Positions 1 to 64,000 of a DNA stretch of 64,000 bases are shown one piece after another (positions within the stretch are counted from its first letter, which is position 1; every line of letters starts with the position of its first letter). This DNA comes from a virus. The stretch spans positions 1 to 64,000 of the IMG/VR virus record IMGVR_UViG_3300045973_000434; one strand, written 5' to 3'. Both the position numbers and the translations under genes were made by a program. The notes below the pieces were generated by a model. The model ran no database searches and was not told where the DNA came from. It saw only the letters and a program-made list of their open reading frames with translations.

Positions 1-215
1 TGTTGTAATGCTTCGGCCTTACGAACTTCAATCTCACAAAGTTGAATCACTTCTGCACTTGCACCCTGTTTTTTCGCTGCCCAGCGAGCTGCATATTCTG
101 CAGCTTTACTGGCAACATCCATCATAATTGAAGGACTAGCAAACCCAATGTTAAGGTTTGTTTTAATGAGGTCAAAAGTTTCTGCGTTTTGAAATTTCCT
201 TACGCTATTTTCCAT
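1..215 (-). CDS. hypothetical protein, N-terminal 71 codons only (gene runs off left edge)
   Basis: ATG at 215..213 opens a minus-strand frame (MENSVRKFQNAETFDLIK...) with no stop down to position 1. It is missing from the ORF track because it is truncated. Confidence 0.45.
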   Translation of the reverse strand, partial: MENSVRKFQNAETFDLIKTNLNIGFASPSIMMDVASKAAEYAARWAAKKQGASAEVIQLCEIEVRKAEALQ

Positions 216-276
216 TTTTTTGATTTAAATGATTATTTGATTTTAGAACTACAATGCAACGATTCTTTGTACAGAA

Positions 277-633
277 TTATTTCCTTACGATTGTACATTC
301 TTCAACAAGTTTCATGATCACCTCTGCTTCAAGAGCGCTTTCATCAAACAATTGAGTTTCATCATTCATGATATAGATCTCACCTGCATAATCTAAGACT
401 TGTTGTCTCATATAAAACAATGCAAGTTGTCTCTTTGGGTCCTTGTTTGTATTAACTCTTACCAAATGTTTGATAGAGTTAATAATATCCGGGTTAATAA
501 TAGCAGATTTCTTGACAAATATTCTCTGAAGTACTTCAGAAACATTATTCTCAGTTACGAGAAGTTGTGCTTTAGGTGCTACTATCACCTTTTTATCCGG
601 CGTACTGTGTACGTTTATGATTGTCTTTTCCAT
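277..633 (-). CDS. hypothetical protein (118 aa)
   Basis: ATG-initiated ORF in the co-oriented leftward array. Its start overlaps the stop of the upstream gene by 1 nt (TAATG). Confidence 0.55.
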   Translation of the reverse strand: MEKTIINVHSTPDKKVIVAPKAQLLVTENNVSEVLQRIFVKKSAIINPDIINSIKHLVRVNTNKDPKRQLALFYMRQQVLDYAGEIYIMNDETQLFDESALEAEVIMKLVEECTIVRK

Positions 634-1139
634 TATTTATTTTTTTTGATTGGTTGTTTGTGTATTTCGAGATTTTGATTCACGAGTATTCTTAAGAAAC
701 GCAAGCCTTTGCTTGTTTTATTAAGTGTCTTAGCATACTGATATTCCTTTTTTGATTTGTCGGACATCTGTGCATATTGACGATTAGTAATACGATATGT
801 AACAGCTTGTTTTTGCTTATATACATATATATAATTACTTGGTGTTAGCTTATGAAACTGAAAGCTTTTAACATGATTTACTACATATTGTTGTAGTAGT
901 AAAACTCTATACCTTTTTGCATAACCTCTGTACAATAGAACTTCTGCATATTGTGGTTTTTTAGTAACCCAATCAGGTATTATACTTATAATTGTACCGA
1001 TTCCATCAGGTGTAACAACAGTCACACCCTCTCTTAAATCGATTACAGCCACAGTATGTATAAAGCCATCATATTCAATTCTGTTTGCTGGTACAACAGG
1101 TCTTATCCTGTTGATTATAGTTAAGATAAAATTTCCCAT
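633..1139 (-). CDS. hypothetical protein (168 aa)
   Basis: ATG ORF, tightly packed with its neighbours. Confidence 0.6.
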   Translation of the reverse strand: MGNFILTIINRIRPVVPANRIEYDGFIHTVAVIDLREGVTVVTPDGIGTIISIIPDWVTKKPQYAEVLLYRGYAKRYRVLLLQQYVVNHVKSFQFHKLTPSNYIYVYKQKQAVTYRITNRQYAQMSDKSKKEYQYAKTLNKTSKGLRFLRILVNQNLEIHKQPIKKNK

Positions 1140-1258
1140 CTCTTCATTCTTTTTAATTGTTTGATGGTATAACCTTTTCTTTCCAACGTATTACTGATGA
1201 AATCACCTTCAATATCAGTATTAGTGTTGTCCTTCCAATAAATTCTGAATTTATTCAT
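1121..1258 (-). CDS. small hypothetical protein (45 aa), below ORF-track cutoff
   Basis: Hand translation gives MNKFRIYWKDNTNTDIEGDFISNTLERKGYTIKQLKRMKRWEILS. The ATG overlaps the stop of the 1258..1590 gene (TAATG). The ORF fills an otherwise empty gap. Confidence 0.3.
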   Translation of the reverse strand: MNKFRIYWKDNTNTDIEGDFISNTLERKGYTIKQLKRMKRWEILS

Positions 1259-1590
1259 TAGTCTTTTGGTATATTAATGTATAATTCTTTGTTAATCATT
1301 GTCATCCTTGTACCATTACGTACAAGCCCTTTAGAGCGATCTATGCATTCTAATGGTATACGAATATCACATTGACCAGCACATATCATTCTACAAATGA
1401 TAGTGGGTTTAGGTGATTCACCAGTAGTGTATACAAGATTTATAGCGAGTATCATTACTTGTTGGCCACGAAATCTATCCATTTCTGGCATAAATCTCAC
1501 ACCGTTATTCTTTTTAAAGATATCCCGAAAGTTACCTTTTAAGTAAACCTTATCCCCAGGTTCTACTTTCATTTTAGTTGTTTTTCCCAT
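1258..1590 (-). CDS. hypothetical protein (110 aa)
   Basis: ATG ORF in the leftward array. Confidence 0.55.
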   Translation of the reverse strand: MGKTTKMKVEPGDKVYLKGNFRDIFKKNNGVRFMPEMDRFRGQQVMILAINLVYTTGESPKPTIICRMICAGQCDIRIPLECIDRSKGLVRNGTRMTMINKELYINIPKD

Positions 1591-1697
1591 ATATATATTT
1601 AGTTAATAAAATGAAAAAAGGGCCTAATCATGTTTAGCATCGATTTTAACATCGACTACATTTTCGAGCCCTTTACACCTCATGGCACAGTGTGTTT

Positions 1698-1892
1698 TTA
1701 TTTCTTTGGTTTGTTAAACAAGCCTATTATCTGAAATGCTAATAGTGAGATAATAGTAATTATTACAACTACTACTATCATACCTACTATTATTTCAGTT
1801 AATAATTTATTGTCTTCAACAAATCTACATATAAATATTATAACTAGTAGATATAGTATTAACAAACCCATGCCTTTAAAAATGTCTTTCAT
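1698..1892 (-). CDS. small membrane protein (64 aa, two hydrophobic helices)
   Basis: The sequence GLLILYLLVIIFICRF ... IIVGMIVVVVIITIISLLAFQIIGLF is almost entirely hydrophobic. Confidence 0.55.
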   Translation of the reverse strand: MKDIFKGMGLLILYLLVIIFICRFVEDNKLLTEIIVGMIVVVVIITIISLLAFQIIGLFNKPKK

Positions 1893-2006
1893 ATCATTAA
1901 CTTTATGAGAAAACTAAACTCATTTCTTCTAAATCGTGCCATTTAGTTTTTCAGTTGTTTGATAGTTTGTAGTCAGCATATCCCTATGCACTACCCATTT
2001 CAGGTA

Positions 2007-2231
2007 TCATATTTTTCCGTGATATCGATCATCATCAGTACGTATTAATAAGCGTAAGCTCTCTATCATATGTTCATGATGTTCTTTAGTCACACCTTCT
2101 TCAAGTGGACAGTATTTAGGAAAGTTCTCATCATTCTTAGGAATACATGATTTTATATGATTTGGTTCATAAAAACATATATTTTTAAAATTATGAGCAC
2201 ATTCACTTGGTGTTCTTATTAATTTACTCAT
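2007..2231 (-). CDS. hypothetical Cys/His-containing protein (74 aa)
   Basis: ATG ORF with scattered Cys residues and an HHEH cluster. Confidence 0.5.
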   Translation of the reverse strand: MSKLIRTPSECAHNFKNICFYEPNHIKSCIPKNDENFPKYCPLEEGVTKEHHEHMIESLRLLIRTDDDRYHGKI

Positions 2232-2317
2232 TAGCTAATTATTATATATATAACAACTACTATGAGTATAATCACTAATACAATAGTGTATTCAATAAGT
2301 TTTTGAAGTCTTGTCAT
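2231..2317 (-). CDS. 28-aa single-pass membrane peptide (below ORF-track cutoff)
   Basis: Hand translation gives MTRLQKLIEYTIVLVIILIVVVIYIIIS. Its TAA overlaps the ATG of the downstream gene by 1 nt (TAATG). Confidence 0.4.
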   Translation of the reverse strand: MTRLQKLIEYTIVLVIILIVVVIYIIIS

Positions 2318-2390
2318 TTAATATCCTCCAGATATTAGATTAATAATAAAGAGGACAAATAGTAACAAGTACTAGATGTCCTCATAAATC

Positions 2391-2594
2391 TTACAAGTTA
2401 ATACGAATCCACGGTGGATGCCAGAGTCCAGTAACTATCAGGATAATCCAGATAATCACTAATACTACAACAACAGCATTGAATATTCTACGAACATCAG
2501 CTGTTTTAGCATCGACCCATAGATAGCTGTTGATTAACCACAACAATATTGCAGTTGCAGCTAATACACACAAAACTAGAACTAAAGGGGTCAT
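2391..2594 (-). CDS. small membrane protein (67 aa, two TM helices)
   Basis: Hydrophobic stretches LVLVLCVLAATAILLWLI and VVVVLVIIWIILIVTGLW. Confidence 0.55.
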   Translation of the reverse strand: MTPLVLVLCVLAATAILLWLINSYLWVDAKTADVRRIFNAVVVVLVIIWIILIVTGLWHPPWIRINL

Positions 2595-2634
2595 ACTATT
2601 TTGATTAGTGTTACGGCACTAGTACCGCCAAATG

Positions 2635-2997
2635 TTAATTACCATTTGGAACTGTACCCTTTGGTGGTACATTCCGCCTTTTTGTACAATCTACGTAACA
2701 ATCATCCCCTTTTGAGTTGAGATAATACATACGAAAACGATTATACTGTTCTTTTTTTGCTGGTGTAGAAAGAACCCATGTTTCCCATTCTTTACCTGGA
2801 TGTAATACAACGGGTAAAGGTCGTTGTTTGTTGATCTGTTTCTTAATTTTAGCATCATATCCTATACTTCTGAAACTTACGTCCCTGATAATAATAGGAG
2901 ATTTGCTATCATTTCTCACATTTAAAAATAAATGTGGCGTCTGCTTTGGATCTTCTGTGAAGACAGCAGAGTGAACACGGAATTTGATTTTCTTCAT
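2635..2997 (-). CDS. hypothetical protein (120 aa from first ATG)
   Basis: The track ORF 2635..3048 starts at a TTG. The first ATG (2997) removes the overlap with the upstream gene. A promoter-motif copy lies about 110 nt upstream of that ATG. Confidence 0.55.
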   Translation of the reverse strand: MKKIKFRVHSAVFTEDPKQTPHLFLNVRNDSKSPIIIRDVSFRSIGYDAKIKKQINKQRPLPVVLHPGKEWETWVLSTPAKKEQYNRFRMYYLNSKGDDCYVDCTKRRNVPPKGTVPNGN

Positions 2998-3014
2998 TTT
3001 TTGATTGTATTTAG

Positions 3015-3224
3015 TTAAATGGTGATTTCTTTTATATCTGTGCCACAAATACCTGTATCATAAGGATCTAATTGTAGTTCCTTACCATTTATAACTATTC
3101 TATCAAATAAACGTACTCCGTTTTTGAGCGTTACATTAACTACATGAAAACCTAAACCTGATTCAGGTATATTTTCAAGTTGTTTGACAAATTTGTCTGG
3201 TAATAATACTGTAAATCTTTCCAT
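3015..3224 (-). CDS. hypothetical protein (69 aa)
   Basis: ATG ORF preceded by an intergenic region. Confidence 0.5.
   Translation of the reverse strand: MERFTVLLPDKFVKQLENIPESGLGFHVVNVTLKNGVRLFDRIVINGKELQLDPYDTGICGTDIKEITI
3108..3135 (-). promoter_or_regulatory. minus-strand copy of the TGTAAC-N16-CGTTTA promoter-like motif
   Basis: The plus strand reads TAAACG-N16-GTTACA, an exact reverse complement of the motif with exact 16-nt spacing. It lies inside the 69-aa ORF, upstream of 2635..2997. Confidence 0.45.
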
Positions 3225-3290
3225 GAGGCTATGTGATTAAAGTTGCTAAAAACAAAAAAAATGTTCTACGCTATTTACATTTAATAAAAT

Positions 3291-3326
3291 GAATATCCCA
3301 GGCTTCGTTAAGTTTCTGGGATATTC
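3291..3326 (-). terminator. intrinsic terminator after the 287-aa gene
   Basis: 11-bp perfect inverted repeat GAATATCCCAG / CTGGGATATTC with a 14-nt loop. On the minus strand it is followed by AUUUUAUU, and it lies 27 nt past the stop codon. Confidence 0.6.
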
Positions 3327-3352
3327 TATCTCAACTGGAAATCAAGATATTT

Positions 3353-4216
3353 TTATTCAATGTTTGTGTTTTCTTCTTCAATCTCTGCAGCTGTTTTGAG
3401 GATTACTCCCTGGTCATCAACAAGATCTCCATCTTCATTGATTTCACCAACAGGTGCATTAATTTCCGGATCTTTCACTGTTACTTCTTTGCTGTTACCT
3501 TTTTCAGTTACTGTTGTTACAGTTTCTTTAAGGTATGGCTTGACGTGTTTCTCATACTGACGTGCACAAACTTCAAGAAGTTTATCCAGATCATCGTCAT
3601 CAGCGAAGAATTCATAATAACCAATGATAACAGCTTTTGGTGAATATTTACCGGTCTTTGGGTCAAGTGTTGTAGCTGTTAATGGTACAAGCTTACCCTG
3701 TTTGTTCATACTGTGTGGTTGATACAACGGTGTGTTGAAACCAACTTTTAAACCCCATACAGTATCCATGAGTTTAATCATTGGCCTTTTCTGACTGTCA
3801 AAACCGGCTTTTTTGTAACCACCCTGTTCGTTGATTACTTTACCGTCTTTGTCTGTCATATCACCCATTTCAATACCTTCTCTTATATAATTATAAAGAT
3901 CAGGCTGTGAATTGAGGAATATAACACTTGTTTTGGCTTTCTTTGGGCCTTTGAATGATCTCCTGCCTTCTGCATTTACTGTTATTGAACCAAGTGGTTT
4001 AAATGCGGCATGAATAAAATCCTGTACACCAATTTTAGCTGCTATTGCAGCTGCATTTGGGCTTGATTTGAGCTGATAGACTATTTCAGTCTTTGTTGCA
4101 TCATCAGCTTTCTTTTGTCTTCTTCCAACTACGAACATTTCATGTTCTTTACTTGGTTGACGCATGCCGAATAATTCAGCATTCATCTGTACTAAAATTT
4201 CTTTGTTTGTAGGCAT
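3353..4216 (-). CDS. hypothetical protein (287 aa) with acidic C-terminal tail; possible ssDNA-binding protein
   Basis: The track ORF begins at TTG 4297; the first ATG is at 4216 (MPTNKEILVQ...). It is the longest gene of the left arm. The acidic tail (DGDLVDDQG...AEIEEENTNIE) resembles phage SSB tails. The function is a guess. Confidence 0.6.
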   Translation of the reverse strand: MPTNKEILVQMNAELFGMRQPSKEHEMFVVGRRQKKADDATKTEIVYQLKSSPNAAAIAAKIGVQDFIHAAFKPLGSITVNAEGRRSFKGPKKAKTSVIFLNSQPDLYNYIREGIEMGDMTDKDGKVINEQGGYKKAGFDSQKRPMIKLMDTVWGLKVGFNTPLYQPHSMNKQGKLVPLTATTLDPKTGKYSPKAVIIGYYEFFADDDDLDKLLEVCARQYEKHVKPYLKETVTTVTEKGNSKEVTVKDPEINAPVGEINEDGDLVDDQGVILKTAAEIEEENTNIE

Positions 4217-5052
4217 TTCTTTTGATTTTTTAGTGTGTGTATAAAAATTATTTAGTCTTTGTGCAAGTGTGCATGTTAAAAGGGGATTCTCATACAATGT
4301 GATAGTTGAATTAATTGCGCTAAAGAAATTATGAATTTAAACCTATCGTTATGTGAAAGAACGCGTATTTAAATCCCCTTTATGACTGATTTACTGGATG
4401 TCTTCGCTAACCATGTGCTTCATGTGCTATTGACTATTAAACGGCTTCTAACCATCAAGGCTGACCACGTTCCAGTAAACCATTTGTAGACTATGCTGGT
4501 GTTGATCCAGCATTACGGTGAGTTTTAGGGCTTAATTGCTTTTGCTCACATAAACTAGCCTCCTACGTGCTAATAGTCTGATACCAATGTTCTTTATAAG
4601 GAGTCTTTACACTGGACTCAAGCTGTATATAACGTTCAGCGTCGTATTGTTCTTATCTCCTTTTATATATTGTTTATGCAATACATAAAATTAATGCTAC
4701 ATAACGTGTATAAATACACAGCACTATACCTGTTTATGCAACTTATGTTCATTGCTTTATCAGGATTATTGCGTTATAGCGTGCAATCAGCTGTTGAATA
4801 TGTTCCGCCTACCAACTGGCGAGAAGATCCATGTCTGCATTTAGGATCTAATAATTTGATTTAGAGATATCAATGTAGTCATCCATTGATGGTAAGAACA
4901 AGTTGTGGGTAGAGACAGTTACGAGCTGCCATACAGCCTATCTCACGACAGTCTGCGTATTTACATAGCTTATACGATCCCCCTGCCATTAAAATGGGTT
5001 TTCTTCATGTCTGTGCTTAGTAAGATTTGACAATTAAAATTCCCAATGTGGT
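4217..5052. other. 836-nt ORF-free gap with raised GC, hairpins and short direct repeats
   Basis: There is no minus-strand ORF of 60 aa or more. AAAGGGGATT (4280-4289) pairs with AATCCCCTTT (4371-4380). ATGCTGG/CCAGCAT forms a hairpin near 4492-4512. TGTTTATGCAA occurs at 4671 and 4731, exactly 60 bp apart. Confidence 0.5.
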
Positions 5053-5265
5053 TTATTTGTTATATTTTGTAAAGAGCTCGTCTTCACAATCAATGCAAAA
5101 GCCTGTCTTTGTATTGACATTTTTCAATGTCTTACACAGTTTGCATCTTAATACTGTTGCTATTACTATTCTTGGATGTTCTATCCTTGCATTTATTAGT
5201 GCAATGTGTGCATCTGACATATGTGATGGATGACCAATGATAGCTATTTTTGTTTTAATACCCAT
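5053..5265 (-). CDS. small zinc-ribbon-like protein (70 aa)
   Basis: CKLC ... CIDC cysteine pairs. Confidence 0.5.
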   Translation of the reverse strand: MGIKTKIAIIGHPSHMSDAHIALINARIEHPRIVIATVLRCKLCKTLKNVNTKTGFCIDCEDELFTKYNK

Positions 5266-5266
5266 G

Positions 5267-5665
5267 TTATGGTCTACCTAATAGTGTAACAACAATATTA
5301 CAAGAATCACCACATTGTTCTTTCTTATAGGTGTGTGGTACACCATGTGCGCATGCTCTACAGATAGATAATTTATCATTGAATACATCACATGCAACTG
5401 AATGCGTATGTTTGTATTCTTTATCATCTATGAGCTTAACTCTTTCTTTATGTATATTAACATCAATATCAACATCTTGTGGTTTGGCGTTGAAATTAAC
5501 TGCTCTCATCACTAAGAATAGAAATGTTAACATACATGTTGAGCCAATTATTATCCAAATAGCATTGAGTGGCTCAAATACAACTAATGCTGCTACCATA
5601 AAAATGATAGTCCATAACATACTGAGTATGAAACAGACTTTTTCAAAGATGTTCAAGTTTTTCAT
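5267..5665 (-). CDS. membrane protein with Cys/His-rich C-terminal domain (132 aa)
   Basis: Two N-terminal hydrophobic helices, then a C...C..C..H..H...C...C pattern. Confidence 0.6.
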   Translation of the reverse strand: MKNLNIFEKVCFILSMLWTIIFMVAALVVFEPLNAIWIIIGSTCMLTFLFLVMRAVNFNAKPQDVDIDVNIHKERVKLIDDKEYKHTHSVACDVFNDKLSICRACAHGVPHTYKKEQCGDSCNIVVTLLGRP

Positions 5666-5704
5666 TGTACTACTATTTTTGATTTAGTTAATTTAAATGT
5701 CAAA

Positions 5705-5770
5705 TAAATATCTCACATCAGTTATTATACATACTATGTTGTGATGTACTGCCTATATGTGAGATATTTA
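5705..5770 (-). terminator. long stem-loop, probable terminator or regulatory hairpin
   Basis: 14-bp perfect inverted repeat (TAAATATCTCACAT / ATGTGAGATATTTA) enclosing 38 nt. It is followed on the minus strand by AUUUAUUU and lies between the genes ending at 5782 and starting at 5665. Confidence 0.55.
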
Positions 5771-5781
5771 ATGCTAGTTGT

Positions 5782-6060
5782 TTAGGGTTTTACCGGTTTT
5801 CTTTGTCTACCATGTATAAACATCCAATTGTTATTGGTGTCATTGAATGATGAACATTTCATAACATATGAACAGTTATATGATTTGTACATATACTTAT
5901 TCTTTGTTAATTCATGTTTATCAGCCATATCATGGCGTGTTCTGTAGTCCTTGTTATACAAGGTTGCTTTAGTTGAGGCACATGACATCAAGCCTGTAAT
6001 TAATACAAATGCAGTTAATATCAATATGAATATTAAACCTGCTGGTGATCTCTTTCTCAT
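5782..6060 (-). CDS. predicted lipoprotein (92 aa)
   Basis: N-terminus MRKRSPAGLIFILILTAFVLITGLMS|C has a basic n-region, a hydrophobic core and a lipobox-like LMSC. Confidence 0.6.
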   Translation of the reverse strand: MRKRSPAGLIFILILTAFVLITGLMSCASTKATLYNKDYRTRHDMADKHELTKNKYMYKSYNCSYVMKCSSFNDTNNNWMFIHGRQRKPVKP

Positions 6061-6062
6061 AG

Positions 6063-6437
6063 TTATACTTTATTACTTATCCTTACTTGTGTGTAATATC
6101 TACATCTAAATGAATTATATAAATGTAGTCTGCACATTTGATTAGTGCAAGAGTAACATAATGATTGTTCATCCATCTTTCTAACAGGCATTTCTTCTAT
6201 ATATGATATTGGTTCTGATTTAATACCATTATATTTAGTGATTGCTAAATGTAGTTCATCACTTGTATAGACTGTCTTATTATGTTTCTGAACAAAGTAT
6301 GATGTGTGAGTAGTCACTGAAAATCGTTTAACAGTTATTGTATGTTTAACAAATAATCGTTTATGATCTTCAGAAGAACTAGCAAGTAACACTGTTGTAT
6401 CACCTGCTAGTTGTTGTGCTAAGATTATATGTGCCAT
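6063..6437 (-). CDS. hypothetical protein (124 aa)
   Basis: ATG ORF; its start overlaps the stop of the upstream gene by 1 nt. Confidence 0.55.
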   Translation of the reverse strand: MAHIILAQQLAGDTTVLLASSSEDHKRLFVKHTITVKRFSVTTHTSYFVQKHNKTVYTSDELHLAITKYNGIKSEPISYIEEMPVRKMDEQSLCYSCTNQMCRLHLYNSFRCRYYTQVRISNKV

Positions 6438-6676
6438 TATTGTCTGGACATATCACATTTCTTCATTAAACCAGTTGCTAACCATATTGTCTTCTCTGGT
6501 TCAGTTGCATTGGTGAATGATATTACTTCAACCTTGATTAGTTTACAAGGCATAATAACATTTAATTGTCCTTTTACAACATTTGCTTTTTGACTGAGCA
6601 TATCACATGCTTTAATAAAACTATTCTGTTCACCACTACTGATAGTAATGAACAATGATCCTTTAATACTTTTCAT
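6437..6676 (-). CDS. hypothetical protein (79 aa)
   Basis: ATG ORF preceded by the conserved leader AATTCAACTGGAA. Confidence 0.5.
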   Translation of the reverse strand: MKSIKGSLFITISSGEQNSFIKACDMLSQKANVVKGQLNVIMPCKLIKVEVISFTNATEPEKTIWLATGLMKKCDMSRQ

Positions 6677-6693
6677 TTTCCAGTTGAATTAGT

Positions 6694-7113
6694 TTATATT
6701 ATTTTAAATTGATATTTTCCTTCTATTATTTTTGTTTCAATGTTAGGATTATCTTTTATCCAATTCCATGCAGCTATTCTAGCATCTTCTTTACTATTTA
6801 ATTGATATGCTTTAGCTTTTAATCTAGCTTCGATTAATATACGTGTTGCAAGTTTCTTTGATGGTGGTTTTTTACTTACCCATTCAATAGAATATTTATT
6901 ATGTCCTTCACCTGTTATTCTTTGAACATCAATTATATTCCATTCTTTTAGAATAATACTGATTTCAGGTATGTAAAACATTTTAAATCTTTTAGCAAGT
7001 GTACTAAAACCAACATTTATCTTTGTGTTTAGATAAGTGGCTTTGTGTATAAAGATCATAAATTGTAACAATCTCCATACATTTTCTTGTTCTTTGGTTT
7101 TGATTGTTTTCAT
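6694..7113 (-). CDS. hypothetical protein (139 aa)
   Basis: ATG ORF with an ATGA overlap to the upstream small ORF. Confidence 0.55.
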   Translation of the reverse strand: MKTIKTKEQENVWRLLQFMIFIHKATYLNTKINVGFSTLAKRFKMFYIPEISIILKEWNIIDVQRITGEGHNKYSIEWVSKKPPSKKLATRILIEARLKAKAYQLNSKEDARIAAWNWIKDNPNIETKIIEGKYQFKII

Positions 7114-7268
7114 TTGGTTAATTCATATTGATGTATTTGTTTACTTCTTCTGATATCACCAATGATTGTAACAGTTATGCAATAAGCTAATGCTACTATC
7201 AAGAATATAATTATAAATAACCATAGTTTATCATCCATGCTTTGCTTGGGTGTCATTCTTTGTTTCAT
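7110..7268 (-). CDS. 52-aa single-pass membrane protein (below ORF-track cutoff)
   Basis: Hand translation gives MKQRMTPKQSMDDKLWLFIIIFLIVALAYCITVTIIGDIRRSKQIHQYELTK. Its TGA overlaps the ATG of 6694..7113 (ATGA). Confidence 0.45.
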   Translation of the reverse strand: MKQRMTPKQSMDDKLWLFIIIFLIVALAYCITVTIIGDIRRSKQIHQYELTK

Positions 7269-7349
7269 TATATGTGTGTATTTGATTAGTTTAATAACAA
7301 AAGCTATTTGGTAGTATGTAAGTGTTATAAAGGTTATAGCAAAAGAGGC

Positions 7350-7586
7350 TTATTCAGCCCCTATTAACCAATCAAATCCATCAGGTGATCTCCATGTTAT
7401 TGGTCTCTTGACATCAGCAGCTATTGTGCCTACTGCAAGCTTCTCATCTGAGTGACTAAAGATACATCTCTTTACTTTCAATTTGCCTACCATCTCATTG
7501 ATTGATAAGGTTATGACATATTTACTAGTTGGTTTCTTTGAACCATGTTTCGTAGCCAATTGGCATTTTTTAACGATTAATTTCAT
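7350..7586 (-). CDS. hypothetical protein (78 aa), first gene of the leftward arm
   Basis: ATG ORF preceded by the same AATTCAACTGGAA leader as the gene at 6676. Confidence 0.5.
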   Translation of the reverse strand: MKLIVKKCQLATKHGSKKPTSKYVITLSINEMVGKLKVKRCIFSHSDEKLAVGTIAADVKRPITWRSPDGFDWLIGAE

Positions 7587-7611
7587 TTCCAGTTGAATTT
7601 AAGTTTTGGGT

Positions 7612-7706
7612 CATTGACGGAGTACCCTTCCCGCGTAAGCGGGTCGCGGGTGGTTTGATTGGGGTGGTACCCGTTCTCTACAATATAAAAAAAATAAAGG
7701 CCGGGG
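7612..7706. other. GC-rich structured island at the divergence point of the two arms
   Basis: By eye it is well over 50% GC in a background of roughly one-third GC. CCCGC-GTAA-GCGGG forms a hairpin (7630-7643). A mutually exclusive pairing CCCGCG/CGCGGG (7630-35/7645-50) is also possible. GTACCC is directly repeated. Confidence 0.5.
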
Positions 7707-7734
7707 TGTAACATTTAAGTACCTAGTACGTATA
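7707..7734 (+). promoter_or_regulatory. promoter-like motif TGTAAC-N16-CGTATA (copy a)
   Basis: Exact hexamers with exact 16-nt spacer, 35 nt upstream of the ATG at 7770. Confidence 0.6.
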
Positions 7735-7769
7735 CGGGTCTTTTAGTATGAACGTAATAAGTAAATAGA

Positions 7770-8084
7770 ATGTATGCAATTAAGATAGTAAGTGGTTCTA
7801 CTACATATTTATATGAGGCAGAAGAACTAAGTTATAAGGCAGTAATGTGCGAGGGATCTGAAGAGTTTTACTCAGACATGGATAATGACGGTAATGAGTT
7901 TATAATTGGAGATGTTCCAGATAATAAATTTGAGTACTGTAAGATGTATTTAAATGATTCATTTGAACGTAATGGGTATAAGGTGTTTTATATAATGCCA
8001 GAAGCATGGGTTTATATAATGCAGAATGGTAGAACAATTGAACCTTTACAAGTTCATAAGTTTAAGGAGAGTGTTGAAGTTTAA
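7770..8084 (+). CDS. hypothetical acidic protein (104 aa)
   Basis: ATG ORF, first gene of the rightward arm. Confidence 0.55.
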   Translation: MYAIKIVSGSTTYLYEAEELSYKAVMCEGSEEFYSDMDNDGNEFIIGDVPDNKFEYCKMYLNDSFERNGYKVFYIMPEAWVYIMQNGRTIEPLQVHKFKESVEV

Positions 8085-8115
8085 GCCACAACACCTGTAT
8101 ATATTTGTACATACA

Positions 8116-8143
8116 TGTAACTATTGTATATGGTACACGTTTA
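8116..8143 (+). promoter_or_regulatory. promoter-like motif TGTAAC-N16-CGTTTA (copy b)
   Basis: Exact spacing. It lies inside the TTG-initiated N-terminal extension of track ORF 8105..8596, which argues that the extension is not translated. Confidence 0.55.
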
Positions 8144-8191
8144 AATAGGTGTAGGACTATAGTGTCCTATATGTATAATACATTAATTATA

Positions 8192-8596
8192 ATGACAAAC
8201 AAAGGAATTTTAACACTAGAACAAGAGAAGTATCTATCAGGGAAACTTGATGAAACAGTTAAACTGAAAGGTATTCCTGAATTTCTAGATGGTTTTATGT
8301 TTAAAGCAGTCATATCATTTCTTGATGATAATTATCTTGAGAAACTAGATGTGGAATTAAAAGCAAAACTAGGTAAACTAGTTGATGCTGTAATTGCTGA
8401 AGATGTACCTACAGCAGAAGAACTTGCTGCTGATATCGTCGCTTCCTTGGTAAGGATACCAGGACTTGAAGAAGACGAGAACGCACTTATGTTTAAGGGG
8501 GTCATCGAATTGTTAGTAGGGGTTATCCTGAAAGCTATCGCTGATAAGAAGGCTGCTAATGCAGCTGCCACAAAGACAGCTAAGGTAGTTAAGTAA
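8192..8596 (+). CDS. hypothetical helical protein (134 aa from first ATG)
   Basis: First ATG gives MTNKGILTLEQEKYL... The gene sits between its own promoter copy and a strong terminator, so it is a likely monocistronic, highly expressed unit. Confidence 0.6.
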   Translation: MTNKGILTLEQEKYLSGKLDETVKLKGIPEFLDGFMFKAVISFLDDNYLEKLDVELKAKLGKLVDAVIAEDVPTAEELAADIVASLVRIPGLEEDENALMFKGVIELLVGVILKAIADKKAANAAATKTAKVVK

Positions 8597-8618
8597 AGAA
8601 TATATCAAATACAAATAG

Positions 8619-8645
8619 AACCCACCCCACAAGGTGGGTTTTTTA
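8619..8645 (+). terminator. intrinsic terminator
   Basis: AACCCACC-ccacaa-GGTGGGTT (8-bp stem) followed by TTTT. Confidence 0.75.
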
Positions 8646-8655
8646 TTGTGTAAAT

Positions 8656-8683
8656 TGTAACATTTATATGATATATACGTATA
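8656..8683 (+). promoter_or_regulatory. promoter-like motif TGTAAC-N16-CGTATA (copy c)
   Basis: Exact match, 23 nt upstream of the ATG at 8707. Confidence 0.6.
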
Positions 8684-8706
8684 AAACAATATAAAACAAT
8701 AAGATT

Positions 8707-8928
8707 ATGCAGTTTATACAATTACATATGCAGGACTACTTCTATGCTAGGTTTGCATTTGACGAGCAAGACTTGTTATATTTACCAAAGGAAGTGTTAG
8801 CTGAAATTGAGGAAAAGAGTGAAGTGAACGAGTATGCCACATATGAGTGTGCAATACATATAAGGTGTGATGATGAAGTGGAATATAAAAAGCAATGTAT
8901 ATATTGGTTCAGTAAAATATTATGGTAA
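8707..8928 (+). CDS. hypothetical protein (73 aa)
   Basis: ATG ORF after promoter copy c. Confidence 0.5.
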   Translation: MQFIQLHMQDYFYARFAFDEQDLLYLPKEVLAEIEEKSEVNEYATYECAIHIRCDDEVEYKKQCIYWFSKILW

Positions 8929-9320
8929 TGGAAATGAAATTTTATAAACAAGAGGATGTAGACAAGCGTATACAATCTTTATTAGATAGTGGTGTATTAG
9001 TATACAATGCTAAGGAAGTATATAATACTAGGGACTGGTATGATGGTATATTACCAAAGATGTTGATACCAGAGTATACACCTGAAGATGTAACTATTAG
9101 GGCTGGTACTGGTATGGTGTTTATAGTACCTGTTAAACGTGATCATACATATGGTACATTTCAAACATCTATGACATATACAACTGGTGCTGCATATAGT
9201 TTTGGTGCATCGTATCCAAGGTATATAACAGCTTCTATGTCAACTGTATATCAGAGTAAAGATGACAAAGTTATTGTTTGGTTTAAAAATATGTTTAATA
9301 AGTTAAAAGATAAATTGTAA
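8922..9320 (+). CDS. hypothetical protein (132 aa)
   Basis: ATG ORF overlapping the upstream gene by 7 nt. Confidence 0.55.
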   Translation: MVMEMKFYKQEDVDKRIQSLLDSGVLVYNAKEVYNTRDWYDGILPKMLIPEYTPEDVTIRAGTGMVFIVPVKRDHTYGTFQTSMTYTTGAAYSFGASYPRYITASMSTVYQSKDDKVIVWFKNMFNKLKDKL

Positions 9321-9499
9321 TGGGTAGGAAGTCTCCAAATAGGCGTATGCTAGAATACAAGATAGAGAATTTTGAAATGAGTATTTTCAAATTAGGTTAT
9401 AGCATATGTAAAGAAGAAAGAGGACAGAGATGTAATGCAACACCAGACTGTGGTAAAGACAGGAGAATAGGTGGCATACGTTTGTGTTTTGAACGTTAA
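9320..9499 (+). CDS. small basic Cys-containing protein (59 aa, below ORF-track cutoff)
   Basis: Hand translation gives MGRKSPNRRMLEYKIENFEMSIFKLGYSICKEERGQRCNATPDCGKDRRIGGIRLCFER, with a TAATG overlap to the upstream stop. Confidence 0.4.
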   Translation: MGRKSPNRRMLEYKIENFEMSIFKLGYSICKEERGQRCNATPDCGKDRRIGGIRLCFER

Positions 9500-9512
9500 T
9501 AAATAATTAAAT

Positions 9513-9995
9513 ATGAAGAAAATAGACGATCTAATTAATGAATGCCGTATGTTTATACCACTTGATGGTCGAGTGTTAATACATGCGTTGAAGATCAGGC
9601 AGATAAAACAAGAGGACTACTCTTTTGATGTAGCTGACACAAAGGCTAACGAAGGTAAAGATCCAAGTAAACATAGGGTTGACTTAAAGAAGATTCAGCC
9701 TAAGATTAATGCTAAGTACCAAAAGGCTGTAGTGTTACAGGTACCTTTTGATGAATCACGGTTTAAAGTAGGTGATACAATCTTATATCCAATGGGGGCA
9801 TCTCAGTTGTTTGATGTAGTTAAAGGTGTATCAGTTTTACGTAAGTATGACGTAGTAGCTGTGGTAATTAATAATGAAATAAATGAATCTGAACAAGAAA
9901 TGGCAGAGGGATCTACTACGACTAGAGGCAAAGTGTGGATCAATGATAGTGCAAATTTGGCAGGGTTTACTAGTACTACTCCATCTAAGGCGTAG
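9513..9995 (+). CDS. possible GroES/gp31-like co-chaperonin (160 aa)
   Basis: IPLDGRVLIHALK near the N-terminus and KAVVLQVP...FKVGDTILYP...KYDVVAVV resemble GroES landmarks (PLxDRVlv ... vkvGDxVly ... DilAvi), with a long mobile-loop-like insert. This is motif-level evidence only. Confidence 0.35.
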   Translation: MKKIDDLINECRMFIPLDGRVLIHALKIRQIKQEDYSFDVADTKANEGKDPSKHRVDLKKIQPKINAKYQKAVVLQVPFDESRFKVGDTILYPMGASQLFDVVKGVSVLRKYDVVAVVINNEINESEQEMAEGSTTTRGKVWINDSANLAGFTSTTPSKA

Positions 9996-10065
9996 GCGCA
10001 CATGGCATTGGCCATGGCAACATTCCTTCGAACCAAGTGGTTGGCGTTCTAATGAAGTCTTCCTA

Positions 10066-10239
10066 ATGTTATACGAGTACTTATCGAAGGGTGGTTGTGC
10101 AGACTTTACGGAAACAATAGTATTAGCAAATGATCCAGATGAACCATGGTGTGTAGATCCTATAAGTCATTTAACCTTCTATAATGGTGATGAAGTTAGG
10201 GAACCGATGATAATCGGCAATGCTGATTTACTATGCTAA
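10066..10239 (+). CDS. hypothetical protein (57 aa from internal ATG)
   Basis: The track ORF 9883..10239 overlaps the preceding gene for 113 nt with an implausible Arg/Trp-rich N-terminus. The ATG at 10066 gives MLYEYLSKGGCADF... Confidence 0.35.
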   Translation: MLYEYLSKGGCADFTETIVLANDPDEPWCVDPISHLTFYNGDEVREPMIIGNADLLC

Positions 10240-10257
10240 AATATTTATTGAAAATAA

Positions 10258-10285
10258 TGAAACCTTTTTTAAAACATTTCGTTTA
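10258..10285 (+). promoter_or_regulatory. degenerate promoter-like motif TGAAAC-N16-CGTTTA (copy d)
   Basis: One mismatch in the upstream hexamer with exact 16-nt spacing. The spacer (CCTTTTTTAAAACATTT) resembles that of copy e (CCTTTTTGAAATCTGTT). Confidence 0.45.
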
Positions 10286-10676
10286 AGTGGTATGACTCCC
10301 AAATAGGGAGGCAGAAAGCTAGAGTAGTTTAGGGCCTACCACCGAGAAAATTGGTACAGGGATTGAGAGTAGGATAAGTTTTAAGATAGCTGGAGAGCGC
10401 TTAAATAAGAGGGACTAAGAAATATGACCCGACTAAATTGCTTAAACTGGATGCTCATTAAACTGAGTTTTATCAAGGAATAACCTTTTCTTGGGGAACT
10501 CATCTATTCAGATAACTTAAAGAATACAGTTAAAGAGGTCTAAGTATTTAATAAAGTGAAGTACAAAAAAAATATGTGAAAAAAATAATATAGGTAAGCA
10601 TCCTCCTTAGGGAGAGTTTTTTATAAGTTGATTTCTATTATTTACGGGGGAGGGGCGCAAGCCTCTCTCTTTTTTT
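10286..10676 (+). ncRNA. candidate non-coding RNA (~390 nt), class unknown
   Basis: No ORF of 60 aa or more on either strand. The unit is bracketed by promoter copy d and an intrinsic terminator. GC is raised. Hairpins are CTCCC-aaata-GGGAG (10296-10310) and CTCC-ttag-GGAG (~10603-10614). Confidence 0.4.
10647..10676 (+). terminator. intrinsic terminator
   Basis: GAGGGGC-GCAA-GCCTCTC stem (one G.U pair, GNRA loop) followed by a T7 run. Confidence 0.7.
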
Positions 10677-10703
10677 GTAACCTTTTTGAAATCTGTTCGT
10701 ATA
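10676..10703 (+). promoter_or_regulatory. promoter-like motif TGTAAC-N16-CGTATA (copy e)
   Basis: Exact match starting in the terminator T-run, 30 nt upstream of the ATG at 10734. Confidence 0.6.
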
Positions 10704-10733
10704 ATAGGTTAGTAATAATTAAAAACAAATATT

Positions 10734-10937
10734 ATGTGTAATTATTTTTGTGTATGCAATAACTGTCCTTTTGTAAAGAAGTGCAATGTCGTCGAAGATC
10801 GGCCACAGACAAAGAATGTAAGACGTGAAGAATCAGGTAATTGGGTTGTTGAACTTCGTGGCTTCAGGGAAGTCAAAGAAGTAAAAGAAGAAAAGAAATC
10901 CAATAATACTCGTATAATCGATATTTATTTATTCTAA
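10734..10937 (+). CDS. small Cys-rich protein (67 aa)
   Basis: N-terminus is MCNYFCVCNNCPFVKKC; the C-terminus is charged. Confidence 0.5.
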   Translation: MCNYFCVCNNCPFVKKCNVVEDRPQTKNVRREESGNWVVELRGFREVKEVKEEKKSNNTRIIDIYLF

Positions 10938-11152
10938 TGGAAAAATATAGTTTTTTATATTTTGTATTTCAAATCTTATCTGTTATGGCTGGCTTTGTTA
11001 TAGGCTCTTTTCTATGGGGCCTAGTTTCTAAAAAGAAACCTACACAAGTAGTATATCAATTGGATATGTCTCTCATGAATGAGAGTGAGTCACTAGACCA
11101 GTTTATTATGCGTGCTTTTAATGAGGGTTTAGGCAGTTATAGAATTGTTTAA
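10937..11152 (+). CDS. small membrane protein (71 aa)
   Basis: Hydrophobic stretch FLYFVFQILSVMAGFVIGSFLWGLV, with a TAATG overlap to the upstream gene. Confidence 0.5.
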   Translation: MEKYSFLYFVFQILSVMAGFVIGSFLWGLVSKKKPTQVVYQLDMSLMNESESLDQFIMRAFNEGLGSYRIV

Positions 11153-11227
11153 TATTAAATAATAAGAAAATGAAAAGTACAAAATCGACAAAGAAGCCAA
11201 TGAAAAAAGGCGGAAAAAAATGTTAAT

Positions 11228-11515
11228 ATGTCTGACATAATAATGAAGGACCCTGAGTTTGGGTATACTATCAGGTATACCCCCTCTGAGGGTTTTATAG
11301 ATTGGGAAGTCTCCAACGAAGATGGGGATGTCCTTATGATAGGTAAATTTGATTCTAAGGATTATTATAAATCAGTGTTTACCTTAGTTCCTTCTAATGT
11401 GGAGGAAAATATTTATGAGAATCTGTTTTATCTCTACTTCGAAAATATCAAACTTAAGTGTATAGATATGGTAGAAGGAGATGAATCAATTGGTGATGAA
11501 GATTATGATAAATAA
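11228..11515 (+). CDS. hypothetical acidic protein (95 aa)
   Basis: ATG ORF, rich in D/E. Confidence 0.5.
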   Translation: MSDIIMKDPEFGYTIRYTPSEGFIDWEVSNEDGDVLMIGKFDSKDYYKSVFTLVPSNVEENIYENLFYLYFENIKLKCIDMVEGDESIGDEDYDK

Positions 11516-11543
11516 TGTAACTTTTTTATAAGTTATACGTATA
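11516..11543 (+). promoter_or_regulatory. promoter-like motif TGTAAC-N16-CGTATA (copy f)
   Basis: Exact match, 32 nt upstream of the ATG at 11576. Confidence 0.6.
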
Positions 11544-11575
11544 AGTATATAGTTGTAAAATTAATAAAATAAAGA

Positions 11576-11872
11576 ATGAATGAAGTTTGGCTTTTTCACA
11601 ATAAAAGTGAAGTAAGGGAAAAAAGAAGAGTAGGTGATATAGTATATGCATTTACAAATTGGGGAATAGTAAAAGGTAAGATTGTTAAAGAAAGAATTGA
11701 TAGGAATTCTGGTATACCACAGTATAAACTTAACATAGTAGTTGATAAGAACAATGAGGATGTTGATTATAACTTTTGGTACACAACAGAACAGCTAAGC
11801 AAAACTAAGTTTACAGCAATTATGTCTGAACTAGTTAGACCAATGAAAGTTAAGAGTATAAATAAAGCATAA
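11576..11872 (+). CDS. hypothetical protein (98 aa)
   Basis: ATG ORF after promoter copy f. Confidence 0.5.
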   Translation: MNEVWLFHNKSEVREKRRVGDIVYAFTNWGIVKGKIVKERIDRNSGIPQYKLNIVVDKNNEDVDYNFWYTTEQLSKTKFTAIMSELVRPMKVKSINKA

Positions 11873-11883
11873 TAAGCAAAAAC

Positions 11884-12465
11884 ATGTATAAGAAGAGCGA
11901 ATCTTACGATAAGAAATTTCCAACAGTAATGGTACTTGAAAACCTACTTGGAGCAGATGAAGGTACAATTTTAAAGTTTGACCCATTCTCTGGCAAGTAT
12001 GTATCTGTTGTTGAAGAAGAGGAAATAAGTGATGATTATTTTTATTCAGGATCTGCAATTGCAATTGATCCTTATATAGTTCAAGATAATATAGGTGTGT
12101 TATTTACACACATTGATCAGGCTCCAAGCGATACTGCTGAACAAGAAGAGAAAGAATTTATTGAGGAAACTAATAAAATGGCAGAAGCAAAACCTGTAAA
12201 AACAGAAACAAATGGCCAAGAACCTGAACAAGATTATGAATACAAAAAAGTACATACTCTAGTTGTAGACTGTGAATGTGGTCATAGAAATTTTATTGAT
12301 GCTATAGATGCACCTGGTATTAATGTAACATTAATGGCAGAGGATGAAACAAGTTTTATAGAATTACATTGTAAAGAATGTGGTTCTAATCTTAAGTTGT
12401 GGTTTGCCCCCTCAGAAGAATTAACAAAAGGGACAAATGAACCTACTAAAGAAAAAAGTAAGTAA
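11884..12465 (+). CDS. hypothetical protein with C-terminal zinc ribbon (193 aa)
   Basis: CECGHRN ... CKECGSN pairs in the C-terminal third; the middle is acidic. Confidence 0.55.
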   Translation: MYKKSESYDKKFPTVMVLENLLGADEGTILKFDPFSGKYVSVVEEEEISDDYFYSGSAIAIDPYIVQDNIGVLFTHIDQAPSDTAEQEEKEFIEETNKMAEAKPVKTETNGQEPEQDYEYKKVHTLVVDCECGHRNFIDAIDAPGINVTLMAEDETSFIELHCKECGSNLKLWFAPSEELTKGTNEPTKEKSK

Positions 12466-12784
12466 GAGCATACTCTTCTCTGAGTATACAAAAATACTAA
12501 ATGGGGTACTTCAGCTTTCCAATAGGGAGGCTGAGGTTTTCTCATTTTTACTACAGAAAGATTCTGTAGGGGATTCCACAAACATAAATACTAAAGAGAT
12601 TAGGGCTGAGATTATAAAAACATATAATATCAGTGAAGCTAATTTAAGTAGGTATTTAGGTGTGATAAAGAATAAAGGTCTAATCATTAGAGGGCAAACC
12701 GGTAAATGGGTAATTAATGATTTAGTTAGACCTGTTATTAAAGATAACGTATTTGAATTAAAGTTTGTATTGGAGATAGAGTAA
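12437..12784 (+). CDS. possible winged-helix DNA-binding protein (115 aa)
   Basis: LSNREAEVFSFLLQ ... ISEANLSRYLGVIKNKGLIIRG resembles a MarR/wHTH recognition helix plus wing. Confidence 0.35.
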   Translation: MNLLKKKVSKSILFSEYTKILNGVLQLSNREAEVFSFLLQKDSVGDSTNINTKEIRAEIIKTYNISEANLSRYLGVIKNKGLIIRGQTGKWVINDLVRPVIKDNVFELKFVLEIE

Positions 12785-13164
12785 TGTTATATCAAGATGT
12801 TTTAATAAGAGACTTAGCAGCAAAATATAAAAAAGATCCTAGAATAATTGAAGCAATTGTTTATTCTCCTTTGAAATTTTCCAAAAGGGTATTTGAAAAC
12901 CCTAAAGACAATCGTCCAGTAAGGATTAAATATTTTGGTGTATTCGTACAGAAACCTATATTTAATAAAGATACTAGGATGAAAAAGTTGATAGAAGATC
13001 TTAGGAAAGATATAGTTAAGACTACTTTTGTAATGGTCAATGTTTTAGGTTTCCCCGTTTTAAATTCTGAATCTGTAAAAAATATCATCAATCTTGCAGA
13101 AGAAACAGATGATTATGAAAAGATTAGAATGATATGGGATGCTGTACAAGAAAGTAATAAGTAA
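12784..13164 (+). CDS. possible HU/IHF-like DNA-binding protein (126 aa)
   Basis: An N-terminal helical pair is followed by PVRIKYFGVFVQK, which resembles the HU v.l.GFG.F motif. crAss-like phages are known to encode IHF-like proteins. Confidence 0.35.
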   Translation: MLYQDVLIRDLAAKYKKDPRIIEAIVYSPLKFSKRVFENPKDNRPVRIKYFGVFVQKPIFNKDTRMKKLIEDLRKDIVKTTFVMVNVLGFPVLNSESVKNIINLAEETDDYEKIRMIWDAVQESNK

Positions 13165-13754
13165 TGAAATTATATGATATTGTAAACGGGAAGGTTGTCA
13201 TGAACCCCCAGTCTTTGGCCATGCCAGAGTTTCGCTATTTATGGGATAGGGATAATGATATAGACAAAGATAATGCTGTAAGGGAGATTTCTTATATAGT
13301 GTTTCTTTGTGATGATTCATTAGCTAATCCATACAGGGCATATAAAGAAGGCGATAGGGAGGAAGTCCTTAGGCGAGATTTTATAAAAAATATGAAATGG
13401 AAAGCTGATAAACACATAGCAGTTGCCATTAAAAAATATGTAGAAGCAACTCAAACAACTAACTCAAGGTTGTTAAAAGCTGCTAAAAACGCTGCTGAAA
13501 AGTTAGCTGGCTACTTCGATATGATTGACTTCAATGAAGTTGACAAGGATGGTAAGCCAATGTTCTCTGCTAAAGAACTTGCTAGTAACTTAGCTGCAGT
13601 AGGTAATATTGTTAAATCCTTACACCAACTTGAAGAGATGGTTAAGAAAGAACAACTAGAGACTAACACAGTACGTGGTGGTGGGGAAATTGGTTTTTAT
13701 GAACTACCAAGACGTGACTTTGATTATGGAGATGGGATAGATGAAGACGTATAA
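13164..13754 (+). CDS. hypothetical protein (196 aa); small-terminase candidate by position only
   Basis: It lies immediately upstream of TerL and overlaps it by 14 nt. The sequence is helical and charged. Confidence 0.5.
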   Translation: MKLYDIVNGKVVMNPQSLAMPEFRYLWDRDNDIDKDNAVREISYIVFLCDDSLANPYRAYKEGDREEVLRRDFIKNMKWKADKHIAVAIKKYVEATQTTNSRLLKAAKNAAEKLAGYFDMIDFNEVDKDGKPMFSAKELASNLAAVGNIVKSLHQLEEMVKKEQLETNTVRGGGEIGFYELPRRDFDYGDGIDEDV

Positions 13755-15804
13755 AATACATGTCGTAAAAGAAACAAACGCTGACAAATTTAGACCGGCA
13801 GCTTTAAAATTTGAAAAGAATAATTATTATACTTCAGCCCCTCCTGGGACCACAGCGTTCATGGAGTTTTGGGATGAGGAATTAGGCAGGTGTATTCATG
13901 GATATACTACACCAGATGGGGAGTACATAACAGGGTACTTCTATTTTTATTTAAACTACTCTCGTATTATAAAGACGGAGGAAGTTAAAAAAATGCAACC
14001 CAATGGTAAAATGAAAACCATTGTACGAAGACTTGAATCTTTCCCAAGGTATTACGATTACGATAGAGCTTATTTCGAAGCAATTGAAGAAGCTGAAGTT
14101 AATGGTAGACACCTTGTGGTTATCAAAAAAAGGGGTGCAGGGTATTCGTACAAAGGAGGATCAATGATGTGTAGGAATTTTTATTGTATTCCTAGGTCAA
14201 AATCATATGCTATAGCATCAGAAGCAGAGTTCTTAACAAAGGACGGACTGCTTACAAAAGCTTGGGAAATGATGAGCTTCATTGACGTTAACACTGCTTT
14301 TGGTAAGAAAAGACAGAAAAAAGATACAGCCATGCATAAGCGAGCTTCTTATGTAGTGGATGATGATACATATGGAATCAAGTCTGAACAAGGCTGGGGT
14401 TCTGAAATTATGGGTGTTAGTTTGAAAAACGACGCTCAAAAAGCTAGGGGAAAAAGAGGTAAATTAATTCTATGGGAGGAAGCTGGTAAGTTTCCAAACT
14501 TAAAAGAAGCGTGGCAGATTGCTAGGCCGTCTGTAGAAGACGGTACAGTTGCTTTCGGGTTAATGATAGCATATGGAACTGGTGGTACAGAAGACGCTGA
14601 CTATGAAGGTTTAAAACAATTGTTTTATGAACCGGATGGGTATAACGCCCTCCCAATTGAAAATGAATGGGACGAGAGTGCAAGCGGCACAGCCTGTGGA
14701 TTTTTTGTACCTCAGTACTATAACATGGAAGGTACTGATAAATTTGGTATAATAGAAGAAGGTAGGAAGTTTATGGACGAGAATGGTAACTCTGATATTG
14801 AGTTTACCAAGAAATATTGTCTAATAGAAAGGGACAAGATTATCAATAGTTCTAGTGATAAAACCTCTATAGATAGGTATATTGCTGAACGTCCTTTCAA
14901 TCCACTTGAAGCTACTCTACAAATACATGGTAATATATTCCCTAAAAAAGATTTAATACGGCACTTAGCCGCGATAAGAAACTCTGAAAAACTAAGGGAT
15001 TTTAAACAAGTTGGTGATTTATACTTTGATTCAAACGGCAAAGTAAAATGGGAGATATCTACTCATTTAAAAGATTTAACTAAATATAGATTGGGCCCAG
15101 GGGATGATCCTAGCGGTGCAATAGTTATTTGGGAACACCCGGCTGAGGACATCCCTTACGGCCTATATATAATAGGTTGTGACCCTTATGATCACGATCA
15201 ATCAGGTACTAACTCTTTAGGCTCTGCAATTGTATATAAAAGATTTCAAGGATTTGAAGAATACTATGATTTACCAGTTGCAGAATATACTGGTAGGCCA
15301 GACACAGCAGATGAATTTTATGATAAAGTAAGGTTACTATCTGTTTATTTTAATGCAAAGATATTATATGAAAACGAAAAAAAGGGTTTGTTTGATTATA
15401 TGTCTAGGAAAAATTGTGAATACCTTTTAGCTGATCAACCTGATATCATCAAAGATATTGTTAAGGATAGTACAGTTAAAAGAGGCAAGGGAATACATAT
15501 GGTAGCTGGTATTAAAGATTGGGGAGAAGGTGCAATCAAAGACTGGTTAATAACTGAATATGCTCCAGGTAGACGTAATCTAACAAAGGTTTTTTCAGAA
15601 CCCTTACTGGAAGAACTTATTGCTTATAATACAAGTGGTAACTTCGATAGAGTGATGGCCTTCATGATGGTTATTATTTATATCAGAGAATTACATCACG
15701 TAACTGTGAAACAAAAAAGGGAGTTCGAAAAGAAATCATTATTCCGGGATAAACTATTCGAACTTGATAATGACAATTATTTTAATAAATTTAAATCAAT
15801 TTAA
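13741..15804 (+). CDS. terL: terminase large subunit (687 aa)
   Basis: It has a Walker-A-like KKRGAGYSYKG, a Walker-B-like KLILWEEAG, and a nuclease-domain Asp cluster IIGCDPYDHD. Size and position directly upstream of the portal gene fit TerL. Confidence 0.8.
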   Translation: MKTYKIHVVKETNADKFRPAALKFEKNNYYTSAPPGTTAFMEFWDEELGRCIHGYTTPDGEYITGYFYFYLNYSRIIKTEEVKKMQPNGKMKTIVRRLESFPRYYDYDRAYFEAIEEAEVNGRHLVVIKKRGAGYSYKGGSMMCRNFYCIPRSKSYAIASEAEFLTKDGLLTKAWEMMSFIDVNTAFGKKRQKKDTAMHKRASYVVDDDTYGIKSEQGWGSEIMGVSLKNDAQKARGKRGKLILWEEAGKFPNLKEAWQIARPSVEDGTVAFGLMIAYGTGGTEDADYEGLKQLFYEPDGYNALPIENEWDESASGTACGFFVPQYYNMEGTDKFGIIEEGRKFMDENGNSDIEFTKKYCLIERDKIINSSSDKTSIDRYIAERPFNPLEATLQIHGNIFPKKDLIRHLAAIRNSEKLRDFKQVGDLYFDSNGKVKWEISTHLKDLTKYRLGPGDDPSGAIVIWEHPAEDIPYGLYIIGCDPYDHDQSGTNSLGSAIVYKRFQGFEEYYDLPVAEYTGRPDTADEFYDKVRLLSVYFNAKILYENEKKGLFDYMSRKNCEYLLADQPDIIKDIVKDSTVKRGKGIHMVAGIKDWGEGAIKDWLITEYAPGRRNLTKVFSEPLLEELIAYNTSGNFDRVMAFMMVIIYIRELHHVTVKQKREFEKKSLFRDKLFELDNDNYFNKFKSI

Positions 15805-15806
15805 AC

Positions 15807-18173
15807 ATGGACGTACAAAAATCTAGTTTCCCTGTACAGAAATTAGCACGCGCGAAGAAAACAGATGAGTGGGGACACGAATCTATTGATGCTATTATTG
15901 CTAGAGAGGGAAGTGGATTTGTAGGTGGAACTGACAGAAAAGGTACAATGCTTACAGCTTATGGTCTCTATAATAGTGAATATGACGAGAATGATCTTAA
16001 GTATGTAACAAACCCCTTTAAAGTGGAAGATGGTTTCCCAGCCAAAATGCAGAATTTTAATATTATCAGGCCTAAGATAGACTTGTTAATTGGTGAGGAA
16101 AGTAAACGACCATTTAATGTGAAGGTTATACAGACAAATTATGACGCTGTTACAAAAGTTCAAGAAGAAAAGAAAACACTTTTGATGCAGTATATTCAAT
16201 CTTATATAGGCCCAGGACAGCCAGATCAAAATGGTCAAGTTGCCACTCCTCCAGAGATTGAAAAATATATGAAATACAATTATAAAACAATATCTGAGGA
16301 GACTGCTTTTCATACTCTTAACTACTTAAAGGAAAGATTAAATGTTCCTAATGAGTTCTTAAAAGGTTGGAAAGATGCTCTTATTGCTAGTGAAGAAATA
16401 TACTACGTTGGTGTAGTAAATGGTGAACCTAGTATGGAGAGAGTTAATCCAGTATATTGTGACTATGATAAAGATCCAGATCTTGAGTATATAGAAGATG
16501 GAGATTGGTTTTTGAGGAGAATGGAGATGAGTCCAGCTTCAATATATGATCGTTTCTTTGATCTACTTGATGAAAGCGATCTAGATAAAATACTAGCTTA
16601 TAGTGATGGTCGTACTACTTTTGGACAAGGTACTGGTGATTATGTAAATAATCGCAGTGTTATGTACAAAGAGAAGTTTTCAAATAAGATATTTGGAGAT
16701 CAAAACAATGGTGATAATGATGGTAATTTACTTACTGTTTATCATTCTGTTTGGAGATCATATACCAAAACCGGTTTCTTAAAAGTGACTAATCCTGAAA
16801 CAGGTGAGGTTATAGAAACTATGGTAGATGAAACTTATAAGGTAGGACCTGGTGAAGAAATAAATTGGGAATGGCTCCCAGAGATCTGGGAAGGATATAG
16901 AGCTGGTGAAGATACTTATTTTGGTATTGGTCCAGTTGAATATCAGCATGTTTCGATTGATAGTCCTTCTAATAGGAAACTTCCTTACTGTGGAACTATA
17001 TATAGTAATATAAATTCTAGAGCTAAATCTCTAGTAACTATAATGAAACCTCTACAGTATATGTATATTATACTATGGTATAGACTTGAACTTGCTCTAG
17101 CAAGAGATAAAGGTAAAGTTCTTACTATGGATATTACACAGATACCTAAAGGTCTTGGTATATCAGTTGAACAGTGGATGCATTATGTTAGTGCTCTTGG
17201 TGTAAACTTTGTAAACCCATATGATGAAGGTTGGGATATACCTGGTCGTGAGGGTGGTAAGCCAGCAGCTTATAATCAAATGACATCTATGGATTTAAGT
17301 ATGGCCAATGCAATTAGTGAATACATAAATTTGATGGCTAAGATTGAAGATATGATTGGTGAAATATCCGGCGTATCTAAACAAAGACAAGGTGCCATAA
17401 CTAGTAACGAATTAGTTGGTAATGTGGAGAGAGCGGTTATTCAATCTTCTCATATAACAGAACCTCTATTTTGGGTGCATAACCAAGTTAAAAAGAATGC
17501 TTTAACTATGCTCTTAGATACTGCAAAAAGTGTTTGGGGTGATAGTGATAAACAAAGAAAGAAACTGCACTATCTTATGAACGACTCAATTAGGGTTTTC
17601 ATGGATATTACAGATGACTTTATATATTCAGATCATGACGTATTTCTATCTGACTCTACTAAAGAAGAAACAGATATTCAATCATTAAGATCTATGTTGC
17701 AACCAGCTATGTCTAGTGGTGCTACATTATTAGAAGCTGCTGAAATTATAACCGGTGAAAACATGTCTATGATTAAGAAGCGTCTACAGGATATAGATCA
17801 AAAGAAAGCTGAAATGGTTGCTGCACAACAGCAGGCACAACAGCAACAGCAACAGTTGGAAAACCAACTTAGGACTGAAGAACTACGAATTAAAGAAGAA
17901 GATTCTATTCGTAAAGCAGAAACCTCTTTACAGGTTGCTATTCTCGGTGCAAACTCTGCAGCTAATGCAGGTACGAATGTAGATGAAGAAGGTAATGATT
18001 TAGAGTTTGAAAAGTTAATGTTACAACAGGAAAAAGTACAGGAAGATATCAGACTTAAAGATGAACAAGTTAAAGAGACTATAAGGAAAAACAAACGTGC
18101 TGAAGAACAAAAAGACATAGAACTTCAGATAAAAAAGAAACAGGCTAACAAACCTGTAAGTAAAACCCAATAA
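15807..18173 (+). CDS. portal protein (788 aa) with long C-terminal coiled-coil/poly-Q extension
   Basis: Its position right after TerL and its size fit a portal. The C-terminal ~130 aa are heptad-like and charged, with AQQQAQQQQQQLENQL. Confidence 0.65.
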   Translation: MDVQKSSFPVQKLARAKKTDEWGHESIDAIIAREGSGFVGGTDRKGTMLTAYGLYNSEYDENDLKYVTNPFKVEDGFPAKMQNFNIIRPKIDLLIGEESKRPFNVKVIQTNYDAVTKVQEEKKTLLMQYIQSYIGPGQPDQNGQVATPPEIEKYMKYNYKTISEETAFHTLNYLKERLNVPNEFLKGWKDALIASEEIYYVGVVNGEPSMERVNPVYCDYDKDPDLEYIEDGDWFLRRMEMSPASIYDRFFDLLDESDLDKILAYSDGRTTFGQGTGDYVNNRSVMYKEKFSNKIFGDQNNGDNDGNLLTVYHSVWRSYTKTGFLKVTNPETGEVIETMVDETYKVGPGEEINWEWLPEIWEGYRAGEDTYFGIGPVEYQHVSIDSPSNRKLPYCGTIYSNINSRAKSLVTIMKPLQYMYIILWYRLELALARDKGKVLTMDITQIPKGLGISVEQWMHYVSALGVNFVNPYDEGWDIPGREGGKPAAYNQMTSMDLSMANAISEYINLMAKIEDMIGEISGVSKQRQGAITSNELVGNVERAVIQSSHITEPLFWVHNQVKKNALTMLLDTAKSVWGDSDKQRKKLHYLMNDSIRVFMDITDDFIYSDHDVFLSDSTKEETDIQSLRSMLQPAMSSGATLLEAAEIITGENMSMIKKRLQDIDQKKAEMVAAQQQAQQQQQQLENQLRTEELRIKEEDSIRKAETSLQVAILGANSAANAGTNVDEEGNDLEFEKLMLQQEKVQEDIRLKDEQVKETIRKNKRAEEQKDIELQIKKKQANKPVSKTQ

Positions 18174-18175
18174 AG

Positions 18176-19351
18176 ATGGATGATAAAATTTTAAAAAAAC
18201 CAGATGTTTTCGGTGGTTTTCAGGCATTGACAGGCTCTTTGCTTGCTGACGTACCAGGAGAAAAGAATGATGACAATGTCCTAGAGGTAGATACTCTAGA
18301 TGACATATTGATAGATACTAAGAATACAGACGATGACTTGGATGACGAAGGGACAGATGACAAACCGGTTAAAAAGAAAAAACCGGCAGCTCCAGTTAGT
18401 ATTCCTACGGATGACACAGACGAAGGTGATGATGATGACAATGAAGGAGACGAAGGAGATGGAGAACCGACGTCAGGAACAGAATCAGAACTTACAGAAT
18501 TTGAACCAGATATAACTAAGTTTTTTCAAGACAAACTTGCAAGTGAACTTGGTTGGGATTTTGAGGAAGATGAAAAATTTGAGTCTGTAAAAGACCTTGT
18601 AGATTATATGAAAGGTGTAGTAGAAGATGCTTCTAAACCTAATTATGCAAATGATGAGATTGAAAAATTGAACGCATTTGTTTTAAATGGTGGTAAGTTA
18701 GAGGACTATTATACTAAAATAAAACCAGGTGGCATAGATGTAGATACTTTAGACACTACTAAAGAGACTGATGCTAAATTGGCAATTAGAGAAAGGGCTA
18801 GATTACAAGGTTACAAAGAAGATCGAATATCTCGTGCGATCGCAAGATACGAAGACAGTGGCACACTAGAAGATGAGGCAGAAGAAGCTGTAGAATTTTT
18901 AAAAGAATACAAAACTACTTCAGCTAAAAAGCTATTAGAGGATACTGAAAATAATGCAAAACAGGTAAAACAACAGCAACAAAAGTTCGTTTCAACCGTA
19001 CAAGATAATATAAAAGGTCTAAATGCCATACGTGGCATACCAGTATCCAACAGGGACAAACAGGATCTGATGGATTATATATTTAAGCCGGACTCAGAAG
19101 GTCTAACGAAATATCAGCGTGATTACATGTCTGACGTTAAAAATCTAATCGAGTCGGCTTATTTTACTAAACAGGGGGACCAGTTGATTAGCTCCGCTAG
19201 GAAAACTGCAACCTCAGACGCCTACAAAGATTTGCATCAGAAACTCAAAGCAAGCAAAGGTAAAAGACACACAGGTGGTGTGAACCAAGGGTCGCGTAAC
19301 AGTTCTGATTCGTTAACAAACTTATTAGGAAAAACTTTATTAAAACAATAA
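18176..19351 (+). CDS. scaffolding-like protein (391 aa)
   Basis: It lies between the portal and MCP genes. It has an extremely acidic low-complexity N-terminal third (DDTDEGDDDDNEGDEGDGE) followed by a charged helical region. Confidence 0.4.
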   Translation: MDDKILKKPDVFGGFQALTGSLLADVPGEKNDDNVLEVDTLDDILIDTKNTDDDLDDEGTDDKPVKKKKPAAPVSIPTDDTDEGDDDDNEGDEGDGEPTSGTESELTEFEPDITKFFQDKLASELGWDFEEDEKFESVKDLVDYMKGVVEDASKPNYANDEIEKLNAFVLNGGKLEDYYTKIKPGGIDVDTLDTTKETDAKLAIRERARLQGYKEDRISRAIARYEDSGTLEDEAEEAVEFLKEYKTTSAKKLLEDTENNAKQVKQQQQKFVSTVQDNIKGLNAIRGIPVSNRDKQDLMDYIFKPDSEGLTKYQRDYMSDVKNLIESAYFTKQGDQLISSARKTATSDAYKDLHQKLKASKGKRHTGGVNQGSRNSSDSLTNLLGKTLLKQ

Positions 19352-19372
19352 TAATTAATTGAAATTTGAATT

Positions 19373-20854
19373 ATGGCAATGGAAAATAATTTGACTAACA
19401 GTCTGCAACTTTTTAAGACGAAATGGTCTAGCGATTTAGCAGACGAAAGAATGCTTTCCAATTTGCTGCTTACAGAGCCTCATAAGGCATCTACTGTAAT
19501 CTCTTATATCTTCGGTCGTTTTGATCAGGGTAACATCCTTGACTTCTTGACTAATGGTATGGGACAGACAATGACTATCGAAAACAGAGAATACGAGTGG
19601 GATGTTATGATCGAACATGACAAAGCAGTCGCAATCAGACAGGCACAGATCAACGGTGTTACGATTGCAGCTGGCGACACAAGTAAAGTTCCGGGTATCA
19701 ACCAGGAACCTATTACACTCTGGTTAGCAGAAAAATGGTTTGGTCCTGGAGCTATCCTTGAATTCGACGACAAAGAATATCAGGCTAGAGTTCTCGGCGA
19801 ACCTTATCAGGATGGTAGTGATTGGGTTTACACAGTAGTAGTTGCTGACGGACAGTCCGAATCGTTTATCCCTACGGCTCTTTTAGTTCCTGGAAAACAG
19901 GTAAGCAGGGTTGGTAGTGCATACGAAGAATACAGTGAAGAGGCTGATATACTGAATTATCAGACACCATTTAAACTTAGAAATCATCTTACAACGATGC
20001 GTCTTTCATACGACATCACTGGAGATGCTTACTCTACAGTTATGGTAATTGCAATACGTGATCCTCAGACAAAGAAATCAACATACTACTGGTCAGTTTA
20101 CCAGGAGTGGATTGCTCTTCGTCAGTGGTACGATCGTATTGACAGGATGACAGTATACTCAAAATACAACGCTAAATCTAATGGAACCGTAGACCTTCGT
20201 GGTAGTAACGGACGTCCAGTATACATTGGCGCTGGTCTTTTGCAGCAGATTGCACCCGCAAACAAAAAAACATATACAACTCTGACATTGGATATGCTCG
20301 ATACATTCTTGTCAGATCTTTCATATAACATCCTTGGTATGGGTGAACGTAAGTTCGTAGCTCTTACTGGTGAGATGGGTATGAGAGAATTCGATAGAGT
20401 ACTCAGGGCTAAAGCTTCTGCCTATACTTTGATTGCAACCAATTTCATAACTGGAAGTGGTCAGAATCTTACATTAGGTGGACAGTTCACGACTTACAAA
20501 GGTCTGAACGGTGTAGAAATTACACTTAAGCATTTCCCACTCTACGACAACCCTGTATATAACAGAAAACTTCACCCCATTACTGGGAAACCACTTGAGT
20601 CATATCGTATGACTTTCCTTGACTTCGGTCGTAGGGATGGTGAAGCAAACGTTAGAAAAGTAGTTCGTAAAGACCGTGAGATGGTAATGTGGTACACTGG
20701 TGGGTCAGTTGCTCCTGGAGCAGGACACGCTAAGTCAATCACAACTCTTAGGTCTAACGCTAAAGACGGATACTCAGTACACTTCTTGTCCGAACAGGGC
20801 ATCATGGTACTCGATCCTACAACTAGTGGTGAACTTATTTGTGACGCTGAATAA
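19373..20854 (+). CDS. major capsid protein candidate (493 aa)
   Basis: Supporting points are its position, its size, visibly higher GC and distinct codon usage than its neighbours, and a strong terminator immediately downstream. Confidence 0.6.
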   Translation: MAMENNLTNSLQLFKTKWSSDLADERMLSNLLLTEPHKASTVISYIFGRFDQGNILDFLTNGMGQTMTIENREYEWDVMIEHDKAVAIRQAQINGVTIAAGDTSKVPGINQEPITLWLAEKWFGPGAILEFDDKEYQARVLGEPYQDGSDWVYTVVVADGQSESFIPTALLVPGKQVSRVGSAYEEYSEEADILNYQTPFKLRNHLTTMRLSYDITGDAYSTVMVIAIRDPQTKKSTYYWSVYQEWIALRQWYDRIDRMTVYSKYNAKSNGTVDLRGSNGRPVYIGAGLLQQIAPANKKTYTTLTLDMLDTFLSDLSYNILGMGERKFVALTGEMGMREFDRVLRAKASAYTLIATNFITGSGQNLTLGGQFTTYKGLNGVEITLKHFPLYDNPVYNRKLHPITGKPLESYRMTFLDFGRRDGEANVRKVVRKDREMVMWYTGGSVAPGAGHAKSITTLRSNAKDGYSVHFLSEQGIMVLDPTTSGELICDAE

Positions 20855-20870
20855 ATTTAAATAGTAGGTT

Positions 20871-20896
20871 AGGTGGGGTGATACGTCACCCCTCCT
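20871..20896 (+). terminator. intrinsic terminator after MCP candidate
   Basis: GGGGTGA-tacg-TCACCCC core, extendable to 11 bp with one mismatch, followed by a T-rich tail. Confidence 0.6.
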
Positions 20897-20927
20897 TACT
20901 TATTTTAACCGTTAATAACGAGGAATT

Positions 20928-21839
20928 ATGATAGTAGTATTACGACCAATTGGGAGAAAAACATGGTCAGGTTTAGTTAAGTATAGGAACTGTTATGAAG
21001 ATATAGGTCCCTATTTTACAAGATCCGGTAGGATTTATACAGGTCTTACTCCCGAAGACGAAACAAGAATAGGTACTGAAATAGGTGCTGATTTAAGAAG
21101 TTCTTCTGACTTTTGGAAAGATTTCTTTATTAGAACAGCTGGTAAAGATTTGTATTTAGATACAAATGATGTACATGATGAATTAAGATACTTATTTTTA
21201 AAAGGACATAAAAGAGTTAAGAACTCTATACTTGAGAATAAAGCATCTGCGAATTTTGTTCTTATTAATAAAGACGAAGAAGCTCGTAGATCTAATTTAT
21301 ATTCGAAAATTAAAAGAGATGCTATTAAAGCATTTGATTCATTAACACCAGAAGATATGAGAAAATGTCTCAGAATCTATGGTCACAATGGAGATTCTAT
21401 GAGTAACGAATTAGTAGAAAAGACTTTGTTTGATATAGTAGAAGGTAATCCTCAGGGCTTTGTTGAACGTTGGGTTAACAATCCATACAAGGAAACAGAA
21501 GCTTTGATTGAAAGAGCAATAGCTAAAAACATATTACGTAGGAATAAAAACATCTACAAATATGGTACAGAGATTATAGGACATAATGTTGGTGAAGTTA
21601 TTGGTTTCTTAGAGAACATTAAGAACCAAGATATTAAGATTGCAATTATGAAACAGTTGGAATCTAAAGCAACACTAGATTATACTCCTTCTTTTGATAT
21701 TCCGACGATAGAAGAACCAGTTGTAGAAGCTCCAAAAGCTGATAGAAAAGGTGTTTCAATAATTGAAGATGACGAAGAGAAGGCCTTTAATGCTGAACTA
21801 ATTAGTAAGAAAAACAAGAAGACTGTAAATACAATTTAA
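20928..21839 (+). CDS. virion-module protein, unknown function (303 aa)
   Basis: ATG ORF in the head-tail block. Confidence 0.6.
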   Translation: MIVVLRPIGRKTWSGLVKYRNCYEDIGPYFTRSGRIYTGLTPEDETRIGTEIGADLRSSSDFWKDFFIRTAGKDLYLDTNDVHDELRYLFLKGHKRVKNSILENKASANFVLINKDEEARRSNLYSKIKRDAIKAFDSLTPEDMRKCLRIYGHNGDSMSNELVEKTLFDIVEGNPQGFVERWVNNPYKETEALIERAIAKNILRRNKNIYKYGTEIIGHNVGEVIGFLENIKNQDIKIAIMKQLESKATLDYTPSFDIPTIEEPVVEAPKADRKGVSIIEDDEEKAFNAELISKKNKKTVNTI

Positions 21840-22687
21840 TGGATATCATTCAAATGCACTTAGCCTTCAGGCTAAATTTAGATAAATCTGGTAAGTTAGA
21901 ACTACCTGCTTTTGAACCAGAAGAAATAGATTTCTGGATCTACTCAGCTATAGTTAAACTTGAGAAAACTAGGTATACCGGTTCTGATAAAAATTTAAGT
22001 TTCGAGGAAACTTTAAAGAGATCAGAAGATCTGAAGACTTTAGTACAGGATGCAGTCATTACACCAAGTTACAGTGGAAACAACACCTATATAGCCAACT
22101 TGTCTACGCTCGTGGACAAGTGGTTTATATTAGGAGAAGAGGTTGAAATAACATATACTAAGTTAGGTAATTCAACTACATCTTCAAAAAGACAAGGAGT
22201 TACTAAATGTACTATAGATACTTATAGATCTAAATTAGATGATCCATATAGTGAACATAGATTGCATTATGAGGAAGCTCAACCACTTAGACTTATTTAT
22301 CAAAATACTGTCGAATTAATATCAGATGGAAATTATACAATAACCAAGTATTATCTTAGATATCTTAAGAAACCACAGAGAGTTAATAGTTTACAAACTG
22401 CTTATACTAGTGCTACAGCTAATATAGAAGAGGGTTTTAACTATATTGTTTCAAACGGAACATTAACTTATAATGGTGTTTTATATCAAATAGGTAGTAC
22501 ATTTACTGGTGTTGAAGGTGTTAGAGCCTTCACGGGAGCTGGTACTGCAACAGCAGTGTTAGCAAATTGTGATTTACCAAATCATTTACATGATGAGGTA
22601 ATAGCCTTGGCAACAAATATGGTATTAGAAAACATAGAACAACCGAGGTATCAAACTCAAACTAATGAGTTAAATAAAATTGAATAA
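21839..22687 (+). CDS. virion-module protein, unknown function (282 aa)
   Basis: ATG ORF with a TAATG overlap to the upstream gene. Confidence 0.6.
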   Translation: MDIIQMHLAFRLNLDKSGKLELPAFEPEEIDFWIYSAIVKLEKTRYTGSDKNLSFEETLKRSEDLKTLVQDAVITPSYSGNNTYIANLSTLVDKWFILGEEVEITYTKLGNSTTSSKRQGVTKCTIDTYRSKLDDPYSEHRLHYEEAQPLRLIYQNTVELISDGNYTITKYYLRYLKKPQRVNSLQTAYTSATANIEEGFNYIVSNGTLTYNGVLYQIGSTFTGVEGVRAFTGAGTATAVLANCDLPNHLHDEVIALATNMVLENIEQPRYQTQTNELNKIE

Positions 22688-22702
22688 TAAAAACATAAAA
22701 TT

Positions 22703-23746
22703 ATGTTACAAAGAACAAGTAGAATATTAATCGGTAAGGATATTAGCCGTGATGCTCAGGTTGTTGATGGTGCAACTCTTGCTACCATTACGCTCAGCAC
22801 TGGTATGGCCGACGGTGAGATTGTTGTTCTCGATAAATATAAAAAGGTATTAGCTGCTGGTGCAACCATTGCAGATTCCGATACTATTTATATTTGTCAA
22901 GGAACATCTGAAACGTTTAGTTATACTAACGAAGCTGGTACTACAATAACTGGTGCACGCAAAATCGTTATATCAGATCCTATTCAGGGAAGTAAAGTTA
23001 AATCATATGTTGGTAGATCTTACGTTGCAAAAGCAGAAAGAACAGCTGCTGTTAACTTAACAGGTCTAGTACCTGTAGTTAATACAGAATATTTAATTCG
23101 TATTATTTATAAAGATATAAAAGAACATCCAGGACAGTTTACACAGACTTATAGGATTACCGCAACCTCTGCAACACTGAAAACACTTGTTGATGCTTTC
23201 ACAGTAAAGATTAACAAACACAGTGGACGTAGAGTTGTATCATCTGATGATGACTCAACTATTACTTTAACAGGTCTTGCTATTCCAGAAGTTACTTCAG
23301 GTTTATCTGATCTTGATGATTTCACTATGGTTGACTTTGACGTACGCTTCTTAGCAGTCAATGCCACCACAGGTAATTGGGAAACAATGGCTTCCACATC
23401 CACAGCTGTTACTTATACCGGTCCTAACTTTGGAGTTGGTACATGGGAACAAGTTCGTGATATGGAAAGATCTCTTCTTGGTTATGAAGGTGTAACAAAC
23501 ACTATTCATTGGCCAACTAGAATTCCTGCTCAGGATACAGTCAAAAGTGCAACTTATGATCTTATTGTAATCGAGCATGACAAAACTTATCTGTCACCAG
23601 ATAATCAATATGTAAAACAGGCTCCTTTAACTACTGTTATTGCATTTGTAGTTCCTACAACTGGAACACAGGAAGGAAGTTTCTTGGCTCAATTGAACCC
23701 TTGGATGGCTTCTTTACCAGGTGCTTTTGCAGCAGTTAGTGTATAA
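22703..23746 (+). CDS. virion structural protein candidate (347 aa)
   Basis: ATG ORF with beta-rich composition and MCP-like codon usage. Confidence 0.6.
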   Translation: MLQRTSRILIGKDISRDAQVVDGATLATITLSTGMADGEIVVLDKYKKVLAAGATIADSDTIYICQGTSETFSYTNEAGTTITGARKIVISDPIQGSKVKSYVGRSYVAKAERTAAVNLTGLVPVVNTEYLIRIIYKDIKEHPGQFTQTYRITATSATLKTLVDAFTVKINKHSGRRVVSSDDDSTITLTGLAIPEVTSGLSDLDDFTMVDFDVRFLAVNATTGNWETMASTSTAVTYTGPNFGVGTWEQVRDMERSLLGYEGVTNTIHWPTRIPAQDTVKSATYDLIVIEHDKTYLSPDNQYVKQAPLTTVIAFVVPTTGTQEGSFLAQLNPWMASLPGAFAAVSV

Positions 23747-23768
23747 TTAAAATTAAATAAGACTTAAA

Positions 23769-24149
23769 ATGGCAAATGAATTTTTCGCAGGTCGCGTAGT
23801 TAGAGCAGACTTTACTATTCTCGCTTCAACTGCAACTCAAGCTCTTCCCTCTGGTGTTTATATTCCCGCAGGTGCTCTCGTAACAGGGGTCACTTTCATG
23901 GATAAAAACGCAAACACCATTGCGAATGCTTCTGGTACAGTTGATCTTAGGATCGGTAGTGTTGCTATGATTTCTACCAAAATGATTAAAGACCTCGGAG
24001 CACAGACTGTTGCAGTTGCAGCTAGTTTGGTTTCCGCAGGTGGAATGTATGTACCTATAACTGGTGAAGTAAAACTTAGTGTTCAGGCTACCTCTGGTAC
24101 GGCTGTACACACTATTTCTCCTAGTGTATTTATTGGTTATGTACTGTAA
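23769..24149 (+). CDS. small structural protein candidate (126 aa)
   Basis: Ala/Val/Thr/Gly-rich and beta-rich, followed directly by a terminator. Confidence 0.55.
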   Translation: MANEFFAGRVVRADFTILASTATQALPSGVYIPAGALVTGVTFMDKNANTIANASGTVDLRIGSVAMISTKMIKDLGAQTVAVAASLVSAGGMYVPITGEVKLSVQATSGTAVHTISPSVFIGYVL

Positions 24150-24181
24150 TAAGTATATAAACAAATAATGAACTTAGTATT

Positions 24182-24210
24182 AGGGCGGGTATAAAAGCTC
24201 GCCCTTTTTA
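24182..24210 (+). terminator. intrinsic terminator
   Basis: GGGCG(GG)...(CT)CGCCC stem followed by TTTTT. Confidence 0.6.
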
Positions 24211-24236
24211 CTTTAAAAAATAAAAAATAATACAAA

Positions 24237-24833
24237 ATGGCAGTAATATTAGATTTGGATTACGTTGAACGTAACGATAACAAATTGATAACATTAACCG
24301 ATGTGTCTATTGGTTGGTCTACTCCAGCAGGACTAGACATTACTTCTTTAGATTTAGTTATAAGTGTAACTACTTCTGATAATATTAAAGTTGATTACGA
24401 TTCAATAAATCTACTTACACATGGCAACCCAATAACACAAAGTACCACACAAGCAGAGTTAGTATTTACAATCGATGCTTCTGATTTAAAAATATCAGGG
24501 GTATCGTCAGGCACAAATAACGACGTGTTAATTGATGGTATATATGAATTTAAATATATATTAAACTCTGGACTTCCTACTTCTACTTCATTAGATGATT
24601 TTAATCTTATAGAAGGTAATGTAAGAAACGGTGTATATGAGGCAATGCGTAGAATACCTACTTGGTATATGTGTGATGATTGTAGATCTAAAGAAATCAT
24701 GGATGCTATTTTTGCATATGGTTATTTAAACAGTATGCGAGCTGGTGGGTATGTAGCTAAAACAGAAGAATTATTAAGTCAATTATACGTATTAGAAAGA
24801 TTGTTAAGTTATGGCAGTAGTTACGCATGGTAG
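24237..24833 (+). CDS. tail-module protein, unknown function (198 aa)
   Basis: ATG ORF heading the fibre block. Confidence 0.55.
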   Translation: MAVILDLDYVERNDNKLITLTDVSIGWSTPAGLDITSLDLVISVTTSDNIKVDYDSINLLTHGNPITQSTTQAELVFTIDASDLKISGVSSGTNNDVLIDGIYEFKYILNSGLPTSTSLDDFNLIEGNVRNGVYEAMRRIPTWYMCDDCRSKEIMDAIFAYGYLNSMRAGGYVAKTEELLSQLYVLERLLSYGSSYAW

Positions 24834-26853
24834 TTTTGATGAGGATATAATCACCTTAAAACTTCCTGATATATTTAAAGGTTTGGTTCCAGATGGAATA
24901 CAAACCGAAACAGATCCTTTGTTTTCTGCTTGGGATAGATCAACAGGTGTATCTATTACTAAGAAACAGATTACAGATAGATCTGATATAGTAACTACAG
25001 ATGGTGCTGATAGTACAGCTAATCTAGTTGATATACTAGATTCATATGTTACTGGAGCAAATCTAATGGAGGTAGTAGAAACAGGATATGTTCCATATGT
25101 AAATGCTTCAGGAAATGTAGATTTAGGAGATTATACATTAGATGCCGATAGAGTTTATGTTAATCACGAAACTCCAATAGCTTCTACAGAATTAGCCACT
25201 AAGGGATATGTAGATGCTACAGCTTTTACAGCTATTGGTGGAGTAACTCCTACAGTTGCACATAACGATACTACTAGTAAAGAAGGTGGTGGAGGTGGGC
25301 ATTGGTATCATTTAAGTGATACTGCTAATGCAGTTATTCCTAACATTACTACTTCAGGTTCTGATATAGTTCCTACTGGATTAACTTTAAGCGACTCAGG
25401 TATAAGTATTGGATTAGATGGATTAGCTTGGGTAGAATTAACATGGGATGCTATAGTAAGTAGTACCTTTGATCATTATGTTATAGAGTATAAAAAATCA
25501 GCTTATACTTATTATACTCCACTAATTGCTACTTCTAATCATATAATGATTGAAGGATTAACTCCTAATACATCTTATAATTTTAGAATAGCTTCAGTAA
25601 ATAAATATGGTACAGCATCAGCATTTAGTACAGATTTAATATTAACAACACCTTCTGATTCTGTTGCACCAGCTACTGTAAGTGGTTTAACTACTACTGC
25701 AGCTATACAAGCTATATTACTTAGATGGACACATAATACAGATGTTGATTTAGAGTCTTATAATATATATAGAAATACTGCTAATGATACTGCTTCATCA
25801 ACTATTGTAGCAAATTTCAAAGGTAATGTATATATGGACAATGGTCTTACAGCTAATACAACTTATTATTATTGGTTAAAGGCTAAAGATACAAGTGGTA
25901 ATTTAAGTGCTGCTTTTTCAACAGGTGCTTATGCTACTACAAGAAACGTGTTGGCTACAGATATAGAAAATATTGCTGCTAATCAAGTTATTATACAAGG
26001 GGTTACAACATTAGCTAATTGGACTTCTCCAGGAGTAACTACTATTGATGGTGCTAAAATAACAACTGGTTCTATAACATTATCACAATTAAACTTTACA
26101 CCATTAGCAGGTGGTAATATAATAGCATCTATTAACGCTTCTCCAGAAGGTATACAAATAGAAGCTGATAACTTTGCAGTTAGTGGTTCTAGTGTATTCA
26201 CAGCAAAAGTGGGAGGTAGTTTTACAAGTGCTAATACAGTTCCACGTATAAGAATCTTTCCAGATTCAGATACTGGTATTGAAGTTGTAGACGATAGGGG
26301 TAGATTTTCGTTTAGGGCTTTAATAGGTGGCACTAATGTTGGAGATGTAATTATTGGAGATTGGGCTAACGGACAAGGTTTTTATTACGATAGTTCAGCT
26401 GGTACATATGGATCAACTTCTTTTGCTGGAACAATAATGGCATCTGCAGGTAATATAGGTGGTTGGTCAATAAGTGGTACAGCACTAATTAAAGAAAATG
26501 GTACAAGTTCAGTTGGAATGTCTCCTTCTGATTATCCTTTTTATGCCGGTAATACATATGCCAATAGAAGCAACGCTCCATTTAGAGTAACAAGCGAAGG
26601 TAATGTCACTGTTTTAAATATAAAATTATCTAACGCTAGTACAAATACAATATTAAGAACATATAGTAATGGTAATATTGTAGACAGTAGTATGACTGAT
26701 GATGGAGATAGAGTACGTATAACTACACCGTCTGGTTTAGTTATACCTAGATTATATTTTGCTCCTACGTCTCCAGAACCTGGAATGATATATTATAATG
26801 CTTCAAATGGTCATGCTTATTTATACACTAATACATGGAGAGTGTTAGACTAG
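24811..26853 (+). CDS. tail fibre protein with two fibronectin-III-like domains (680 aa)
   Basis: FN3 signatures: ...YVIEYKK...LTPNTSYNFRIASVNKYGTASAFS and ...LLRWTHN...YNIYRN...TTYYYWLKAKDTSGNLSAAFS. Confidence 0.65.
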   Translation: MAVVTHGSFDEDIITLKLPDIFKGLVPDGIQTETDPLFSAWDRSTGVSITKKQITDRSDIVTTDGADSTANLVDILDSYVTGANLMEVVETGYVPYVNASGNVDLGDYTLDADRVYVNHETPIASTELATKGYVDATAFTAIGGVTPTVAHNDTTSKEGGGGGHWYHLSDTANAVIPNITTSGSDIVPTGLTLSDSGISIGLDGLAWVELTWDAIVSSTFDHYVIEYKKSAYTYYTPLIATSNHIMIEGLTPNTSYNFRIASVNKYGTASAFSTDLILTTPSDSVAPATVSGLTTTAAIQAILLRWTHNTDVDLESYNIYRNTANDTASSTIVANFKGNVYMDNGLTANTTYYYWLKAKDTSGNLSAAFSTGAYATTRNVLATDIENIAANQVIIQGVTTLANWTSPGVTTIDGAKITTGSITLSQLNFTPLAGGNIIASINASPEGIQIEADNFAVSGSSVFTAKVGGSFTSANTVPRIRIFPDSDTGIEVVDDRGRFSFRALIGGTNVGDVIIGDWANGQGFYYDSSAGTYGSTSFAGTIMASAGNIGGWSISGTALIKENGTSSVGMSPSDYPFYAGNTYANRSNAPFRVTSEGNVTVLNIKLSNASTNTILRTYSNGNIVDSSMTDDGDRVRITTPSGLVIPRLYFAPTSPEPGMIYYNASNGHAYLYTNTWRVLD

Positions 26854-27032
26854 TGGAAATAACTAAAGAATATTTAGAAGATAAACTTAAATTGTTTATA
26901 TCTAAACAAAATGAATTAAATAAGATAATAGATGATAATATTACCTTAAGTAAAAAATTAGAAGGTGCTATTGAAGTAGTTCAAGTACTGTTAAAAGACA
27001 TTCAAATAAATACAGAAGAAAATGGCAATTAG
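26835..27032 (+). CDS. small coiled-coil protein (65 aa), possible fibre assembly factor
   Basis: It overlaps both flanking fibre genes and has a heptad-like charged sequence. Confidence 0.4.
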   Translation: MESVRLVEITKEYLEDKLKLFISKQNELNKIIDDNITLSKKLEGAIEVVQVLLKDIQINTEENGN

Positions 27033-29709
27033 GTTAAAGAAACAAAACGTAACCAATATGTATACTCCCATTGAGTTGATAACAACCAATGTGGGACAAG
27101 TTGCATATCATGGTGGAGGTGGCGGTGTTACAGACCATGGTTATTTACATGGTTTAGCGGATAACGATCACCCGCAATATCTATTGTCTAGTCGAAGTAC
27201 TCAGTTCATGCCTGCTGGTAATAGTTCTAATTATCAATTAATTGCTAATAGTTCTTTATCTTTAGGTACTGCTGCTACAGGTTCTTTCTTCTTTACATCA
27301 AATAGTTCAAATTTAATTGCACTTTCAAACAGTACTATATATGCTGTAAGCAATCATACACATACTGGTTTAGGTGGAGCAGTTAGTGATCATAGTCATG
27401 GTAGCATTAATGTTATACCTACTGCTGGAAGTCAAATGGCATTTAACTCAAATAGTAGTGGATTAACTATAAGCATGCCAGCCTTTATAACTACTTATAG
27501 TGGGGCATGGCCATTAGTTGCTCTTAATAGTGCGAGTGCAGAAGTTGACATGTATAATGGAAGTTTAAGTTTCGCTAATTCTAATGGGGTTTCCTTTGGT
27601 TTTGAAAATATAAACACAGGTACTAGACCAGGGGTGAGATTAACTGCTAGTGTAGCTGCTATAGGTGGTGCACAAACAGGTATATCAGCTATTGCAGGTA
27701 GTGCTGCTTCTAGTGTAACTAACGGTACAATAAAGTTTGCTAATTCAAACGGAGTATCTTTTGGTTTAAATGGTAGTACTATGACAGCATCTTATACTGT
27801 TCCTGGTAATACAGTGTTTAGTAATTCTAATAACATAGAGTTTGGTCTTAATGGTTCTACAGTTACAGCTTTAGCTTTATTTGCACAATCAGTACAAACA
27901 CAAAATGTAAACAATATTAGTTTAGCTGGCAATACTACAGGTACTCTTTCTCAGATTTCCTCTGGCACGGTTACTCTAGCAGGGGGTAGTAATATAACAT
28001 TATCTCAAAATGGTAATGGAATAACTATTATAGGTTCTGCCGGTGCATCTAATTCACACAATATAACACTTGCTGGTAATACAACGGGCACACTTGCTCA
28101 AGTATCTTCTGGTACTCTTACTATAGCAGGTGGTAATAATATAACCCTATCACAAAATGGCAATGCTATCACCATATCAGGAGCGAACCAGGGAGGTGTT
28201 CAGACAGGTATTAGTGCTATTGGTGGAAGTAATACTACTTATACTTCTGGCACAGTAATATGGTCTGGACAAAATAATATTACAATAGGTTCTTATGTAA
28301 GTTCTAATAGTCAATATATACGTTTAAGTGTAGGTAACTATCTTACTACAGCTGCTCAAACAGATCATGCTCATGGAGTTGGTTTAATACAATACTCTAA
28401 TATGGCTAGTGTAAGTGGTTCTAGTAATAGCGGTGGGTTCAGTTTAGGTGTAACAGGGTTCCCAACAAGTAGTTTTATTAATATATCACAGACTTCAACA
28501 TTAGCAGGAGTAGGAGCCACTATTCAAAGTACCGTTGGAACCGATATATTAGCTACACACAATAGTTTAGGACTTAATTTAGCTGTTCCTAAATACATAA
28601 CAGCGATAGGTTCTCATACACATGGTAATGTAAACCTATCTTTAACTAATCTATCTGGTACATATTCAAGTGCAAGTGATGGATTAACTCTTTCTTTAAC
28701 AGCATATCCTTCTTCAAGCTTTGCTAATGTTACAGATTTAGGAACAGTATACTTTGGTAATTCTCCAACAGTAACATTCTCTTCTTCTGTAAGTAGTAAT
28801 TCAACAACTATATTAGCTACAGCAATAGGTGGTACAGCAGGTGGAGGAGTAGCGTTAGGCTTCTCTGGTAATACAACTGGTACTACACAGACTATAGGTG
28901 CTGGAACTCTTCAATTTGTTGGTGGCAATAATATAACATTATCTCAAGCAGGTAGTATAGTAACTATATCAGCTGGTTCAAACACAGTGGCAAATAATTG
29001 GTCTACTGCAACATTATCCTCTGGTACAGTAATACAAGTATCTACTGGTGTAACTAACACATTATATTATCCTAAGTTTATAACTACTTATTCTCAAGGT
29101 ACTGGTGTAGGCACTGCTTCTGGTGTAACTAATGCGGATATTACATTCAATAGTAATGGGTTATCTTTCAATGGTACTAGATATGCAGGTACAGGATTTA
29201 CATCTACTTCACAATCAGGTTCAAATATATCAGCAACAGTTGATAGTAACGGACTTAGATTATGGGTTCCTAACTATTTAACAACACAAACATTACCATC
29301 AGCAACAATATCGTTTCAAGATGGTGGTGGCATAACATGGGGTACATCTTCTGGATCAGTAAGTAATATGACAATAGTAACTGCTACGGTTGTTGGCGGT
29401 ACTGGTGGTGGTACAAACTTCGTATTCAGTAACTCAAATAACGTATCGTTTGGTACTAGTGGTAGTACAGTAACTGCTATGGCAGGTGGGGTTAGAATGA
29501 TTCAGGTTAGTAATATACAATTATCTAATACTACAGTTAATTTCTCTAATTCTAATAACGTTTCATTTGGAGCTGTGGCTTCCAATGGGGTAGTAACAGC
29601 ATCAGCTTCATATCCAGTAGGAAGTATATTCTTTGCTGATTCAAACGGACATAGTTTCAGTTCATCGGTTAATGGAGTTTCAACAACAATTTATATTCGT
29701 ACATCTTAA
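27022..29709 (+). CDS. Ser/Thr/Gly/Asn-rich tail fibre (895 aa), paralogue of 39257..43264
   Basis: Repeated modules are GG(N/S)NITLSQ(N/A)G..(I/V)TI and F(A/S)NSN(G/N)VSFG. It has four HxH motifs (SNHTH, SDHSH, TDHAH, GSHTH). Confidence 0.7.
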   Translation: MAIRLKKQNVTNMYTPIELITTNVGQVAYHGGGGGVTDHGYLHGLADNDHPQYLLSSRSTQFMPAGNSSNYQLIANSSLSLGTAATGSFFFTSNSSNLIALSNSTIYAVSNHTHTGLGGAVSDHSHGSINVIPTAGSQMAFNSNSSGLTISMPAFITTYSGAWPLVALNSASAEVDMYNGSLSFANSNGVSFGFENINTGTRPGVRLTASVAAIGGAQTGISAIAGSAASSVTNGTIKFANSNGVSFGLNGSTMTASYTVPGNTVFSNSNNIEFGLNGSTVTALALFAQSVQTQNVNNISLAGNTTGTLSQISSGTVTLAGGSNITLSQNGNGITIIGSAGASNSHNITLAGNTTGTLAQVSSGTLTIAGGNNITLSQNGNAITISGANQGGVQTGISAIGGSNTTYTSGTVIWSGQNNITIGSYVSSNSQYIRLSVGNYLTTAAQTDHAHGVGLIQYSNMASVSGSSNSGGFSLGVTGFPTSSFINISQTSTLAGVGATIQSTVGTDILATHNSLGLNLAVPKYITAIGSHTHGNVNLSLTNLSGTYSSASDGLTLSLTAYPSSSFANVTDLGTVYFGNSPTVTFSSSVSSNSTTILATAIGGTAGGGVALGFSGNTTGTTQTIGAGTLQFVGGNNITLSQAGSIVTISAGSNTVANNWSTATLSSGTVIQVSTGVTNTLYYPKFITTYSQGTGVGTASGVTNADITFNSNGLSFNGTRYAGTGFTSTSQSGSNISATVDSNGLRLWVPNYLTTQTLPSATISFQDGGGITWGTSSGSVSNMTIVTATVVGGTGGGTNFVFSNSNNVSFGTSGSTVTAMAGGVRMIQVSNIQLSNTTVNFSNSNNVSFGAVASNGVVTASASYPVGSIFFADSNGHSFSSSVNGVSTTIYIRTS

Positions 29710-29718
29710 AAATAAAAT

Positions 29719-30441
29719 ATGAGCGCAAGTTTTGATCCTAAATTTATAAAATTCAGTACATCTAGTGCTGTTAGTTCTTTACTAACAGGTATAGTAGCAT
29801 ACTGGAAATTAAACGAATCTTCAGGTACGTTTGCATCTTCAGTAGGTACTTTTCCAGGTAGTATTTCAGGTACTGGTGTTACATATGATGCTAGTGGTAA
29901 ACTAGGTAGATGTATAACAACAGCAGGTACAGGGTATATTACAATGGGAACATCTACTACTTTAAAACCAGCAACTGCACTTTCAGTATCTGCTTGGTTT
30001 AAAACTACTAGTAGTGGTTACTTTACTATATTATCTAACTATACAGTTGGTGGTGGTTATTGGGGATATCATATGAGTATTGAACAACCAGTAACTAATT
30101 GGATTGTATCAGGTGTTATAGGTGATGGTGCTGGTACACATATTTCTACCGTAGATGGTACAACAGCAATTAATACAGGAGCTTGGTTTCATGCTGTTTT
30201 TACATCAGATGGTACTAATATAAAATTATATATTAATGGAACACAAGAAGGTGGTAATGTATCGTTTCCTTATTCGCCTTCATATGAAGCTGGTGGTGAT
30301 TTTGAAATTGGTGCTAGAGATGGTGGATCAGCACCTTTAACAGGTTCTGTAGATGAAGTTGGTTTATGGAGTAGAGCTTTAACTCAATCAGAAGTTACTG
30401 CTTTATATAATGGAGGTACAGGTATAACACATCCTTTTTAA
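29719..30441 (+). CDS. LamG / concanavalin-A-like lectin domain protein (240 aa)
   Basis: GAWFHAVFTSDGTNIKLYINGT ... GSVDEVGLWSRALTQSEVTALYNGG is a textbook Laminin_G_3-type signature. Confidence 0.7.
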   Translation: MSASFDPKFIKFSTSSAVSSLLTGIVAYWKLNESSGTFASSVGTFPGSISGTGVTYDASGKLGRCITTAGTGYITMGTSTTLKPATALSVSAWFKTTSSGYFTILSNYTVGGGYWGYHMSIEQPVTNWIVSGVIGDGAGTHISTVDGTTAINTGAWFHAVFTSDGTNIKLYINGTQEGGNVSFPYSPSYEAGGDFEIGARDGGSAPLTGSVDEVGLWSRALTQSEVTALYNGGTGITHPF

Positions 30442-30444
30442 TTA

Positions 30445-33400
30445 ATGGCACAATACTATATAAGAACGGACGGTAGCGATTCAAATACTGGGTTAGCTAA
30501 TACAGCTGGTGGAGCATGTAAAACACTTGCAAGTGTATGTGGTAAAGCTACGGCAGTAGGTGATGTTATTAATGTTGGAGTTGGTACATTTATTGAATCT
30601 CAATTATGTGTATTAAGGCCAGGTGTTAGTATTGTGGGAGCGGGGGTAACCTCTATAATCAAAAGTCATGTAGCTAATACAGATGGTGCTAATGATGGGC
30701 TAATTGAATTATATTCTTCTACTCAGAACTATGCAGGCAATCAGTCAATATCTAATATAAAGTTAGACGGAGATGCTCTACAGGGTGGTGGTGCTATATA
30801 TATCTATAGAAGAGGAAACGTATCTATTCATGACTGCACTATAGTTGATTTTAAATATTGTGGTGTTGTCTTTGATAACGAACTTAGTTGGGTTAGTCCA
30901 GGAACATTTGCTGTAAGTAATAGTCTTTATAATAATATTATAACTAACTGTCACGGTAGTGGTGGTGGTGGTAACGTAAGACTTACATCACAAGCAACCT
31001 TTTCAATGTATGGTAATACCATAGACGGTCGTACAAGAGGTATGCAGAACTCAGTAACGTTTAGTAACTGTAAGGCAATCACTATTAATAATAATACTTT
31101 TTATACTCTTGATACTAGACCATCTGGAAACTGGAACTTCTCTTTTGAAGTATGGGATAGTTGGGGTGGTATCGAATTTCATCACAATAACTTCCTTGGT
31201 GGTGGTACAATGGACTTAGGTGGACATTATACTTATAAGGGAGCGTATGCATTTGGTATAAGTGTTCATGATAATAACTTTACCATAGCATCAAGACAGC
31301 CTTATACTCCTGAGGAGTGTATTGCTATAACTTCTGAGTCATGGCAGAGACTTGAAGATGTATGGATATACAATAATAGAATAACAAACTTTGCTTCTGG
31401 TATACAGGTTACCTTTGGAGCACAAGCTGGAGGAGTAGCACAGAACTACTATATCTTCAATAATATATTTGAAGGTATGGGTTATACTGATCGTAGTGCT
31501 TATGTGATAGGTTTTGTTGATCAGAACGTTGCGGTTACTTCTTATACAAATATAAATATCATTAATAACGTAATAGTCTCTGGTGCTAATCCAGGCATAG
31601 CTATTAGATATGATGTTATGGGAAGTAACACTAATATTAATATTAAGAATAATATTGTTAGTGGTGCGTTTAGCCCAGCGGTTAGATTTGCAGTTGCAGA
31701 TTACGGTGGAACTTTTACTAATTTAGCAGTAACTAATAATATATTTTTTGGTGTTGGTGCTAATTATAGTTGGGTAGGAATTCCTTCACAAGGAACTCTT
31801 TCTCCAGTATCTGCGAGTAATCCAAACTTTGTTTCAGCAACTGACTTTCATCTTAAAGCAGGTTCTGCTGCTATAGGTTATGGAACAACTGTAGCCAATG
31901 TTACTAACGACTTAGCAGGTAATGCTTATGCTAATCCTAGATCAGTAGGGGTATATGAATATAGTGCTGTTGTTCCTGTTATCGCAACTATAACAACATC
32001 TTCAGTAACTGGTATTACTTCAACTACTGCAACTACAGGAGGTATTATATCTACAGATGGAGGAGCCATAGTTACTTCTCGTGGAATATGTTGGGCAACT
32101 ACCAGTAATCCTACTATAGCAAATAATAAAGTTATTGATCCTACGACTGGTACAGGAACATTTGTTAGTTTAATAACAGGACTTACACAATCAACTATTT
32201 ACCATGTAAGAGCCTATGCTACAAATTCAGTAGGTACCGCATATGGAGCAGATATACAATTTGTAACAACTACTCCAGTAGTATTACCAACAGTTACAAC
32301 ACAAGCAGCATCTCTTATATCTTATACAACTGCTACTGGAAACGGTAATATAACTTCAAGTGGTGGTGCTACAGTTACAGGAGGATTTTGTTGTGCTACT
32401 CATACCGTTCCTACTACTGCTGATAATTCTATTAGTGTTGTTATTGGAGCAGGAGTATATAGTGGAGGTTGGACTGGTTTACTTCCTTCTACAACATATT
32501 ATTTAAGAGCTTGGGCAACAAACTCAGCTGGTACTTCTTATGGTAATGAAGTATCATTCACTACTCTAACTCCTAGTGCTCCAACTGTAACCACAGGGGC
32601 TATATTTGCAATAACGCAAACAAGTGCAACTGTTGCTGGTACTGTAACTAATATTAATGGAGCAGCTATTACAGGAACAGGAATTTGTTGGTCTACAATA
32701 TCAGGACCTACAATAACAGGTAGTCATACTTCAGATGGAATTAGCCTTAGTTGGTCTGGTTCTCTTACTGGATTAAGTTCTAATACTCTTTACTATGTAC
32801 GTGCATATGCAACCAATAGTGCAGGAACAAGTTATGGTACTCAAATTAGTTTTACAACAACAGCTGCGTTACCAACATTAAATCTTACTTCGATTACTAG
32901 TATAACTTCAACTACAGCTAGTAGCGGTGGTAATACTTTAAATGACAATGGTTCAGTAATTACAGCAAAAGGTATATGCTGGTCAACCACTACTACTCCA
33001 ACAATTGCCACTAGTCATACAACAGATGGTTCTGGTAATAGTAACTATTCAAGTACTTTAAGTGGTTTAGTTGCTAATACGTTATACTACGTTAGGGCGT
33101 ATGCTACTAATAGCATTGGTACTGGTTATAGTTCACAATTAACATTTACTACATCTCCATCAGTTACTTATATCAGTGTTATAAAAGCACAAGTAAAGAA
33201 ATGGATGTGTGTTCCAGACGATAGAGGGCATGGAGCTTTATACAACTGGTATGTTGCTAGTTCTAGTAAAGTAGCACCCGTAGGTTGGCATGTTCCTTCA
33301 AACGCTGAATTTAATACTTTAAGAACTTTCTTTGATCCATATGGTGCTTATATAAATAACGTTGCTGGAGGTCCTTTAAAACAAATTGGAATTACACACT

Positions 33401-34368
33401 GGATGACTCCTAACACAGATGCTACAAATTCTTCTGGATTTAATGGAGTTGGAAGTGGTAGTAGGTGGTACAACGATGGCACATATAATAGTATCCATGG
33501 TTACTCATTTATGTGGGGTACTGATGTTAGATATGGTCAAGGTGTAACTGGACAGCTTGTTGCAAATAACCCTACCTTTAATACAACAGGAGGTACTAGT
33601 TATACATATGCAGATGTTAAAAATGGTTATAATATACGTTTTATAAAGGACAATTCTGTTGTAGGAGATTGTATAGATTACGATGGAAATAATTACGGAG
33701 GTGTTTTAATAGGAACACAAGTATGGACTACTAAAAATTTTAAGGGTACTCATTATAACGATGGCACAGTAATACCATTGGTAACAGATAACAATGAATG
33801 GATAGCATTAGGTGTACCTATTGATGTAACTAATGATGATAGTAATAGAATGCCGTCTAAGGCTGGAGCGACGACTACAATTAATTGGGGACAAACATTC
33901 CCATCAATAGGTAAGTCACTCACAAAAGTTATAGTTAAAGTTAATAGTGGCAATAGTAAATTAGGTTCTCCTGATTTTAATATAAGATGTTCAATATATA
34001 ATACAAGTTTAGGTATTCAGTACGCTACTACAACAATGTTGCCTACCACCAAAATAGCTGATTCTACAAATGTCATTTCAGCATCTATATGGGGAACTGA
34101 TAATCACGAGTTCTTATTTAACAGTCTTTCCTTACCAATAGGACAGTATGCTATTTATTTTACTTATGAAGATGTAGTTCTTAATGATGAGTCTAATAAT
34201 ATTGGTTTTAGTTGGGGATACAGTACATATCCGGGAGGAGAAGCTTTTTATCATTATAGTTCCTATGCTGCTGGTGTTTATAATACTCTTGGGCCAGCAT
34301 TAAATTTATATATATATTTTGAAGGAGACGGTATGTGTTATTATAACAACGATCCAACATATGCTTAA
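30445..34368 (+). CDS. tailspike-like protein (1307 aa): parallel beta-helix + 4 tandem Ig/FN3-like domains + permuted FISUMP-type domain
   Basis: The N-terminus YYIRTDGSDSNTGL...CKTLASV, plus about 11 rungs of the type NN(I/T/F)(I/F)xG, mark a PbH1 beta-helix. See the repeat feature and findings for the rest of the protein. Confidence 0.75.
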   Translation: MAQYYIRTDGSDSNTGLANTAGGACKTLASVCGKATAVGDVINVGVGTFIESQLCVLRPGVSIVGAGVTSIIKSHVANTDGANDGLIELYSSTQNYAGNQSISNIKLDGDALQGGGAIYIYRRGNVSIHDCTIVDFKYCGVVFDNELSWVSPGTFAVSNSLYNNIITNCHGSGGGGNVRLTSQATFSMYGNTIDGRTRGMQNSVTFSNCKAITINNNTFYTLDTRPSGNWNFSFEVWDSWGGIEFHHNNFLGGGTMDLGGHYTYKGAYAFGISVHDNNFTIASRQPYTPEECIAITSESWQRLEDVWIYNNRITNFASGIQVTFGAQAGGVAQNYYIFNNIFEGMGYTDRSAYVIGFVDQNVAVTSYTNINIINNVIVSGANPGIAIRYDVMGSNTNINIKNNIVSGAFSPAVRFAVADYGGTFTNLAVTNNIFFGVGANYSWVGIPSQGTLSPVSASNPNFVSATDFHLKAGSAAIGYGTTVANVTNDLAGNAYANPRSVGVYEYSAVVPVIATITTSSVTGITSTTATTGGIISTDGGAIVTSRGICWATTSNPTIANNKVIDPTTGTGTFVSLITGLTQSTIYHVRAYATNSVGTAYGADIQFVTTTPVVLPTVTTQAASLISYTTATGNGNITSSGGATVTGGFCCATHTVPTTADNSISVVIGAGVYSGGWTGLLPSTTYYLRAWATNSAGTSYGNEVSFTTLTPSAPTVTTGAIFAITQTSATVAGTVTNINGAAITGTGICWSTISGPTITGSHTSDGISLSWSGSLTGLSSNTLYYVRAYATNSAGTSYGTQISFTTTAALPTLNLTSITSITSTTASSGGNTLNDNGSVITAKGICWSTTTTPTIATSHTTDGSGNSNYSSTLSGLVANTLYYVRAYATNSIGTGYSSQLTFTTSPSVTYISVIKAQVKKWMCVPDDRGHGALYNWYVASSSKVAPVGWHVPSNAEFNTLRTFFDPYGAYINNVAGGPLKQIGITHWMTPNTDATNSSGFNGVGSGSRWYNDGTYNSIHGYSFMWGTDVRYGQGVTGQLVANNPTFNTTGGTSYTYADVKNGYNIRFIKDNSVVGDCIDYDGNNYGGVLIGTQVWTTKNFKGTHYNDGTVIPLVTDNNEWIALGVPIDVTNDDSNRMPSKAGATTTINWGQTFPSIGKSLTKVIVKVNSGNSKLGSPDFNIRCSIYNTSLGIQYATTTMLPTTKIADSTNVISASIWGTDNHEFLFNSLSLPIGQYAIYFTYEDVVLNDESNNIGFSWGYSTYPGGEAFYHYSSYAAGVYNTLGPALNLYIYFEGDGMCYYNNDPTYA
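31972..33160 (+). repeat. four tandem ~97-aa domain repeats inside the tailspike gene
   Basis: Each unit contains ...(G/K)GICW(A/S)T...PT(I/T)...LTGL...T.YYVRAYATNS.GT.YG..(I/L).F.T. The units are diverged at the DNA level. Confidence 0.7.
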
Positions 34369-34385
34369 TTATTTATCACTTTAAT

Positions 34386-34413
34386 TGTAACAAAATTGAA
34401 TTAATTTCGTATA
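34386..34413 (+). promoter_or_regulatory. promoter-like motif TGTAAC-N16-CGTATA (copy g)
   Basis: Exact match, 29 nt upstream of the ATG at 34443. It is the only copy inside the late/structural region. Confidence 0.55.
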
Positions 34414-34442
34414 ATTAAATTAAAAAAGATTATATAAAACTT

Positions 34443-35168
34443 ATGAACCCACAGATAGTGATGTTAGATCCAGCAGGTTTTCACAACAAAGATTTAGATG
34501 TGTCTGCTGATAGACTAGAGAAAAGTAAAACATATAGAGACCTGTCGACTATTATTATATGTCCGACACGGGGTCAGATACCAGCAAAGGTTGTACAGTC
34601 CTGGATGGGATTGATGAGACCTATGAATCAGAAAGTAATAGGACCGATCTTTGCAATTGGAATGGAAGTAGGACAAGCCTATAACAATGTTATAGAGAAC
34701 ATACTTGCTAATCCTGAGCTCTCTCAGTATAAATATATAATGACAATAGAAGAAGACAACATGCCTCCGGTAGATGGTTTACTTAGATTGTATGAGAGTA
34801 TGGATAAGTACGATGTAGTACAGGGGTTATACTGGACTAAAGGGGAAGGTGGACAGCCTATGATATATGGCGATCCTTCTGTAATGCCAAAGAACTTTAT
34901 ACCTCAAGTACCCAAAGCAGACCAAGTACAACAGTGCAATGGTTTAGGTATGGGTTTTAATTTGTTTAAAATGGAGATCTTTAAAGATAAAGATATTCCT
35001 AAACCTTGGTTTAAAACAGTACAGGAAGTTATACCTGGTGTTGGGGCTAGGGCTTATACACAAGATCTATACTTCTATGAGAATGCTGCTAAGGCAGGTT
35101 ATATATTCGCATGTGATAATAGAGTAAGGGTAGGACACTACGATATTAATTCAGATATAGTGTGGTAA
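34443..35168 (+). CDS. glycosyltransferase, GT-A-like (241 aa)
   Basis: IIICPTRG (Rossmann-like start), an acidic TIEEDNMPP (DxD-type position), NGLGMGFNLF, and TQDLYFYENAAKAGY...VGHYD. This is motif-level evidence. Confidence 0.5.
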   Translation: MNPQIVMLDPAGFHNKDLDVSADRLEKSKTYRDLSTIIICPTRGQIPAKVVQSWMGLMRPMNQKVIGPIFAIGMEVGQAYNNVIENILANPELSQYKYIMTIEEDNMPPVDGLLRLYESMDKYDVVQGLYWTKGEGGQPMIYGDPSVMPKNFIPQVPKADQVQQCNGLGMGFNLFKMEIFKDKDIPKPWFKTVQEVIPGVGARAYTQDLYFYENAAKAGYIFACDNRVRVGHYDINSDIVW

Positions 35169-35170
35169 TT

Positions 35171-35347
35171 ATGAAATATGAAATATTAAAAGCTAAAGAC
35201 AAAACATTTTATTTTGTACTTAAAGCAAAAAACGGTGAGATAATAATCACCTCAGAAACTTACAAGACAAAACAAGCCTGTAAAAAAGGAATTAGGTCTG
35301 TAAAAGTAAACAGTATATTCAGTAGAACTATTGACTCAACAAAGTAA
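35171..35347 (+). CDS. YegP-like (DUF1508) small protein (58 aa from ATG)
   Basis: KYEILKAKDKTFYFVLKAKNGEIIITSETYKTKQACKKGIRSVK matches the YegP repeat consensus (F.l.k....fRF.LkA.NGeii..Se.Y.sk..a..gI.sVk). The track start at 35162 is a GTG. Confidence 0.6.
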   Translation: MKYEILKAKDKTFYFVLKAKNGEIIITSETYKTKQACKKGIRSVKVNSIFSRTIDSTK

Positions 35348-35349
35348 AT

Positions 35350-36018
35350 ATGAAAAAAGGAACAGTAGAACCAAGTGCAGCTAAGATGATTAATGAGTTG
35401 AAACTTGACCTGGCGTGTGGCCAGAATAAAGCAGAAGGTTATTTCGGGATTGATATATTCCCTGGAGAGAACGTTGATGGTGTTGTGGATCTAGAACAGT
35501 TTCCATGGCCGATAGAATCAAACAGTGCTGAGGATATTGTGTGTAATCATTATATTGAACACACACCGACAGAACCATTTTCAAAAGATTTAATGTATGC
35601 TATCTTAGAATCAAATACATTAGAAGAGTTAAAAAGTAAAGTAGAAATATTAAAACTTAAACCTTCTGATGGACTTATAAGATTCATGGATGAGATATAC
35701 AGAATACTTAAACCAGGTGGTAAAGTTAAATTCGTAGCACCTTATTATAATTCAATTAGATGTTGGCAAGATCCTACTCATAAAAGAGCGATCAGCGAAG
35801 CTACCTTTCTTTATTATAATAAACAGTGGAGAGATACAAATAGGTTAAACCATTATCCTATACATTGCGACTTCGATTATACTTACGGGTATGATATGAA
35901 TGTTGAGTTTGCTAACAAACACGAAGACGCTAGAAACTATGGTGTAGCACATTACATGAATGTTATAAATGACATACATGTAGTTCTTACTAAAAGAGAA
36001 CCAGAACTTAAGAAATAA
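35350..36018 (+). CDS. class I SAM-dependent methyltransferase (222 aa)
   Basis: Motif I LDLACGQNKAEGYFGIDI, ILKPGGKVKFVAP, and DPTHKR. Confidence 0.6.
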   Translation: MKKGTVEPSAAKMINELKLDLACGQNKAEGYFGIDIFPGENVDGVVDLEQFPWPIESNSAEDIVCNHYIEHTPTEPFSKDLMYAILESNTLEELKSKVEILKLKPSDGLIRFMDEIYRILKPGGKVKFVAPYYNSIRCWQDPTHKRAISEATFLYYNKQWRDTNRLNHYPIHCDFDYTYGYDMNVEFANKHEDARNYGVAHYMNVINDIHVVLTKREPELKK

Positions 36019-36019
36019 C

Positions 36020-36322
36020 ATGAAAGCACAACAATCAGAAATAGATACTTACATAACAGACATCAGGTCGGCTATTGCCGACTTTGGTGATTCTGTTGCT
36101 ACCAAACAACGTTTAGGAAAAACAGATATAAGATGTGACAAACTAAAACTTATGTTACTATCTATTTGTCTCGATTGTCTTAGTGACTATTTTTTGCAGT
36201 ACCAAGATCCAGATGAAGTAGATCCTGATACAACAAACTTTTTCACCACATCAGAGATTCGTGATATAATGCAGCATGTTAATAATATGTGTAAAACAAA
36301 TTATATAATAGTAAATCTATAA
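36020..36322 (+). CDS. hypothetical protein (100 aa)
   Basis: ATG ORF, tightly packed. Confidence 0.5.
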   Translation: MKAQQSEIDTYITDIRSAIADFGDSVATKQRLGKTDIRCDKLKLMLLSICLDCLSDYFLQYQDPDEVDPDTTNFFTTSEIRDIMQHVNNMCKTNYIIVNL

Positions 36323-36324
36323 AC

Positions 36325-36615
36325 GTGGAAAAGAAGATTAGGGAAATGAGTCAAATACAAATACAAAACGTGTCGGCGGATGTGTTAGAGTTATTACAGA
36401 AAGACATATCCGATATTAAGATGGCACTGCTTGGTAATGAATATAACCCAGGTGGTGGTTTACTAAGTAGGACAGCAGAACTTGAAAAGGAATTATCAAA
36501 ACTTAAAAGTAGGTACGAACGAATAATATGGACCGTTAGTGTTGTAGGTGCTATTATTACTATGATTTTTAATTTCATTGCACAATTTTGGGACAAGCTT
36601 ATTGTTACTAAATAA
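36325..36615 (+). CDS. coiled-coil protein with C-terminal TM helix (96 aa; GTG start, alternative ATG 36346), lysis-associated candidate
   Basis: IIWTVSVVGAIITMIFNFIAQFW lies near the C-terminus. The gene is directly upstream of the endolysin with an ATAATG junction. Confidence 0.45.
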   Translation: MEKKIREMSQIQIQNVSADVLELLQKDISDIKMALLGNEYNPGGGLLSRTAELEKELSKLKSRYERIIWTVSVVGAIITMIFNFIAQFWDKLIVTK

Positions 36616-37100
36616 TGGATAAGATATCTAAACATATTAATTATACTGAAGCTACTAGAAGTGATACTGCTAAACGTAGTGGTATACCTAATACCCCTAG
36701 TAACTATCAGTTAGATAATATGAAGAGGTTAGCAGAAAATGTATTTGAACCTCTACGAGAACATTTTAACACACCAATCTTTATTGCTTCTTTCTATAGG
36801 AGCAATACAGTTAATGCGTTAATGGGGGGTGTTGCTAATTCACAACACATTTCAAACAATGGATCAGCTATAGATTTAGATGCTGATGTTTTTAATGTAA
36901 TATCTAATAATGATATATTTAATTACATTAAAGACAACTTAGACTTTGATCAATTAATAGCAGAAGACATTCATCCGGATGGAACTATTAATTGGGTACA
37001 TGTTAGTTATAATGAAAACCACAATAGACATGAAATTTTAACAATGACTATTATAGGTGATACAAAAAAATATGAAACTTATAGACCTGTTAACGTTTAA
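36615..37100 (+). CDS. endolysin, peptidase M15 family (161 aa)
   Basis: SFYRSNTVNALMGGVANSQH..NGSAIDLD ... WVHVSY matches the M15 zinc-binding layout (H..D...H). Confidence 0.75.
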   Translation: MDKISKHINYTEATRSDTAKRSGIPNTPSNYQLDNMKRLAENVFEPLREHFNTPIFIASFYRSNTVNALMGGVANSQHISNNGSAIDLDADVFNVISNNDIFNYIKDNLDFDQLIAEDIHPDGTINWVHVSYNENHNRHEILTMTIIGDTKKYETYRPVNV

Positions 37101-37134
37101 CATAAATACTATATTACCAGAGACTCAACGTAGA

Positions 37135-37371
37135 ATGAAAATTACTCTGTTGGTGTTTTTTGTAAATATAATTATATTTACTATTGGTTTATTCCTTAGA
37201 GCTAATTTATTAGAACTTGGTGGAGGAATAGCTGCAGTAGAAACTCCTGTAATTGCATGGGTGTTTGCTGAGAGTATTAGACCTACTGGTGAATACCTTA
37301 CTACGAAAACTACAACAACAACAACTAATGCTGAAACAGGTACAGTAAAAGAAACTATAAAAAATGAGTAA
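37135..37371 (+). CDS. two-TM holin-like protein (78 aa from ATG after the endolysin stop)
   Basis: MKITLLVFFVNIIIFTIGLFL and GGIAAVETPVIAWVFA are hydrophobic. The track ORF starts at GTG 37057, inside the endolysin gene. Confidence 0.45.
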   Translation: MKITLLVFFVNIIIFTIGLFLRANLLELGGGIAAVETPVIAWVFAESIRPTGEYLTTKTTTTTTNAETGTVKETIKNE

Positions 37372-38089
37372 GTTTAAAGACTTTATTAATAAGTATGTTA
37401 CTAAGACTACTGTAACAATAGCTGTAACACTTGTATTCTGTGCAACTTTATATATTGCAATTAATCAACATTCAAAATTAATAAACGCTCGTGCAGAACT
37501 TAAAAGTGAACAAACTATAAATGATGTGTTTGAAAAAGAAAGCAAGCGTAAACTAGATAGTCTTACAGTATATTATAATGCATCAATTAAAGAAAGAGAA
37601 GTTCTTATATCTCAAAGGGATAAAAAGATTGTATCTCAATCTAAAATAATTAATTCGTTACAGGATAGTTTAAAACATACCTTAGTAGATGCTGGGAATG
37701 TAAAAGCAGATTCGTCATATCAATATTTGAATCTACGCATACCTGCAGTAGCACCTTTAAAATATTCATTCGATTCATTACAAGTAAAAAAGATATACTA
37801 CACCTTCTTAGAAAGAGATGGGTTATTAGATATAAGCAATAGACAAACTATTTTAATATCTGACATGACTTTATCATCTTCTTTGAAAGATAGTCAAATG
37901 TCTGATTTAAGAAATTTAAATACTGTTTATATTTCTAAATTAAAAATAGCTGATACGAAAAACGAAGCTTTTACAAAAGAGTTAGATTCTAAAGATAAAG
38001 TTATTAGACAACAGAGGTTTTTAAAAACAATACTCATACCTCCAGCTGTAGTAGGAGTTGTTGCAATTGTTAAACTATTTATAAAATAA
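37364..38089 (+). CDS. membrane-anchored coiled-coil protein (241 aa), spanin-like candidate
   Basis: It has an N-terminal TM (TTVTIAVTLVFCATLYIAI), a long helical middle, and a C-terminal hydrophobic segment (ILIPPAVVGVVAIVKLFI). Confidence 0.4.
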   Translation: MSKFKDFINKYVTKTTVTIAVTLVFCATLYIAINQHSKLINARAELKSEQTINDVFEKESKRKLDSLTVYYNASIKEREVLISQRDKKIVSQSKIINSLQDSLKHTLVDAGNVKADSSYQYLNLRIPAVAPLKYSFDSLQVKKIYYTFLERDGLLDISNRQTILISDMTLSSSLKDSQMSDLRNLNTVYISKLKIADTKNEAFTKELDSKDKVIRQQRFLKTILIPPAVVGVVAIVKLFIK

Positions 38090-38091
38090 AA

Positions 38092-38784
38092 ATGGACTTC
38101 ATTACATTACGCACAATAACAAACGACCTTTTAAAAATAGTAAGGGCTTCTCATGTTACTAATAGTGAAACTATATCTCTAAGACAAATAGAGGATTGGG
38201 TTCATCAGTACAGAGCTGTTCTACTTAAAAGAGATTTAGATAAAGGTAAAAAACCAAACCCTGATTATATTCAAACTATAAACTATCTTAGACTTATTGA
38301 AGTAGAAGCAGGTGGTGTTAACATTGTCAAAGACAGAGATAAATCAAAAACATATACTCAGCGTACGACATTGGAAATACCAAAAACAATTGATTTAAAT
38401 TTTACATCTGGCTTCACATACGTGGGTACACCACTTGGTGAAGAGATAGATTTGTTACCAGAAGGTAGAGCTATATATCAACAGCATAAGAAGTATACAA
38501 AAGATGCTCGTATATCTTTTCTAAGAGATGGGCATATATATGTTGTAAATGATTTTCCTTTAGAGTATATTACAGTAAGGGGTATATTTGAAATACCATC
38601 TGAAGTAAGTAGGTTTACAAACCCAATTACTCAACAGCCTTATTTTAATATGGATTCTAAATATCCTATACCGGCTACATTAGTGCCGACGTTAAAGCAA
38701 ATGATATTATCAGAGGAGTTAAAAATTGAAGCATCTTCAGTTCCTGATTTAAAAAATGATGATCTAAACATACCAACAAAATAA
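38092..38784 (+). CDS. virion-module protein, unknown function (230 aa)
   Basis: ATG ORF, tightly packed. Confidence 0.55.
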   Translation: MDFITLRTITNDLLKIVRASHVTNSETISLRQIEDWVHQYRAVLLKRDLDKGKKPNPDYIQTINYLRLIEVEAGGVNIVKDRDKSKTYTQRTTLEIPKTIDLNFTSGFTYVGTPLGEEIDLLPEGRAIYQQHKKYTKDARISFLRDGHIYVVNDFPLEYITVRGIFEIPSEVSRFTNPITQQPYFNMDSKYPIPATLVPTLKQMILSEELKIEASSVPDLKNDDLNIPTK

Positions 38785-39251
38785 TGTTTTTTAGTAGGGG
38801 TAAGAATAAAGTTCAGAATCCTTATACGGTTAAGGAGATCTATTCTTTTTATATAGACGATGTTGGGGAAAATAGTTTATACTATGTCGAACAGGTTGAA
38901 TACTGTGACATAGTATATGACTTTTATAAGGGTATCATAGAAGCGGTGATTAGGAATAATTATTGTTTCAAGTTACCTTTTGGTTTAGGTGAGTTTAGTA
39001 TCTTGAAAACCAAAATCAAATTAGATAAACTAAATATACTTTCAGTAGATTGGACACATACTGTTGAGAATGGTAAATATATTTATCATTTGAACGAACA
39101 TACAAATGGTTATAAGTATTTCTTTTACTGGAGTAAAAAAAACAAACGAGCAAAGAACTTATATTATTATAAGTTAGTTATGACTAGAGCGAATAAAAGA
39201 TTATTAGCCAAGTTAATAAAGTCTGGAAAATATGATTACTTTGAAAAATAA
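38784..39251 (+). CDS. possible HU/IHF-like DNA-binding protein (155 aa)
   Basis: ...YKGIIEAVIRNNYCFKLPFGLGEFSILK... resembles the Bacteroidota-type HU fold motif (lP.glG.f.v.k). Confidence 0.35.
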   Translation: MFFSRGKNKVQNPYTVKEIYSFYIDDVGENSLYYVEQVEYCDIVYDFYKGIIEAVIRNNYCFKLPFGLGEFSILKTKIKLDKLNILSVDWTHTVENGKYIYHLNEHTNGYKYFFYWSKKNKRAKNLYYYKLVMTRANKRLLAKLIKSGKYDYFEK

Positions 39252-39256
39252 CATAA

Positions 39257-42200
39257 ATGATAAGAGGTAGAAAATATGATTTGTTCGGTTATCCTGGACC
39301 AGCTGGTAAGTCTGCATATCAACTTGCAGTACTAAATGGTTTTAAAGGAACTGAAGAAGAATGGTTAGCATCTTTAGGTGGTGGAGAAGTTGGTACTGGT
39401 TTTACAACAGCCAGTGTAACTGGTTCACGTTTATTAGGTACTATGGGAACAAGTGGGTTAAATCTATTTGTTCCTAATTATTTAACTACCGCAGCAAATG
39501 GTGGTGGTGGAGGTCCATGGGTTGTTAGTACTAAAACTGGTTCTGATATACAAATATCAACCGGTAGTATAAACACATTACACCATGGTAATTTTATTAC
39601 TACATATGTAGCAGGCACATCTGTAAACGCTGCTGGTTTAAATGCAGCAATGACTGGTGGTTCTATTACAGTTAATACATCTGGTATATCAATTAATTTA
39701 CCAGACTATTTAACTACTGCAGCTAATTCCACTCATACACATGTTTATCAAACTACAGGTAATTATTTAACAACTGCAGCTGTTTCAGATCATACTCATT
39801 CAGATCTATATCAATCTAAAGGTGCATATTTAACTACAGCTATGGCTTCCAATGCTGGTAGTAACTTTATACCAATTGGTAATAGCACTGATTACGCAAC
39901 GTCTGTTTTATCAACTAAGTTTCTTACAACAGCACAGGCACCTGGAGCATATCTAACAACTGCTATGCAATCAGCTAGCTCTAGTGTGTTCATGAAGACT
40001 GGCTTTACAACAACTGCGACTGCAGGTACAGCTGTAGTAGCTACAGCAAATACAGATGGTTTAAAACTTGGAGTTCCAGCATTTTTAACAACCGCAATGT
40101 TGTCTCAGAACACTAGTCTTTATCAATCTACAGGAGCTTATTTAACAACAGCAATGTTATCAGCCAACACTAGTGCTTACATGAGTACAGGTGAAAGGAA
40201 CAACTATCAATACACTTCTAATAGTTCTAACAACACTAGTGTCTACCAAGCGTTATCCGCTACAACAAAATTTGCTGGTAGTGGCACATCTGCTACGAAT
40301 GCTAGTATAACACTTAACTCAAATGGTTTAGCAATATCTGTTGCAGCCCCAAGTGCTGCTGGTGGTATTGCAGGTTCAATTGGTGGTAACTCAACATCAG
40401 CAGGTGCAGGTTATTCAAACATTACTTCAGGTACTATGTACTTGATGGGTGGTAACAATATAACCTTATCTCAGAATGGTGCGTCAGTTACAATAGTTGG
40501 TCCTACAGCAGGTGCTGGTGATGGTGGTAATGTGTTAGCAGCCGGCGGTTCAACCGCAGGTTCTACAGGTACTTATGGTTTTGGTAATGCTAATGGTATA
40601 TCGTTTAGTTTAAATGGTTCTACTATTACAGCAAGTCATAATGCTATAACATCACAGTCTAATCAAATTCTAACACTATACGCTACTTCTAATACTACCG
40701 GTGTTTCATCTACAACAATGAACGCATCTAGTTTAATATTTAAAGGAGTAGATCAATTGTCTGTTGGTTTTTCTGCCGGTTCTATATTATTAGAACATGG
40801 TGGTGCTGATCCATTGTTTAATAGAATAGCTGCTAGTAATAGTACTGTTCCAGCAGGATCTACAGTTATATTTTCTAATTCAAATAACGTATCCTTTGGT
40901 ATAACTAACGGTTCTCAACTTACAGCAAGTGCTTCTTTTAACGGATTAACTACAGCGATGCAATCAGACGCTGGTAGTAATTTTATAGGTATAGGAAATA
41001 GTACAGCATATCAAACATCTGTTCTATCAACTAAATTTTTAACTACAGCCGATCTATCTCAAAACTCAAGTAACTATTTAAATACTTCTGTAAGTAGTGC
41101 TTATCAAACCTCTGTGTTATCAGGTACATTCCAACAAATATCAGCTAGTTCGGCATATCAGACAGCAACGCTTTCTACAGCATTAATGCCGTTAACGTAT
41201 TCAAGTGGGTTTCAGACTGCAACATTAGCAACCAAGTTCTTAACTACAGCAGCTGTATCAGATCACACACATTCAAACTTATATGTTAACACTTCAGTAA
41301 GTGCTAACTTTTTAACTACTGCAGCTCAGTCAGGACATACACACGCAAGTGCACCTAGTATAACAGGTAATATAAGTGTAACCTCAAATAGTTCTGCTTG
41401 GTCCATAGCAATAGGTGCATACCTTACAACTGCTATGCTATCACAGAATACTAGTTTATATCAATCAACTGGTGCTTACTTAACAACAGCAATGGCTAGT
41501 AACCAAGCGCTGTATTCTGCAACAAGCCAGTTCTCAGCATCTTTTATTAACACAGGACAAACTGCTGGATTTCTTACTACAGCAGCTGCAAGTAATCATT
41601 CACATGGTAATCCTACTCTTTATCTAACAAACATATCAGGTACTACCGCTAGTGCGTCAAATGGATTTAGTTTATCATTAAGCGCAGACACTGTTGGTGG
41701 TGGTGGCACAGCGTCTATAATCTTTCAAGATGGTAGTGGTGTATCATGGGGTAGTTCAGTTAACGGAGTATCTACTACTATTACAGCATCTGTAAATGGT
41801 GGTGCCGCTGGTGCAGGACTTAACAGTGCTATCACTGGTGGTAGTATGACAGTAAATACTTCAGGTATCAGTATTAATATACCTACGTATTTAACTACAG
41901 CAATGGCTTCTGATGCTGGTAGTAATTTTATTGCAATAGGAAATTCCACAGCATATCAGACTTCTGTGTTAGATAACACTTTCATGGAACTTAGTTATAG
42001 CTCTGCATTTCAAACAGCTACTTTAGCCACTAAGTTTTTAACTACAGCCATGGCTAGTAACCAAGCTATCTATTCAGCTACTAGTCAATTTTCTGCATCC
42101 TTTGTAAATACAGGTCAGAGTAGTGCATATAACACCACTGTATTATCTACAGCACTTATGCCACTTGCATATAGTTCTGGATGGAACAGTACGGTGTTAT

Positions 42201-43264
42201 CAACTAAATTCTTAACCACAGCAGCTTTATCAGGAGATACTACTAAGTATATACAGGCGTGGGAACTAGCGGGAGCTAATACAGCAGGTACATCTTCTAG
42301 TTTACAAGGTACAAAACTATTCTTTTCTGGTGGTAATAATATTACACTGTCAGGTAATAGCAATACAATAATAATATCTGCTGGTAACGGTGGTGGTGGT
42401 GGCATAGCTGCTAGTATAGGTGGTAACTCAACATCAGCTGGAGCTGGTTATTCTAATATTACATCTGGTACAATGTTAATAGCTGGTGGTAGTAATATTA
42501 CTTTAAGACAAGCTGGTTCAGTTGTTTCAATAGATGGAGCTACAGCTAATGGTCCAGCTTCTGTAGTATTTCAGGATGGTAATGGAATTACTTGGGCAAG
42601 TACTGTAGCAGGTTCAACAACAACTATAGGTGCAACGGCTAATTTAGGTGCCCCTAATAGAAGTATGATAGAAATTATACCAGGGGAATATTTAACTAAA
42701 GTATTTTCTCTTTCACAAACACAAGTAAGTAAAAGAGTTGTATTTACTCCTTTTTGGATGGATGGTAATGGGGTGCAAGCTTCGACAGTAAGAATACTTA
42801 TGTCATGGGTAACTAATTCTACAGGACCACAAATGACATATGGGGCTGCATTTTATTCAGAAGTTAACCCAACTAGTTTGGCTTTATATGATAGTACTAC
42901 AGCAACAATAGATTTATCTTCAACTCAAAGTGCTTCTTATACTGGTATTCGTGCATGGGATATAACTGGTATGACAAAAACATTATCTGAAGGTAGATGG
43001 ATTATGGGTTTGTATTTTAACGGTACTGCTGCTAATAATATGAATGGAATAGTATACGGTGCATCAGCATATCCAAATATATTAGGATATATATCAGGAG
43101 GACAATCAACTCTTGGTACAAATGATACAGTACATTTATTTCCATGGATGGGATATTACTCTGCTACAACTGCTGGATTTCCTGCAAATGTAGGCAGATC
43201 TCAAATATATGGAGGTAGATCGGCAGATGCGTTTGACTTCTATGCAGCAATAAAAGAAATATAA
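39257..43264 (+). CDS. long Ser/Thr/Ala/Gly-rich tail fibre (1335 aa)
   Basis: The N-terminal GPAGKSAYQLAVLNGFKGTEEEWLASLGG is a common phage-fibre N-terminal motif. By my count it has about 18 [FY]LTTA repeats and five HxH motifs. It shares modules with 27022..29709. Confidence 0.75.
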   Translation: MIRGRKYDLFGYPGPAGKSAYQLAVLNGFKGTEEEWLASLGGGEVGTGFTTASVTGSRLLGTMGTSGLNLFVPNYLTTAANGGGGGPWVVSTKTGSDIQISTGSINTLHHGNFITTYVAGTSVNAAGLNAAMTGGSITVNTSGISINLPDYLTTAANSTHTHVYQTTGNYLTTAAVSDHTHSDLYQSKGAYLTTAMASNAGSNFIPIGNSTDYATSVLSTKFLTTAQAPGAYLTTAMQSASSSVFMKTGFTTTATAGTAVVATANTDGLKLGVPAFLTTAMLSQNTSLYQSTGAYLTTAMLSANTSAYMSTGERNNYQYTSNSSNNTSVYQALSATTKFAGSGTSATNASITLNSNGLAISVAAPSAAGGIAGSIGGNSTSAGAGYSNITSGTMYLMGGNNITLSQNGASVTIVGPTAGAGDGGNVLAAGGSTAGSTGTYGFGNANGISFSLNGSTITASHNAITSQSNQILTLYATSNTTGVSSTTMNASSLIFKGVDQLSVGFSAGSILLEHGGADPLFNRIAASNSTVPAGSTVIFSNSNNVSFGITNGSQLTASASFNGLTTAMQSDAGSNFIGIGNSTAYQTSVLSTKFLTTADLSQNSSNYLNTSVSSAYQTSVLSGTFQQISASSAYQTATLSTALMPLTYSSGFQTATLATKFLTTAAVSDHTHSNLYVNTSVSANFLTTAAQSGHTHASAPSITGNISVTSNSSAWSIAIGAYLTTAMLSQNTSLYQSTGAYLTTAMASNQALYSATSQFSASFINTGQTAGFLTTAAASNHSHGNPTLYLTNISGTTASASNGFSLSLSADTVGGGGTASIIFQDGSGVSWGSSVNGVSTTITASVNGGAAGAGLNSAITGGSMTVNTSGISINIPTYLTTAMASDAGSNFIAIGNSTAYQTSVLDNTFMELSYSSAFQTATLATKFLTTAMASNQAIYSATSQFSASFVNTGQSSAYNTTVLSTALMPLAYSSGWNSTVLSTKFLTTAALSGDTTKYIQAWELAGANTAGTSSSLQGTKLFFSGGNNITLSGNSNTIIISAGNGGGGGIAASIGGNSTSAGAGYSNITSGTMLIAGGSNITLRQAGSVVSIDGATANGPASVVFQDGNGITWASTVAGSTTTIGATANLGAPNRSMIEIIPGEYLTKVFSLSQTQVSKRVVFTPFWMDGNGVQASTVRILMSWVTNSTGPQMTYGAAFYSEVNPTSLALYDSTTATIDLSSTQSASYTGIRAWDITGMTKTLSEGRWIMGLYFNGTAANNMNGIVYGASAYPNILGYISGGQSTLGTNDTVHLFPWMGYYSATTAGFPANVGRSQIYGGRSADAFDFYAAIKEI

Positions 43265-43275
43265 TATATAATAAA

Positions 43276-44187
43276 ATGATTTATAAAACAACAAGTGTAA
43301 AAAGAGTTATTGCAAAAGTATTTACTGATCTTGATCTACAAGAAGGTGAACATAGAATAGCAGATATGATTGAGTGGGCTGGTGAAGCTCTTGAAAAGAT
43401 AGGAGCATTTCCTTCTTTTGAAAATAAAATTACTGGTAGAGATGGCGATCCTCTTCTACCTCTTAATAATTATATAACTGCTTTACCTTGTGACTTTCAT
43501 ACAGTTATACAAGTTTCATTTTCTACTTCTGCAGATGGTCCTTTTTATCCAATGAGATATACAACTGGTAACTTTGATATGGGAAATCAAACTCCTACAG
43601 TAAGTGATAAAGCTGATCCAGTTCCTTCAACAGCTAATATTGTTATGTTAGCAATGACTTTATATGATTGGGATTATGATACTGCTTTAACTAGGGTTAA
43701 TTCAGATCCTTTACTTAAGTCTAAAATGAAAGCCATTTTAAATTTAGGTACAACTAAAATAGATCAAGTTGGTAATCAACAACCTTTAGTAACAGATTAT
43801 GTATATATGATTAGTTCTAGCTATTTAAAAACTAATGTTAGAGATGGTTATATAATGATGGCTTATCAAGCAGTTCCTACTGATGATGAAGGATACCCAA
43901 TGATACCAGATGATGCAGACTTCTTAGAAGCCATCTATTGGTATATTACAATGAAATTATTATATCCTCAATGGAAACAAGGAAGTGTAAGAGATCAAGT
44001 ATATTATGATGCTAGACGTTCTTGGAATTATAATTGTAAGAAAGCATACGGTAATGCTATGATGCCGAACATCGATCAGTTAGAAAGTATAAAAAATAGT
44101 TGGCTTAGATTAGTACCAGAAATTGAAGAACACGCTACTGGATTCTCTTACTTAGGACAAAGACAACGCGTTTATAATCAACAATAA
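43276..44187 (+). CDS. tail-module protein, unknown function (303 aa)
   Basis: ATG ORF. Confidence 0.55.
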   Translation: MIYKTTSVKRVIAKVFTDLDLQEGEHRIADMIEWAGEALEKIGAFPSFENKITGRDGDPLLPLNNYITALPCDFHTVIQVSFSTSADGPFYPMRYTTGNFDMGNQTPTVSDKADPVPSTANIVMLAMTLYDWDYDTALTRVNSDPLLKSKMKAILNLGTTKIDQVGNQQPLVTDYVYMISSSYLKTNVRDGYIMMAYQAVPTDDEGYPMIPDDADFLEAIYWYITMKLLYPQWKQGSVRDQVYYDARRSWNYNCKKAYGNAMMPNIDQLESIKNSWLRLVPEIEEHATGFSYLGQRQRVYNQQ

Positions 44188-44189
44188 TT

Positions 44190-47100
44190 ATGACTAAAGC
44201 TGTAATAAATTCCTTTACAGATGCGATGAATAAAGACATTGATAAAGCATTAATGTCTAATAAAGCATATCTTGATGCACAGAATTTTCGTATGGTAACA
44301 ACTAAAGGAAAGTCTACTGGTGCATTAGAAACAATTAAAGGTAATAAATTAATTAATGTTAATACTATTGTAGCTGGCCAGTTTATAATTGGTTCCTGTG
44401 AAGTAAGAGACACATTAGTATTGTTTACTACAAATAATACTAGTACTACTCCAAATGGTGGTAGAAGTATGATCTATTCTATGAAAGTTAATTTAGAAAC
44501 AGAAGTTGGAACTACTCCAGTAGTTTTATATGATGATCAAAATAATAATAACTCTGGATACCTAAACTTTAGTGTAGCTCATCCTATTAAAACAATAGGT
44601 AAATATGAGACGCCTAATATACAAAAGGTATATTGGACTGATGGGTATAACAATCTTCGATATGTAGACATTGCAAAGAAGTTAACCATAACTGGTTTGC
44701 CATATACTACAGATGATTACATGTCTGTATTGAAATTTGAATTTCTACCAGAATTTGCTTCAAGCAAACCTGTATTAGTTGATATAGTTTCCGGTTCTTT
44801 GAGGAGTGGTATGGTACAGTATGCATATCAGTTATATAGACTGAATGGTGCAGAGACTGCAATATCACCGGTAAGTGATTTAATTCACATAGTTTCAGAC
44901 AACGATTTTGCCACTACTACTTTAAACTATAAAGGAGATAGTGAAAGCAAGGAAACTGGTAAAGGATGTAAATTATTAATAAACAATAGTAATGGTGGGT
45001 ATAATAGAATTAGGTTAATTAGGGTTCATTACCCAACATTAAATTCTATACCAACTATATCTATATGTAATGAATCTGAAATAAGTACTGCTGCTGGTTC
45101 GGTGTATATAACTGATACTGGTAATGTACTAGGTGATTTAACTATTGATGAGTTTAATATTGCTTCTACAGAATTATTTAAATGTCAAGATATAGCTAGC
45201 AAAGACAATAGATTATTTGCAGCTAATATTACAAAATCAGAATTTACAATAGGTAATACATGGGATGCTAGGGCGGTTAGGTTTAGGTCTTTAGATAACA
45301 CAGCTTATGTATTTGATACACCTTATTCTGCAACTGGTCAAGTTGTTATTAATAATACTTTATCTAATTGGATTAGTTCATATGATTTAGATCACAATGG
45401 GATAAACGGTTTCAATGATCCTGATAATGATGACAACGCTAACTATCAATTTAAATATCAAGCAAACGGTTCTACTGTTGGTGCAGAGGGTCTTAATGTT
45501 AAAATTGATTTTGAAACTGAAGCTGTTCTATTAGATAATTCAAATTCTTATACTACTTTTAGTACAACATCCACTGCTTCATCATATACTAACTTTGCAA
45601 GTCCTTGGAGAGATGGTTCTCTTAGTTGGCAACGAGATGAGGTATATAGACTATTTGTTGTATGGCAAAATGCAATAGGACAAACATCTGAACCACAATG
45701 GATCATAGATTTAAGGATGCCTAGTCTACACGATGCAGACTTTACAAATTCTAGTTCTGCTAATGTACAGCCATCTATATTAGGTGACTTAGTTACATTA
45801 TCAAATGAGGTTTATATAAGTGTATTACGTCCTAGAATATATTTCAAATCAAAACCAACTGGTGCTGTATCATGTCAGATATATAGAGTAAAAAGAGATA
45901 GGTCTGATCGTTCTGTTATAACACAAGGACTTGTTGTTCCTACTAAAGCAAATGGTGGTAGATTGTATCCAGATCAAGCAGATGTTGTTATACCATCTTC
46001 AGATAGTATAAATCTTATTAAACTTGTATCTCCAGAAATAAATATAACAAGAAATGTATCAAAAAGAAATAATGATTATATTGAATTTGCAACGTATTTT
46101 GCTACAGGTTTATTAACAAATGATTCTGTAGGTCCTCTTGGTGCATATCATAGAAGGATAGATAAGTTAGTAGAAAATACTAGAGTTCCTTATACAGGAA
46201 ATGTAAAATCAAATATAACAGAAATACTATCAGTTTCTCCAGCAACTGAAGATAGTGCAACTTCAGGAGTTACAATAGATTCAAAATCATACTGTAACTT
46301 TAACCAAGATGGTAGTCATACTTATTCTAAAGGTTGTAGTGGTATGTTAATATCATATTCAAACAACAACTGGTTTGGTGAAGGTAATCCGTTTGTAATA
46401 GTAAACTATAGATCAAATATAGCAAACTCACAGTATGGTGGTAGCACATATGAAGATAGATCTATCAATGTTAGTATACCATGTTCTGATGTTATAACAA
46501 ATATAAACACTTGGTATAGTATTAAAGGTGGTGACACTTTTATAAACTACTTTGATGTATCGACTCTATTGGTAGATCTATCAAGAACACAGTTAAGTTC
46601 ATCAGTGTCTGAAACAGTATTTGTTCCATTAGAAAGTTCTATCAATTGTGACTTAAGACACGACACAAGTAACGCGCATGCTAGTTATGCAATTAGTGTA
46701 GCAGTTATGAGACAAGAGTATTTAGGAACTCATCAAGTTGTTTTTGACACAAACCCTGGTACACTCACTATGACATATGAACAAGACAAAGATTTATATT
46801 TATACAACACAGTCTATTCTCAAGAAACAATGGTACAGAATGCAATTGCATTTGGTATAGACACTGTGTTAGAAACTGAATTTGATACAATGATCAAAGT
46901 GTCTGCTATTAAAACAAATGGTGAGATGTCAGACTCTTGGTCTAAGTTTGGTATAAATGATTTCTTAGAAGTTGATTCAACATACGGTCCTATAAATGCT
47001 TTACATTTATTTAATAATAGTTTGTACTACTGGCAAGATCGTGCTGTTGGTATAGCATCTGTTAATGAACGTAGTTTAATAAATGACAAGTCTTCTGCAC

Positions 47101-48023
47101 AATTAGTACTTGGTACAGGTGGTGTATTAGACAGATATGATTATATATCTCAAAGAGTAGGTTGTAAAGATAAGTTTACTGTAGTTAGTTCTATTGTTGG
47201 TGTGTATTGGTTTGATAGGTTATCTAAGTCTTTATATAAACATGGTAATAATCTATCTAACTTAACTAAGACAAAGTATATACAGTCTTATATGACTACT
47301 ACATTAGATAATGAATATGTAGCTATAGCTCATTCAGATACTAGTAATGATGAAATATTATTCACTTTCTTTAAGGAAAATGAAACAAATGGCTTCACTA
47401 TTTCGTTTAATGAACCAATAGATGCCTTTGTGTCATTCTATGGTTTTGTTCCTACAATCTACATACCTTATCAACATCATTACTTGACAACAACAAATAG
47501 TTACTACAGCGATAGTGATGTAAATAGAAACTACCTATTCCTACATGATAGCAATCTAGGGGATAGGTGTTATTTTTATGCACTGGCTGACGGACAAGCT
47601 ACAAAGTATGTTGATTCTACTTTAGAACTTTTGTTTAATTCTGAGTATGAGTATGTAAAGGTGTTTGATAGTATTTTCTATACTTCTAATGCTTTCTCAA
47701 ATCAAGCTGAGATATATTCAAATACTTTTAAAACAGTACAGTGTTATAATGATTTTCAAAACACCGGTGAAGTTGATTTAATACATAAACGTAATATAGA
47801 ACGTAGGGAAAGAGAATGGACGTTTAATGTACCTAGGAATATAGTTAATTCTAGTGTAAGTAATAATCCAAACATATTCCTTGATGTAGATAAGACTCAA
47901 TTATTCAAGGAACGAATGAGAGACAGATACTTAATTGTATATTTAACATATCATAACGATGGTTCATACGATAGGTTTATTGTTTCTAACATAGGTTTAA
48001 AATATAGGGCTAGCATAAGATAA
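44190..48023 (+). CDS. large tail structural protein (1277 aa)
   Basis: Long ORF with beta-rich composition in the tail block just upstream of the ejection-protein candidates, which is where crAss-like phages encode large tail-barrel/muzzle-type proteins. Confidence 0.6.
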   Translation: MTKAVINSFTDAMNKDIDKALMSNKAYLDAQNFRMVTTKGKSTGALETIKGNKLINVNTIVAGQFIIGSCEVRDTLVLFTTNNTSTTPNGGRSMIYSMKVNLETEVGTTPVVLYDDQNNNNSGYLNFSVAHPIKTIGKYETPNIQKVYWTDGYNNLRYVDIAKKLTITGLPYTTDDYMSVLKFEFLPEFASSKPVLVDIVSGSLRSGMVQYAYQLYRLNGAETAISPVSDLIHIVSDNDFATTTLNYKGDSESKETGKGCKLLINNSNGGYNRIRLIRVHYPTLNSIPTISICNESEISTAAGSVYITDTGNVLGDLTIDEFNIASTELFKCQDIASKDNRLFAANITKSEFTIGNTWDARAVRFRSLDNTAYVFDTPYSATGQVVINNTLSNWISSYDLDHNGINGFNDPDNDDNANYQFKYQANGSTVGAEGLNVKIDFETEAVLLDNSNSYTTFSTTSTASSYTNFASPWRDGSLSWQRDEVYRLFVVWQNAIGQTSEPQWIIDLRMPSLHDADFTNSSSANVQPSILGDLVTLSNEVYISVLRPRIYFKSKPTGAVSCQIYRVKRDRSDRSVITQGLVVPTKANGGRLYPDQADVVIPSSDSINLIKLVSPEINITRNVSKRNNDYIEFATYFATGLLTNDSVGPLGAYHRRIDKLVENTRVPYTGNVKSNITEILSVSPATEDSATSGVTIDSKSYCNFNQDGSHTYSKGCSGMLISYSNNNWFGEGNPFVIVNYRSNIANSQYGGSTYEDRSINVSIPCSDVITNINTWYSIKGGDTFINYFDVSTLLVDLSRTQLSSSVSETVFVPLESSINCDLRHDTSNAHASYAISVAVMRQEYLGTHQVVFDTNPGTLTMTYEQDKDLYLYNTVYSQETMVQNAIAFGIDTVLETEFDTMIKVSAIKTNGEMSDSWSKFGINDFLEVDSTYGPINALHLFNNSLYYWQDRAVGIASVNERSLINDKSSAQLVLGTGGVLDRYDYISQRVGCKDKFTVVSSIVGVYWFDRLSKSLYKHGNNLSNLTKTKYIQSYMTTTLDNEYVAIAHSDTSNDEILFTFFKENETNGFTISFNEPIDAFVSFYGFVPTIYIPYQHHYLTTTNSYYSDSDVNRNYLFLHDSNLGDRCYFYALADGQATKYVDSTLELLFNSEYEYVKVFDSIFYTSNAFSNQAEIYSNTFKTVQCYNDFQNTGEVDLIHKRNIERREREWTFNVPRNIVNSSVSNNPNIFLDVDKTQLFKERMRDRYLIVYLTYHNDGSYDRFIVSNIGLKYRASIR

Positions 48024-48643
48024 TGGCAATTAAGATTAAAAAAGGAAACGTTGGTAAGTTTACAGCTTACAAGAAACGCACAGGTAATACTACATCACAA
48101 GCACTTCATTCGAAGAATGCTCATGTTAGGAAGATGGCTAACTTTGCACGTAATGCAAAGAAGTGGAAACATGAAGATGGTGGTTTAGTACAATATGAAC
48201 TAGGTGGTACACTATCATCATTAGGTTCTGTAGCAAGTACAATACCAACACCATGGACACAAATAGGCGGGGCTGCTTTATCTATGATAGGTGGCATAGT
48301 TGCGGGTAACGAACAAAAGAAAGCTGCTGCTGAACAACTTAGGCAACAGAGTGTACAACAAGCCGGTTTAGCGCAAGCTAACGTTATAAATCCATTTACT
48401 CCTACTTTTGCAAATGGTGGTGTGATACCAGGTATGATGCCAAACGTAGAAGTTGAAGGTGGTGAAGTATTACAAGGTACAGATGGTACTTTAGCTTCGG
48501 TTAAAGGACCTAAACATTCAAAAGGTGGTGTAGACTTGTTTATGGAGAATGGTGGTAGAGTATTTAGTGATAAGATAATAAATCCAGAAACTGGTAGGAC
48601 ATTTGCAGAAGATGCAGAACGATTAATGAAACAAACAAAGTAA
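48023..48643 (+). CDS. virion/ejection protein candidate (206 aa)
   Basis: ATG ORF with a TAATG junction, a basic N-terminus and a Gly-rich body. Confidence 0.5.
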   Translation: MAIKIKKGNVGKFTAYKKRTGNTTSQALHSKNAHVRKMANFARNAKKWKHEDGGLVQYELGGTLSSLGSVASTIPTPWTQIGGAALSMIGGIVAGNEQKKAAAEQLRQQSVQQAGLAQANVINPFTPTFANGGVIPGMMPNVEVEGGEVLQGTDGTLASVKGPKHSKGGVDLFMENGGRVFSDKIINPETGRTFAEDAERLMKQTK

Positions 48644-50037
48644 TGGCAACATTAATAGAAAAAAATACAAAGAAATTAGTTGAGCACAAATTAAACATGT
48701 TGTTTGCTAAACAGCAGCAACTTAATAATAATGCAGGTGGTCAACAGAAAATGGAAGGTGGGGGTACCAGTAGGATTAATGGTAGACCTGGTACTTATAA
48801 TAGTCAGGGGATTCCACTTGAATTACCTAACGTTGGTGTTACTGGTTATCGTAATAGGTTTCCACAATATACCGGTATGGGTATAGATTTTATGAGAAAT
48901 AATTATAACTCAAATATTAATCCAGCTTTACTAGGTAATGTAAATATAACAGGTACTAATAATAGAACGGCTGATCCAAACGCTCAGAATATACATAGTG
49001 CAGGCGAAGCTCAAGTAGTTGGTAAACAACCATCTCCTAGTGATTTTTGGGATAACACTGGATTAAATCCATATAATTTTTATAATAACAAACAAGCTTC
49101 TAGTTCTGCACCAGTTAATATGGCAACAGATCCTAGGTTTGGTACTAATTTTAGTAATGTACCAGAAGCTACTTCTAATGCTAAATTATTAAAACAACCT
49201 AGCGATCCTTCGTTAATTCCAAATGCACCCGGTATACAAGATTTAGGTTTTGATCCAGCTATGAATATGGCTACTGATCCTCAATTTGGTAGTTTTGAAC
49301 AGTCGTTAGAAGCATATTCTCCTGCTGTTCCATCATTATCAAGTTTGAATAACACTTCACCGAACTCAAAACTAGGCACTAATGGCTTAGCTAAAGCACC
49401 TACTCCTGGAGGTTCGTCTGGTCCTAACTGGGGTAAGGTTGGTACATTTGCAGCTCAGATGGCACCGATGCTTTATAATTTAGGTAAAGGTTTACAGAAA
49501 CCAGATAAGGTAAAACCAAATTATAATCCATACGAAAGTAAGGTTAGGTCATTGATGGCTAATCGTAGATTTAATATCGATCCATTGCTTAATGCTAATC
49601 TAAATGCACAAGCAGTTTCTAATAGAAACATACGTAACACTGCTAATAGTAGGGGAGAATTAATGGGTAACTTAGGTGCTGCACAGAACTATAGAATGGC
49701 AGGCGATGCTGCTGCTTGGTCACAGAAGAATAACATGGACAATCAGTACATGGCTGAACAGGCTCAGATGGATGCTAACTTAGGTGGTAATAGAGCGCAG
49801 ATGGATTGGAATACTCAAACAGCTAATGCACAGAACAAAGCTGCTACTAATCAATTCTTAGGTCAATCTATGAATGACTTTAGTAAGTTTTCACAGATGC
49901 AACAGTTAATGGGCAATCAGAAAAACAGAGATGCACAACTTGCAAGTTTGTATCCAGACATGTACTCACAAATATATCAATTCCAACCTGCAATGCAAGC
50001 AATAATTAAAGCTGCAGGGAATATGAAAGGTATTTAA
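48643..50037 (+). CDS. Asn/Gln/Pro/Gly-rich low-complexity virion protein candidate (464 aa)
   Basis: ATG ORF with a TAATG junction. MATDP(R/Q)FG occurs twice. Confidence 0.5.
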   Translation: MATLIEKNTKKLVEHKLNMLFAKQQQLNNNAGGQQKMEGGGTSRINGRPGTYNSQGIPLELPNVGVTGYRNRFPQYTGMGIDFMRNNYNSNINPALLGNVNITGTNNRTADPNAQNIHSAGEAQVVGKQPSPSDFWDNTGLNPYNFYNNKQASSSAPVNMATDPRFGTNFSNVPEATSNAKLLKQPSDPSLIPNAPGIQDLGFDPAMNMATDPQFGSFEQSLEAYSPAVPSLSSLNNTSPNSKLGTNGLAKAPTPGGSSGPNWGKVGTFAAQMAPMLYNLGKGLQKPDKVKPNYNPYESKVRSLMANRRFNIDPLLNANLNAQAVSNRNIRNTANSRGELMGNLGAAQNYRMAGDAAAWSQKNNMDNQYMAEQAQMDANLGGNRAQMDWNTQTANAQNKAATNQFLGQSMNDFSKFSQMQQLMGNQKNRDAQLASLYPDMYSQIYQFQPAMQAIIKAAGNMKGI

Positions 50038-50042
50038 TAATT

Positions 50043-52391
50043 ATGGCAAATAGATTTGAACAACCAATAGAGTCCCAGTTTATAAACACCTACGTTCCAA
50101 TTCCTTTCGAGGAAATGATGAAGGCTGGGCAAATGAAACAAAGTAAATATGATCAGACTGCTGCTGCTATAGATAGCAATATCCAAAGAGCAGAAAGTAT
50201 TGATGCTATACCAAACTCACCTGACGATGCTTATAAAAAGCAAGTAGTACAGAAAATGTATGATATTCGTGATCAGTATGTTGGTAAAGACTTATCTGAT
50301 CCTTTTGTTTATAGGCAAATGAACAATGATATAAACAAAGGAATAGATAAAGACTGGGTACAGAAAATGCAACAGAGTAAGATGGCTTGGGATGAAACTC
50401 AAAAAGCTAAACGTACTCTTGATATGCAAGGTAAGTGGAATTCGTCTTTAGATAGTGATCCAGGTAATAAATGGAATTCAAAAGATGCAGGTGTGTATAA
50501 TCATACTCCACATGCATTTGAAGATAAAGCTAGTTTATTTAGACCTTACTATCAAGATTTGAAACCTGAAAGTCAAGGTATTATAGATGTTAATGGTTAT
50601 GCTGTACAACGTGATGCTATTACTTCTGGTAAAGTATCTGCTGTAGCTAAACAAGGCGCACAAGAATTAGCATCTACTCCTCAAGGACAAGATCATATTA
50701 ACTTATATAAACAAGCACATAAAGATACAAAACTTACAGATGTTGAAATACTTCAACAGGAGATGAATGATTATGGTAAGAACTGGGTTATGTCTAATGA
50801 TCAAGTATTAGGCGCTTCTTTACAAAAAGGTAGGAAAGGTGGTAATTCAGATAATGGTGCAATAGATAGTGAATGGTTTGTTGCTAAAGGAGCAGTTCCT
50901 GTAAGTGGTCAAAATACAGATCGTAAAGCACTTGCTGCAGTAGATAAGGAAAATGAAGTTAATAAGGCTTCTTTAAACGGGGTGGATGCAACTTTAAAAG
51001 AACTAGAAAATAAAAAAGTACCAACTACTGATATACGATATAAAACAGCACTGCAACAAAAAGAAAAATTAACAAATGATATAAGTAAGTACGAAGAAAG
51101 TATGGCTCAAGTAAATCAAAATACTGAAATAGCCATGCAGAAAAAGATAGAAGAACTTAAAACTAACATGGTTCCAACTTTAGCAAAAGCATTAGGAATG
51201 GATGAAAACGATCCTACTATAAGAACTCTTTTAGATGAACATTTAAACAAACAATTTGGAAAAGGTTTTAGAGAACTTGGAGATCTTACTGGATCTACTG
51301 TTACTAAAGGATTAGCTAATAGTGCTTCAATGATACCTGGGATTGCAGGAATGATTATCAATAAAGCACATAGATTTAAAAATATGCTTGGTATAATGTC
51401 TGATAAAGATAACCAAAGATTATTAGATTCTGTTGATAAAGCAATAACAGATACTGGAATAACTGAAAACTCTGGTTTTGCAGAAAGAACTAGTGCTGGT
51501 TGGAAAGCTTTACATAACTATGTAAAAGATTCTAGAGTTGGTTGGGGAAGTTCTGTAAAGAAAAGTATAACAGATAATAGTTTTCTAGTTAAAATGCGTG
51601 ATTTTGATAAACAAATAAACACATTAGAGAATAATAGAGATCAAGTTAGAAACGAAGAAAAAGCTGCTATATTTAATTATAATGTTTCTGATATGATGGT
51701 TAAACCATTAAACTATACTACTAAGCAAGGTAGAGTATCAATAATAGCAGAAGATGGTACTGAATATGATTCTCAGATAAATGATTTTTATACAGCTCTT
51801 AAAATTAATCCTAGTTCGTTTGATATAGCAGATGTGTCAGAAGGTAATAAATTAACAACAGGTACAAAGAAATTTAACCAAGAGGTTCAAGGTATTATGG
51901 CTTCATATGAACCACTACCAGGTATGATAATACCTAAAATAGATAAAGATGGTAATATGAAAGTATTAGTTTCTTATCAAGTAGATGGTAAAAATAACAC
52001 TAAAGCTGGTATAAAGAAGTTTGAGGTTAAAGTAAAAGATGATCATATAATAAATGCTTTTGCAAATGATTATAAAGCATCAGGGTATACAAACTCTTAT
52101 TTACGTTTAGTTAATAGAAAACTACATCAAGACGTTGAAACATACGCAAATTCTAAACAAGAACATGATTACCCAATTATGGTTCCTAATAAAAAAGGTG
52201 GTGTAGATGAAGCTAGTATTACAGGTAAAAGAATAGGTTCAGAATATGTAGCAATTGATCCAGATACAAATAATGTATTAACAGAAAGATCTTCCGATGG
52301 AACAACAAGAGAAGTGAGATTTAACACAAAAGAAGAATTTGAAAATTGGTTATATGCCAAACAGCATTTTCTTCTCACAGGAAAAAATTAA
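50043..52391 (+). CDS. virion/ejection protein candidate (782 aa)
   Basis: ATG ORF, charged and helical, directly upstream of the giant ORF and in the same frame. Confidence 0.55.
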   Translation: MANRFEQPIESQFINTYVPIPFEEMMKAGQMKQSKYDQTAAAIDSNIQRAESIDAIPNSPDDAYKKQVVQKMYDIRDQYVGKDLSDPFVYRQMNNDINKGIDKDWVQKMQQSKMAWDETQKAKRTLDMQGKWNSSLDSDPGNKWNSKDAGVYNHTPHAFEDKASLFRPYYQDLKPESQGIIDVNGYAVQRDAITSGKVSAVAKQGAQELASTPQGQDHINLYKQAHKDTKLTDVEILQQEMNDYGKNWVMSNDQVLGASLQKGRKGGNSDNGAIDSEWFVAKGAVPVSGQNTDRKALAAVDKENEVNKASLNGVDATLKELENKKVPTTDIRYKTALQQKEKLTNDISKYEESMAQVNQNTEIAMQKKIEELKTNMVPTLAKALGMDENDPTIRTLLDEHLNKQFGKGFRELGDLTGSTVTKGLANSASMIPGIAGMIINKAHRFKNMLGIMSDKDNQRLLDSVDKAITDTGITENSGFAERTSAGWKALHNYVKDSRVGWGSSVKKSITDNSFLVKMRDFDKQINTLENNRDQVRNEEKAAIFNYNVSDMMVKPLNYTTKQGRVSIIAEDGTEYDSQINDFYTALKINPSSFDIADVSEGNKLTTGTKKFNQEVQGIMASYEPLPGMIIPKIDKDGNMKVLVSYQVDGKNNTKAGIKKFEVKVKDDHIINAFANDYKASGYTNSYLRLVNRKLHQDVETYANSKQEHDYPIMVPNKKGGVDEASITGKRIGSEYVAIDPDTNNVLTERSSDGTTREVRFNTKEEFENWLYAKQHFLLTGKN

Positions 52392-52412
52392 TTAGTTTAT
52401 TTAACATACTTT

Positions 52413-55400
52413 ATGTTTGAACAAAACATGGATGGTGTTACTCCAGTTAGGAGATTGACATCACAAGACATAAGTAGCCCTTTAGGTGCTACAGAAACAG
52501 TAAGTCCAGAAACTGGATTAACAGGGGATAGCAAATCAGCAAGAAGACTAAGTAGTAAAGAACTTAGTGAAGGATTCATGAGTGATACTGGTGGCATATC
52601 CCCTATTATTTCTAATACCCCTGGTGGTATTAAGAGTACTGAAAAAATTATTGGTGAAGGTGAATATCATCCTGAATTAGGAACTGTTTATAATCAACAG
52701 TTATTACACGAACGACAGACTGCAACAGGTCAGTTTGCAAATGCTTTAATACAAGCTGGTGCTCAAATAGTTGGGCAAAGTATACAAGGTGCAGCTTATA
52801 TAGCTGATATTGACTCTGGTGCTAGATTATCAAATGATGCTGAGGCAGATTTTGGTAATGCGGTTGCTGATTTTGGTTCCAAGATAATTCAAGGAGCTGA
52901 AGAGTTAGCACCTATATATGTTGACCCATATAAGGAAGGTAAATTCGATCCAGGATCATGGTCTTGGTGGATGAAAAATCTACCATCTGCTGCATCTAGT
53001 GTTGCACTTATGATACCTGCTTTGGGTGCTACATCATTAGTGGAGATGTTACCTGGGGTATCTAAATTACTTGCTGGTTTAAGTCAAGAAGGAGTTGTTG
53101 CTGCAAGAGGCTTTACACAAGCTATATTCTCTAGAAAAGCAGAGAGTATGATGGAAGCAGAAGGTGTTTATAAAGAAAATTATCAGAGAGGTAGACAATC
53201 TGGTTTATCAGAAATTGATGCAAGAAAAGCAGCATCATTAGCTGCATCAAACACATATAATAAAAACTGGGCATTATTAGTTCAAGATATACCTCAGTAT
53301 ATGTTGTTAAATAAATTAGGGGCTTTAGCTAAAGGTGGTAAAGCAGGTGAAAAGATAGCTGCCGAAGAAATGCATCCTAAGATTGCAAACTGGATGGGTA
53401 AAGGACAACTTGAAACTACATTAGGTAAAGTTGGTGCAATTGCTACAGATATGGCTGGTGAAGCTGGTGAAGAGATTTATCAGTACTTACTTAATGAACA
53501 GTCTAATACAATGGCTGCACATCAAGCTGATCCTGATAAGAATAAAACAAGTAGTCTATTACAAACATTAAAAGATCATTATGATGACGGTGATCTTTGG
53601 ACCTCTGGTTTTTGGGGAGCTGCTGGTGCTGGTATAATGCAAGCTGGGTTTGCTGGAATGAATCATAAAGCTTTACAAAAAGCTGCTAATGAGCAGTTAG
53701 ATACTGTTACTAAATTTAGCACAGGTTTAAATCAGGCTAATAAAGAATATGCAGCTGCTCTTGCAGAAGGTGATCCTATTAAAGCCGAACAAGCTTTTCC
53801 ATCTCTTATATTCAATACAACATTAAGAAGTCATTTAAACGGTTCTCTTAAGTATACAAGAGAGATGCTTAATGAACTATCTAAAGGAACTTCTCCAGAA
53901 CTATATGCTAAATGGGGTATTGATCCAGAAACACAAGGTAGATTAAAAGACGATCCTGATTTCTTTAAAAAGATTAAAGATGGTATGGATAGGGTTGTAG
54001 AACTCTACGACAGGTATGGTAAAGAGAATAGAAGTAATAAAAATATTAAGGATAAAGATAAAGAGCCTAATGCTCAGATAATGGCTAATACTCAATTCTT
54101 AATGGAGAACACTGAAAAGAGTATTCCTACTATTGAGAAGAGAAGAGACGAGGCTTGGGGTAAAATAGAGAAGGTTGAAGAGTTATCTGCTCCTAAGCAA
54201 GCTATCTTAGGTCTTGAAGCTAGGAACCGTGCATCACAGAAGTTGTTAGATCATTTTGATAAGACTTTGAAAGAGCGTGGTGATAAGATGGGTGAAGTTG
54301 AAAAGAAAGAATTAGAACTTGCTATTGAAGAAACAAAACTTGATATAGTAAAGACTAATAGTAATGACGATCCTACTAAACCTGGTATTAAACAATATCA
54401 AGCTGAATTAAGAAAGATACATAAAGATGATTTTGAACAAGCTGATAAAGATAATACACCATTACCTGAAGATCAAATAGATGCTTTTAGAAAAGAAGTT
54501 GGTAGGTTAAAAGCTGCTAATGAATCTATGAAACAGTTAACCGCACGTATGAAAAAACTACGTGAAGGTAAATCTGTATTAGATCTTCAGAAAGAAGAAG
54601 TAATGGATCAGTTGGGTATCAAACCTGACGAACGGGATGAAGACGCAATACAACCTGATGATACTGTACAGTTCAAAGATGAAACTGGTGCAGACCAATA
54701 TGGTAAAGTGGTTGGTGTAGAAGAAGCTTTAGATGAAAATGATACATCAGATCCTAAATACGTAGTTCAACCAGTTGATCCTAAAACACATGAACCAGTT
54801 GGGGAACCGGTGGTTAAAGGTGCTTTAGATTTATTCTTAGATGAGAAAGTAGATGATAGGATTAATGAAGAGATTGCTCCTGATGGTTTAACTGATGTAG
54901 AACAAGTTCAGTTAGATGGCATAACAGAAGAAGAGTCTTTAATAGAGTCTGGTCAAAAAGTAATGCAAGGAGTATCTAAACTATCTTATTCTGATTTTGA
55001 TTCTAAAACCGGTATATATAATAATAGAAACTCTGAGTTCTCTAAAGTTATAAGTGATCCTAATACTAGTTTCACTGGTTCAAAAGCTTATTTCTTTTTA
55101 AGCGATGCTGTAAAGTTACAACCATTCGTTGACAAATATGCAACAGCAAAACAGAAACCAATCTTTAAAAAGTTCTTAGATGGTAAGAAGTTAACTGATC
55201 CTGAAATTGATATCTTAGTTGAGGCAATATCTGGTGATAAGTTTAATGACTTAGTTGATATGTTACCAATATCTGTAAGAGCTACAATAGCTGGTAAAAC
55301 ATTTGAAGAAGGTTTATATTTACATAGTTCTGGTTTTAAATACATTGCTATACCTAAATCAATTCGTAGAGGTAAGAAAGCGGCCATTGATGCATATCGT

Positions 55401-58400
55401 GCAAAGGAGTATTTGAAGTCTAGGGAGAATAGGGCAGTCCTACTTAAGAAGTTATTCAAAAGAGAAGAGATATACTCTATAGGTTTAAATAGGAGTAGAG
55501 GTGTTCCTAATGTTGCTAATAAAACATTACCTGCAAAGGAAAGAAATAGAAAGTTAACTGCAGCACTTGGCAAAGAAGCTAGTAAACTTAAGCTAGCAAT
55601 AACTGTATCAGATGAGGTTAGTCCTGACAAAGCTTCATTGCGTGATGCTAAGGATAATGTAATACCTGGTACTGAAAGAATAATGAATAACCCTGGTAAT
55701 GTATTTGCTATGGTTATTAATGAGACTATGGATGGTAGTGCATATCCACTTAAACTTAATCGACCTTTCATAAGTAGAGAGCATGCTGAGATATTATTTG
55801 ATGCTTTTGTAATTGTTGGTAGAGCTAAGATTGCTAAACGTAAGAATGGCAAACCGGTAAATGCTTACAATGTAAAGTTTACTGCTGAGGATGATAGAGT
55901 TAAAGGTTTATCTGCTGGTGAAGTTATAGACTTACTTGTTAACAACGGTAGGGAGATGACTGAGCCAAACACCGGTCGTTTTAAGAAACGTAACATCAAA
56001 CCAGGTCAAGCAGAGATAATGGCTAGCAAGCGATTATACGTTGGTATATCTGGTAAACGTGTTGTATTGGTATATGGTAATGATCCTAAAACCGGTGCAG
56101 CAAATACTATAGACTTAACAAGCAGTGCTGACATACATCAAAATAAAGAAGCATTTTTACAGTGGCTTACTACTAATAAAAGGTATGCGATCTACTTGAG
56201 TAGTAAGAAATTAAAACTGTCCTTAAATGGTGATTTCTTAAATAAGAAAACATTTACTATAGGTAAGACCAATACTATTTCAAGGAAAGGTACTGATTCA
56301 TATAGTAAGTTTATTATAGACAATCAGTTAGTTGAAACTGATATAGTTAGGGATGATAATGGTAAATTGTTTCATGATCCTGTTATAAATTTAAATATAA
56401 CAGATAGGTATGGTAAGGTTACAGACCAAACTATTAAAACAAAAGCACAATCTAAGTATACTCCTAAGACTCATAAAGTTGTAAGGGAGAAGCCAACGGT
56501 ACAAGATGTTCCTGTAACTAAACCTGAGATAACTATAGATGATGTAGAGGACGCAAGGGCGTTCAATTCTACTCAGACTGTTGAACAGATTGAAGAAGAG
56601 AAACATGGTCAAGATGTTCCTGTAGAAGAAGAAACTGCTTACAAAAATAAGTTTTCTACTTCTAAAGAAAGAGCTGTTTATCATGGTGGTTCAGAGTATG
56701 CTGCACCTGAAGCTAAACAAGTGTTTATAGACTTATCAAATATAATAGAGACTGCTATAAACGCTAAGAAAACGTTTGATGAAACCTCTGCTGAAGTTAA
56801 AAAGTTCTTGTACACAGAACAACTTAAAGTAGGTTCAAAAGGGTCTTTAGCTAATAAGATATTATTTGAGTACCTTAAAGATAGGTTTGCTGGTAAGACA
56901 CAACGTTCTTTATTAGAAGAATATAAATATGGTATATCAAAACAAGATACTTCTAGTGCTACTAAAACTACACCAGCTATTAATTCTAATGATGAAATAG
57001 GTGAAGTAGAAGAAGATAATGAAATAGTAAAAGCAGAAGAAACTGCTCCTATTTTAGAAGGGGGTAATCAAGAAGAAGAACCTACTGAAATACCAAAGGT
57101 AAGAAGTCTCAATGATATAATGGGGAATTTTACTAAGAAGAGTGGTAATAAGCTAAGCAAAGTTGCTAATTCTGAAAATGGTTATGAGATTGCTGATGTA
57201 CATAAAGACATACAGTGGGCATATGATACAGTTGGTATATCAAAAGAAGATTGGGTTATAAAGAATAAGTTTGCAGATCTACTATATAAAGGTAGACGTA
57301 ATTTTGCTTTGTATAGTCAATCGGCTATATTAATACTAGAACAAGCTGAGGTAGGTACAGTGTTTCACGAAGCTTTTCATAGAGTTAGTTTAGGTTATTT
57401 CACTAAAGCAGAACGTAGTAAGTTATATAGGGCTGCAAGACAGATATATAAACTTGGCGTAGATACTCATACTGATAAGCAGGTAGAAGAGTTTTTAGCT
57501 GAGAAATTTGAAAATTATGTATTAACCAATGGTACTAGAAAAGTACCTGGTGCTATAGAAAGATTCTTTCAACCATTATTAAACTTCATAAAGAAGATAT
57601 TTGGTGGTACAAAGTTAGATGAGAATGAAGTAGAGCAGTTATTCAGACAGATTAACGAAGGTAAATTTAAACGTAATAAAGTATTAGCTGAGAATAGAGA
57701 CTTACTTGAACAAGGTGAGTATGCTAAGACTATGATTTCTGGTACTACTTTTGATAACTTAAATACTAGAGAAGATGTGAAAGACTTGATCAAAGGTCTT
57801 ACTGAAAAACTATTTGATGTTAGTAACGTAGCTGATATAAATAGGATCAGTAGGCTTAATCATGGTTTATTAGTATCTTCTATAGAAGAATTGATATCCA
57901 ATCTTACCGATCATATAAATGAGGAAGGTGTTGCTGAAGATGAGGTGATACAAACTACACATCTTAGGGATATGTTCTCAGAGGTTCTAGGTGTTAAAGA
58001 TCCTGAAACTGGTTTATATGATACTTATTCTAGGTTGATTAGACCTCAAATAGATTCCTTTATGTTATCTATGGGTATCAAACAAACAGGTATAAAAGAA
58101 GCTTCTGATGACTATCTAATGGACGAAGAAGGAGACGAAGGTGCTGCTACTGAAAAACAATTTGGTGAGAATGTTGGTAAAATAGGTGGTGATTATTTCA
58201 AAGCTTCTTATGAACGTAATAAGAAAGAAACAGCTCTTGCAAATATAAAGTTTATGATAGCTACCTTACATGAAGTTAGTTATGTAGATCAAGAAACAGG
58301 TGAAAGAGAATTTGAACGTAATCCATTAACACGCATGGGTAAGTTTGTAGATTTTGGTACTGCTTGGTCTAAGATATTCAATTCATTATACTGGATTAAT

Positions 58401-61400
58401 AATTCAGCTGATATGATTGAAGAACTTAAAGTATTAGCAGAACAACAAAATTATTCTCCATTTGCTGAGTTAGCAGAACGTCTTGAGAATGCATCAGAGA
58501 TGGTACGTAATCAGTTCTTTGTAACAGTTAGGTCATCTAAACATGATTTTATTAACTTCTCTGCTTATAATACAGGTGGTTTTGGTTATAAGTTTACTAT
58601 AAATAAATCAGCTTTTAATGAAGCATTCTTCTCTGAGGTATCTGTTTGGAACGAACTTATGTTCAATGATGATAAGATAACAAGGAGTGAAGTAACTAAG
58701 ATAAAAGGACAGACTGGTTATATATACCGTAGTTATTTTAGGAAAGAGTTTTTTACTGCTATTGGTGAAGACTATTCTGACTTACTAGATAGTATATTAG
58801 TTGCTAAAGATAAACTTGGTTATGTCAAACCTTCTGAGAAAGAAGCTTTCATAAACAAAGAAGTGTCTAAAGCAGTAGATCAGATATTATTCTTATTAGG
58901 TAGGTTTAATATAGTAGTTGATACTCAAACAATAAATCGTTTAATAAAACAGAAACAAGGTGAAACTGTAGAGAATGATTTAGATGCTGTATATAACTAT
59001 GTAGATACTAGATTATCTATGTTGATGGCTACCAATACGTCTGCACATGCTGCTGAACAAGAGGAACAGATCAATCGTAAGACCATGAGTTTATATAGGA
59101 ACGAAGAAGTTCTTAATATATCTAGAGCTTATATATTAGAGCATCCTGAAAAGATAGATGATATGCAGCTTGGTCCAGACAAGAATAAATATAACACCTT
59201 CTCTGAAAACAACCATGCTACTGAAGTTGCTAATAGAATACAACACGAACCTGGTTTTGTAGAAAATAAAAGAAGTCTTATCTATAACAAACGTAGTCGT
59301 TTATTAAACGACATGATTCCTAAATCTAACGATCCTGAAGAAATAAAAAGAGCAGAAGATAAAAGGAAGATGTTTGGTTTGAGAACCTTTAGTTATCTAC
59401 AAGAGAAAAACACCGGTGATAATGGTCGTGGGTTCTTAGAGATAACAGAATTAGAAGATTACTTAATAAAGTATTCTGCTATGTTTAATCTAACTAACAC
59501 AGACGAATCAGAACAGTTGTTACCATTACCTTCTCTTCCTAGAAAGACATATTTCTTTATGTCAGGAGTAAGGAAGTTTGATAGAGTTATGGCAGACTTT
59601 AAAGGTGGTAAGATTAAGTTTACTAAAGAAGTTCTAGATTATTTCTATGATCAATATTTAGATGAACTCGAACGTATACAAGAAGCTAATAGAGTGTTAG
59701 CAGAATATCACGCAGCTACTGGCCAAGAGAAAGAAGATCTTAAAAACAAGTTAGTAAAGAACTATCACTACGCAACTAATAAGTTTGACTTTAGTAAAGG
59801 TAATGCTTTTGATTTTATTCATTTTAAAGGGTTTAGTAAAACTAAAATGGGTAAGATTAACTTCGATAAGAAAATAACAGATGTTTTAAATAGTAGAGTT
59901 AAAGAAGAGTTAGAGTATGCAAATAGAGTTGGTATCATATCATATGACACTGATAGTAAAGAGTATGCTCCTGGTATGTTAGATAGGACTCACACAGAAG
60001 AATATTCTACTAAGTTTGATGAGAGTGATGATATAGGTACTAGAGGAGCTATTGCAGACTTTGTACTTAACTATTCTATGGCTACAATTGAAGCTGAGAA
60101 ACTATTCTTAGCAGACCCTGCTTTCTTTGCTAGAAACCAAGAGAGTAATGAGGTATTTGATGATATATATAAAAGATGGTTTGGGGTAGGTTCTTCAGGT
60201 GAGAACTTTGCAGAAACTACAGAATCAGATCCAAGTACAACATATAGGACTTTAGTAATAAATACACAGAAGTTTCAAGCACCTTTCTATGATGTTCTAT
60301 ATGATAGACATGTGGAATTATGGAAAGCATACTTAACCGAAAACAATAAAGAACAACTCACAGCTGATAAGATTGATGCTATGGCTAAGAAATTAGCTAA
60401 GAACAGATTGTCAGAATATGAGAAAGTAGATCCTTCTGATGGTCAGGCTTGGATTAGTCCTACCATGTATAAGAAGATGATTGAAAGAAGTGGTATGTGG
60501 ACTCCAGAGTTACAAGCTGCTTTTGAAGTACTTAACTCAGATAAAGAGTTGTCTCCTGCAGAAGAAATAAAACTATTAAGTGTTGTTTTAAATCCACAGA
60601 AAACTGCTTACTTTGGTACACAAGAGAACATGGGACTTGATATGCCGATATATGATAAGATGTCTATGACCATTCTCTTTAAGAGATTAGTTAAAGGCAC
60701 TCATATAGAAGATATCTTAGATCGTATGGAACTTACGGGTAGGTATGCCGATATGGAAGGATTAGAAAAAATAGATGTAATCAACTTCGATAGTGCTATT
60801 AAGGTCGGTGGTAGGAGAGGTTATGAATTGTTTACTGATAAGGATAAGAGAGATCAGATAAACGATTTTACAAATGTTTCTACTACAGAACAGTACTGGA
60901 AGAACTTACGTAAACAGCAGGTTACAGATCCACACGATGATTTCACAGAACAGACGTTGGGTTCACAGGTTTATAAAATAGCTAGTTCTAATATTATAAA
61001 AGACAAACCATATGGTAATTACTCAACCGGTATGGATATGCTTAACGCTCTTACAAGATCAAGAGTAGCTGTAAGTAACAACGGTCGTCATAATATAGAG
61101 GCTTCGTTAGGTATTAAAGATGGTAAAATATCAAACGCTAAGTTAATTCAACTACTTAGAAAAGATGCTGAGAAAGCTAAGAAGCCAGAAGACTTTATGA
61201 GGTCTCTTAAAATAGACCCTAAGACAGGTAGAAACTATCTTGAACTAGATGCATTTCCTGATAGGAGATGGATATACTCCAGACTTATGAGATTGGTTAC
61301 TGGTAACACAGTTGACTTAGTAACACCTGGAGCACAGTTAATACAATCATCAGACTATGGTTTTTCAAAGAAAGATTATGATAGTGAATTAGGTTTTAAC

Positions 61401-64000
61401 ATACTTGAACAAGGTTCTAGTACTACCTATCAGATGGAATGTAAGGTTTCTATTAGGACGTTTAAACATCTAATACCTAATTATGAAAAACTAACTCATG
61501 ACCAAAGAGTTAAAGCATTGGCTGGTTTAGAACTATCTTTGTTAGGTTATCGTATTCCTACACAGGGACAAAACTCTGTAGTTAGTTTAACTATAAAAGA
61601 GTTCTTACAAGACGAAGCTGGTGATGTTATTCATCTTCCGTTAGCGTTTACAACATTAACAGGATCTGACTTTGACATAGATAAACTATTTACTATGTTT
61701 CATAACTATGAAAGAAATGAAAAAGGTAAGTGGGAAAGGGTTATGTTTAGTGAAGGTACTAACGAAGAGGCTGTACAACAGAGGTATGATAAAAAAGTAG
61801 AGGAGCTGTATAACATCTATAAAAATGATGAAAGTGTTGTAACCCCTGCTGTCTTTGAAAAACTAAAAAGTGTTGGTGCTACTGCTTCTAGATATATGAC
61901 TGATTCTGATTTTGCTGAAACTATTTCTTTAATAGCAGAAGAGGATAAAGCTAGGATGGCTAATTATAGAGGTCAGTATATACAGACTGAACAACATTAT
62001 AATGAAGCTACAGAAACTATTGAAAAGAAAGAACTTTATAGTGAACTTACGTATTTATCTGATCTTATGGATGACATAAGACAAAAGAATCAAATTAAGA
62101 ATGTAATACGTGAAAAAGCAATTCCTATAAAGAAGGCAGCGTTGTTGGCTGCTAAGAAGATACAAGACATTAGTGAGTTTGCTAATCTTCCAATAGAAGA
62201 ACAGAATATAAGTGCTGCTAATAAGAATAGAATCATAGATGTATTTCATACTGTTATACGTGATAGTAAGCATTATTTAAGTACTTCTCAGCCATTGGGT
62301 GGTGTAACAAACCAGCTAAGAGCAAGAGCTGCTAGGAATGAACGAATTGAAAACGGTGGTAAAGTAAAATCTTTAGACGCATTAGGTTCAACAGTTCCTA
62401 GGTTTCAATCAGAAACTAAGTTTAAATTCATGACATCTTCTAAAGGTATCGGTCCTTTTGCTTTGAACAACGCACACCATTCCTTTACACAGATGGTTGG
62501 CTTAAAAATGAAAACTAAGGTTCAGTATGGTATGCAAAAGAACGGTGTTGTTCCATTGGATTTAATAATAGGGGATGATAAAGTTTATATAACTGACTGG
62601 TTATCTGCTATGATAGATGCACACGTCGATGCTGTAAAAGACAACTATATAACAAAACTTAACGTCAACAACTCTACTTATGGTGTAGTTGCTTTGATGT
62701 TACGATTAGGTCTTGGTATTAAAACATTTGACTTTGTTTCTCAGCCTGCTATAAAAGAGTATGCTAGAGAATACTTTAGGTTGGGTGGTAGATTAAAACA
62801 AGATGAAGATTCAGCTGATGATGGTACTATTGCAGATGCAGCTTTTAGAGTGGTGTGGAATAGGTATATGACTAAACTTCATTTAGATGAAGGAGAGGAT
62901 GTAAATTTAAAGGATGATGATATGTACCTAGACTTTACTGATCTTATAAACGATGAGAAGCAGATGGAGAAAGACATGGACCCAGCACTAAGTAATAACG
63001 AAGATAGGAATAAAAGACAGTTAAATATGTTATTACACTTCAGAAGGATATTCAAAGATTCTGAAGATCTTAACAAACTTGTTCTTGAATGTCGTGTTGA
63101 TACTAAGAAGATTGGTGCTACTCCTAGTGAACAAAGATTTGCTTTAAACAAACTAATGGAATTAGAAGAAAAGGGTAAATTTCCAGGACTTGATAGGCTT
63201 ATAAACAGTAGAGGTGAGTTTATGCAAAATGGTACAATGTTAGCACCTATGTTAAAGAACAGCCTTATATACTTACAAGGAATGCTTGAGAATAGTACTG
63301 TGTACGGTTCTAAGGGATTTGATACATTATTTTGGGATATGGCTTTCTCTATACCTGCTAGTGCAACTATGAGAGCTTCTAGTGTGAATAATATAGTAGA
63401 AGAAATGTTTAGTTATTTTTCAGGTGAATTCTTTGGTAATCCAGAACATGGTATTGGTGTTAACAAAGCATACTTAGAGAAATTATTATTAAATGGTCCT
63501 ACTTCTGTCTTTGGATTACTTTATAAAATACGTAAAAAGAATTACAAACTATATGAAGAACTTAGTAAGAATAAAATGCTTTCTAGTCTACGTGTAGATA
63601 GTAAACCAGGTATTCCACTTGAAACATATTTAAGGGTCCCCCCTTCATTTACAGCAAATAAATGGGACAACGATGATAAGATAGACGGGTTCTATGATTT
63701 ATTTACTCATCCAGAATCTGAAGTTAGAGAATTAGCCAGAGCTTTATATTTATACTCTTATTATAGTACTGGTTTTAGACATAGGTTCCGTGGTTATGTT
63801 AAGCATATACCAGGTTCAGTACAGAAAGAAATAAATATGTTCAACGTTAAAACTAAAAAATATAATAAAGTTAGTTTTAATGAGTATCTTTATAACTTAG
63901 TTAGAGAATTGAATGACGGTCATAGTGCAGGTCCTAAGTACTTACAATCTATGAAACGTGATATATTTAAGAATAACTGGTTTAATAAATGGTTTGTACC
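52413..64000 (+). CDS. giant multidomain virion protein containing a zincin-like HExxH domain and a two-barrel RNA polymerase module (at least 3862 codons, 3' end outside window)
   Basis: I translated the frame from the ATG at 52413 codon by codon and met no stop up to 64000. The ORF track lists no plus-strand ORF here, as expected for an ORF with no stop in the window. HEAFH is at 57366-57380. YRIPTQGQNS...VIHLPLAFTTLTGSDFDIDKL is at 61548-61690. Confidence 0.85.
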   Translation, partial: MFEQNMDGVTPVRRLTSQDISSPLGATETVSPETGLTGDSKSARRLSSKELSEGFMSDTGGISPIISNTPGGIKSTEKIIGEGEYHPELGTVYNQQLLHERQTATGQFANALIQAGAQIVGQSIQGAAYIADIDSGARLSNDAEADFGNAVADFGSKIIQGAEELAPIYVDPYKEGKFDPGSWSWWMKNLPSAASSVALMIPALGATSLVEMLPGVSKLLAGLSQEGVVAARGFTQAIFSRKAESMMEAEGVYKENYQRGRQSGLSEIDARKAASLAASNTYNKNWALLVQDIPQYMLLNKLGALAKGGKAGEKIAAEEMHPKIANWMGKGQLETTLGKVGAIATDMAGEAGEEIYQYLLNEQSNTMAAHQADPDKNKTSSLLQTLKDHYDDGDLWTSGFWGAAGAGIMQAGFAGMNHKALQKAANEQLDTVTKFSTGLNQANKEYAAALAEGDPIKAEQAFPSLIFNTTLRSHLNGSLKYTREMLNELSKGTSPELYAKWGIDPETQGRLKDDPDFFKKIKDGMDRVVELYDRYGKENRSNKNIKDKDKEPNAQIMANTQFLMENTEKSIPTIEKRRDEAWGKIEKVEELSAPKQAILGLEARNRASQKLLDHFDKTLKERGDKMGEVEKKELELAIEETKLDIVKTNSNDDPTKPGIKQYQAELRKIHKDDFEQADKDNTPLPEDQIDAFRKEVGRLKAANESMKQLTARMKKLREGKSVLDLQKEEVMDQLGIKPDERDEDAIQPDDTVQFKDETGADQYGKVVGVEEALDENDTSDPKYVVQPVDPKTHEPVGEPVVKGALDLFLDEKVDDRINEEIAPDGLTDVEQVQLDGITEEESLIESGQKVMQGVSKLSYSDFDSKTGIYNNRNSEFSKVISDPNTSFTGSKAYFFLSDAVKLQPFVDKYATAKQKPIFKKFLDGKKLTDPEIDILVEAISGDKFNDLVDMLPISVRATIAGKTFEEGLYLHSSGFKYIAIPKSIRRGKKAAIDAYRAKEYLKSRENRAVLLKKLFKREEIYSIGLNRSRGVPNVANKTLPAKERNRKLTAALGKEASKLKLAITVSDEVSPDKASLRDAKDNVIPGTERIMNNPGNVFAMVINETMDGSAYPLKLNRPFISREHAEILFDAFVIVGRAKIAKRKNGKPVNAYNVKFTAEDDRVKGLSAGEVIDLLVNNGREMTEPNTGRFKKRNIKPGQAEIMASKRLYVGISGKRVVLVYGNDPKTGAANTIDLTSSADIHQNKEAFLQWLTTNKRYAIYLSSKKLKLSLNGDFLNKKTFTIGKTNTISRKGTDSYSKFIIDNQLVETDIVRDDNGKLFHDPVINLNITDRYGKVTDQTIKTKAQSKYTPKTHKVVREKPTVQDVPVTKPEITIDDVEDARAFNSTQTVEQIEEEKHGQDVPVEEETAYKNKFSTSKERAVYHGGSEYAAPEAKQVFIDLSNIIETAINAKKTFDETSAEVKKFLYTEQLKVGSKGSLANKILFEYLKDRFAGKTQRSLLEEYKYGISKQDTSSATKTTPAINSNDEIGEVEEDNEIVKAEETAPILEGGNQEEEPTEIPKVRSLNDIMGNFTKKSGNKLSKVANSENGYEIADVHKDIQWAYDTVGISKEDWVIKNKFADLLYKGRRNFALYSQSAILILEQAEVGTVFHEAFHRVSLGYFTKAERSKLYRAARQIYKLGVDTHTDKQVEEFLAEKFENYVLTNGTRKVPGAIERFFQPLLNFIKKIFGGTKLDENEVEQLFRQINEGKFKRNKVLAENRDLLEQGEYAKTMISGTTFDNLNTREDVKDLIKGLTEKLFDVSNVADINRISRLNHGLLVSSIEELISNLTDHINEEGVAEDEVIQTTHLRDMFSEVLGVKDPETGLYDTYSRLIRPQIDSFMLSMGIKQTGIKEASDDYLMDEEGDEGAATEKQFGENVGKIGGDYFKASYERNKKETALANIKFMIATLHEVSYVDQETGEREFERNPLTRMGKFVDFGTAWSKIFNSLYWINNSADMIEELKVLAEQQNYSPFAELAERLENASEMVRNQFFVTVRSSKHDFINFSAYNTGGFGYKFTINKSAFNEAFFSEVSVWNELMFNDDKITRSEVTKIKGQTGYIYRSYFRKEFFTAIGEDYSDLLDSILVAKDKLGYVKPSEKEAFINKEVSKAVDQILFLLGRFNIVVDTQTINRLIKQKQGETVENDLDAVYNYVDTRLSMLMATNTSAHAAEQEEQINRKTMSLYRNEEVLNISRAYILEHPEKIDDMQLGPDKNKYNTFSENNHATEVANRIQHEPGFVENKRSLIYNKRSRLLNDMIPKSNDPEEIKRAEDKRKMFGLRTFSYLQEKNTGDNGRGFLEITELEDYLIKYSAMFNLTNTDESEQLLPLPSLPRKTYFFMSGVRKFDRVMADFKGGKIKFTKEVLDYFYDQYLDELERIQEANRVLAEYHAATGQEKEDLKNKLVKNYHYATNKFDFSKGNAFDFIHFKGFSKTKMGKINFDKKITDVLNSRVKEELEYANRVGIISYDTDSKEYAPGMLDRTHTEEYSTKFDESDDIGTRGAIADFVLNYSMATIEAEKLFLADPAFFARNQESNEVFDDIYKRWFGVGSSGENFAETTESDPSTTYRTLVINTQKFQAPFYDVLYDRHVELWKAYLTENNKEQLTADKIDAMAKKLAKNRLSEYEKVDPSDGQAWISPTMYKKMIERSGMWTPELQAAFEVLNSDKELSPAEEIKLLSVVLNPQKTAYFGTQENMGLDMPIYDKMSMTILFKRLVKGTHIEDILDRMELTGRYADMEGLEKIDVINFDSAIKVGGRRGYELFTDKDKRDQINDFTNVSTTEQYWKNLRKQQVTDPHDDFTEQTLGSQVYKIASSNIIKDKPYGNYSTGMDMLNALTRSRVAVSNNGRHNIEASLGIKDGKISNAKLIQLLRKDAEKAKKPEDFMRSLKIDPKTGRNYLELDAFPDRRWIYSRLMRLVTGNTVDLVTPGAQLIQSSDYGFSKKDYDSELGFNILEQGSSTTYQMECKVSIRTFKHLIPNYEKLTHDQRVKALAGLELSLLGYRIPTQGQNSVVSLTIKEFLQDEAGDVIHLPLAFTTLTGSDFDIDKLFTMFHNYERNEKGKWERVMFSEGTNEEAVQQRYDKKVEELYNIYKNDESVVTPAVFEKLKSVGATASRYMTDSDFAETISLIAEEDKARMANYRGQYIQTEQHYNEATETIEKKELYSELTYLSDLMDDIRQKNQIKNVIREKAIPIKKAALLAAKKIQDISEFANLPIEEQNISAANKNRIIDVFHTVIRDSKHYLSTSQPLGGVTNQLRARAARNERIENGGKVKSLDALGSTVPRFQSETKFKFMTSSKGIGPFALNNAHHSFTQMVGLKMKTKVQYGMQKNGVVPLDLIIGDDKVYITDWLSAMIDAHVDAVKDNYITKLNVNNSTYGVVALMLRLGLGIKTFDFVSQPAIKEYAREYFRLGGRLKQDEDSADDGTIADAAFRVVWNRYMTKLHLDEGEDVNLKDDDMYLDFTDLINDEKQMEKDMDPALSNNEDRNKRQLNMLLHFRRIFKDSEDLNKLVLECRVDTKKIGATPSEQRFALNKLMELEEKGKFPGLDRLINSRGEFMQNGTMLAPMLKNSLIYLQGMLENSTVYGSKGFDTLFWDMAFSIPASATMRASSVNNIVEEMFSYFSGEFFGNPEHGIGVNKAYLEKLLLNGPTSVFGLLYKIRKKNYKLYEELSKNKMLSSLRVDSKPGIPLETYLRVPPSFTANKWDNDDKIDGFYDLFTHPESEVRELARALYLYSYYSTGFRHRFRGYVKHIPGSVQKEINMFNVKTKKYNKVSFNEYLYNLVRELNDGHSAGPKYLQSMKRDIFKNNWFNKWFV

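Follow-up and report, generated by a model that had tools for sequence, protein, structure and literature searches.

The last 11.6 kb of the viral sequence studied here, a window of 64,000 nucleotides (positions 1 to 64,000 of IMG/VR record IMGVR_UViG_3300045973_000434), raises the question of whether this stretch is coding at all and, if so, what it encodes. The ORFs listed within 52.4–64 kb are all antisense and 66–254 aa long. The first-pass annotation, made from the letters alone, had proposed a single open frame of at least 3862 codons that was missing from the ORF track, needed only the standard code 11, and encoded a fusion of unusual architecture. We find that the open frame is real and that its size and architecture are ordinary for crAss-like phages. 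The result guards against calling the last 11.6 kb non-coding or recoded, and against describing the fusion as a new architecture.

An open frame of 3862 codons at the window end

Translation of the + strand under table 11 confirmed the proposed frame. Starting at the ATG at 52413, it runs on for 3862 codons until the window ends and has no in-frame stop, which rules out stop-codon recoding of the giant gene and bears out the view that code 11 suffices. The ATG is the first start past the in-frame TAA at 52389-52391, which terminates an upstream 782-aa ORF. Using the per-codon stop probability of 0.079 given by the base composition of the window, the chance of a stop-free stretch of this length is about 8e-139. 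The frame is absent from the ORF list because the listing tool omits ORFs that run off an end. The longest listed antisense ORF within the gene (254 aa, 55088..55852, − strand) was assessed as a possible nested gene and dismissed, since its frame is not kept open in the closest homologous gene: the homologous antisense stretch in L008, a 93.9-kb contig, has at least five stops.

The feature at 52413..64000 (+) is the 5' part of a giant virion RNAP fusion gene, truncated by the window end at roughly 85% of its length. This estimate comes from a 4501-aa homologue from an independent assembly, P0002, with which aa 1-3862 of the query align collinearly over residues 1-3829, leaving about 672 aa past the window. 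The predicted full length, extrapolated from P0002, is about 4,530 aa, with the stop codon beyond the window. P0002 shares 61% amino acid identity with the window's protein and about 68–70% nucleotide identity over most of the gene. The first-pass annotation had also raised the prospects of an overlooked in-frame stop and of a chimeric region. The translation contained no such stop. GC content and GC skew are even along the whole giant gene, and both this uniformity and the full-length collinearity with the independently assembled P0002 argue against a chimeric assembly.

Megablast of the giant gene against phage genomes gave no match, and relatives were detectable at the protein level only. 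None of the Pfam and PHROG models matched any part of the giant protein, and runs with members of the HExxH and head alignments stayed at noise level. Rfam, tRNA and tandem-repeat scans of the window yielded nothing relevant.

Domains of the giant protein

The first-pass annotation had described an N-terminal hydrophobic head, a charged region, an HExxH domain and an RNAP module, in that order, and all four were recovered. The RNAP region, at 58155..63812 (+), is homologous by phmmer and blastp to gp66 of Cellulophaga phage phi14:2, a virion RNA polymerase of the two-DPBB, QDE-1-like type (PDB 6VR4; phmmer E = 4.6e-41). The phmmer alignment pairs query residues 1915-1994, 2293-3150 and 3264-3487 with gp66 residues 222-298, 598-1442 and 1484-1702, and blastp carries the match on to query residue 3800, opposite gp66 residue 1968. 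A word-index protein search with the RNAP core returned one weak, irrelevant match, and an exhaustive HMMER search was needed. The sequence TGSDFDIDK is identical, residue by residue, to gp66 1358-1366, which includes the catalytic 1361-DFDID-1365; in the window this DFDID motif lies at aa 3086-3090 (61668..61682, +). The aspartates of DFDID are essential in gp66, in which a connector (1095-1238) lies between two DPBBs and is followed by the bridge helix (1529-1559) and trigger loop (1598-1636) (gp66 preprint). All three elements fall within residues 598-1442 and 1484-1702 of gp66 as aligned, and the alignment reaches both sides of the connector. The part aligned with the bridge helix and trigger loop is aa 3264-3487 (62202..62873, +). 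Judged from these alignments, the window's protein would share with gp66 the cleft-blocking region, both DPBBs with their connector, the bridge helix and the trigger loop.

Upstream of the polymerase is a zincin-like HExxH domain at aa 1592-1812 (57186..57848, +), delimited by conservation and an AF2 model. The HExxH motif expected from the first-pass annotation was found at H1652-E1653-x-x-H1656 (HEAFH; 57366-57380, +), and a conserved Glu, E1693 (57489-57491, +), is the candidate third zinc ligand. In an alignment of 29 diverse homologues (A1), G57, H61, E62, H65, Y81, A105 and F108 are invariant and E102, the equivalent of E1693, is nearly so; this Glu is kept in at least 90% of the sequences, inside the motif EExLAExF. 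Across the family the HExxH motif is intact in 114 of 117 homologue clusters. In the AF2 model (pLDDT 78.7) an N-terminal helix is followed by three strands and then by the helices that carry HExxH and the Glu (H5-16, E23-26, E41-43, E48-51, H58-71, H74-88 and H97-115), with HExxH on helix 58-71. E1693 falls on helix 97-115 and may bind the metal. The order of these elements agrees with the zincin core fold, defined as an N-terminal helix, a three-stranded sheet, the HExxH helix and the Glu helix (PMC5512222). Foldseek matches of the model to the PDB were weak and non-significant: 6D2S was the best (E = 0.095), followed by abylysin (E = 2.1) and PprI (E = 3.3), and 6D2S/6CYJ are entries for an M. 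tuberculosis transcriptional regulator. A profile search against PDB sequences returned nothing significant. Pfam gave no match for the giant protein or for any of the 29 sequences of A1; among curated peptidase families, ATLF and Tox-MPTase4 alone appeared, each for one member of the zincin alignment at E ~0.05.

The N-terminal part begins with a conserved all-alpha head domain (aa ~60-435; 52590..53717, +), defined by a profile of 36 homologues and an AF2 model (pLDDT 74.5) with helices throughout. In Intestiviridae, the profile finds the N-terminal ends of the 'RNAP-associated protein fused to zincin protease' (E ~1e-55). In BFVD the model matches crAss proteins, a phi14:2 structural protein (TMq 0.53) and the heads of phage polyvalent proteins. 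The last group includes 'large polyvalent protein associated domain', ART-PolyVal and RelA/SpoT phage proteins, most of them matched weakly (E 1e-4 to 1, TM 0.2-0.5). At the sequence level the N-terminal part showed no direct similarity to phi14:2 gp67, and the link between them stands on the BFVD structure matches. Searches of the PDB (profile against sequences, and Foldseek) and of Pfam gave no match to the head; the Foldseek PDB matches to helical-bundle and membrane proteins were non-significant (TM <0.2) and were rejected as evidence.

Two Gly/Ala-rich hydrophobic segments had been noted in the N-terminal ~420 aa, and both are present. Segment 1, rich in Ser, Ala and Gly (aa 182-217, SWSWWMKNLPSAASSVALMIPALGATSLVEMLPGVS; 52956..53063, +), has a Kyte-Doolittle 19-residue peak of 1.54, and the family-mean hydrophobicity peaks at 1.27 at the same columns of the head alignment (A2), in which W106, W107, S113 and S116 are invariant. 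Segment 2 (aa 395-418, LWTSGFWGAAGAGIMQAGFAGMNH; 53595..53666, +) carries the conserved Gly/Ala-rich motif GE.WT..FGA.GAG, with G323 and G326 of A2 invariant; its hydrophobicity is lower than that of segment 1 and under the 1.3 cut-off. The head is followed by a highly charged region (aa ~436-800; 53718..54812, +), as the first-pass annotation had stated, with K+R+D+E rising from 30% (aa 401-600) to 41% (aa 601-800). Next is a middle conserved region (aa ~835-1366; 54915..56510, +) that several homologues share at the corresponding position (for example P0016 aa 796-1329, E = 2e-30) and has no family match in Pfam or PHROG.

Phage identity and frequency of the fusion

By its sequence the window is a crAss-like (Crassvirales) phage, nearest the Suoliviridae. 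Pfam identified Crass_capsid (E = 1e-186), CrAss_Ring_1 (E = 6e-83) and crAss_MUZ (E = 5e-191), PHROG identified terminase, portal and major head protein (E ~1e-126 to 1e-146), and TerL is 50–57% identical to that of Suoliviridae. In the structural module the giant gene comes last, preceded by the genes for tail ring and muzzle and by three small cargo ORFs, and this order matches cr4_1 and L008; a block of giant multidomain transcription genes is a signature of crassviruses (PMC7886860). The three ORFs (206, 464 and 782 aa; 48023..52391, +) sit between the muzzle gene and the giant gene, a placement shared with cr4_1, L008 and crAss001. They contain no Cys, show weak similarity to cr4_1 gp24 and gp25, and are predicted to be small cargo or ejection proteins of the same block. 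Cys is rare across the whole cargo block of the window (2 in 5314 aa) and amounts to 0.11% across the best 150 of 1991 homologue clusters. This depletion would fit passage in an unfolded state.

These 1991 clusters came from the exhaustive HMMER search. Chain length among the best 150 has a median of 4292 aa and a maximum of 6953; 109 reach at least 3862 aa and 22 at least 5000 aa. Both the HExxH domain and DFDxD are present in one chain in 117 of the 150, with a median spacing of 1443 aa versus 1434 in the window's protein. The closest relative, P0002, is syntenic, and after its giant gene comes a gp65-like gene of 1869 aa, beyond which the strand switches; in relatives the downstream gp65-like protein carries a second HExxH domain. 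Fusions of the same kind are also already in the literature (including Drobysheva et al. and PMC7886860).

Among reference phages the Suoliviridae, of the delta group of crAss-like phages, are the most similar. Their giant genes encode 4491 aa in cr4_1 (gp26, YP_010112556), 4551 in cr1_1, 4774 in cr50_1 and 4946 in cr118_1. As in the window, the gene comes after that for the muzzle and after two or three cargo genes, and a single chain combines the N-terminal part with HExxH (HEAFHRVS in both) and, ~1430 aa further on, DFDID; a separate gp65-like gene of 1400-2000 aa comes next. Residues 1556-3838 of the window's protein align with cr4_1 gp26 (HExxH at 2002, DFDID at 3433) at 26.6% identity (E = 2e-175). 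Unlike these shared features, the first ~1550 aa have no blastp similarity to Suoliviridae, and identity over the HExxH and RNAP parts is only ~26%. A further difference is that 38 table-11 stops are read through in the cr4_1 giant gene, in which a stop is reassigned, whereas the window uses the standard code. The window adds a divergent, standard-code crassvirus lineage; its giant protein has 61% identity to the nearest protein found and ~26% to any reference phage.

Other crAss-like phages divide the same parts differently, as the first-pass annotation had stated. In phi14:2 the order is also gp67-like, gp66-like, gp65-like, but these are three separate genes (1797, 2180 and 1421 aa; the first-pass annotation gave ~2200 aa for gp66). 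Their sole HExxH is in the downstream gp65, with none in gp67, whereas in the window the RNAP is fused in one chain with a gp67-like part and an additional HExxH domain. Intestiviridae (CrAssphage ZA and Rudgehvirus jaberico; p-crAssphage type) use two genes, the 'RNAP-associated protein fused to zincin protease' (1962-2018 aa) and an 'RNAP catalytic subunit fused to unknown RNAP subunit' (4091-4098 aa). They share with the window the homologous head, an HExxH upstream of the RNAP and a giant chain of more than 4000 aa (the window's length being extrapolated), but the break point differs: head plus HExxH and RNAP plus gp65-like part in Intestiviridae, and head, HExxH and RNAP in one gene in the window, where the gp65-like part is expected to be separate.

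Proposed role and competing readings

The explanation that accounts best for these observations as a whole, and that we regard as highly probable, is a crassvirus late gene of ~4,500 codons encoding a head, zincin and RNAP chain that is delivered by the virion. The product would consist of a gp67-like alpha-helical head whose hydrophobic helices are conserved, a charged linker, the middle region, a zincin-like HExxH metallopeptidase domain and the RNAP. By analogy with phi14:2 and crAss001, it would be made late and packed as capsid cargo. On infection it would be extruded, partly unfolded, via the portal and tail, and in the host it would refold and transcribe early genes independently of the host RNAP and in a rifampicin-resistant manner. 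The gp66 protein of phi14:2 is virion-borne and transcribes early genes (Drobysheva et al.; gp66 preprint), and in crAss001 virions the RNAP-associated proteins are capsid cargo whose exit requires partial unfolding. For the giant protein itself, packaging, ejection and early transcription are expectations from relatives.

Three readings that dispute the nature of the gene can be set against this one. That it is an artefact, either a chimeric assembly or a non-functional remnant open by chance, has a negligible probability: the window is metagenome-like sequence, but the chance of such an open frame is ~1e-138, the frame is collinear end to end with the independent assemblies P0002, P0004 and P0005, the catalytic and HExxH motifs are intact, composition is uniform, and the gene order equals that of the 93.9-kb contig. 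The claim that a head, HExxH and RNAP fusion of more than 3862 aa is unusual, possibly a new crAss-like architecture, is very unlikely to be right. It draws on the modest size of the best-studied gp66, the separate gp67 and gp65 genes of phi14:2, the separation of HExxH and RNAP proteins in Intestiviridae, and the failure of any Pfam or PHROG model to recognise the protein. Against it, the same fusion is annotated in all four Suoliviridae references and found in most of the best 150 clusters, as well as in publications, and the collinearity of the long relatives with the window's uninterrupted frame argues against an annotation artefact in their genes. We conclude that the window's giant protein is a divergent example of the known crassvirus virion RNAP fusion. 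It is improbable, though less so, that the frame runs past ~4,530 aa into a gp65-like part with a second HExxH, to give a triple fusion of more than 6,000 aa. P0016 (6272 aa) and P0086 (6953 aa) have such a C-terminal part, P0005 and P0141 partly, and the window stops short of the stop codon; however, the closest relative ends at 4501 aa, and it and all four Suoliviridae references have a separate gp65-like gene.

Within the preferred reading of a virion-delivered fusion, the function of the HExxH domain is less certain. It could cut the chain and so release or activate the polymerase, a proposal to which we give a little less than an even chance; peptidoglycan digestion and no processing at all are the uncertain alternatives. 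An appreciable minority possibility is that the domain does not process the chain and is an ejected effector acting on peptidoglycan or host proteins, or is structural, with the protein working as a single chain that is never cut, a mode proposed for N4 vRNAP. Both roles are left open by Drobysheva et al., N4 vRNAP retains its HExxH domain in a single ~3500-aa chain, and effector roles have been given for polyvalent zincin-like metallopeptidases (Iyer et al., PMC5512222). On the other side, the gene break of related phages is near the domain, ~210 aa past HExxH in Intestiviridae, which suggests a natural domain boundary at which cleavage would reproduce the split state. The second HExxH domain of the downstream gp65-like protein also weighs against this view. 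On both sides these arguments are indirect.

A broader interpretation assigns the delivery function to the head. The hydrophobic N-terminal head might lead the chain out of the virion or into the membrane. Taken further, the conserved all-alpha head, with its two hydrophobic Gly/Ala-rich helices, could be a general 'leader' shared with injected polyvalent proteins of unrelated tailed phages, guiding the chain out via the portal and tail or inserting in the host membrane. Fusion of head, zincin domain and polymerase would then make a self-delivering, self-processing RNAP, and the near absence of Cys from the cargo block would be an adaptation to unfolded envelope crossing. We consider this extended version doubtful. 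Polyvalent proteins are large multidomain chains delivered with DNA (Iyer et al. 2017, PMC5512222); the hub domain seen most often in them is a zincin-like metallopeptidase, for which roles in processing the chain and in jump-starting transcription have been predicted (PMC5512222). The window's protein resembles them in outline, as a multidomain chain with a zincin-like domain; the Pfam polyvalent-protein domains (MPTase-PolyVal and the LPD families) have no sequence match in it.

A similar arrangement is found in gp50 of coliphage N4 (~3500 aa, Schitoviridae), a capsid-packed giant single-chain RNAP with an HExxH zincin-like domain that is ejected via a narrow tail and transcribes early genes; for the window's protein the likeness would follow from its homologues. 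No sequence similarity between N4 gp50 and the giant protein was found. The folds are unrelated (T7-like single-subunit versus two-DPBB), and the N4 HExxH is C-terminal to the polymerase. Across the crassvirus family, a protein of ~500 kDa would have to pass the tail. The window supplies a head, zincin and RNAP gene that can be read without stop reassignment, introns or frameshifts and that could suit expression and structural work.

The open frame and its genome

Translation of the plus strand from the ATG at 52413 to the window end at 64000 gave 3862 codons with zero stops under table 11, confirming the large unlisted open frame proposed in the first-pass annotation. With a per-codon stop probability of 0.079, calculated from the base composition of the window, the chance of such a frame is about 8e-139. 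An in-frame TAA (52389-52391), which ends the upstream 782-amino acid ORF, precedes the ATG. The ORF list for this stretch contains only antisense ORFs of 66-254 amino acids because ORFs running off the window go unlisted. Neither GC content (0.32-0.36) nor GC skew (about +0.2) shifts along the gene, and both agree with the values of the plus-strand genes before it. The 254-amino acid antisense ORF (55088-55852, minus strand) within the giant gene was considered as a nested gene; codon-shuffled controls averaged 135 (sd 28), and the ORF exceeds 99.7% of them in length. In the closest homologous gene, on contig L008, the corresponding antisense sequence is interrupted by at least five stops and the ORF was therefore taken as a chance ORF.

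No sign of recoding was detected in the giant gene, whereas its orthologue in cr4_1 contains 38 in-frame table 11 stops, indicating that cr4_1 uses a reassigned stop. Stop usage among the plus-strand ORFs of at least 100 amino acids within 7770-52391 (n = 34) was TAA 31, TAG 3, and TGA 0.

On sequence grounds, the window belongs to a crassvirus. Its major capsid protein (E 1e-186), tail ring protein 1, and muzzle protein match crassvirus families of Pfam, and PHROGs identified a terminase, a portal protein, and a major head protein. Suoliviridae terminases share 50-57% identity with that of the window; similarity to other families is lower. ORFs at 277-7113 lie on the minus strand, and a sign change of GC skew and AT skew near 6-8 kb marks the boundary of oppositely oriented modules. 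The order up to the giant gene is ring protein (303 amino acids), muzzle (1277), and ORFs of 206, 464, and 782 amino acids.

Domains of the giant protein

The first-pass annotation had read the protein as a head with two hydrophobic Gly/Ala-rich segments, followed by a charged region, an HExxH domain and an RNAP module, and this order proved correct. The N-terminal head (residues ~60-435; 52590-53717, plus strand) is conserved, and a profile of 36 homologues matches the N-termini of Intestiviridae proteins annotated as 'RNAP-associated protein fused to zincin protease' (E about 1e-55). Both segments, a hydrophobic Ser/Ala/Gly-rich stretch at residues 182-217 and a Gly/Ala-rich stretch at residues 395-418, are among the conserved columns of the alignment. 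The structure model of the head is all helical (pLDDT 74.5) and gave no significant match to PDB structures. In the viral structure library BFVD, the model resembled other crAss proteins, a structural protein of phi14:2 (TMq 0.53), and the heads of several phage 'polyvalent proteins', among them entries named 'ART-PolyVal-like domain' (cr271_1), 'RelA/SpoT', and 'Large polyvalent protein associated domain' from unrelated tailed phages. These model-based matches, which for the polyvalent type have E values of 1e-4 to 1 and TMq of 0.2-0.5, hint at a leader module common to injected giant proteins. Charged residues then reach 41% in residues 601-800, bearing out the charged region.

The HExxH motif is located at residue 1652. 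In an alignment of residues 1592-1812 with 28 diverse homologues, invariant positions were the motif residues G, H, E, and H, one Tyr, and, within an EExLAExF motif further downstream, A and F; Glu1693 of the latter motif was nearly invariant. An AlphaFold2 model of this region (pLDDT 78.7) consists of an N-terminal helix, three strands, the HExxH helix, a further helix, and a Glu-bearing helix, an order that agrees with the zincin-like core of Iyer et al. (PMC5512222). Foldseek against the PDB gave weak matches only (the M. tuberculosis transcriptional regulator 6D2S/6CYJ, E 0.095; abylysin; PprI), and profile searches of PDB sequences and Pfam with the region found nothing. Given the conserved motif, the fitting model, and these weak or empty searches, we call the domain zincin-like by motif and predicted topology, and place it outside every curated peptidase family. 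The transcription block contains two different HExxH domains. The one upstream of the RNAP is present in the window, Suoliviridae and Intestiviridae and is absent from phi14:2 gp67; the other resides in the downstream gp65-like protein, at residue 245 of phi14:2 gp65, residue 342 of cr4_1 gp27, and residue 354 of the gene (L008 23508-29117) that follows P0002, the closest homologue.

Pfam and PHROGs recognised no part of the giant protein, and the RNAP assignment comes from a PDB sequence search that matched the phi14:2 virion RNA polymerase gp66 (6VR4, E 4.6e-41). Residues 1915-1994, 2293-3150, and 3264-3487 align with gp66 residues 222-298, 598-1442, and 1484-1702, respectively. The catalytic nonapeptide TGSDFDIDK, with DFDID at residue 3086, is the same in both proteins.

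Occurrence of the fusion among relatives

P0002 (4501 amino acids) is 61% identical and collinear over all 3862 residues (1-3862 versus 1-3829). About 672 residues are therefore expected past the window, and extrapolation from this sequence predicts a full protein near 4,530 amino acids. Gene order on the 93.9-kb P0002 contig is as in the window; P0002 is followed by a 1869-amino acid homologue of phi14:2 gp65 and cr4_1 gp27 carrying the second HExxH, after which the coding strand switches.

The first-pass annotation considered a fusion of more than 3862 residues an unusual architecture, a view that comparison with relatives does not support. A tblastn search with residues 1601-3862 matched 114 phage records, every one crAss-like. 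In four Suoliviridae genomes the match falls inside one annotated gene (cr4_1, 4491 amino acids; cr118_1, 4946; cr1_1, 4551; cr50_1, 4774), each followed by a gene of 1400-2000 amino acids. In cr4_1 gp26, HEAFHRVS at residue 2002 and DFDID at residue 3433 are 1431 residues apart, compared with 1434 in the window protein. In contrast, p-crAssphage-type genomes split the block into a head and zincin gene (1962-2018 amino acids) and an RNAP gene (4091-4098), and phi14:2 distributes it over three genes, gp67, gp66, and gp65. An exhaustive HMMER search of representatives with the RNAP core (E up to 0.001) found 1991 clusters, one at 70% identity; a word-indexed protein search with the same core gave one weak match, and its negatives are unreliable for this kind of protein. 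Among the best 150 of the 1991 clusters, the median length is 4292 amino acids and the maximum 6953, with 109 reaching at least 3862 and 22 at least 5000; in 117 the HExxH domain and DFDxD share one chain (median spacing 1443 residues). Four of these 150 (P0005, P0016, P0086, P0141) also contain gp65-like sequence, and in P0016 and P0086, each above 6000 amino acids, all three parts are fused. The literature likewise describes RNAP genes 'up to ~6000 aa' as a hallmark of the crAss-like group, and giant transcription proteins as one of its signatures (PMC7886860). The giant gene is thus a divergent newcomer among already known head, HExxH and RNAP fusions.

Possible processing and the predicted cargo block

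The gp66 protein of phi14:2 is virion-borne and carries out early, rifampicin-resistant transcription. In crAss001 virions three RNAP-associated proteins occupy the capsid cargo zone, and partial unfolding is needed to pass the tail. By homology with these relatives, the giant protein would be late-made capsid cargo. For the zincin domain, the possible roles given by Drobysheva et al. include polyprotein activation or cleavage and peptidoglycan digestion, and Iyer et al. (PMC5512222) predicted autoprocessing by zincin-like domains of polyvalent proteins including N4 vRNAP. We weakly favour processing of the chain, since gene breaks fall near the zincin domain in related lineages.

The predicted cargo block (48023-63998, plus strand) contains 0.04% Cys overall: none in the 206-, 464-, and 782-amino acid ORFs and two in the 3862 residues of the giant ORF. 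Elsewhere in the window, Cys makes up 0.94% of the muzzle, 1.0% of TerL, and 1.3% of a 1307-amino acid tail protein. The best 150 of the 1991 homologue clusters average 0.11%, and phi14:2 gp65-gp68 have 0-2 Cys each. This low content may reflect unfolded ejection across the envelope. Finally, cr4_1 gp24 (744 amino acids; L001 6033-8267) corresponds to the two neighbouring ORFs of 206 and 464 amino acids in the window (48023-50037, plus strand), and two neighbouring ORFs (284 and 445 amino acids) occupy the same position in the closest relative's contig (L008 5542-7733), indicating that small cargo genes also undergo fission or fusion.

Follow-up and report, generated by a model that had tools for sequence, protein, structure and literature searches.

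A homologue of the phi14:2 virion RNA polymerase within a giant fusion protein of a crAss-like phage

A giant ORF at the end of a virion module

The window analysed here is a 64,000-nt stretch of a virus record (IMG/VR IMGVR_UViG_3300045973_000434, positions 1 to 64,000), whose phage uses the standard code. It ends within a giant ORF on the + strand (52413..63998), which has its preceding stop before 52392 and its first ATG at 52413 and runs without a stop to the window end, where the frame is still open, giving at least 3,862 codons. Because the closest relative found, the metagenomic protein P0002, is 4,501 aa long, the encoded protein probably extends approximately 640 aa past the window end. 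Genes for TerL (E = 3.9e-145), portal, major head protein and CrAss_Ring_1 (PF24228, E = 6.4e-83) lie upstream and constitute a crAss-like virion module; the phi14:2 gp66 gene, like the window ORF, stands at the end of such a module. The giant ORF is a three-part fusion: a gp67-like module at the N terminus is followed by a probable zincin-like module and then by a gp66-like RNA polymerase. Such fusions have been described before in the literature. Translation of the + strand at 61548–61700 gave exactly the text quoted in a previous sequence-only reading of this DNA (YRIPTQGQNSVVSLTITKEFL... and YRIPTQGQNSVVSLTIKEFLQDEAGDVIHLPLAFTTLTGSDFDIDKLFTMF), and the opposite strand of this interval is riddled with stop codons. 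The residue numbering of that reading was also reproduced: counted from the ATG at 52413, the Y is residue 3046 and DFDID occupies residues 3086–3090 (nt 61668–61682).

The N-terminal module (aa 79–1286; 52647..56270, + strand) is a homologue of gp67, a virion protein of phi14:2. A family HMM of this region matched gp67 with E = 3.4e-37, and hmmalign placed gp67 residues 41–1273 on window aa 79–1286 with 156 of 1,024 match columns identical. Further downstream, aa ~1595–1765 (57195..57707, + strand) form a probable zincin-like metallopeptidase module, assigned by HExxH conservation and AF2 topology, that contains HEAFH (aa 1652–1656; 57366–57380, + strand) and EEFLAEKF (aa 1692–1699; 57486–57509, + strand). 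H1652, E1653 and H1656 occur in all of 114 family members (100%), and E1693 occurs in 99% of them. In the AF2 model, a helix at the N-terminal side of the module precedes three strands and the HExxH helix, and one further helix separates the latter from a Glu-bearing helix, a predicted core topology that matches zincins; HExxH and a conserved Glu approximately 36 residues on, in an EEF.AE.F helix, are shared with the zincins that Iyer et al. 2017 described in injected polyvalent proteins and with those of the PPEP-1 and anthrax lethal factor type. As in the polyvalent proteins of Iyer et al. 2017, the zincin-like domain would lie within a giant ejected phage protein. The statistical support is weak, however: the family profile aligned HExxH and EEF.AE.F with PPEP-1/Zmp1 at E = 0.04, a Foldseek search with the module returned no significant match, and the Pfam models ATLF and Tox-MPTase4 were below threshold.

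The polymerase core is homologous to gp66

The polymerase core (aa 2293–3487; 59289..62873, + strand) is homologous to phi14:2 gp66 (PDB 6VR4) by phmmer and by AF2 modelling with Foldseek. Searched against PDB sequences, the giant protein matched 6vr4_A with an overall E = 4.6e-41, query residues 2293–3150 aligning with 598–1442 and 3264–3487 with 1484–1702. A 300-aa local query against the same sequences gave E = 3.9e-14 and set GYRIPTQGQ...GSDFDIDK on GYRIPNQGQ...GSDFDIDK of gp66, with YRIP.QGQ and GSDFDIDK matching column by column. The AF2 model of aa 2600–3500 (pLDDT 81.1, pTM 0.78) contains two beta-rich barrel-like regions with a helical connector between them; its DFDID loop is less confident (pLDDT ~64, model residues 481–490). 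Foldseek matched this model to 6vr4_A in the PDB (E = 3.8e-30, probability 1.00, TM 0.64), and the weak tail of the match list consisted mostly of RNA polymerase largest-subunit chains and phage nvRNAPs. Against BFVD there were 55 matches at E<=0.001; several appear in the tables without an organism name, and the named ones are crAss-like phages or uncultured viruses. Neither Pfam nor PHROGs yielded a model recognising the polymerase.

The sequence-only reading had taken the flagged segment for the double-psi beta-barrel (DPBB), with metal-binding loop, of a crAss-like virion RNA polymerase, and the gp66 sequence match together with the predicted-fold match bears this out. Because gp66 is matched directly in sequence and in fold and the model shows a second beta-rich barrel-like region, neither objection foreseen in that reading, a lack of any DPBB polymerase match or of a second barrel, applies. 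Its term 'multisubunit-type' gives way to a single-chain, two-barrel enzyme. We thus regard the segment as very probably the catalytic beta-prime-like DPBB of a single-chain, two-barrel, DNA-dependent virion RNA polymerase of the crAss-like gp66 family. The homology to gp66 covers both barrels, connector, bridge helix and trigger loop. The window protein adds a divergent member to an enzyme family that is known and has been crystallised; it does not represent a new kind of enzyme, and a DFDxD motif within a giant virion protein is an already-published hallmark of crAss-like virion RNA polymerases.

Domain order could be followed along the chain. A segment collinear with the gp66 Cleft-blocking domain region (aa 1915–1994; 58155..58394, + strand) was found as phmmer domain 1, which against 6vr4_A is weak alone (i-E 1.9), and by a family HMM spanning the region, which matches gp66 aa 101–327 with E = 1.5e-15. 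Within it, G1925 pairs with gp66 G218; the role of G218 and of gp66 residues 196–233 in the Cleft-blocking domain region has been described (bioRxiv 10.1101/2020.03.07.982082). The first barrel, the beta-like DPBB-B (aa 2729–2834; 60597..60914, + strand), has six strands in the model (positions 130–235) and carries K2730, K2749 and K2797, whose gp66 counterparts precede the Connector (1095–1238). The helical connector joining the barrels (aa 2835–2973; 60915..61331, + strand), mostly helical at model positions 254–366, aligns with the gp66 Connector, with Q2852 = Q1116 and G2973 = G1235 as anchors. The second barrel, the beta-prime-like DPBB-A (aa 2974–3109; 61332..61739, + strand; model strands at positions 375–510), houses the flagged segment. 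In the predicted structure, a bridge-helix equivalent (aa ~3328–3358; 62394..62486, + strand) is a single long helix (positions 730–763) in which K3336, G3345 and A3350 correspond to gp66 K1537, G1546 and A1551 of the published bridge helix (1529–1559). Alignment with the gp66 trigger loop placed a trigger-loop equivalent at aa ~3392–3430 (62586..62702, + strand), where V3405, D3406, D3410 and T3422 correspond to V1611, D1612, D1616 and T1628 of the published loop (1598–1636).

Catalytic positions are conserved

The YRIPTQ loop (aa 3046–3051; 61548..61565, + strand) aligns with gp66 Y1321-R1322-I-P1324-N-Q1326 and is the counterpart of the R.PT element that the sequence-only reading compared with beta-prime NRAPT. 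The catalytic metal-binding loop DFDIDK (aa 3086–3091; 61668..61685, + strand) aligns with gp66 1361-DFDID-1365 and K1366, and the spacing from YR.P.Q to D[FY]D.D is 40 residues in nearly every one of the 150 top-ranked family representatives. Conservation was counted in a core alignment of 123 sequences, every invariant position of which is kept by the window protein: K2730, K2749, K2797, Q2978, Y3046 and R3047 (gp66 K1012, K1027, K1065, Q1240, Y1321 and R1322), and P3049, Q3051, D3086, D3088, D3090 and K3091 (gp66 P1324, Q1326, D1361, D1363, D1365 and K1366), the three first-barrel lysines being present in 100% of the sequences. The near-invariant N3272 (0.99), K3336 (0.96) and D3406 (0.98), equivalent to gp66 N1478, K1537 and D1612, are kept as well.

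In gp66, every aspartate of DFDID is required for RNA synthesis, Mg2+ is needed, and the protein enters the cell and transcribes early genes (bioRxiv 10.1101/2020.03.07.982082). Judged by gp66 biochemistry, D3086, D3088 and D3090 would hold the catalytic Mg2+, the three invariant first-barrel lysines would supply the rest of the active site where the barrels meet, and the bridge helix and trigger loop would drive translocation and NTP loading. By analogy with phi14:2, the window protein may likewise be injected and transcribe early genes.

Relatives and fusion architecture

The polymerase family comprises 1,991 representatives at E<=1e-3, most of them 4,000–6,500 aa long with the core at ~aa 2200–3500. 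All 114 tblastn matches in a phage database were crAss-like or unclassified gut phages. Identity is at most 28% to deposited phages and reaches 70% to one metagenomic protein, P0002, across the 1,200-aa core; P0002 shares the N-terminus and the motifs of the window protein and, at full length, carries cpYpsA SLOG and RNase H domains past the point matching the window end. The Suoliviridae protein cr4_1 gp26 (4,491 aa) is fused in the same way, its HEAFH lying approximately 1,430 aa upstream of DFDID, and is collinear with window aa 1556–3838 at 27–28% identity; the window gene order matches cr4_1 gp24, gp25 and gp26, and the upstream genes are alike. The two phages differ in decoding: the window phage follows the standard code, but in cr4_1 38 stops that are in frame under table 11 are read through. 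The polymerase of phi14:2 has an identical DFDIDK loop, the shared YRIP.QGQ and the same 40-residue spacing at ~21–25% identity, with substitutions that include P3076 for gp66 Y1351. However, gp66 is a free-standing protein of 2,180 aa, whereas the window polymerase is fused behind gp67-like and HExxH modules, the latter being absent from phi14:2 gp66 and gp67. Kehishuvirus (crAss001-type, Steigviridae) has the same blocks, namely a gp67-like protein, the HExxH module and the catalytic RNA polymerase, but there the HExxH module forms the end of a 2,310-aa protein of its own on the + strand and the polymerase has its own gene on the other strand, unlike the single reading frame of the window.

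The fusion would most likely represent a polyprotein or polyvalent ejection protein, in which a cut or rearrangement near the zincin-like module may free and activate the polymerase; the possible part of an internal zincin in processing or activation is the one lead worth following. A less likely but credible reading is that the giant polypeptide works intact, like the ~3,500-aa N4 vRNAP, without proteolytic release, its HExxH module acting on host targets such as the envelope or being non-catalytic. Most members of the family are fusions of 4,000–6,500 aa, N4-like vRNAPs also hold zincin-like domains within a single giant ejected protein (PMC5512222), and peptidoglycan digestion is among the roles that Drobysheva et al. 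considered for the crAss zincin. Against this, the fusion junction immediately follows the HExxH module, the literature expects fused forms to be cleaved, and the modules can work as separate chains, because they are separate genes in other lineages (phi14:2 gp67 and gp66; the Kehishuvirus split).

Relation to cellular polymerases and retention of activity

The cellular beta-prime DPBB (NADFDGD) and QDE-1 share with gp66, in published superpositions, the fold class, a three-aspartate loop after an element of the R.PT type and the placement of the active site between two DPBB domains. The motif-for-motif match to beta-prime proposed in the sequence-only reading holds at the level of fold class, by way of the published gp66 structure, but the direct alignment of the 48-residue segment with E. 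coli beta-prime is weak (z=3.3; 6 of 2,000 shuffles were equally good). Similarly, the profile comparison suggested there matched gp66 (DPBB-A segment against 6vr4_A, E=1e-28) but reached no cellular beta-prime or QDE-1 chain. Foldseek found beta-prime chains at non-significant E values of 0.08–3 only, which supports a fold likeness to the window polymerase. Because the sequence, profile and Foldseek evidence is weak, the link to cellular polymerases is drawn through the gp66 structure (bioRxiv 10.1101/2020.03.07.982082). In contrast to cellular polymerases, which have a universal Gly at motif position 4, the window protein has Ile; both its barrels lie in one chain, and other beta and beta-prime domains are not detectable.

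A mainly RNA-templated or dual-template, QDE-1-like polymerase is improbable: QDE-1 is the closest cellular structural relative of gp66, and gp66 prefers single-stranded templates, yet it uses phage DNA as template and transcribes the early genes of the phage, and QDE-1 chains are absent from the top 50 Foldseek PDB matches of the AF2 model. The crAss-like phage life cycle is not known to include an RNA-templated step.

Slightly less probable still is a structural or ejection protein of polymerase descent that kept the motif and lost RNA synthesis. The DFDID loop in the gp66 crystal, with Ile for the universal Gly at position 4, adopts a conformation unable to bind Mg2+, and the polymerase part sits inside a far larger virion protein. 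However, active gp66 carries the identical motif, and the family invariants of the catalytic site (three aspartates, K3091 and three first-barrel lysines) are all intact, as are the bridge-helix and trigger-loop residues; since the invariants are kept across approximately 2,000 divergent representatives, selection on catalysis is indicated.

A chance DxDxD in a very large low-GC protein, unrelated to polymerases, can be dismissed: although in a protein of this size DFDxD by itself carries no significance, DFD.D arising in 1,192 of 20,000 shuffles (~6%), and the segment reaches only z=3.3 against E. coli beta-prime, the alignment with the sequence of crystallised gp66 over more than 1,000 residues (E = 4.6e-41) and the fold match (E = 3.8e-30) refute it, and the motif is conserved together with the residues flanking it and its distance of 40 residues from YR.P.Q.

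The giant ORF encodes a gp66-type virion RNA polymerase

Translation of 61548–61700 on the plus strand gave YRIPTQGQNSVVSLTIKEFLQDEAGDVIHLPLAFTTLTGSDFDIDKLFTMF, exactly the residues quoted in the sequence-only reading, which had taken this segment for the catalytic barrel of an RNA polymerase. The segment belongs to a giant open reading frame (ORF) that stays free of stops from 52392 up to the final complete codon of the window; counted from its first ATG at 52413, the protein has at least 3,862 amino acids (aa), as the window end cuts the ORF. Numbering from this ATG reproduced the residue numbers of that reading, with Y3046 and the DFDID motif at aa 3086–3090 (nt 61668–61682), and stop codons close the opposite strand at 61548–61700. 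DFDID alone is not convincing, because approximately 6% of shuffled versions of a protein this large contain DFD.D; the surroundings of the motif, not the motif itself, are decisive for its identity.

When the entire ORF was compared by phmmer with every PDB chain, one real match emerged, gp66, the virion-packaged, DNA-dependent RNA polymerase of the crAss-like Cellulophaga phage phi14:2 (6vr4_A, E=4.6e-41), with query residues 2293–3150 and 3264–3487 corresponding to chain residues 598–1442 and 1484–1702 (chain numbering is native + 14); tblastn to phi14:2 g066 gave E=2e-41. In the local alignment, GYRIPTQGQ...GDVI...TGSDFDIDKLF fell on gp66 GYRIPNQGQ...GDTI...TGSDFDIDKMY, and DFDID was aligned with gp66 1361-DFDID-1365, each aspartate of which is required for Mg2+-dependent RNA synthesis (Drobysheva et al., bioRxiv 10.1101/2020.03.07.982082). 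According to the published rule for the gp66 family, position 4 of the metal-binding DFDxD motif is Ile or Val (bioRxiv 10.1101/2020.03.07.982082), and across the family the loop reads D[FY]D[IV]D. The use of DFDxD in a giant virion protein as the mark of a crAss-like phage polymerase, proposed from the sequence, is a published hallmark, and the window protein matches gp66.

To this match the active site adds residue-level agreement. In a core alignment of 123 sequences that included gp66 and gp26 of the crAss-like phage cr4_1 (NC_055893), K2730, K2749, K2797, Q2978, Y3046, R3047, P3049, Q3051, D3086, D3088, D3090 and K3091 were invariant and N3272, K3336 and D3406 near-invariant, and every one of these positions is kept in the window protein. 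The three lysines correspond to gp66 K1012, K1027 and K1065, ahead of the published Connector (1095–1238); Q2978, Y3046, R3047, P3049 and Q3051 correspond to Q1240, Y1321, R1322, P1324 and Q1326, and D3086, D3088, D3090, K3091 and N3272 to D1361, D1363, D1365, K1366 and N1478. The correspondence extends to the bridge helix (gp66 1529–1559), where K3336, G3345 and A3350 match K1537, G1546 and A1551, and to the trigger loop (gp66 1598–1636), where V3405, D3406, D3410 and T3422 match V1611, D1612, D1616 and T1628. The spacing from YR.P.Q to the metal loop is exactly 40 residues in almost all representatives, and across approximately 2,000 representatives the truly invariant features are the three first-barrel lysines, YR.P.Q, the D.D.DK loop and single bridge-helix and trigger-loop positions.

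The predicted structure contains two barrel-like regions in one chain

An AlphaFold2 model of aa 2600–3500, built on a 33-sequence alignment, reached a mean pLDDT of 81.1 and a pTM of 0.78. It contains a beta-rich region at aa 2729–2834 with the three invariant lysines inside, a mostly helical connector, and a second beta-rich region at aa 2974–3109 that holds the segment at 61548–61700, followed by a long helix (positions 730–763 of the model) at the place of the bridge helix. The sequence-only reading had expected a second barrel, and this second beta-rich region is its predicted counterpart. Judged from secondary structure and from the structural match to 6vr4_A, the model has two domains of the double-psi beta-barrel (DPBB) type within a single chain, linked by a helical connector as in gp66 (~140 residues). 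Around the catalytic segment, a strand ends at Y3046 and is followed by the RIPTQ loop, strands 3056–3065 and 3072–3075, the DFDID loop at lower confidence (about 64) and strand 3091–3096, which is the order of elements originally read from the sequence.

Foldseek of the model against PDB again returned 6vr4_A (E=3.8e-30, probability 1.00, TM 0.64 over 920 columns) and nothing significant besides, so that the polymerase match on which the sequence-only reading depended was obtained both by sequence and by structure. Against viral predicted structures (BFVD), 55 matches had E<=0.001; wherever an organism was named, the match was to a giant protein from a crAss-like phage or an uncultured virus, and several matches had no name.

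Relation to cellular polymerases and QDE-1

The segment had also been aligned motif for motif with the bacterial beta-prime active-site barrel. Against the E. coli beta-prime sequence as quoted in that alignment, which we take to be correct, the collinearity (R.PT ... DFD.D) held, but the alignment was statistically weak (z=3.3, with 6 of 2,000 shuffles as good). Position 4 of the motif differs: all cellular enzymes have Gly there, as in NADFDGD of beta-prime/Rpb1, whereas the window protein has Ile (GSDFDIDK). A profile of the second, beta-prime-like barrel (DPBB-A, aa 2974–3109) matched gp66 only among PDB sequences (E=1e-28), with no beta-prime chain at E<=10 and no QDE-1, and neither RNA_pol_Rpb1 nor an RpoC family came up in Pfam at E<=1. 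In the Foldseek search against PDB, the weak tail consisted mainly of cellular RNA polymerase beta-prime/largest-subunit chains and the phiKZ and AR9 phage polymerases, the beta-prime matches reaching E=0.08-3 only.

Given the weak beta-prime alignment and the lack of Rpb1/RpoC matches, the basis of the beta-prime-type call is not this sequence by itself but the published structural superposition of gp66 with QDE-1 and with the T. thermophilus polymerase (bioRxiv 10.1101/2020.03.07.982082), together with later structural comparisons that support a beta-prime-type barrel (bioRxiv 10.1101/2022.12.01.518664). The enzyme, described as multisubunit-type in the sequence-only reading, is instead a single-chain two-barrel polymerase. 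QDE-1, which has a DYDGD-type loop in place of DFDID, was absent from the top 50 Foldseek PDB matches and from the phmmer and profile searches; the published similarity of gp66 to QDE-1 (479 residues, 8.6% identity; bioRxiv 10.1101/2020.03.07.982082) lies beyond the reach of these searches. The DPBB-A profile also placed DFDiDK weakly on DFDGD of the Thermus phage P23-45 tape measure protein (8h2n_A 461-484; E=1.4, non-significant); the tape-measure-fused virion polymerase of P23-45 is another ejected two-barrel polymerase.

A divergent lineage of a large family

The polymerase family was reached only by exhaustive HMMER search, not by word-indexed search. Among 1.84 billion representatives, HMMER found 1991 relatives at E<=1e-3, including 302 at E<=1e-30, most of them 4000-6500 aa long and with their core around residues 2200-3500; the metagenomic protein P0002 (4501 aa) is the closest, at 70% identity. 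A word-indexed protein search with a 1200-aa core query gave one weak match only, the database homolog P0001 (E=9e-11), and Pfam and PHROGs, neither of which has a model for this polymerase, returned sub-threshold noise only for the whole ORF. Of 50,697 phage records searched by tblastn, 114 matched, all from crAss-like or unclassified gut phages, with a best identity of 28%. Megablast of 58000-64000 against phage records was without a match, and no close DNA relative is thus present there; a scan of viral contigs with a 600-aa core fragment gave no confirmed relative.

In public records, the homologous giant genes carry annotations that are misleading, inconsistent and mostly wrong for the polymerase part. 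Among the labels on homologs from the phage records and BFVD are ‘DNA helicase’, ‘exonuclease V’, ‘DprA-like DNA recombination-mediator protein’, ‘nuclear pore complex protein-like protein’ and ‘NTF2 domain-containing protein’.

The polymerase gene closes the virion module of a crAss-like phage

Upstream of the giant ORF and on the same strand are the genes for the large terminase (TerL; 13741-15804, E=3.9e-145), a CrAss_Ring_1 protein (43276-44187; PF24228, E=6.4e-83), a portal protein, a major head protein, tail proteins and a virion structural protein. The identity of this TerL to those of Crassvirales phages is 57% at best. Immediately before the giant ORF, three ORFs correspond to cr4_1 gp24 and gp25; the giant ORF itself corresponds to cr4_1 gp26. 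The upstream virion genes, the cr4_1 gene order and TerL therefore mark the window as a virion module from a divergent crAss-like phage, in which the polymerase gene comes last, as in phi14:2 and cr4_1. This firmly places the window in a crAss-like (Crassvirales) genome and identifies the giant ORF as the virion RNA polymerase of that phage, with the homology, fold, conserved active-site residues and genomic position of the gp66 type. It is a new divergent member of a known polymerase family, in which fused forms are already known; as its identity to phage polymerases on deposit does not exceed 28% and that of its TerL is 57% at best, it adds a lineage to the family alignment.

Two adjacent ORFs at 48023-50037, of 206 aa and 464 aa with a start/stop overlap at 48643, match different parts of the single cr4_1 gp24 (744 aa; 170-2404 of the cr4_1 sequence), and their arrangement suggests either a split gene here or a fused gene in cr4_1. 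The homologous giant gene of cr4_1 (NC_055893, 4198-17673) has 38 in-frame stops under table 11, a pattern that indicates stop-codon recoding, whereas all large genes of the window phage read through with the standard code. The first part of the window (1-13700) holds many short ORFs, on the minus strand up to about 7100 and then on the plus strand; six ORFs sampled there had no Pfam match, and neither the tRNA scan nor the Rfam scan of the window gave any match.

The giant ORF is a gp67–gp66 fusion with a probable zincin-like module at the junction

A family HMM matched aa 79-1286 of the giant ORF (52647-56270, plus strand) to residues 41-1273 of the phi14:2 virion protein gp67 (E=3.4e-37). 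This kinship of the N-terminal third is visible with the family HMM only; BLASTP of the N-terminal 1500 aa against gp67 gave nothing. With its N-terminal third a remote gp67 homolog, the giant ORF is therefore a gp67–gp66 fusion. Further downstream, aa 1915-1994 are collinear with the region of gp66 around the Cleft-blocking domain (196-233), which includes G218 and contacts the catalytic loop (bioRxiv 10.1101/2020.03.07.982082). This segment places G1925 opposite G218 and is weak alone (i-E 1.9); the wider region around it matched gp66 101-327 in the family HMM (E=1.5e-15).

Between the gp67-like part and the polymerase, approximately 270 residues upstream of the putative Cleft-blocking element, lies an HExxH module (57195-57707, plus strand; aa 1595-1765) with the motifs HEAFH (57366-57380; aa 1652-1656) and EEFLAEKF (57486-57509; aa 1692-1699). 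Across 114 sequences, conservation reaches 100% for the H, E and H and 99% for E1693, which lies within the second motif; E1693 would be the third zinc ligand. A model of aa 1570-1790 (mean pLDDT 65, core near 90) shows one helix and three strands, then the helix with HExxH and a helix that bears the Glu, and a zincin core of the same layout has been described by Iyer et al. (PMC5512222). The module profile matched PPEP-1/Zmp1 among PDB sequences (E=0.04), with HExxH and EEFFAESF on the two motifs, Pfam gave ATLF and Tox-MPTase4 below threshold, and Foldseek of the module model against PDB had no match below E=0.66. The module probably has a zincin-like peptidase fold. Drobysheva et al. assign a zincin to gp65, a different, downstream protein (bioRxiv 10.1101/2020.03.07.982082). 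Identity of the HEAFH module with this gp65-type zincin was rejected: gp65 and cr4_1 gp27 carry other HExxH motifs (HEIMH and HEILH), lie downstream of the polymerase and are not matched by the HEAFH-module HMM.

Most giant crAss-like polymerase proteins, the window protein included, have their own module of the HEAFH...EEFLAEKF type, whereas phi14:2 gp66, the sole crystallised enzyme, and gp67 are without it. In the Kehishuvirus ‘tikkala’, by contrast, the module stands at the C-terminus of a distinct 2310-aa protein, and the gene for the catalytic polymerase lies on the opposite strand. As gp66 aligns solely with the part of the giant ORF downstream of the module, gp67 has no such module and Kehishuvirus shows this layout, the fusion junction is placed right behind the HExxH module. 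According to Drobysheva et al. (bioRxiv 10.1101/2020.03.07.982082), some phages have the polymerase fused to the virion proteins next to it, and these are likely cleaved.

Virion packaging, ejection into the host cell, Mg2+-dependent RNA synthesis and early-gene transcription are known for gp66 (bioRxiv 10.1101/2020.03.07.982082). By analogy with gp66, Mg2+ would be bound by D3086, D3088 and D3090 where their barrel meets the first one with its lysines, and the window protein would enter the virion self-inhibited, leave it together with the DNA and transcribe early genes without the host polymerase. The fusion may be processed near the HExxH module. How the packaged polymerase is released or activated was left open by Drobysheva et al., and the conserved zincin-like module at the junction is a candidate for this role and the one point of this finding able to advance the field. 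After assembly or ejection, the zincin might cut the fusion, remove the cleft-blocking segment or do both; that it acts in this way as the switch turning a self-inhibited packaged polymerase into an active early transcriptase is a tentative proposal, which we consider less likely than not.

The closest relatives run about 640 aa past the point at which the window cuts the ORF. P0002 (aa ~4040-4500) and a further database homolog, P0007, have at their ends two domains that exceed the Pfam cut-offs, a circularly permuted YpsA SLOG (PF12694) and an RNase H (PF00075). An RNase H domain on an ejected polymerase protein, seen in these homologs in a part that lies beyond the window end, is a curious feature of the relatives.
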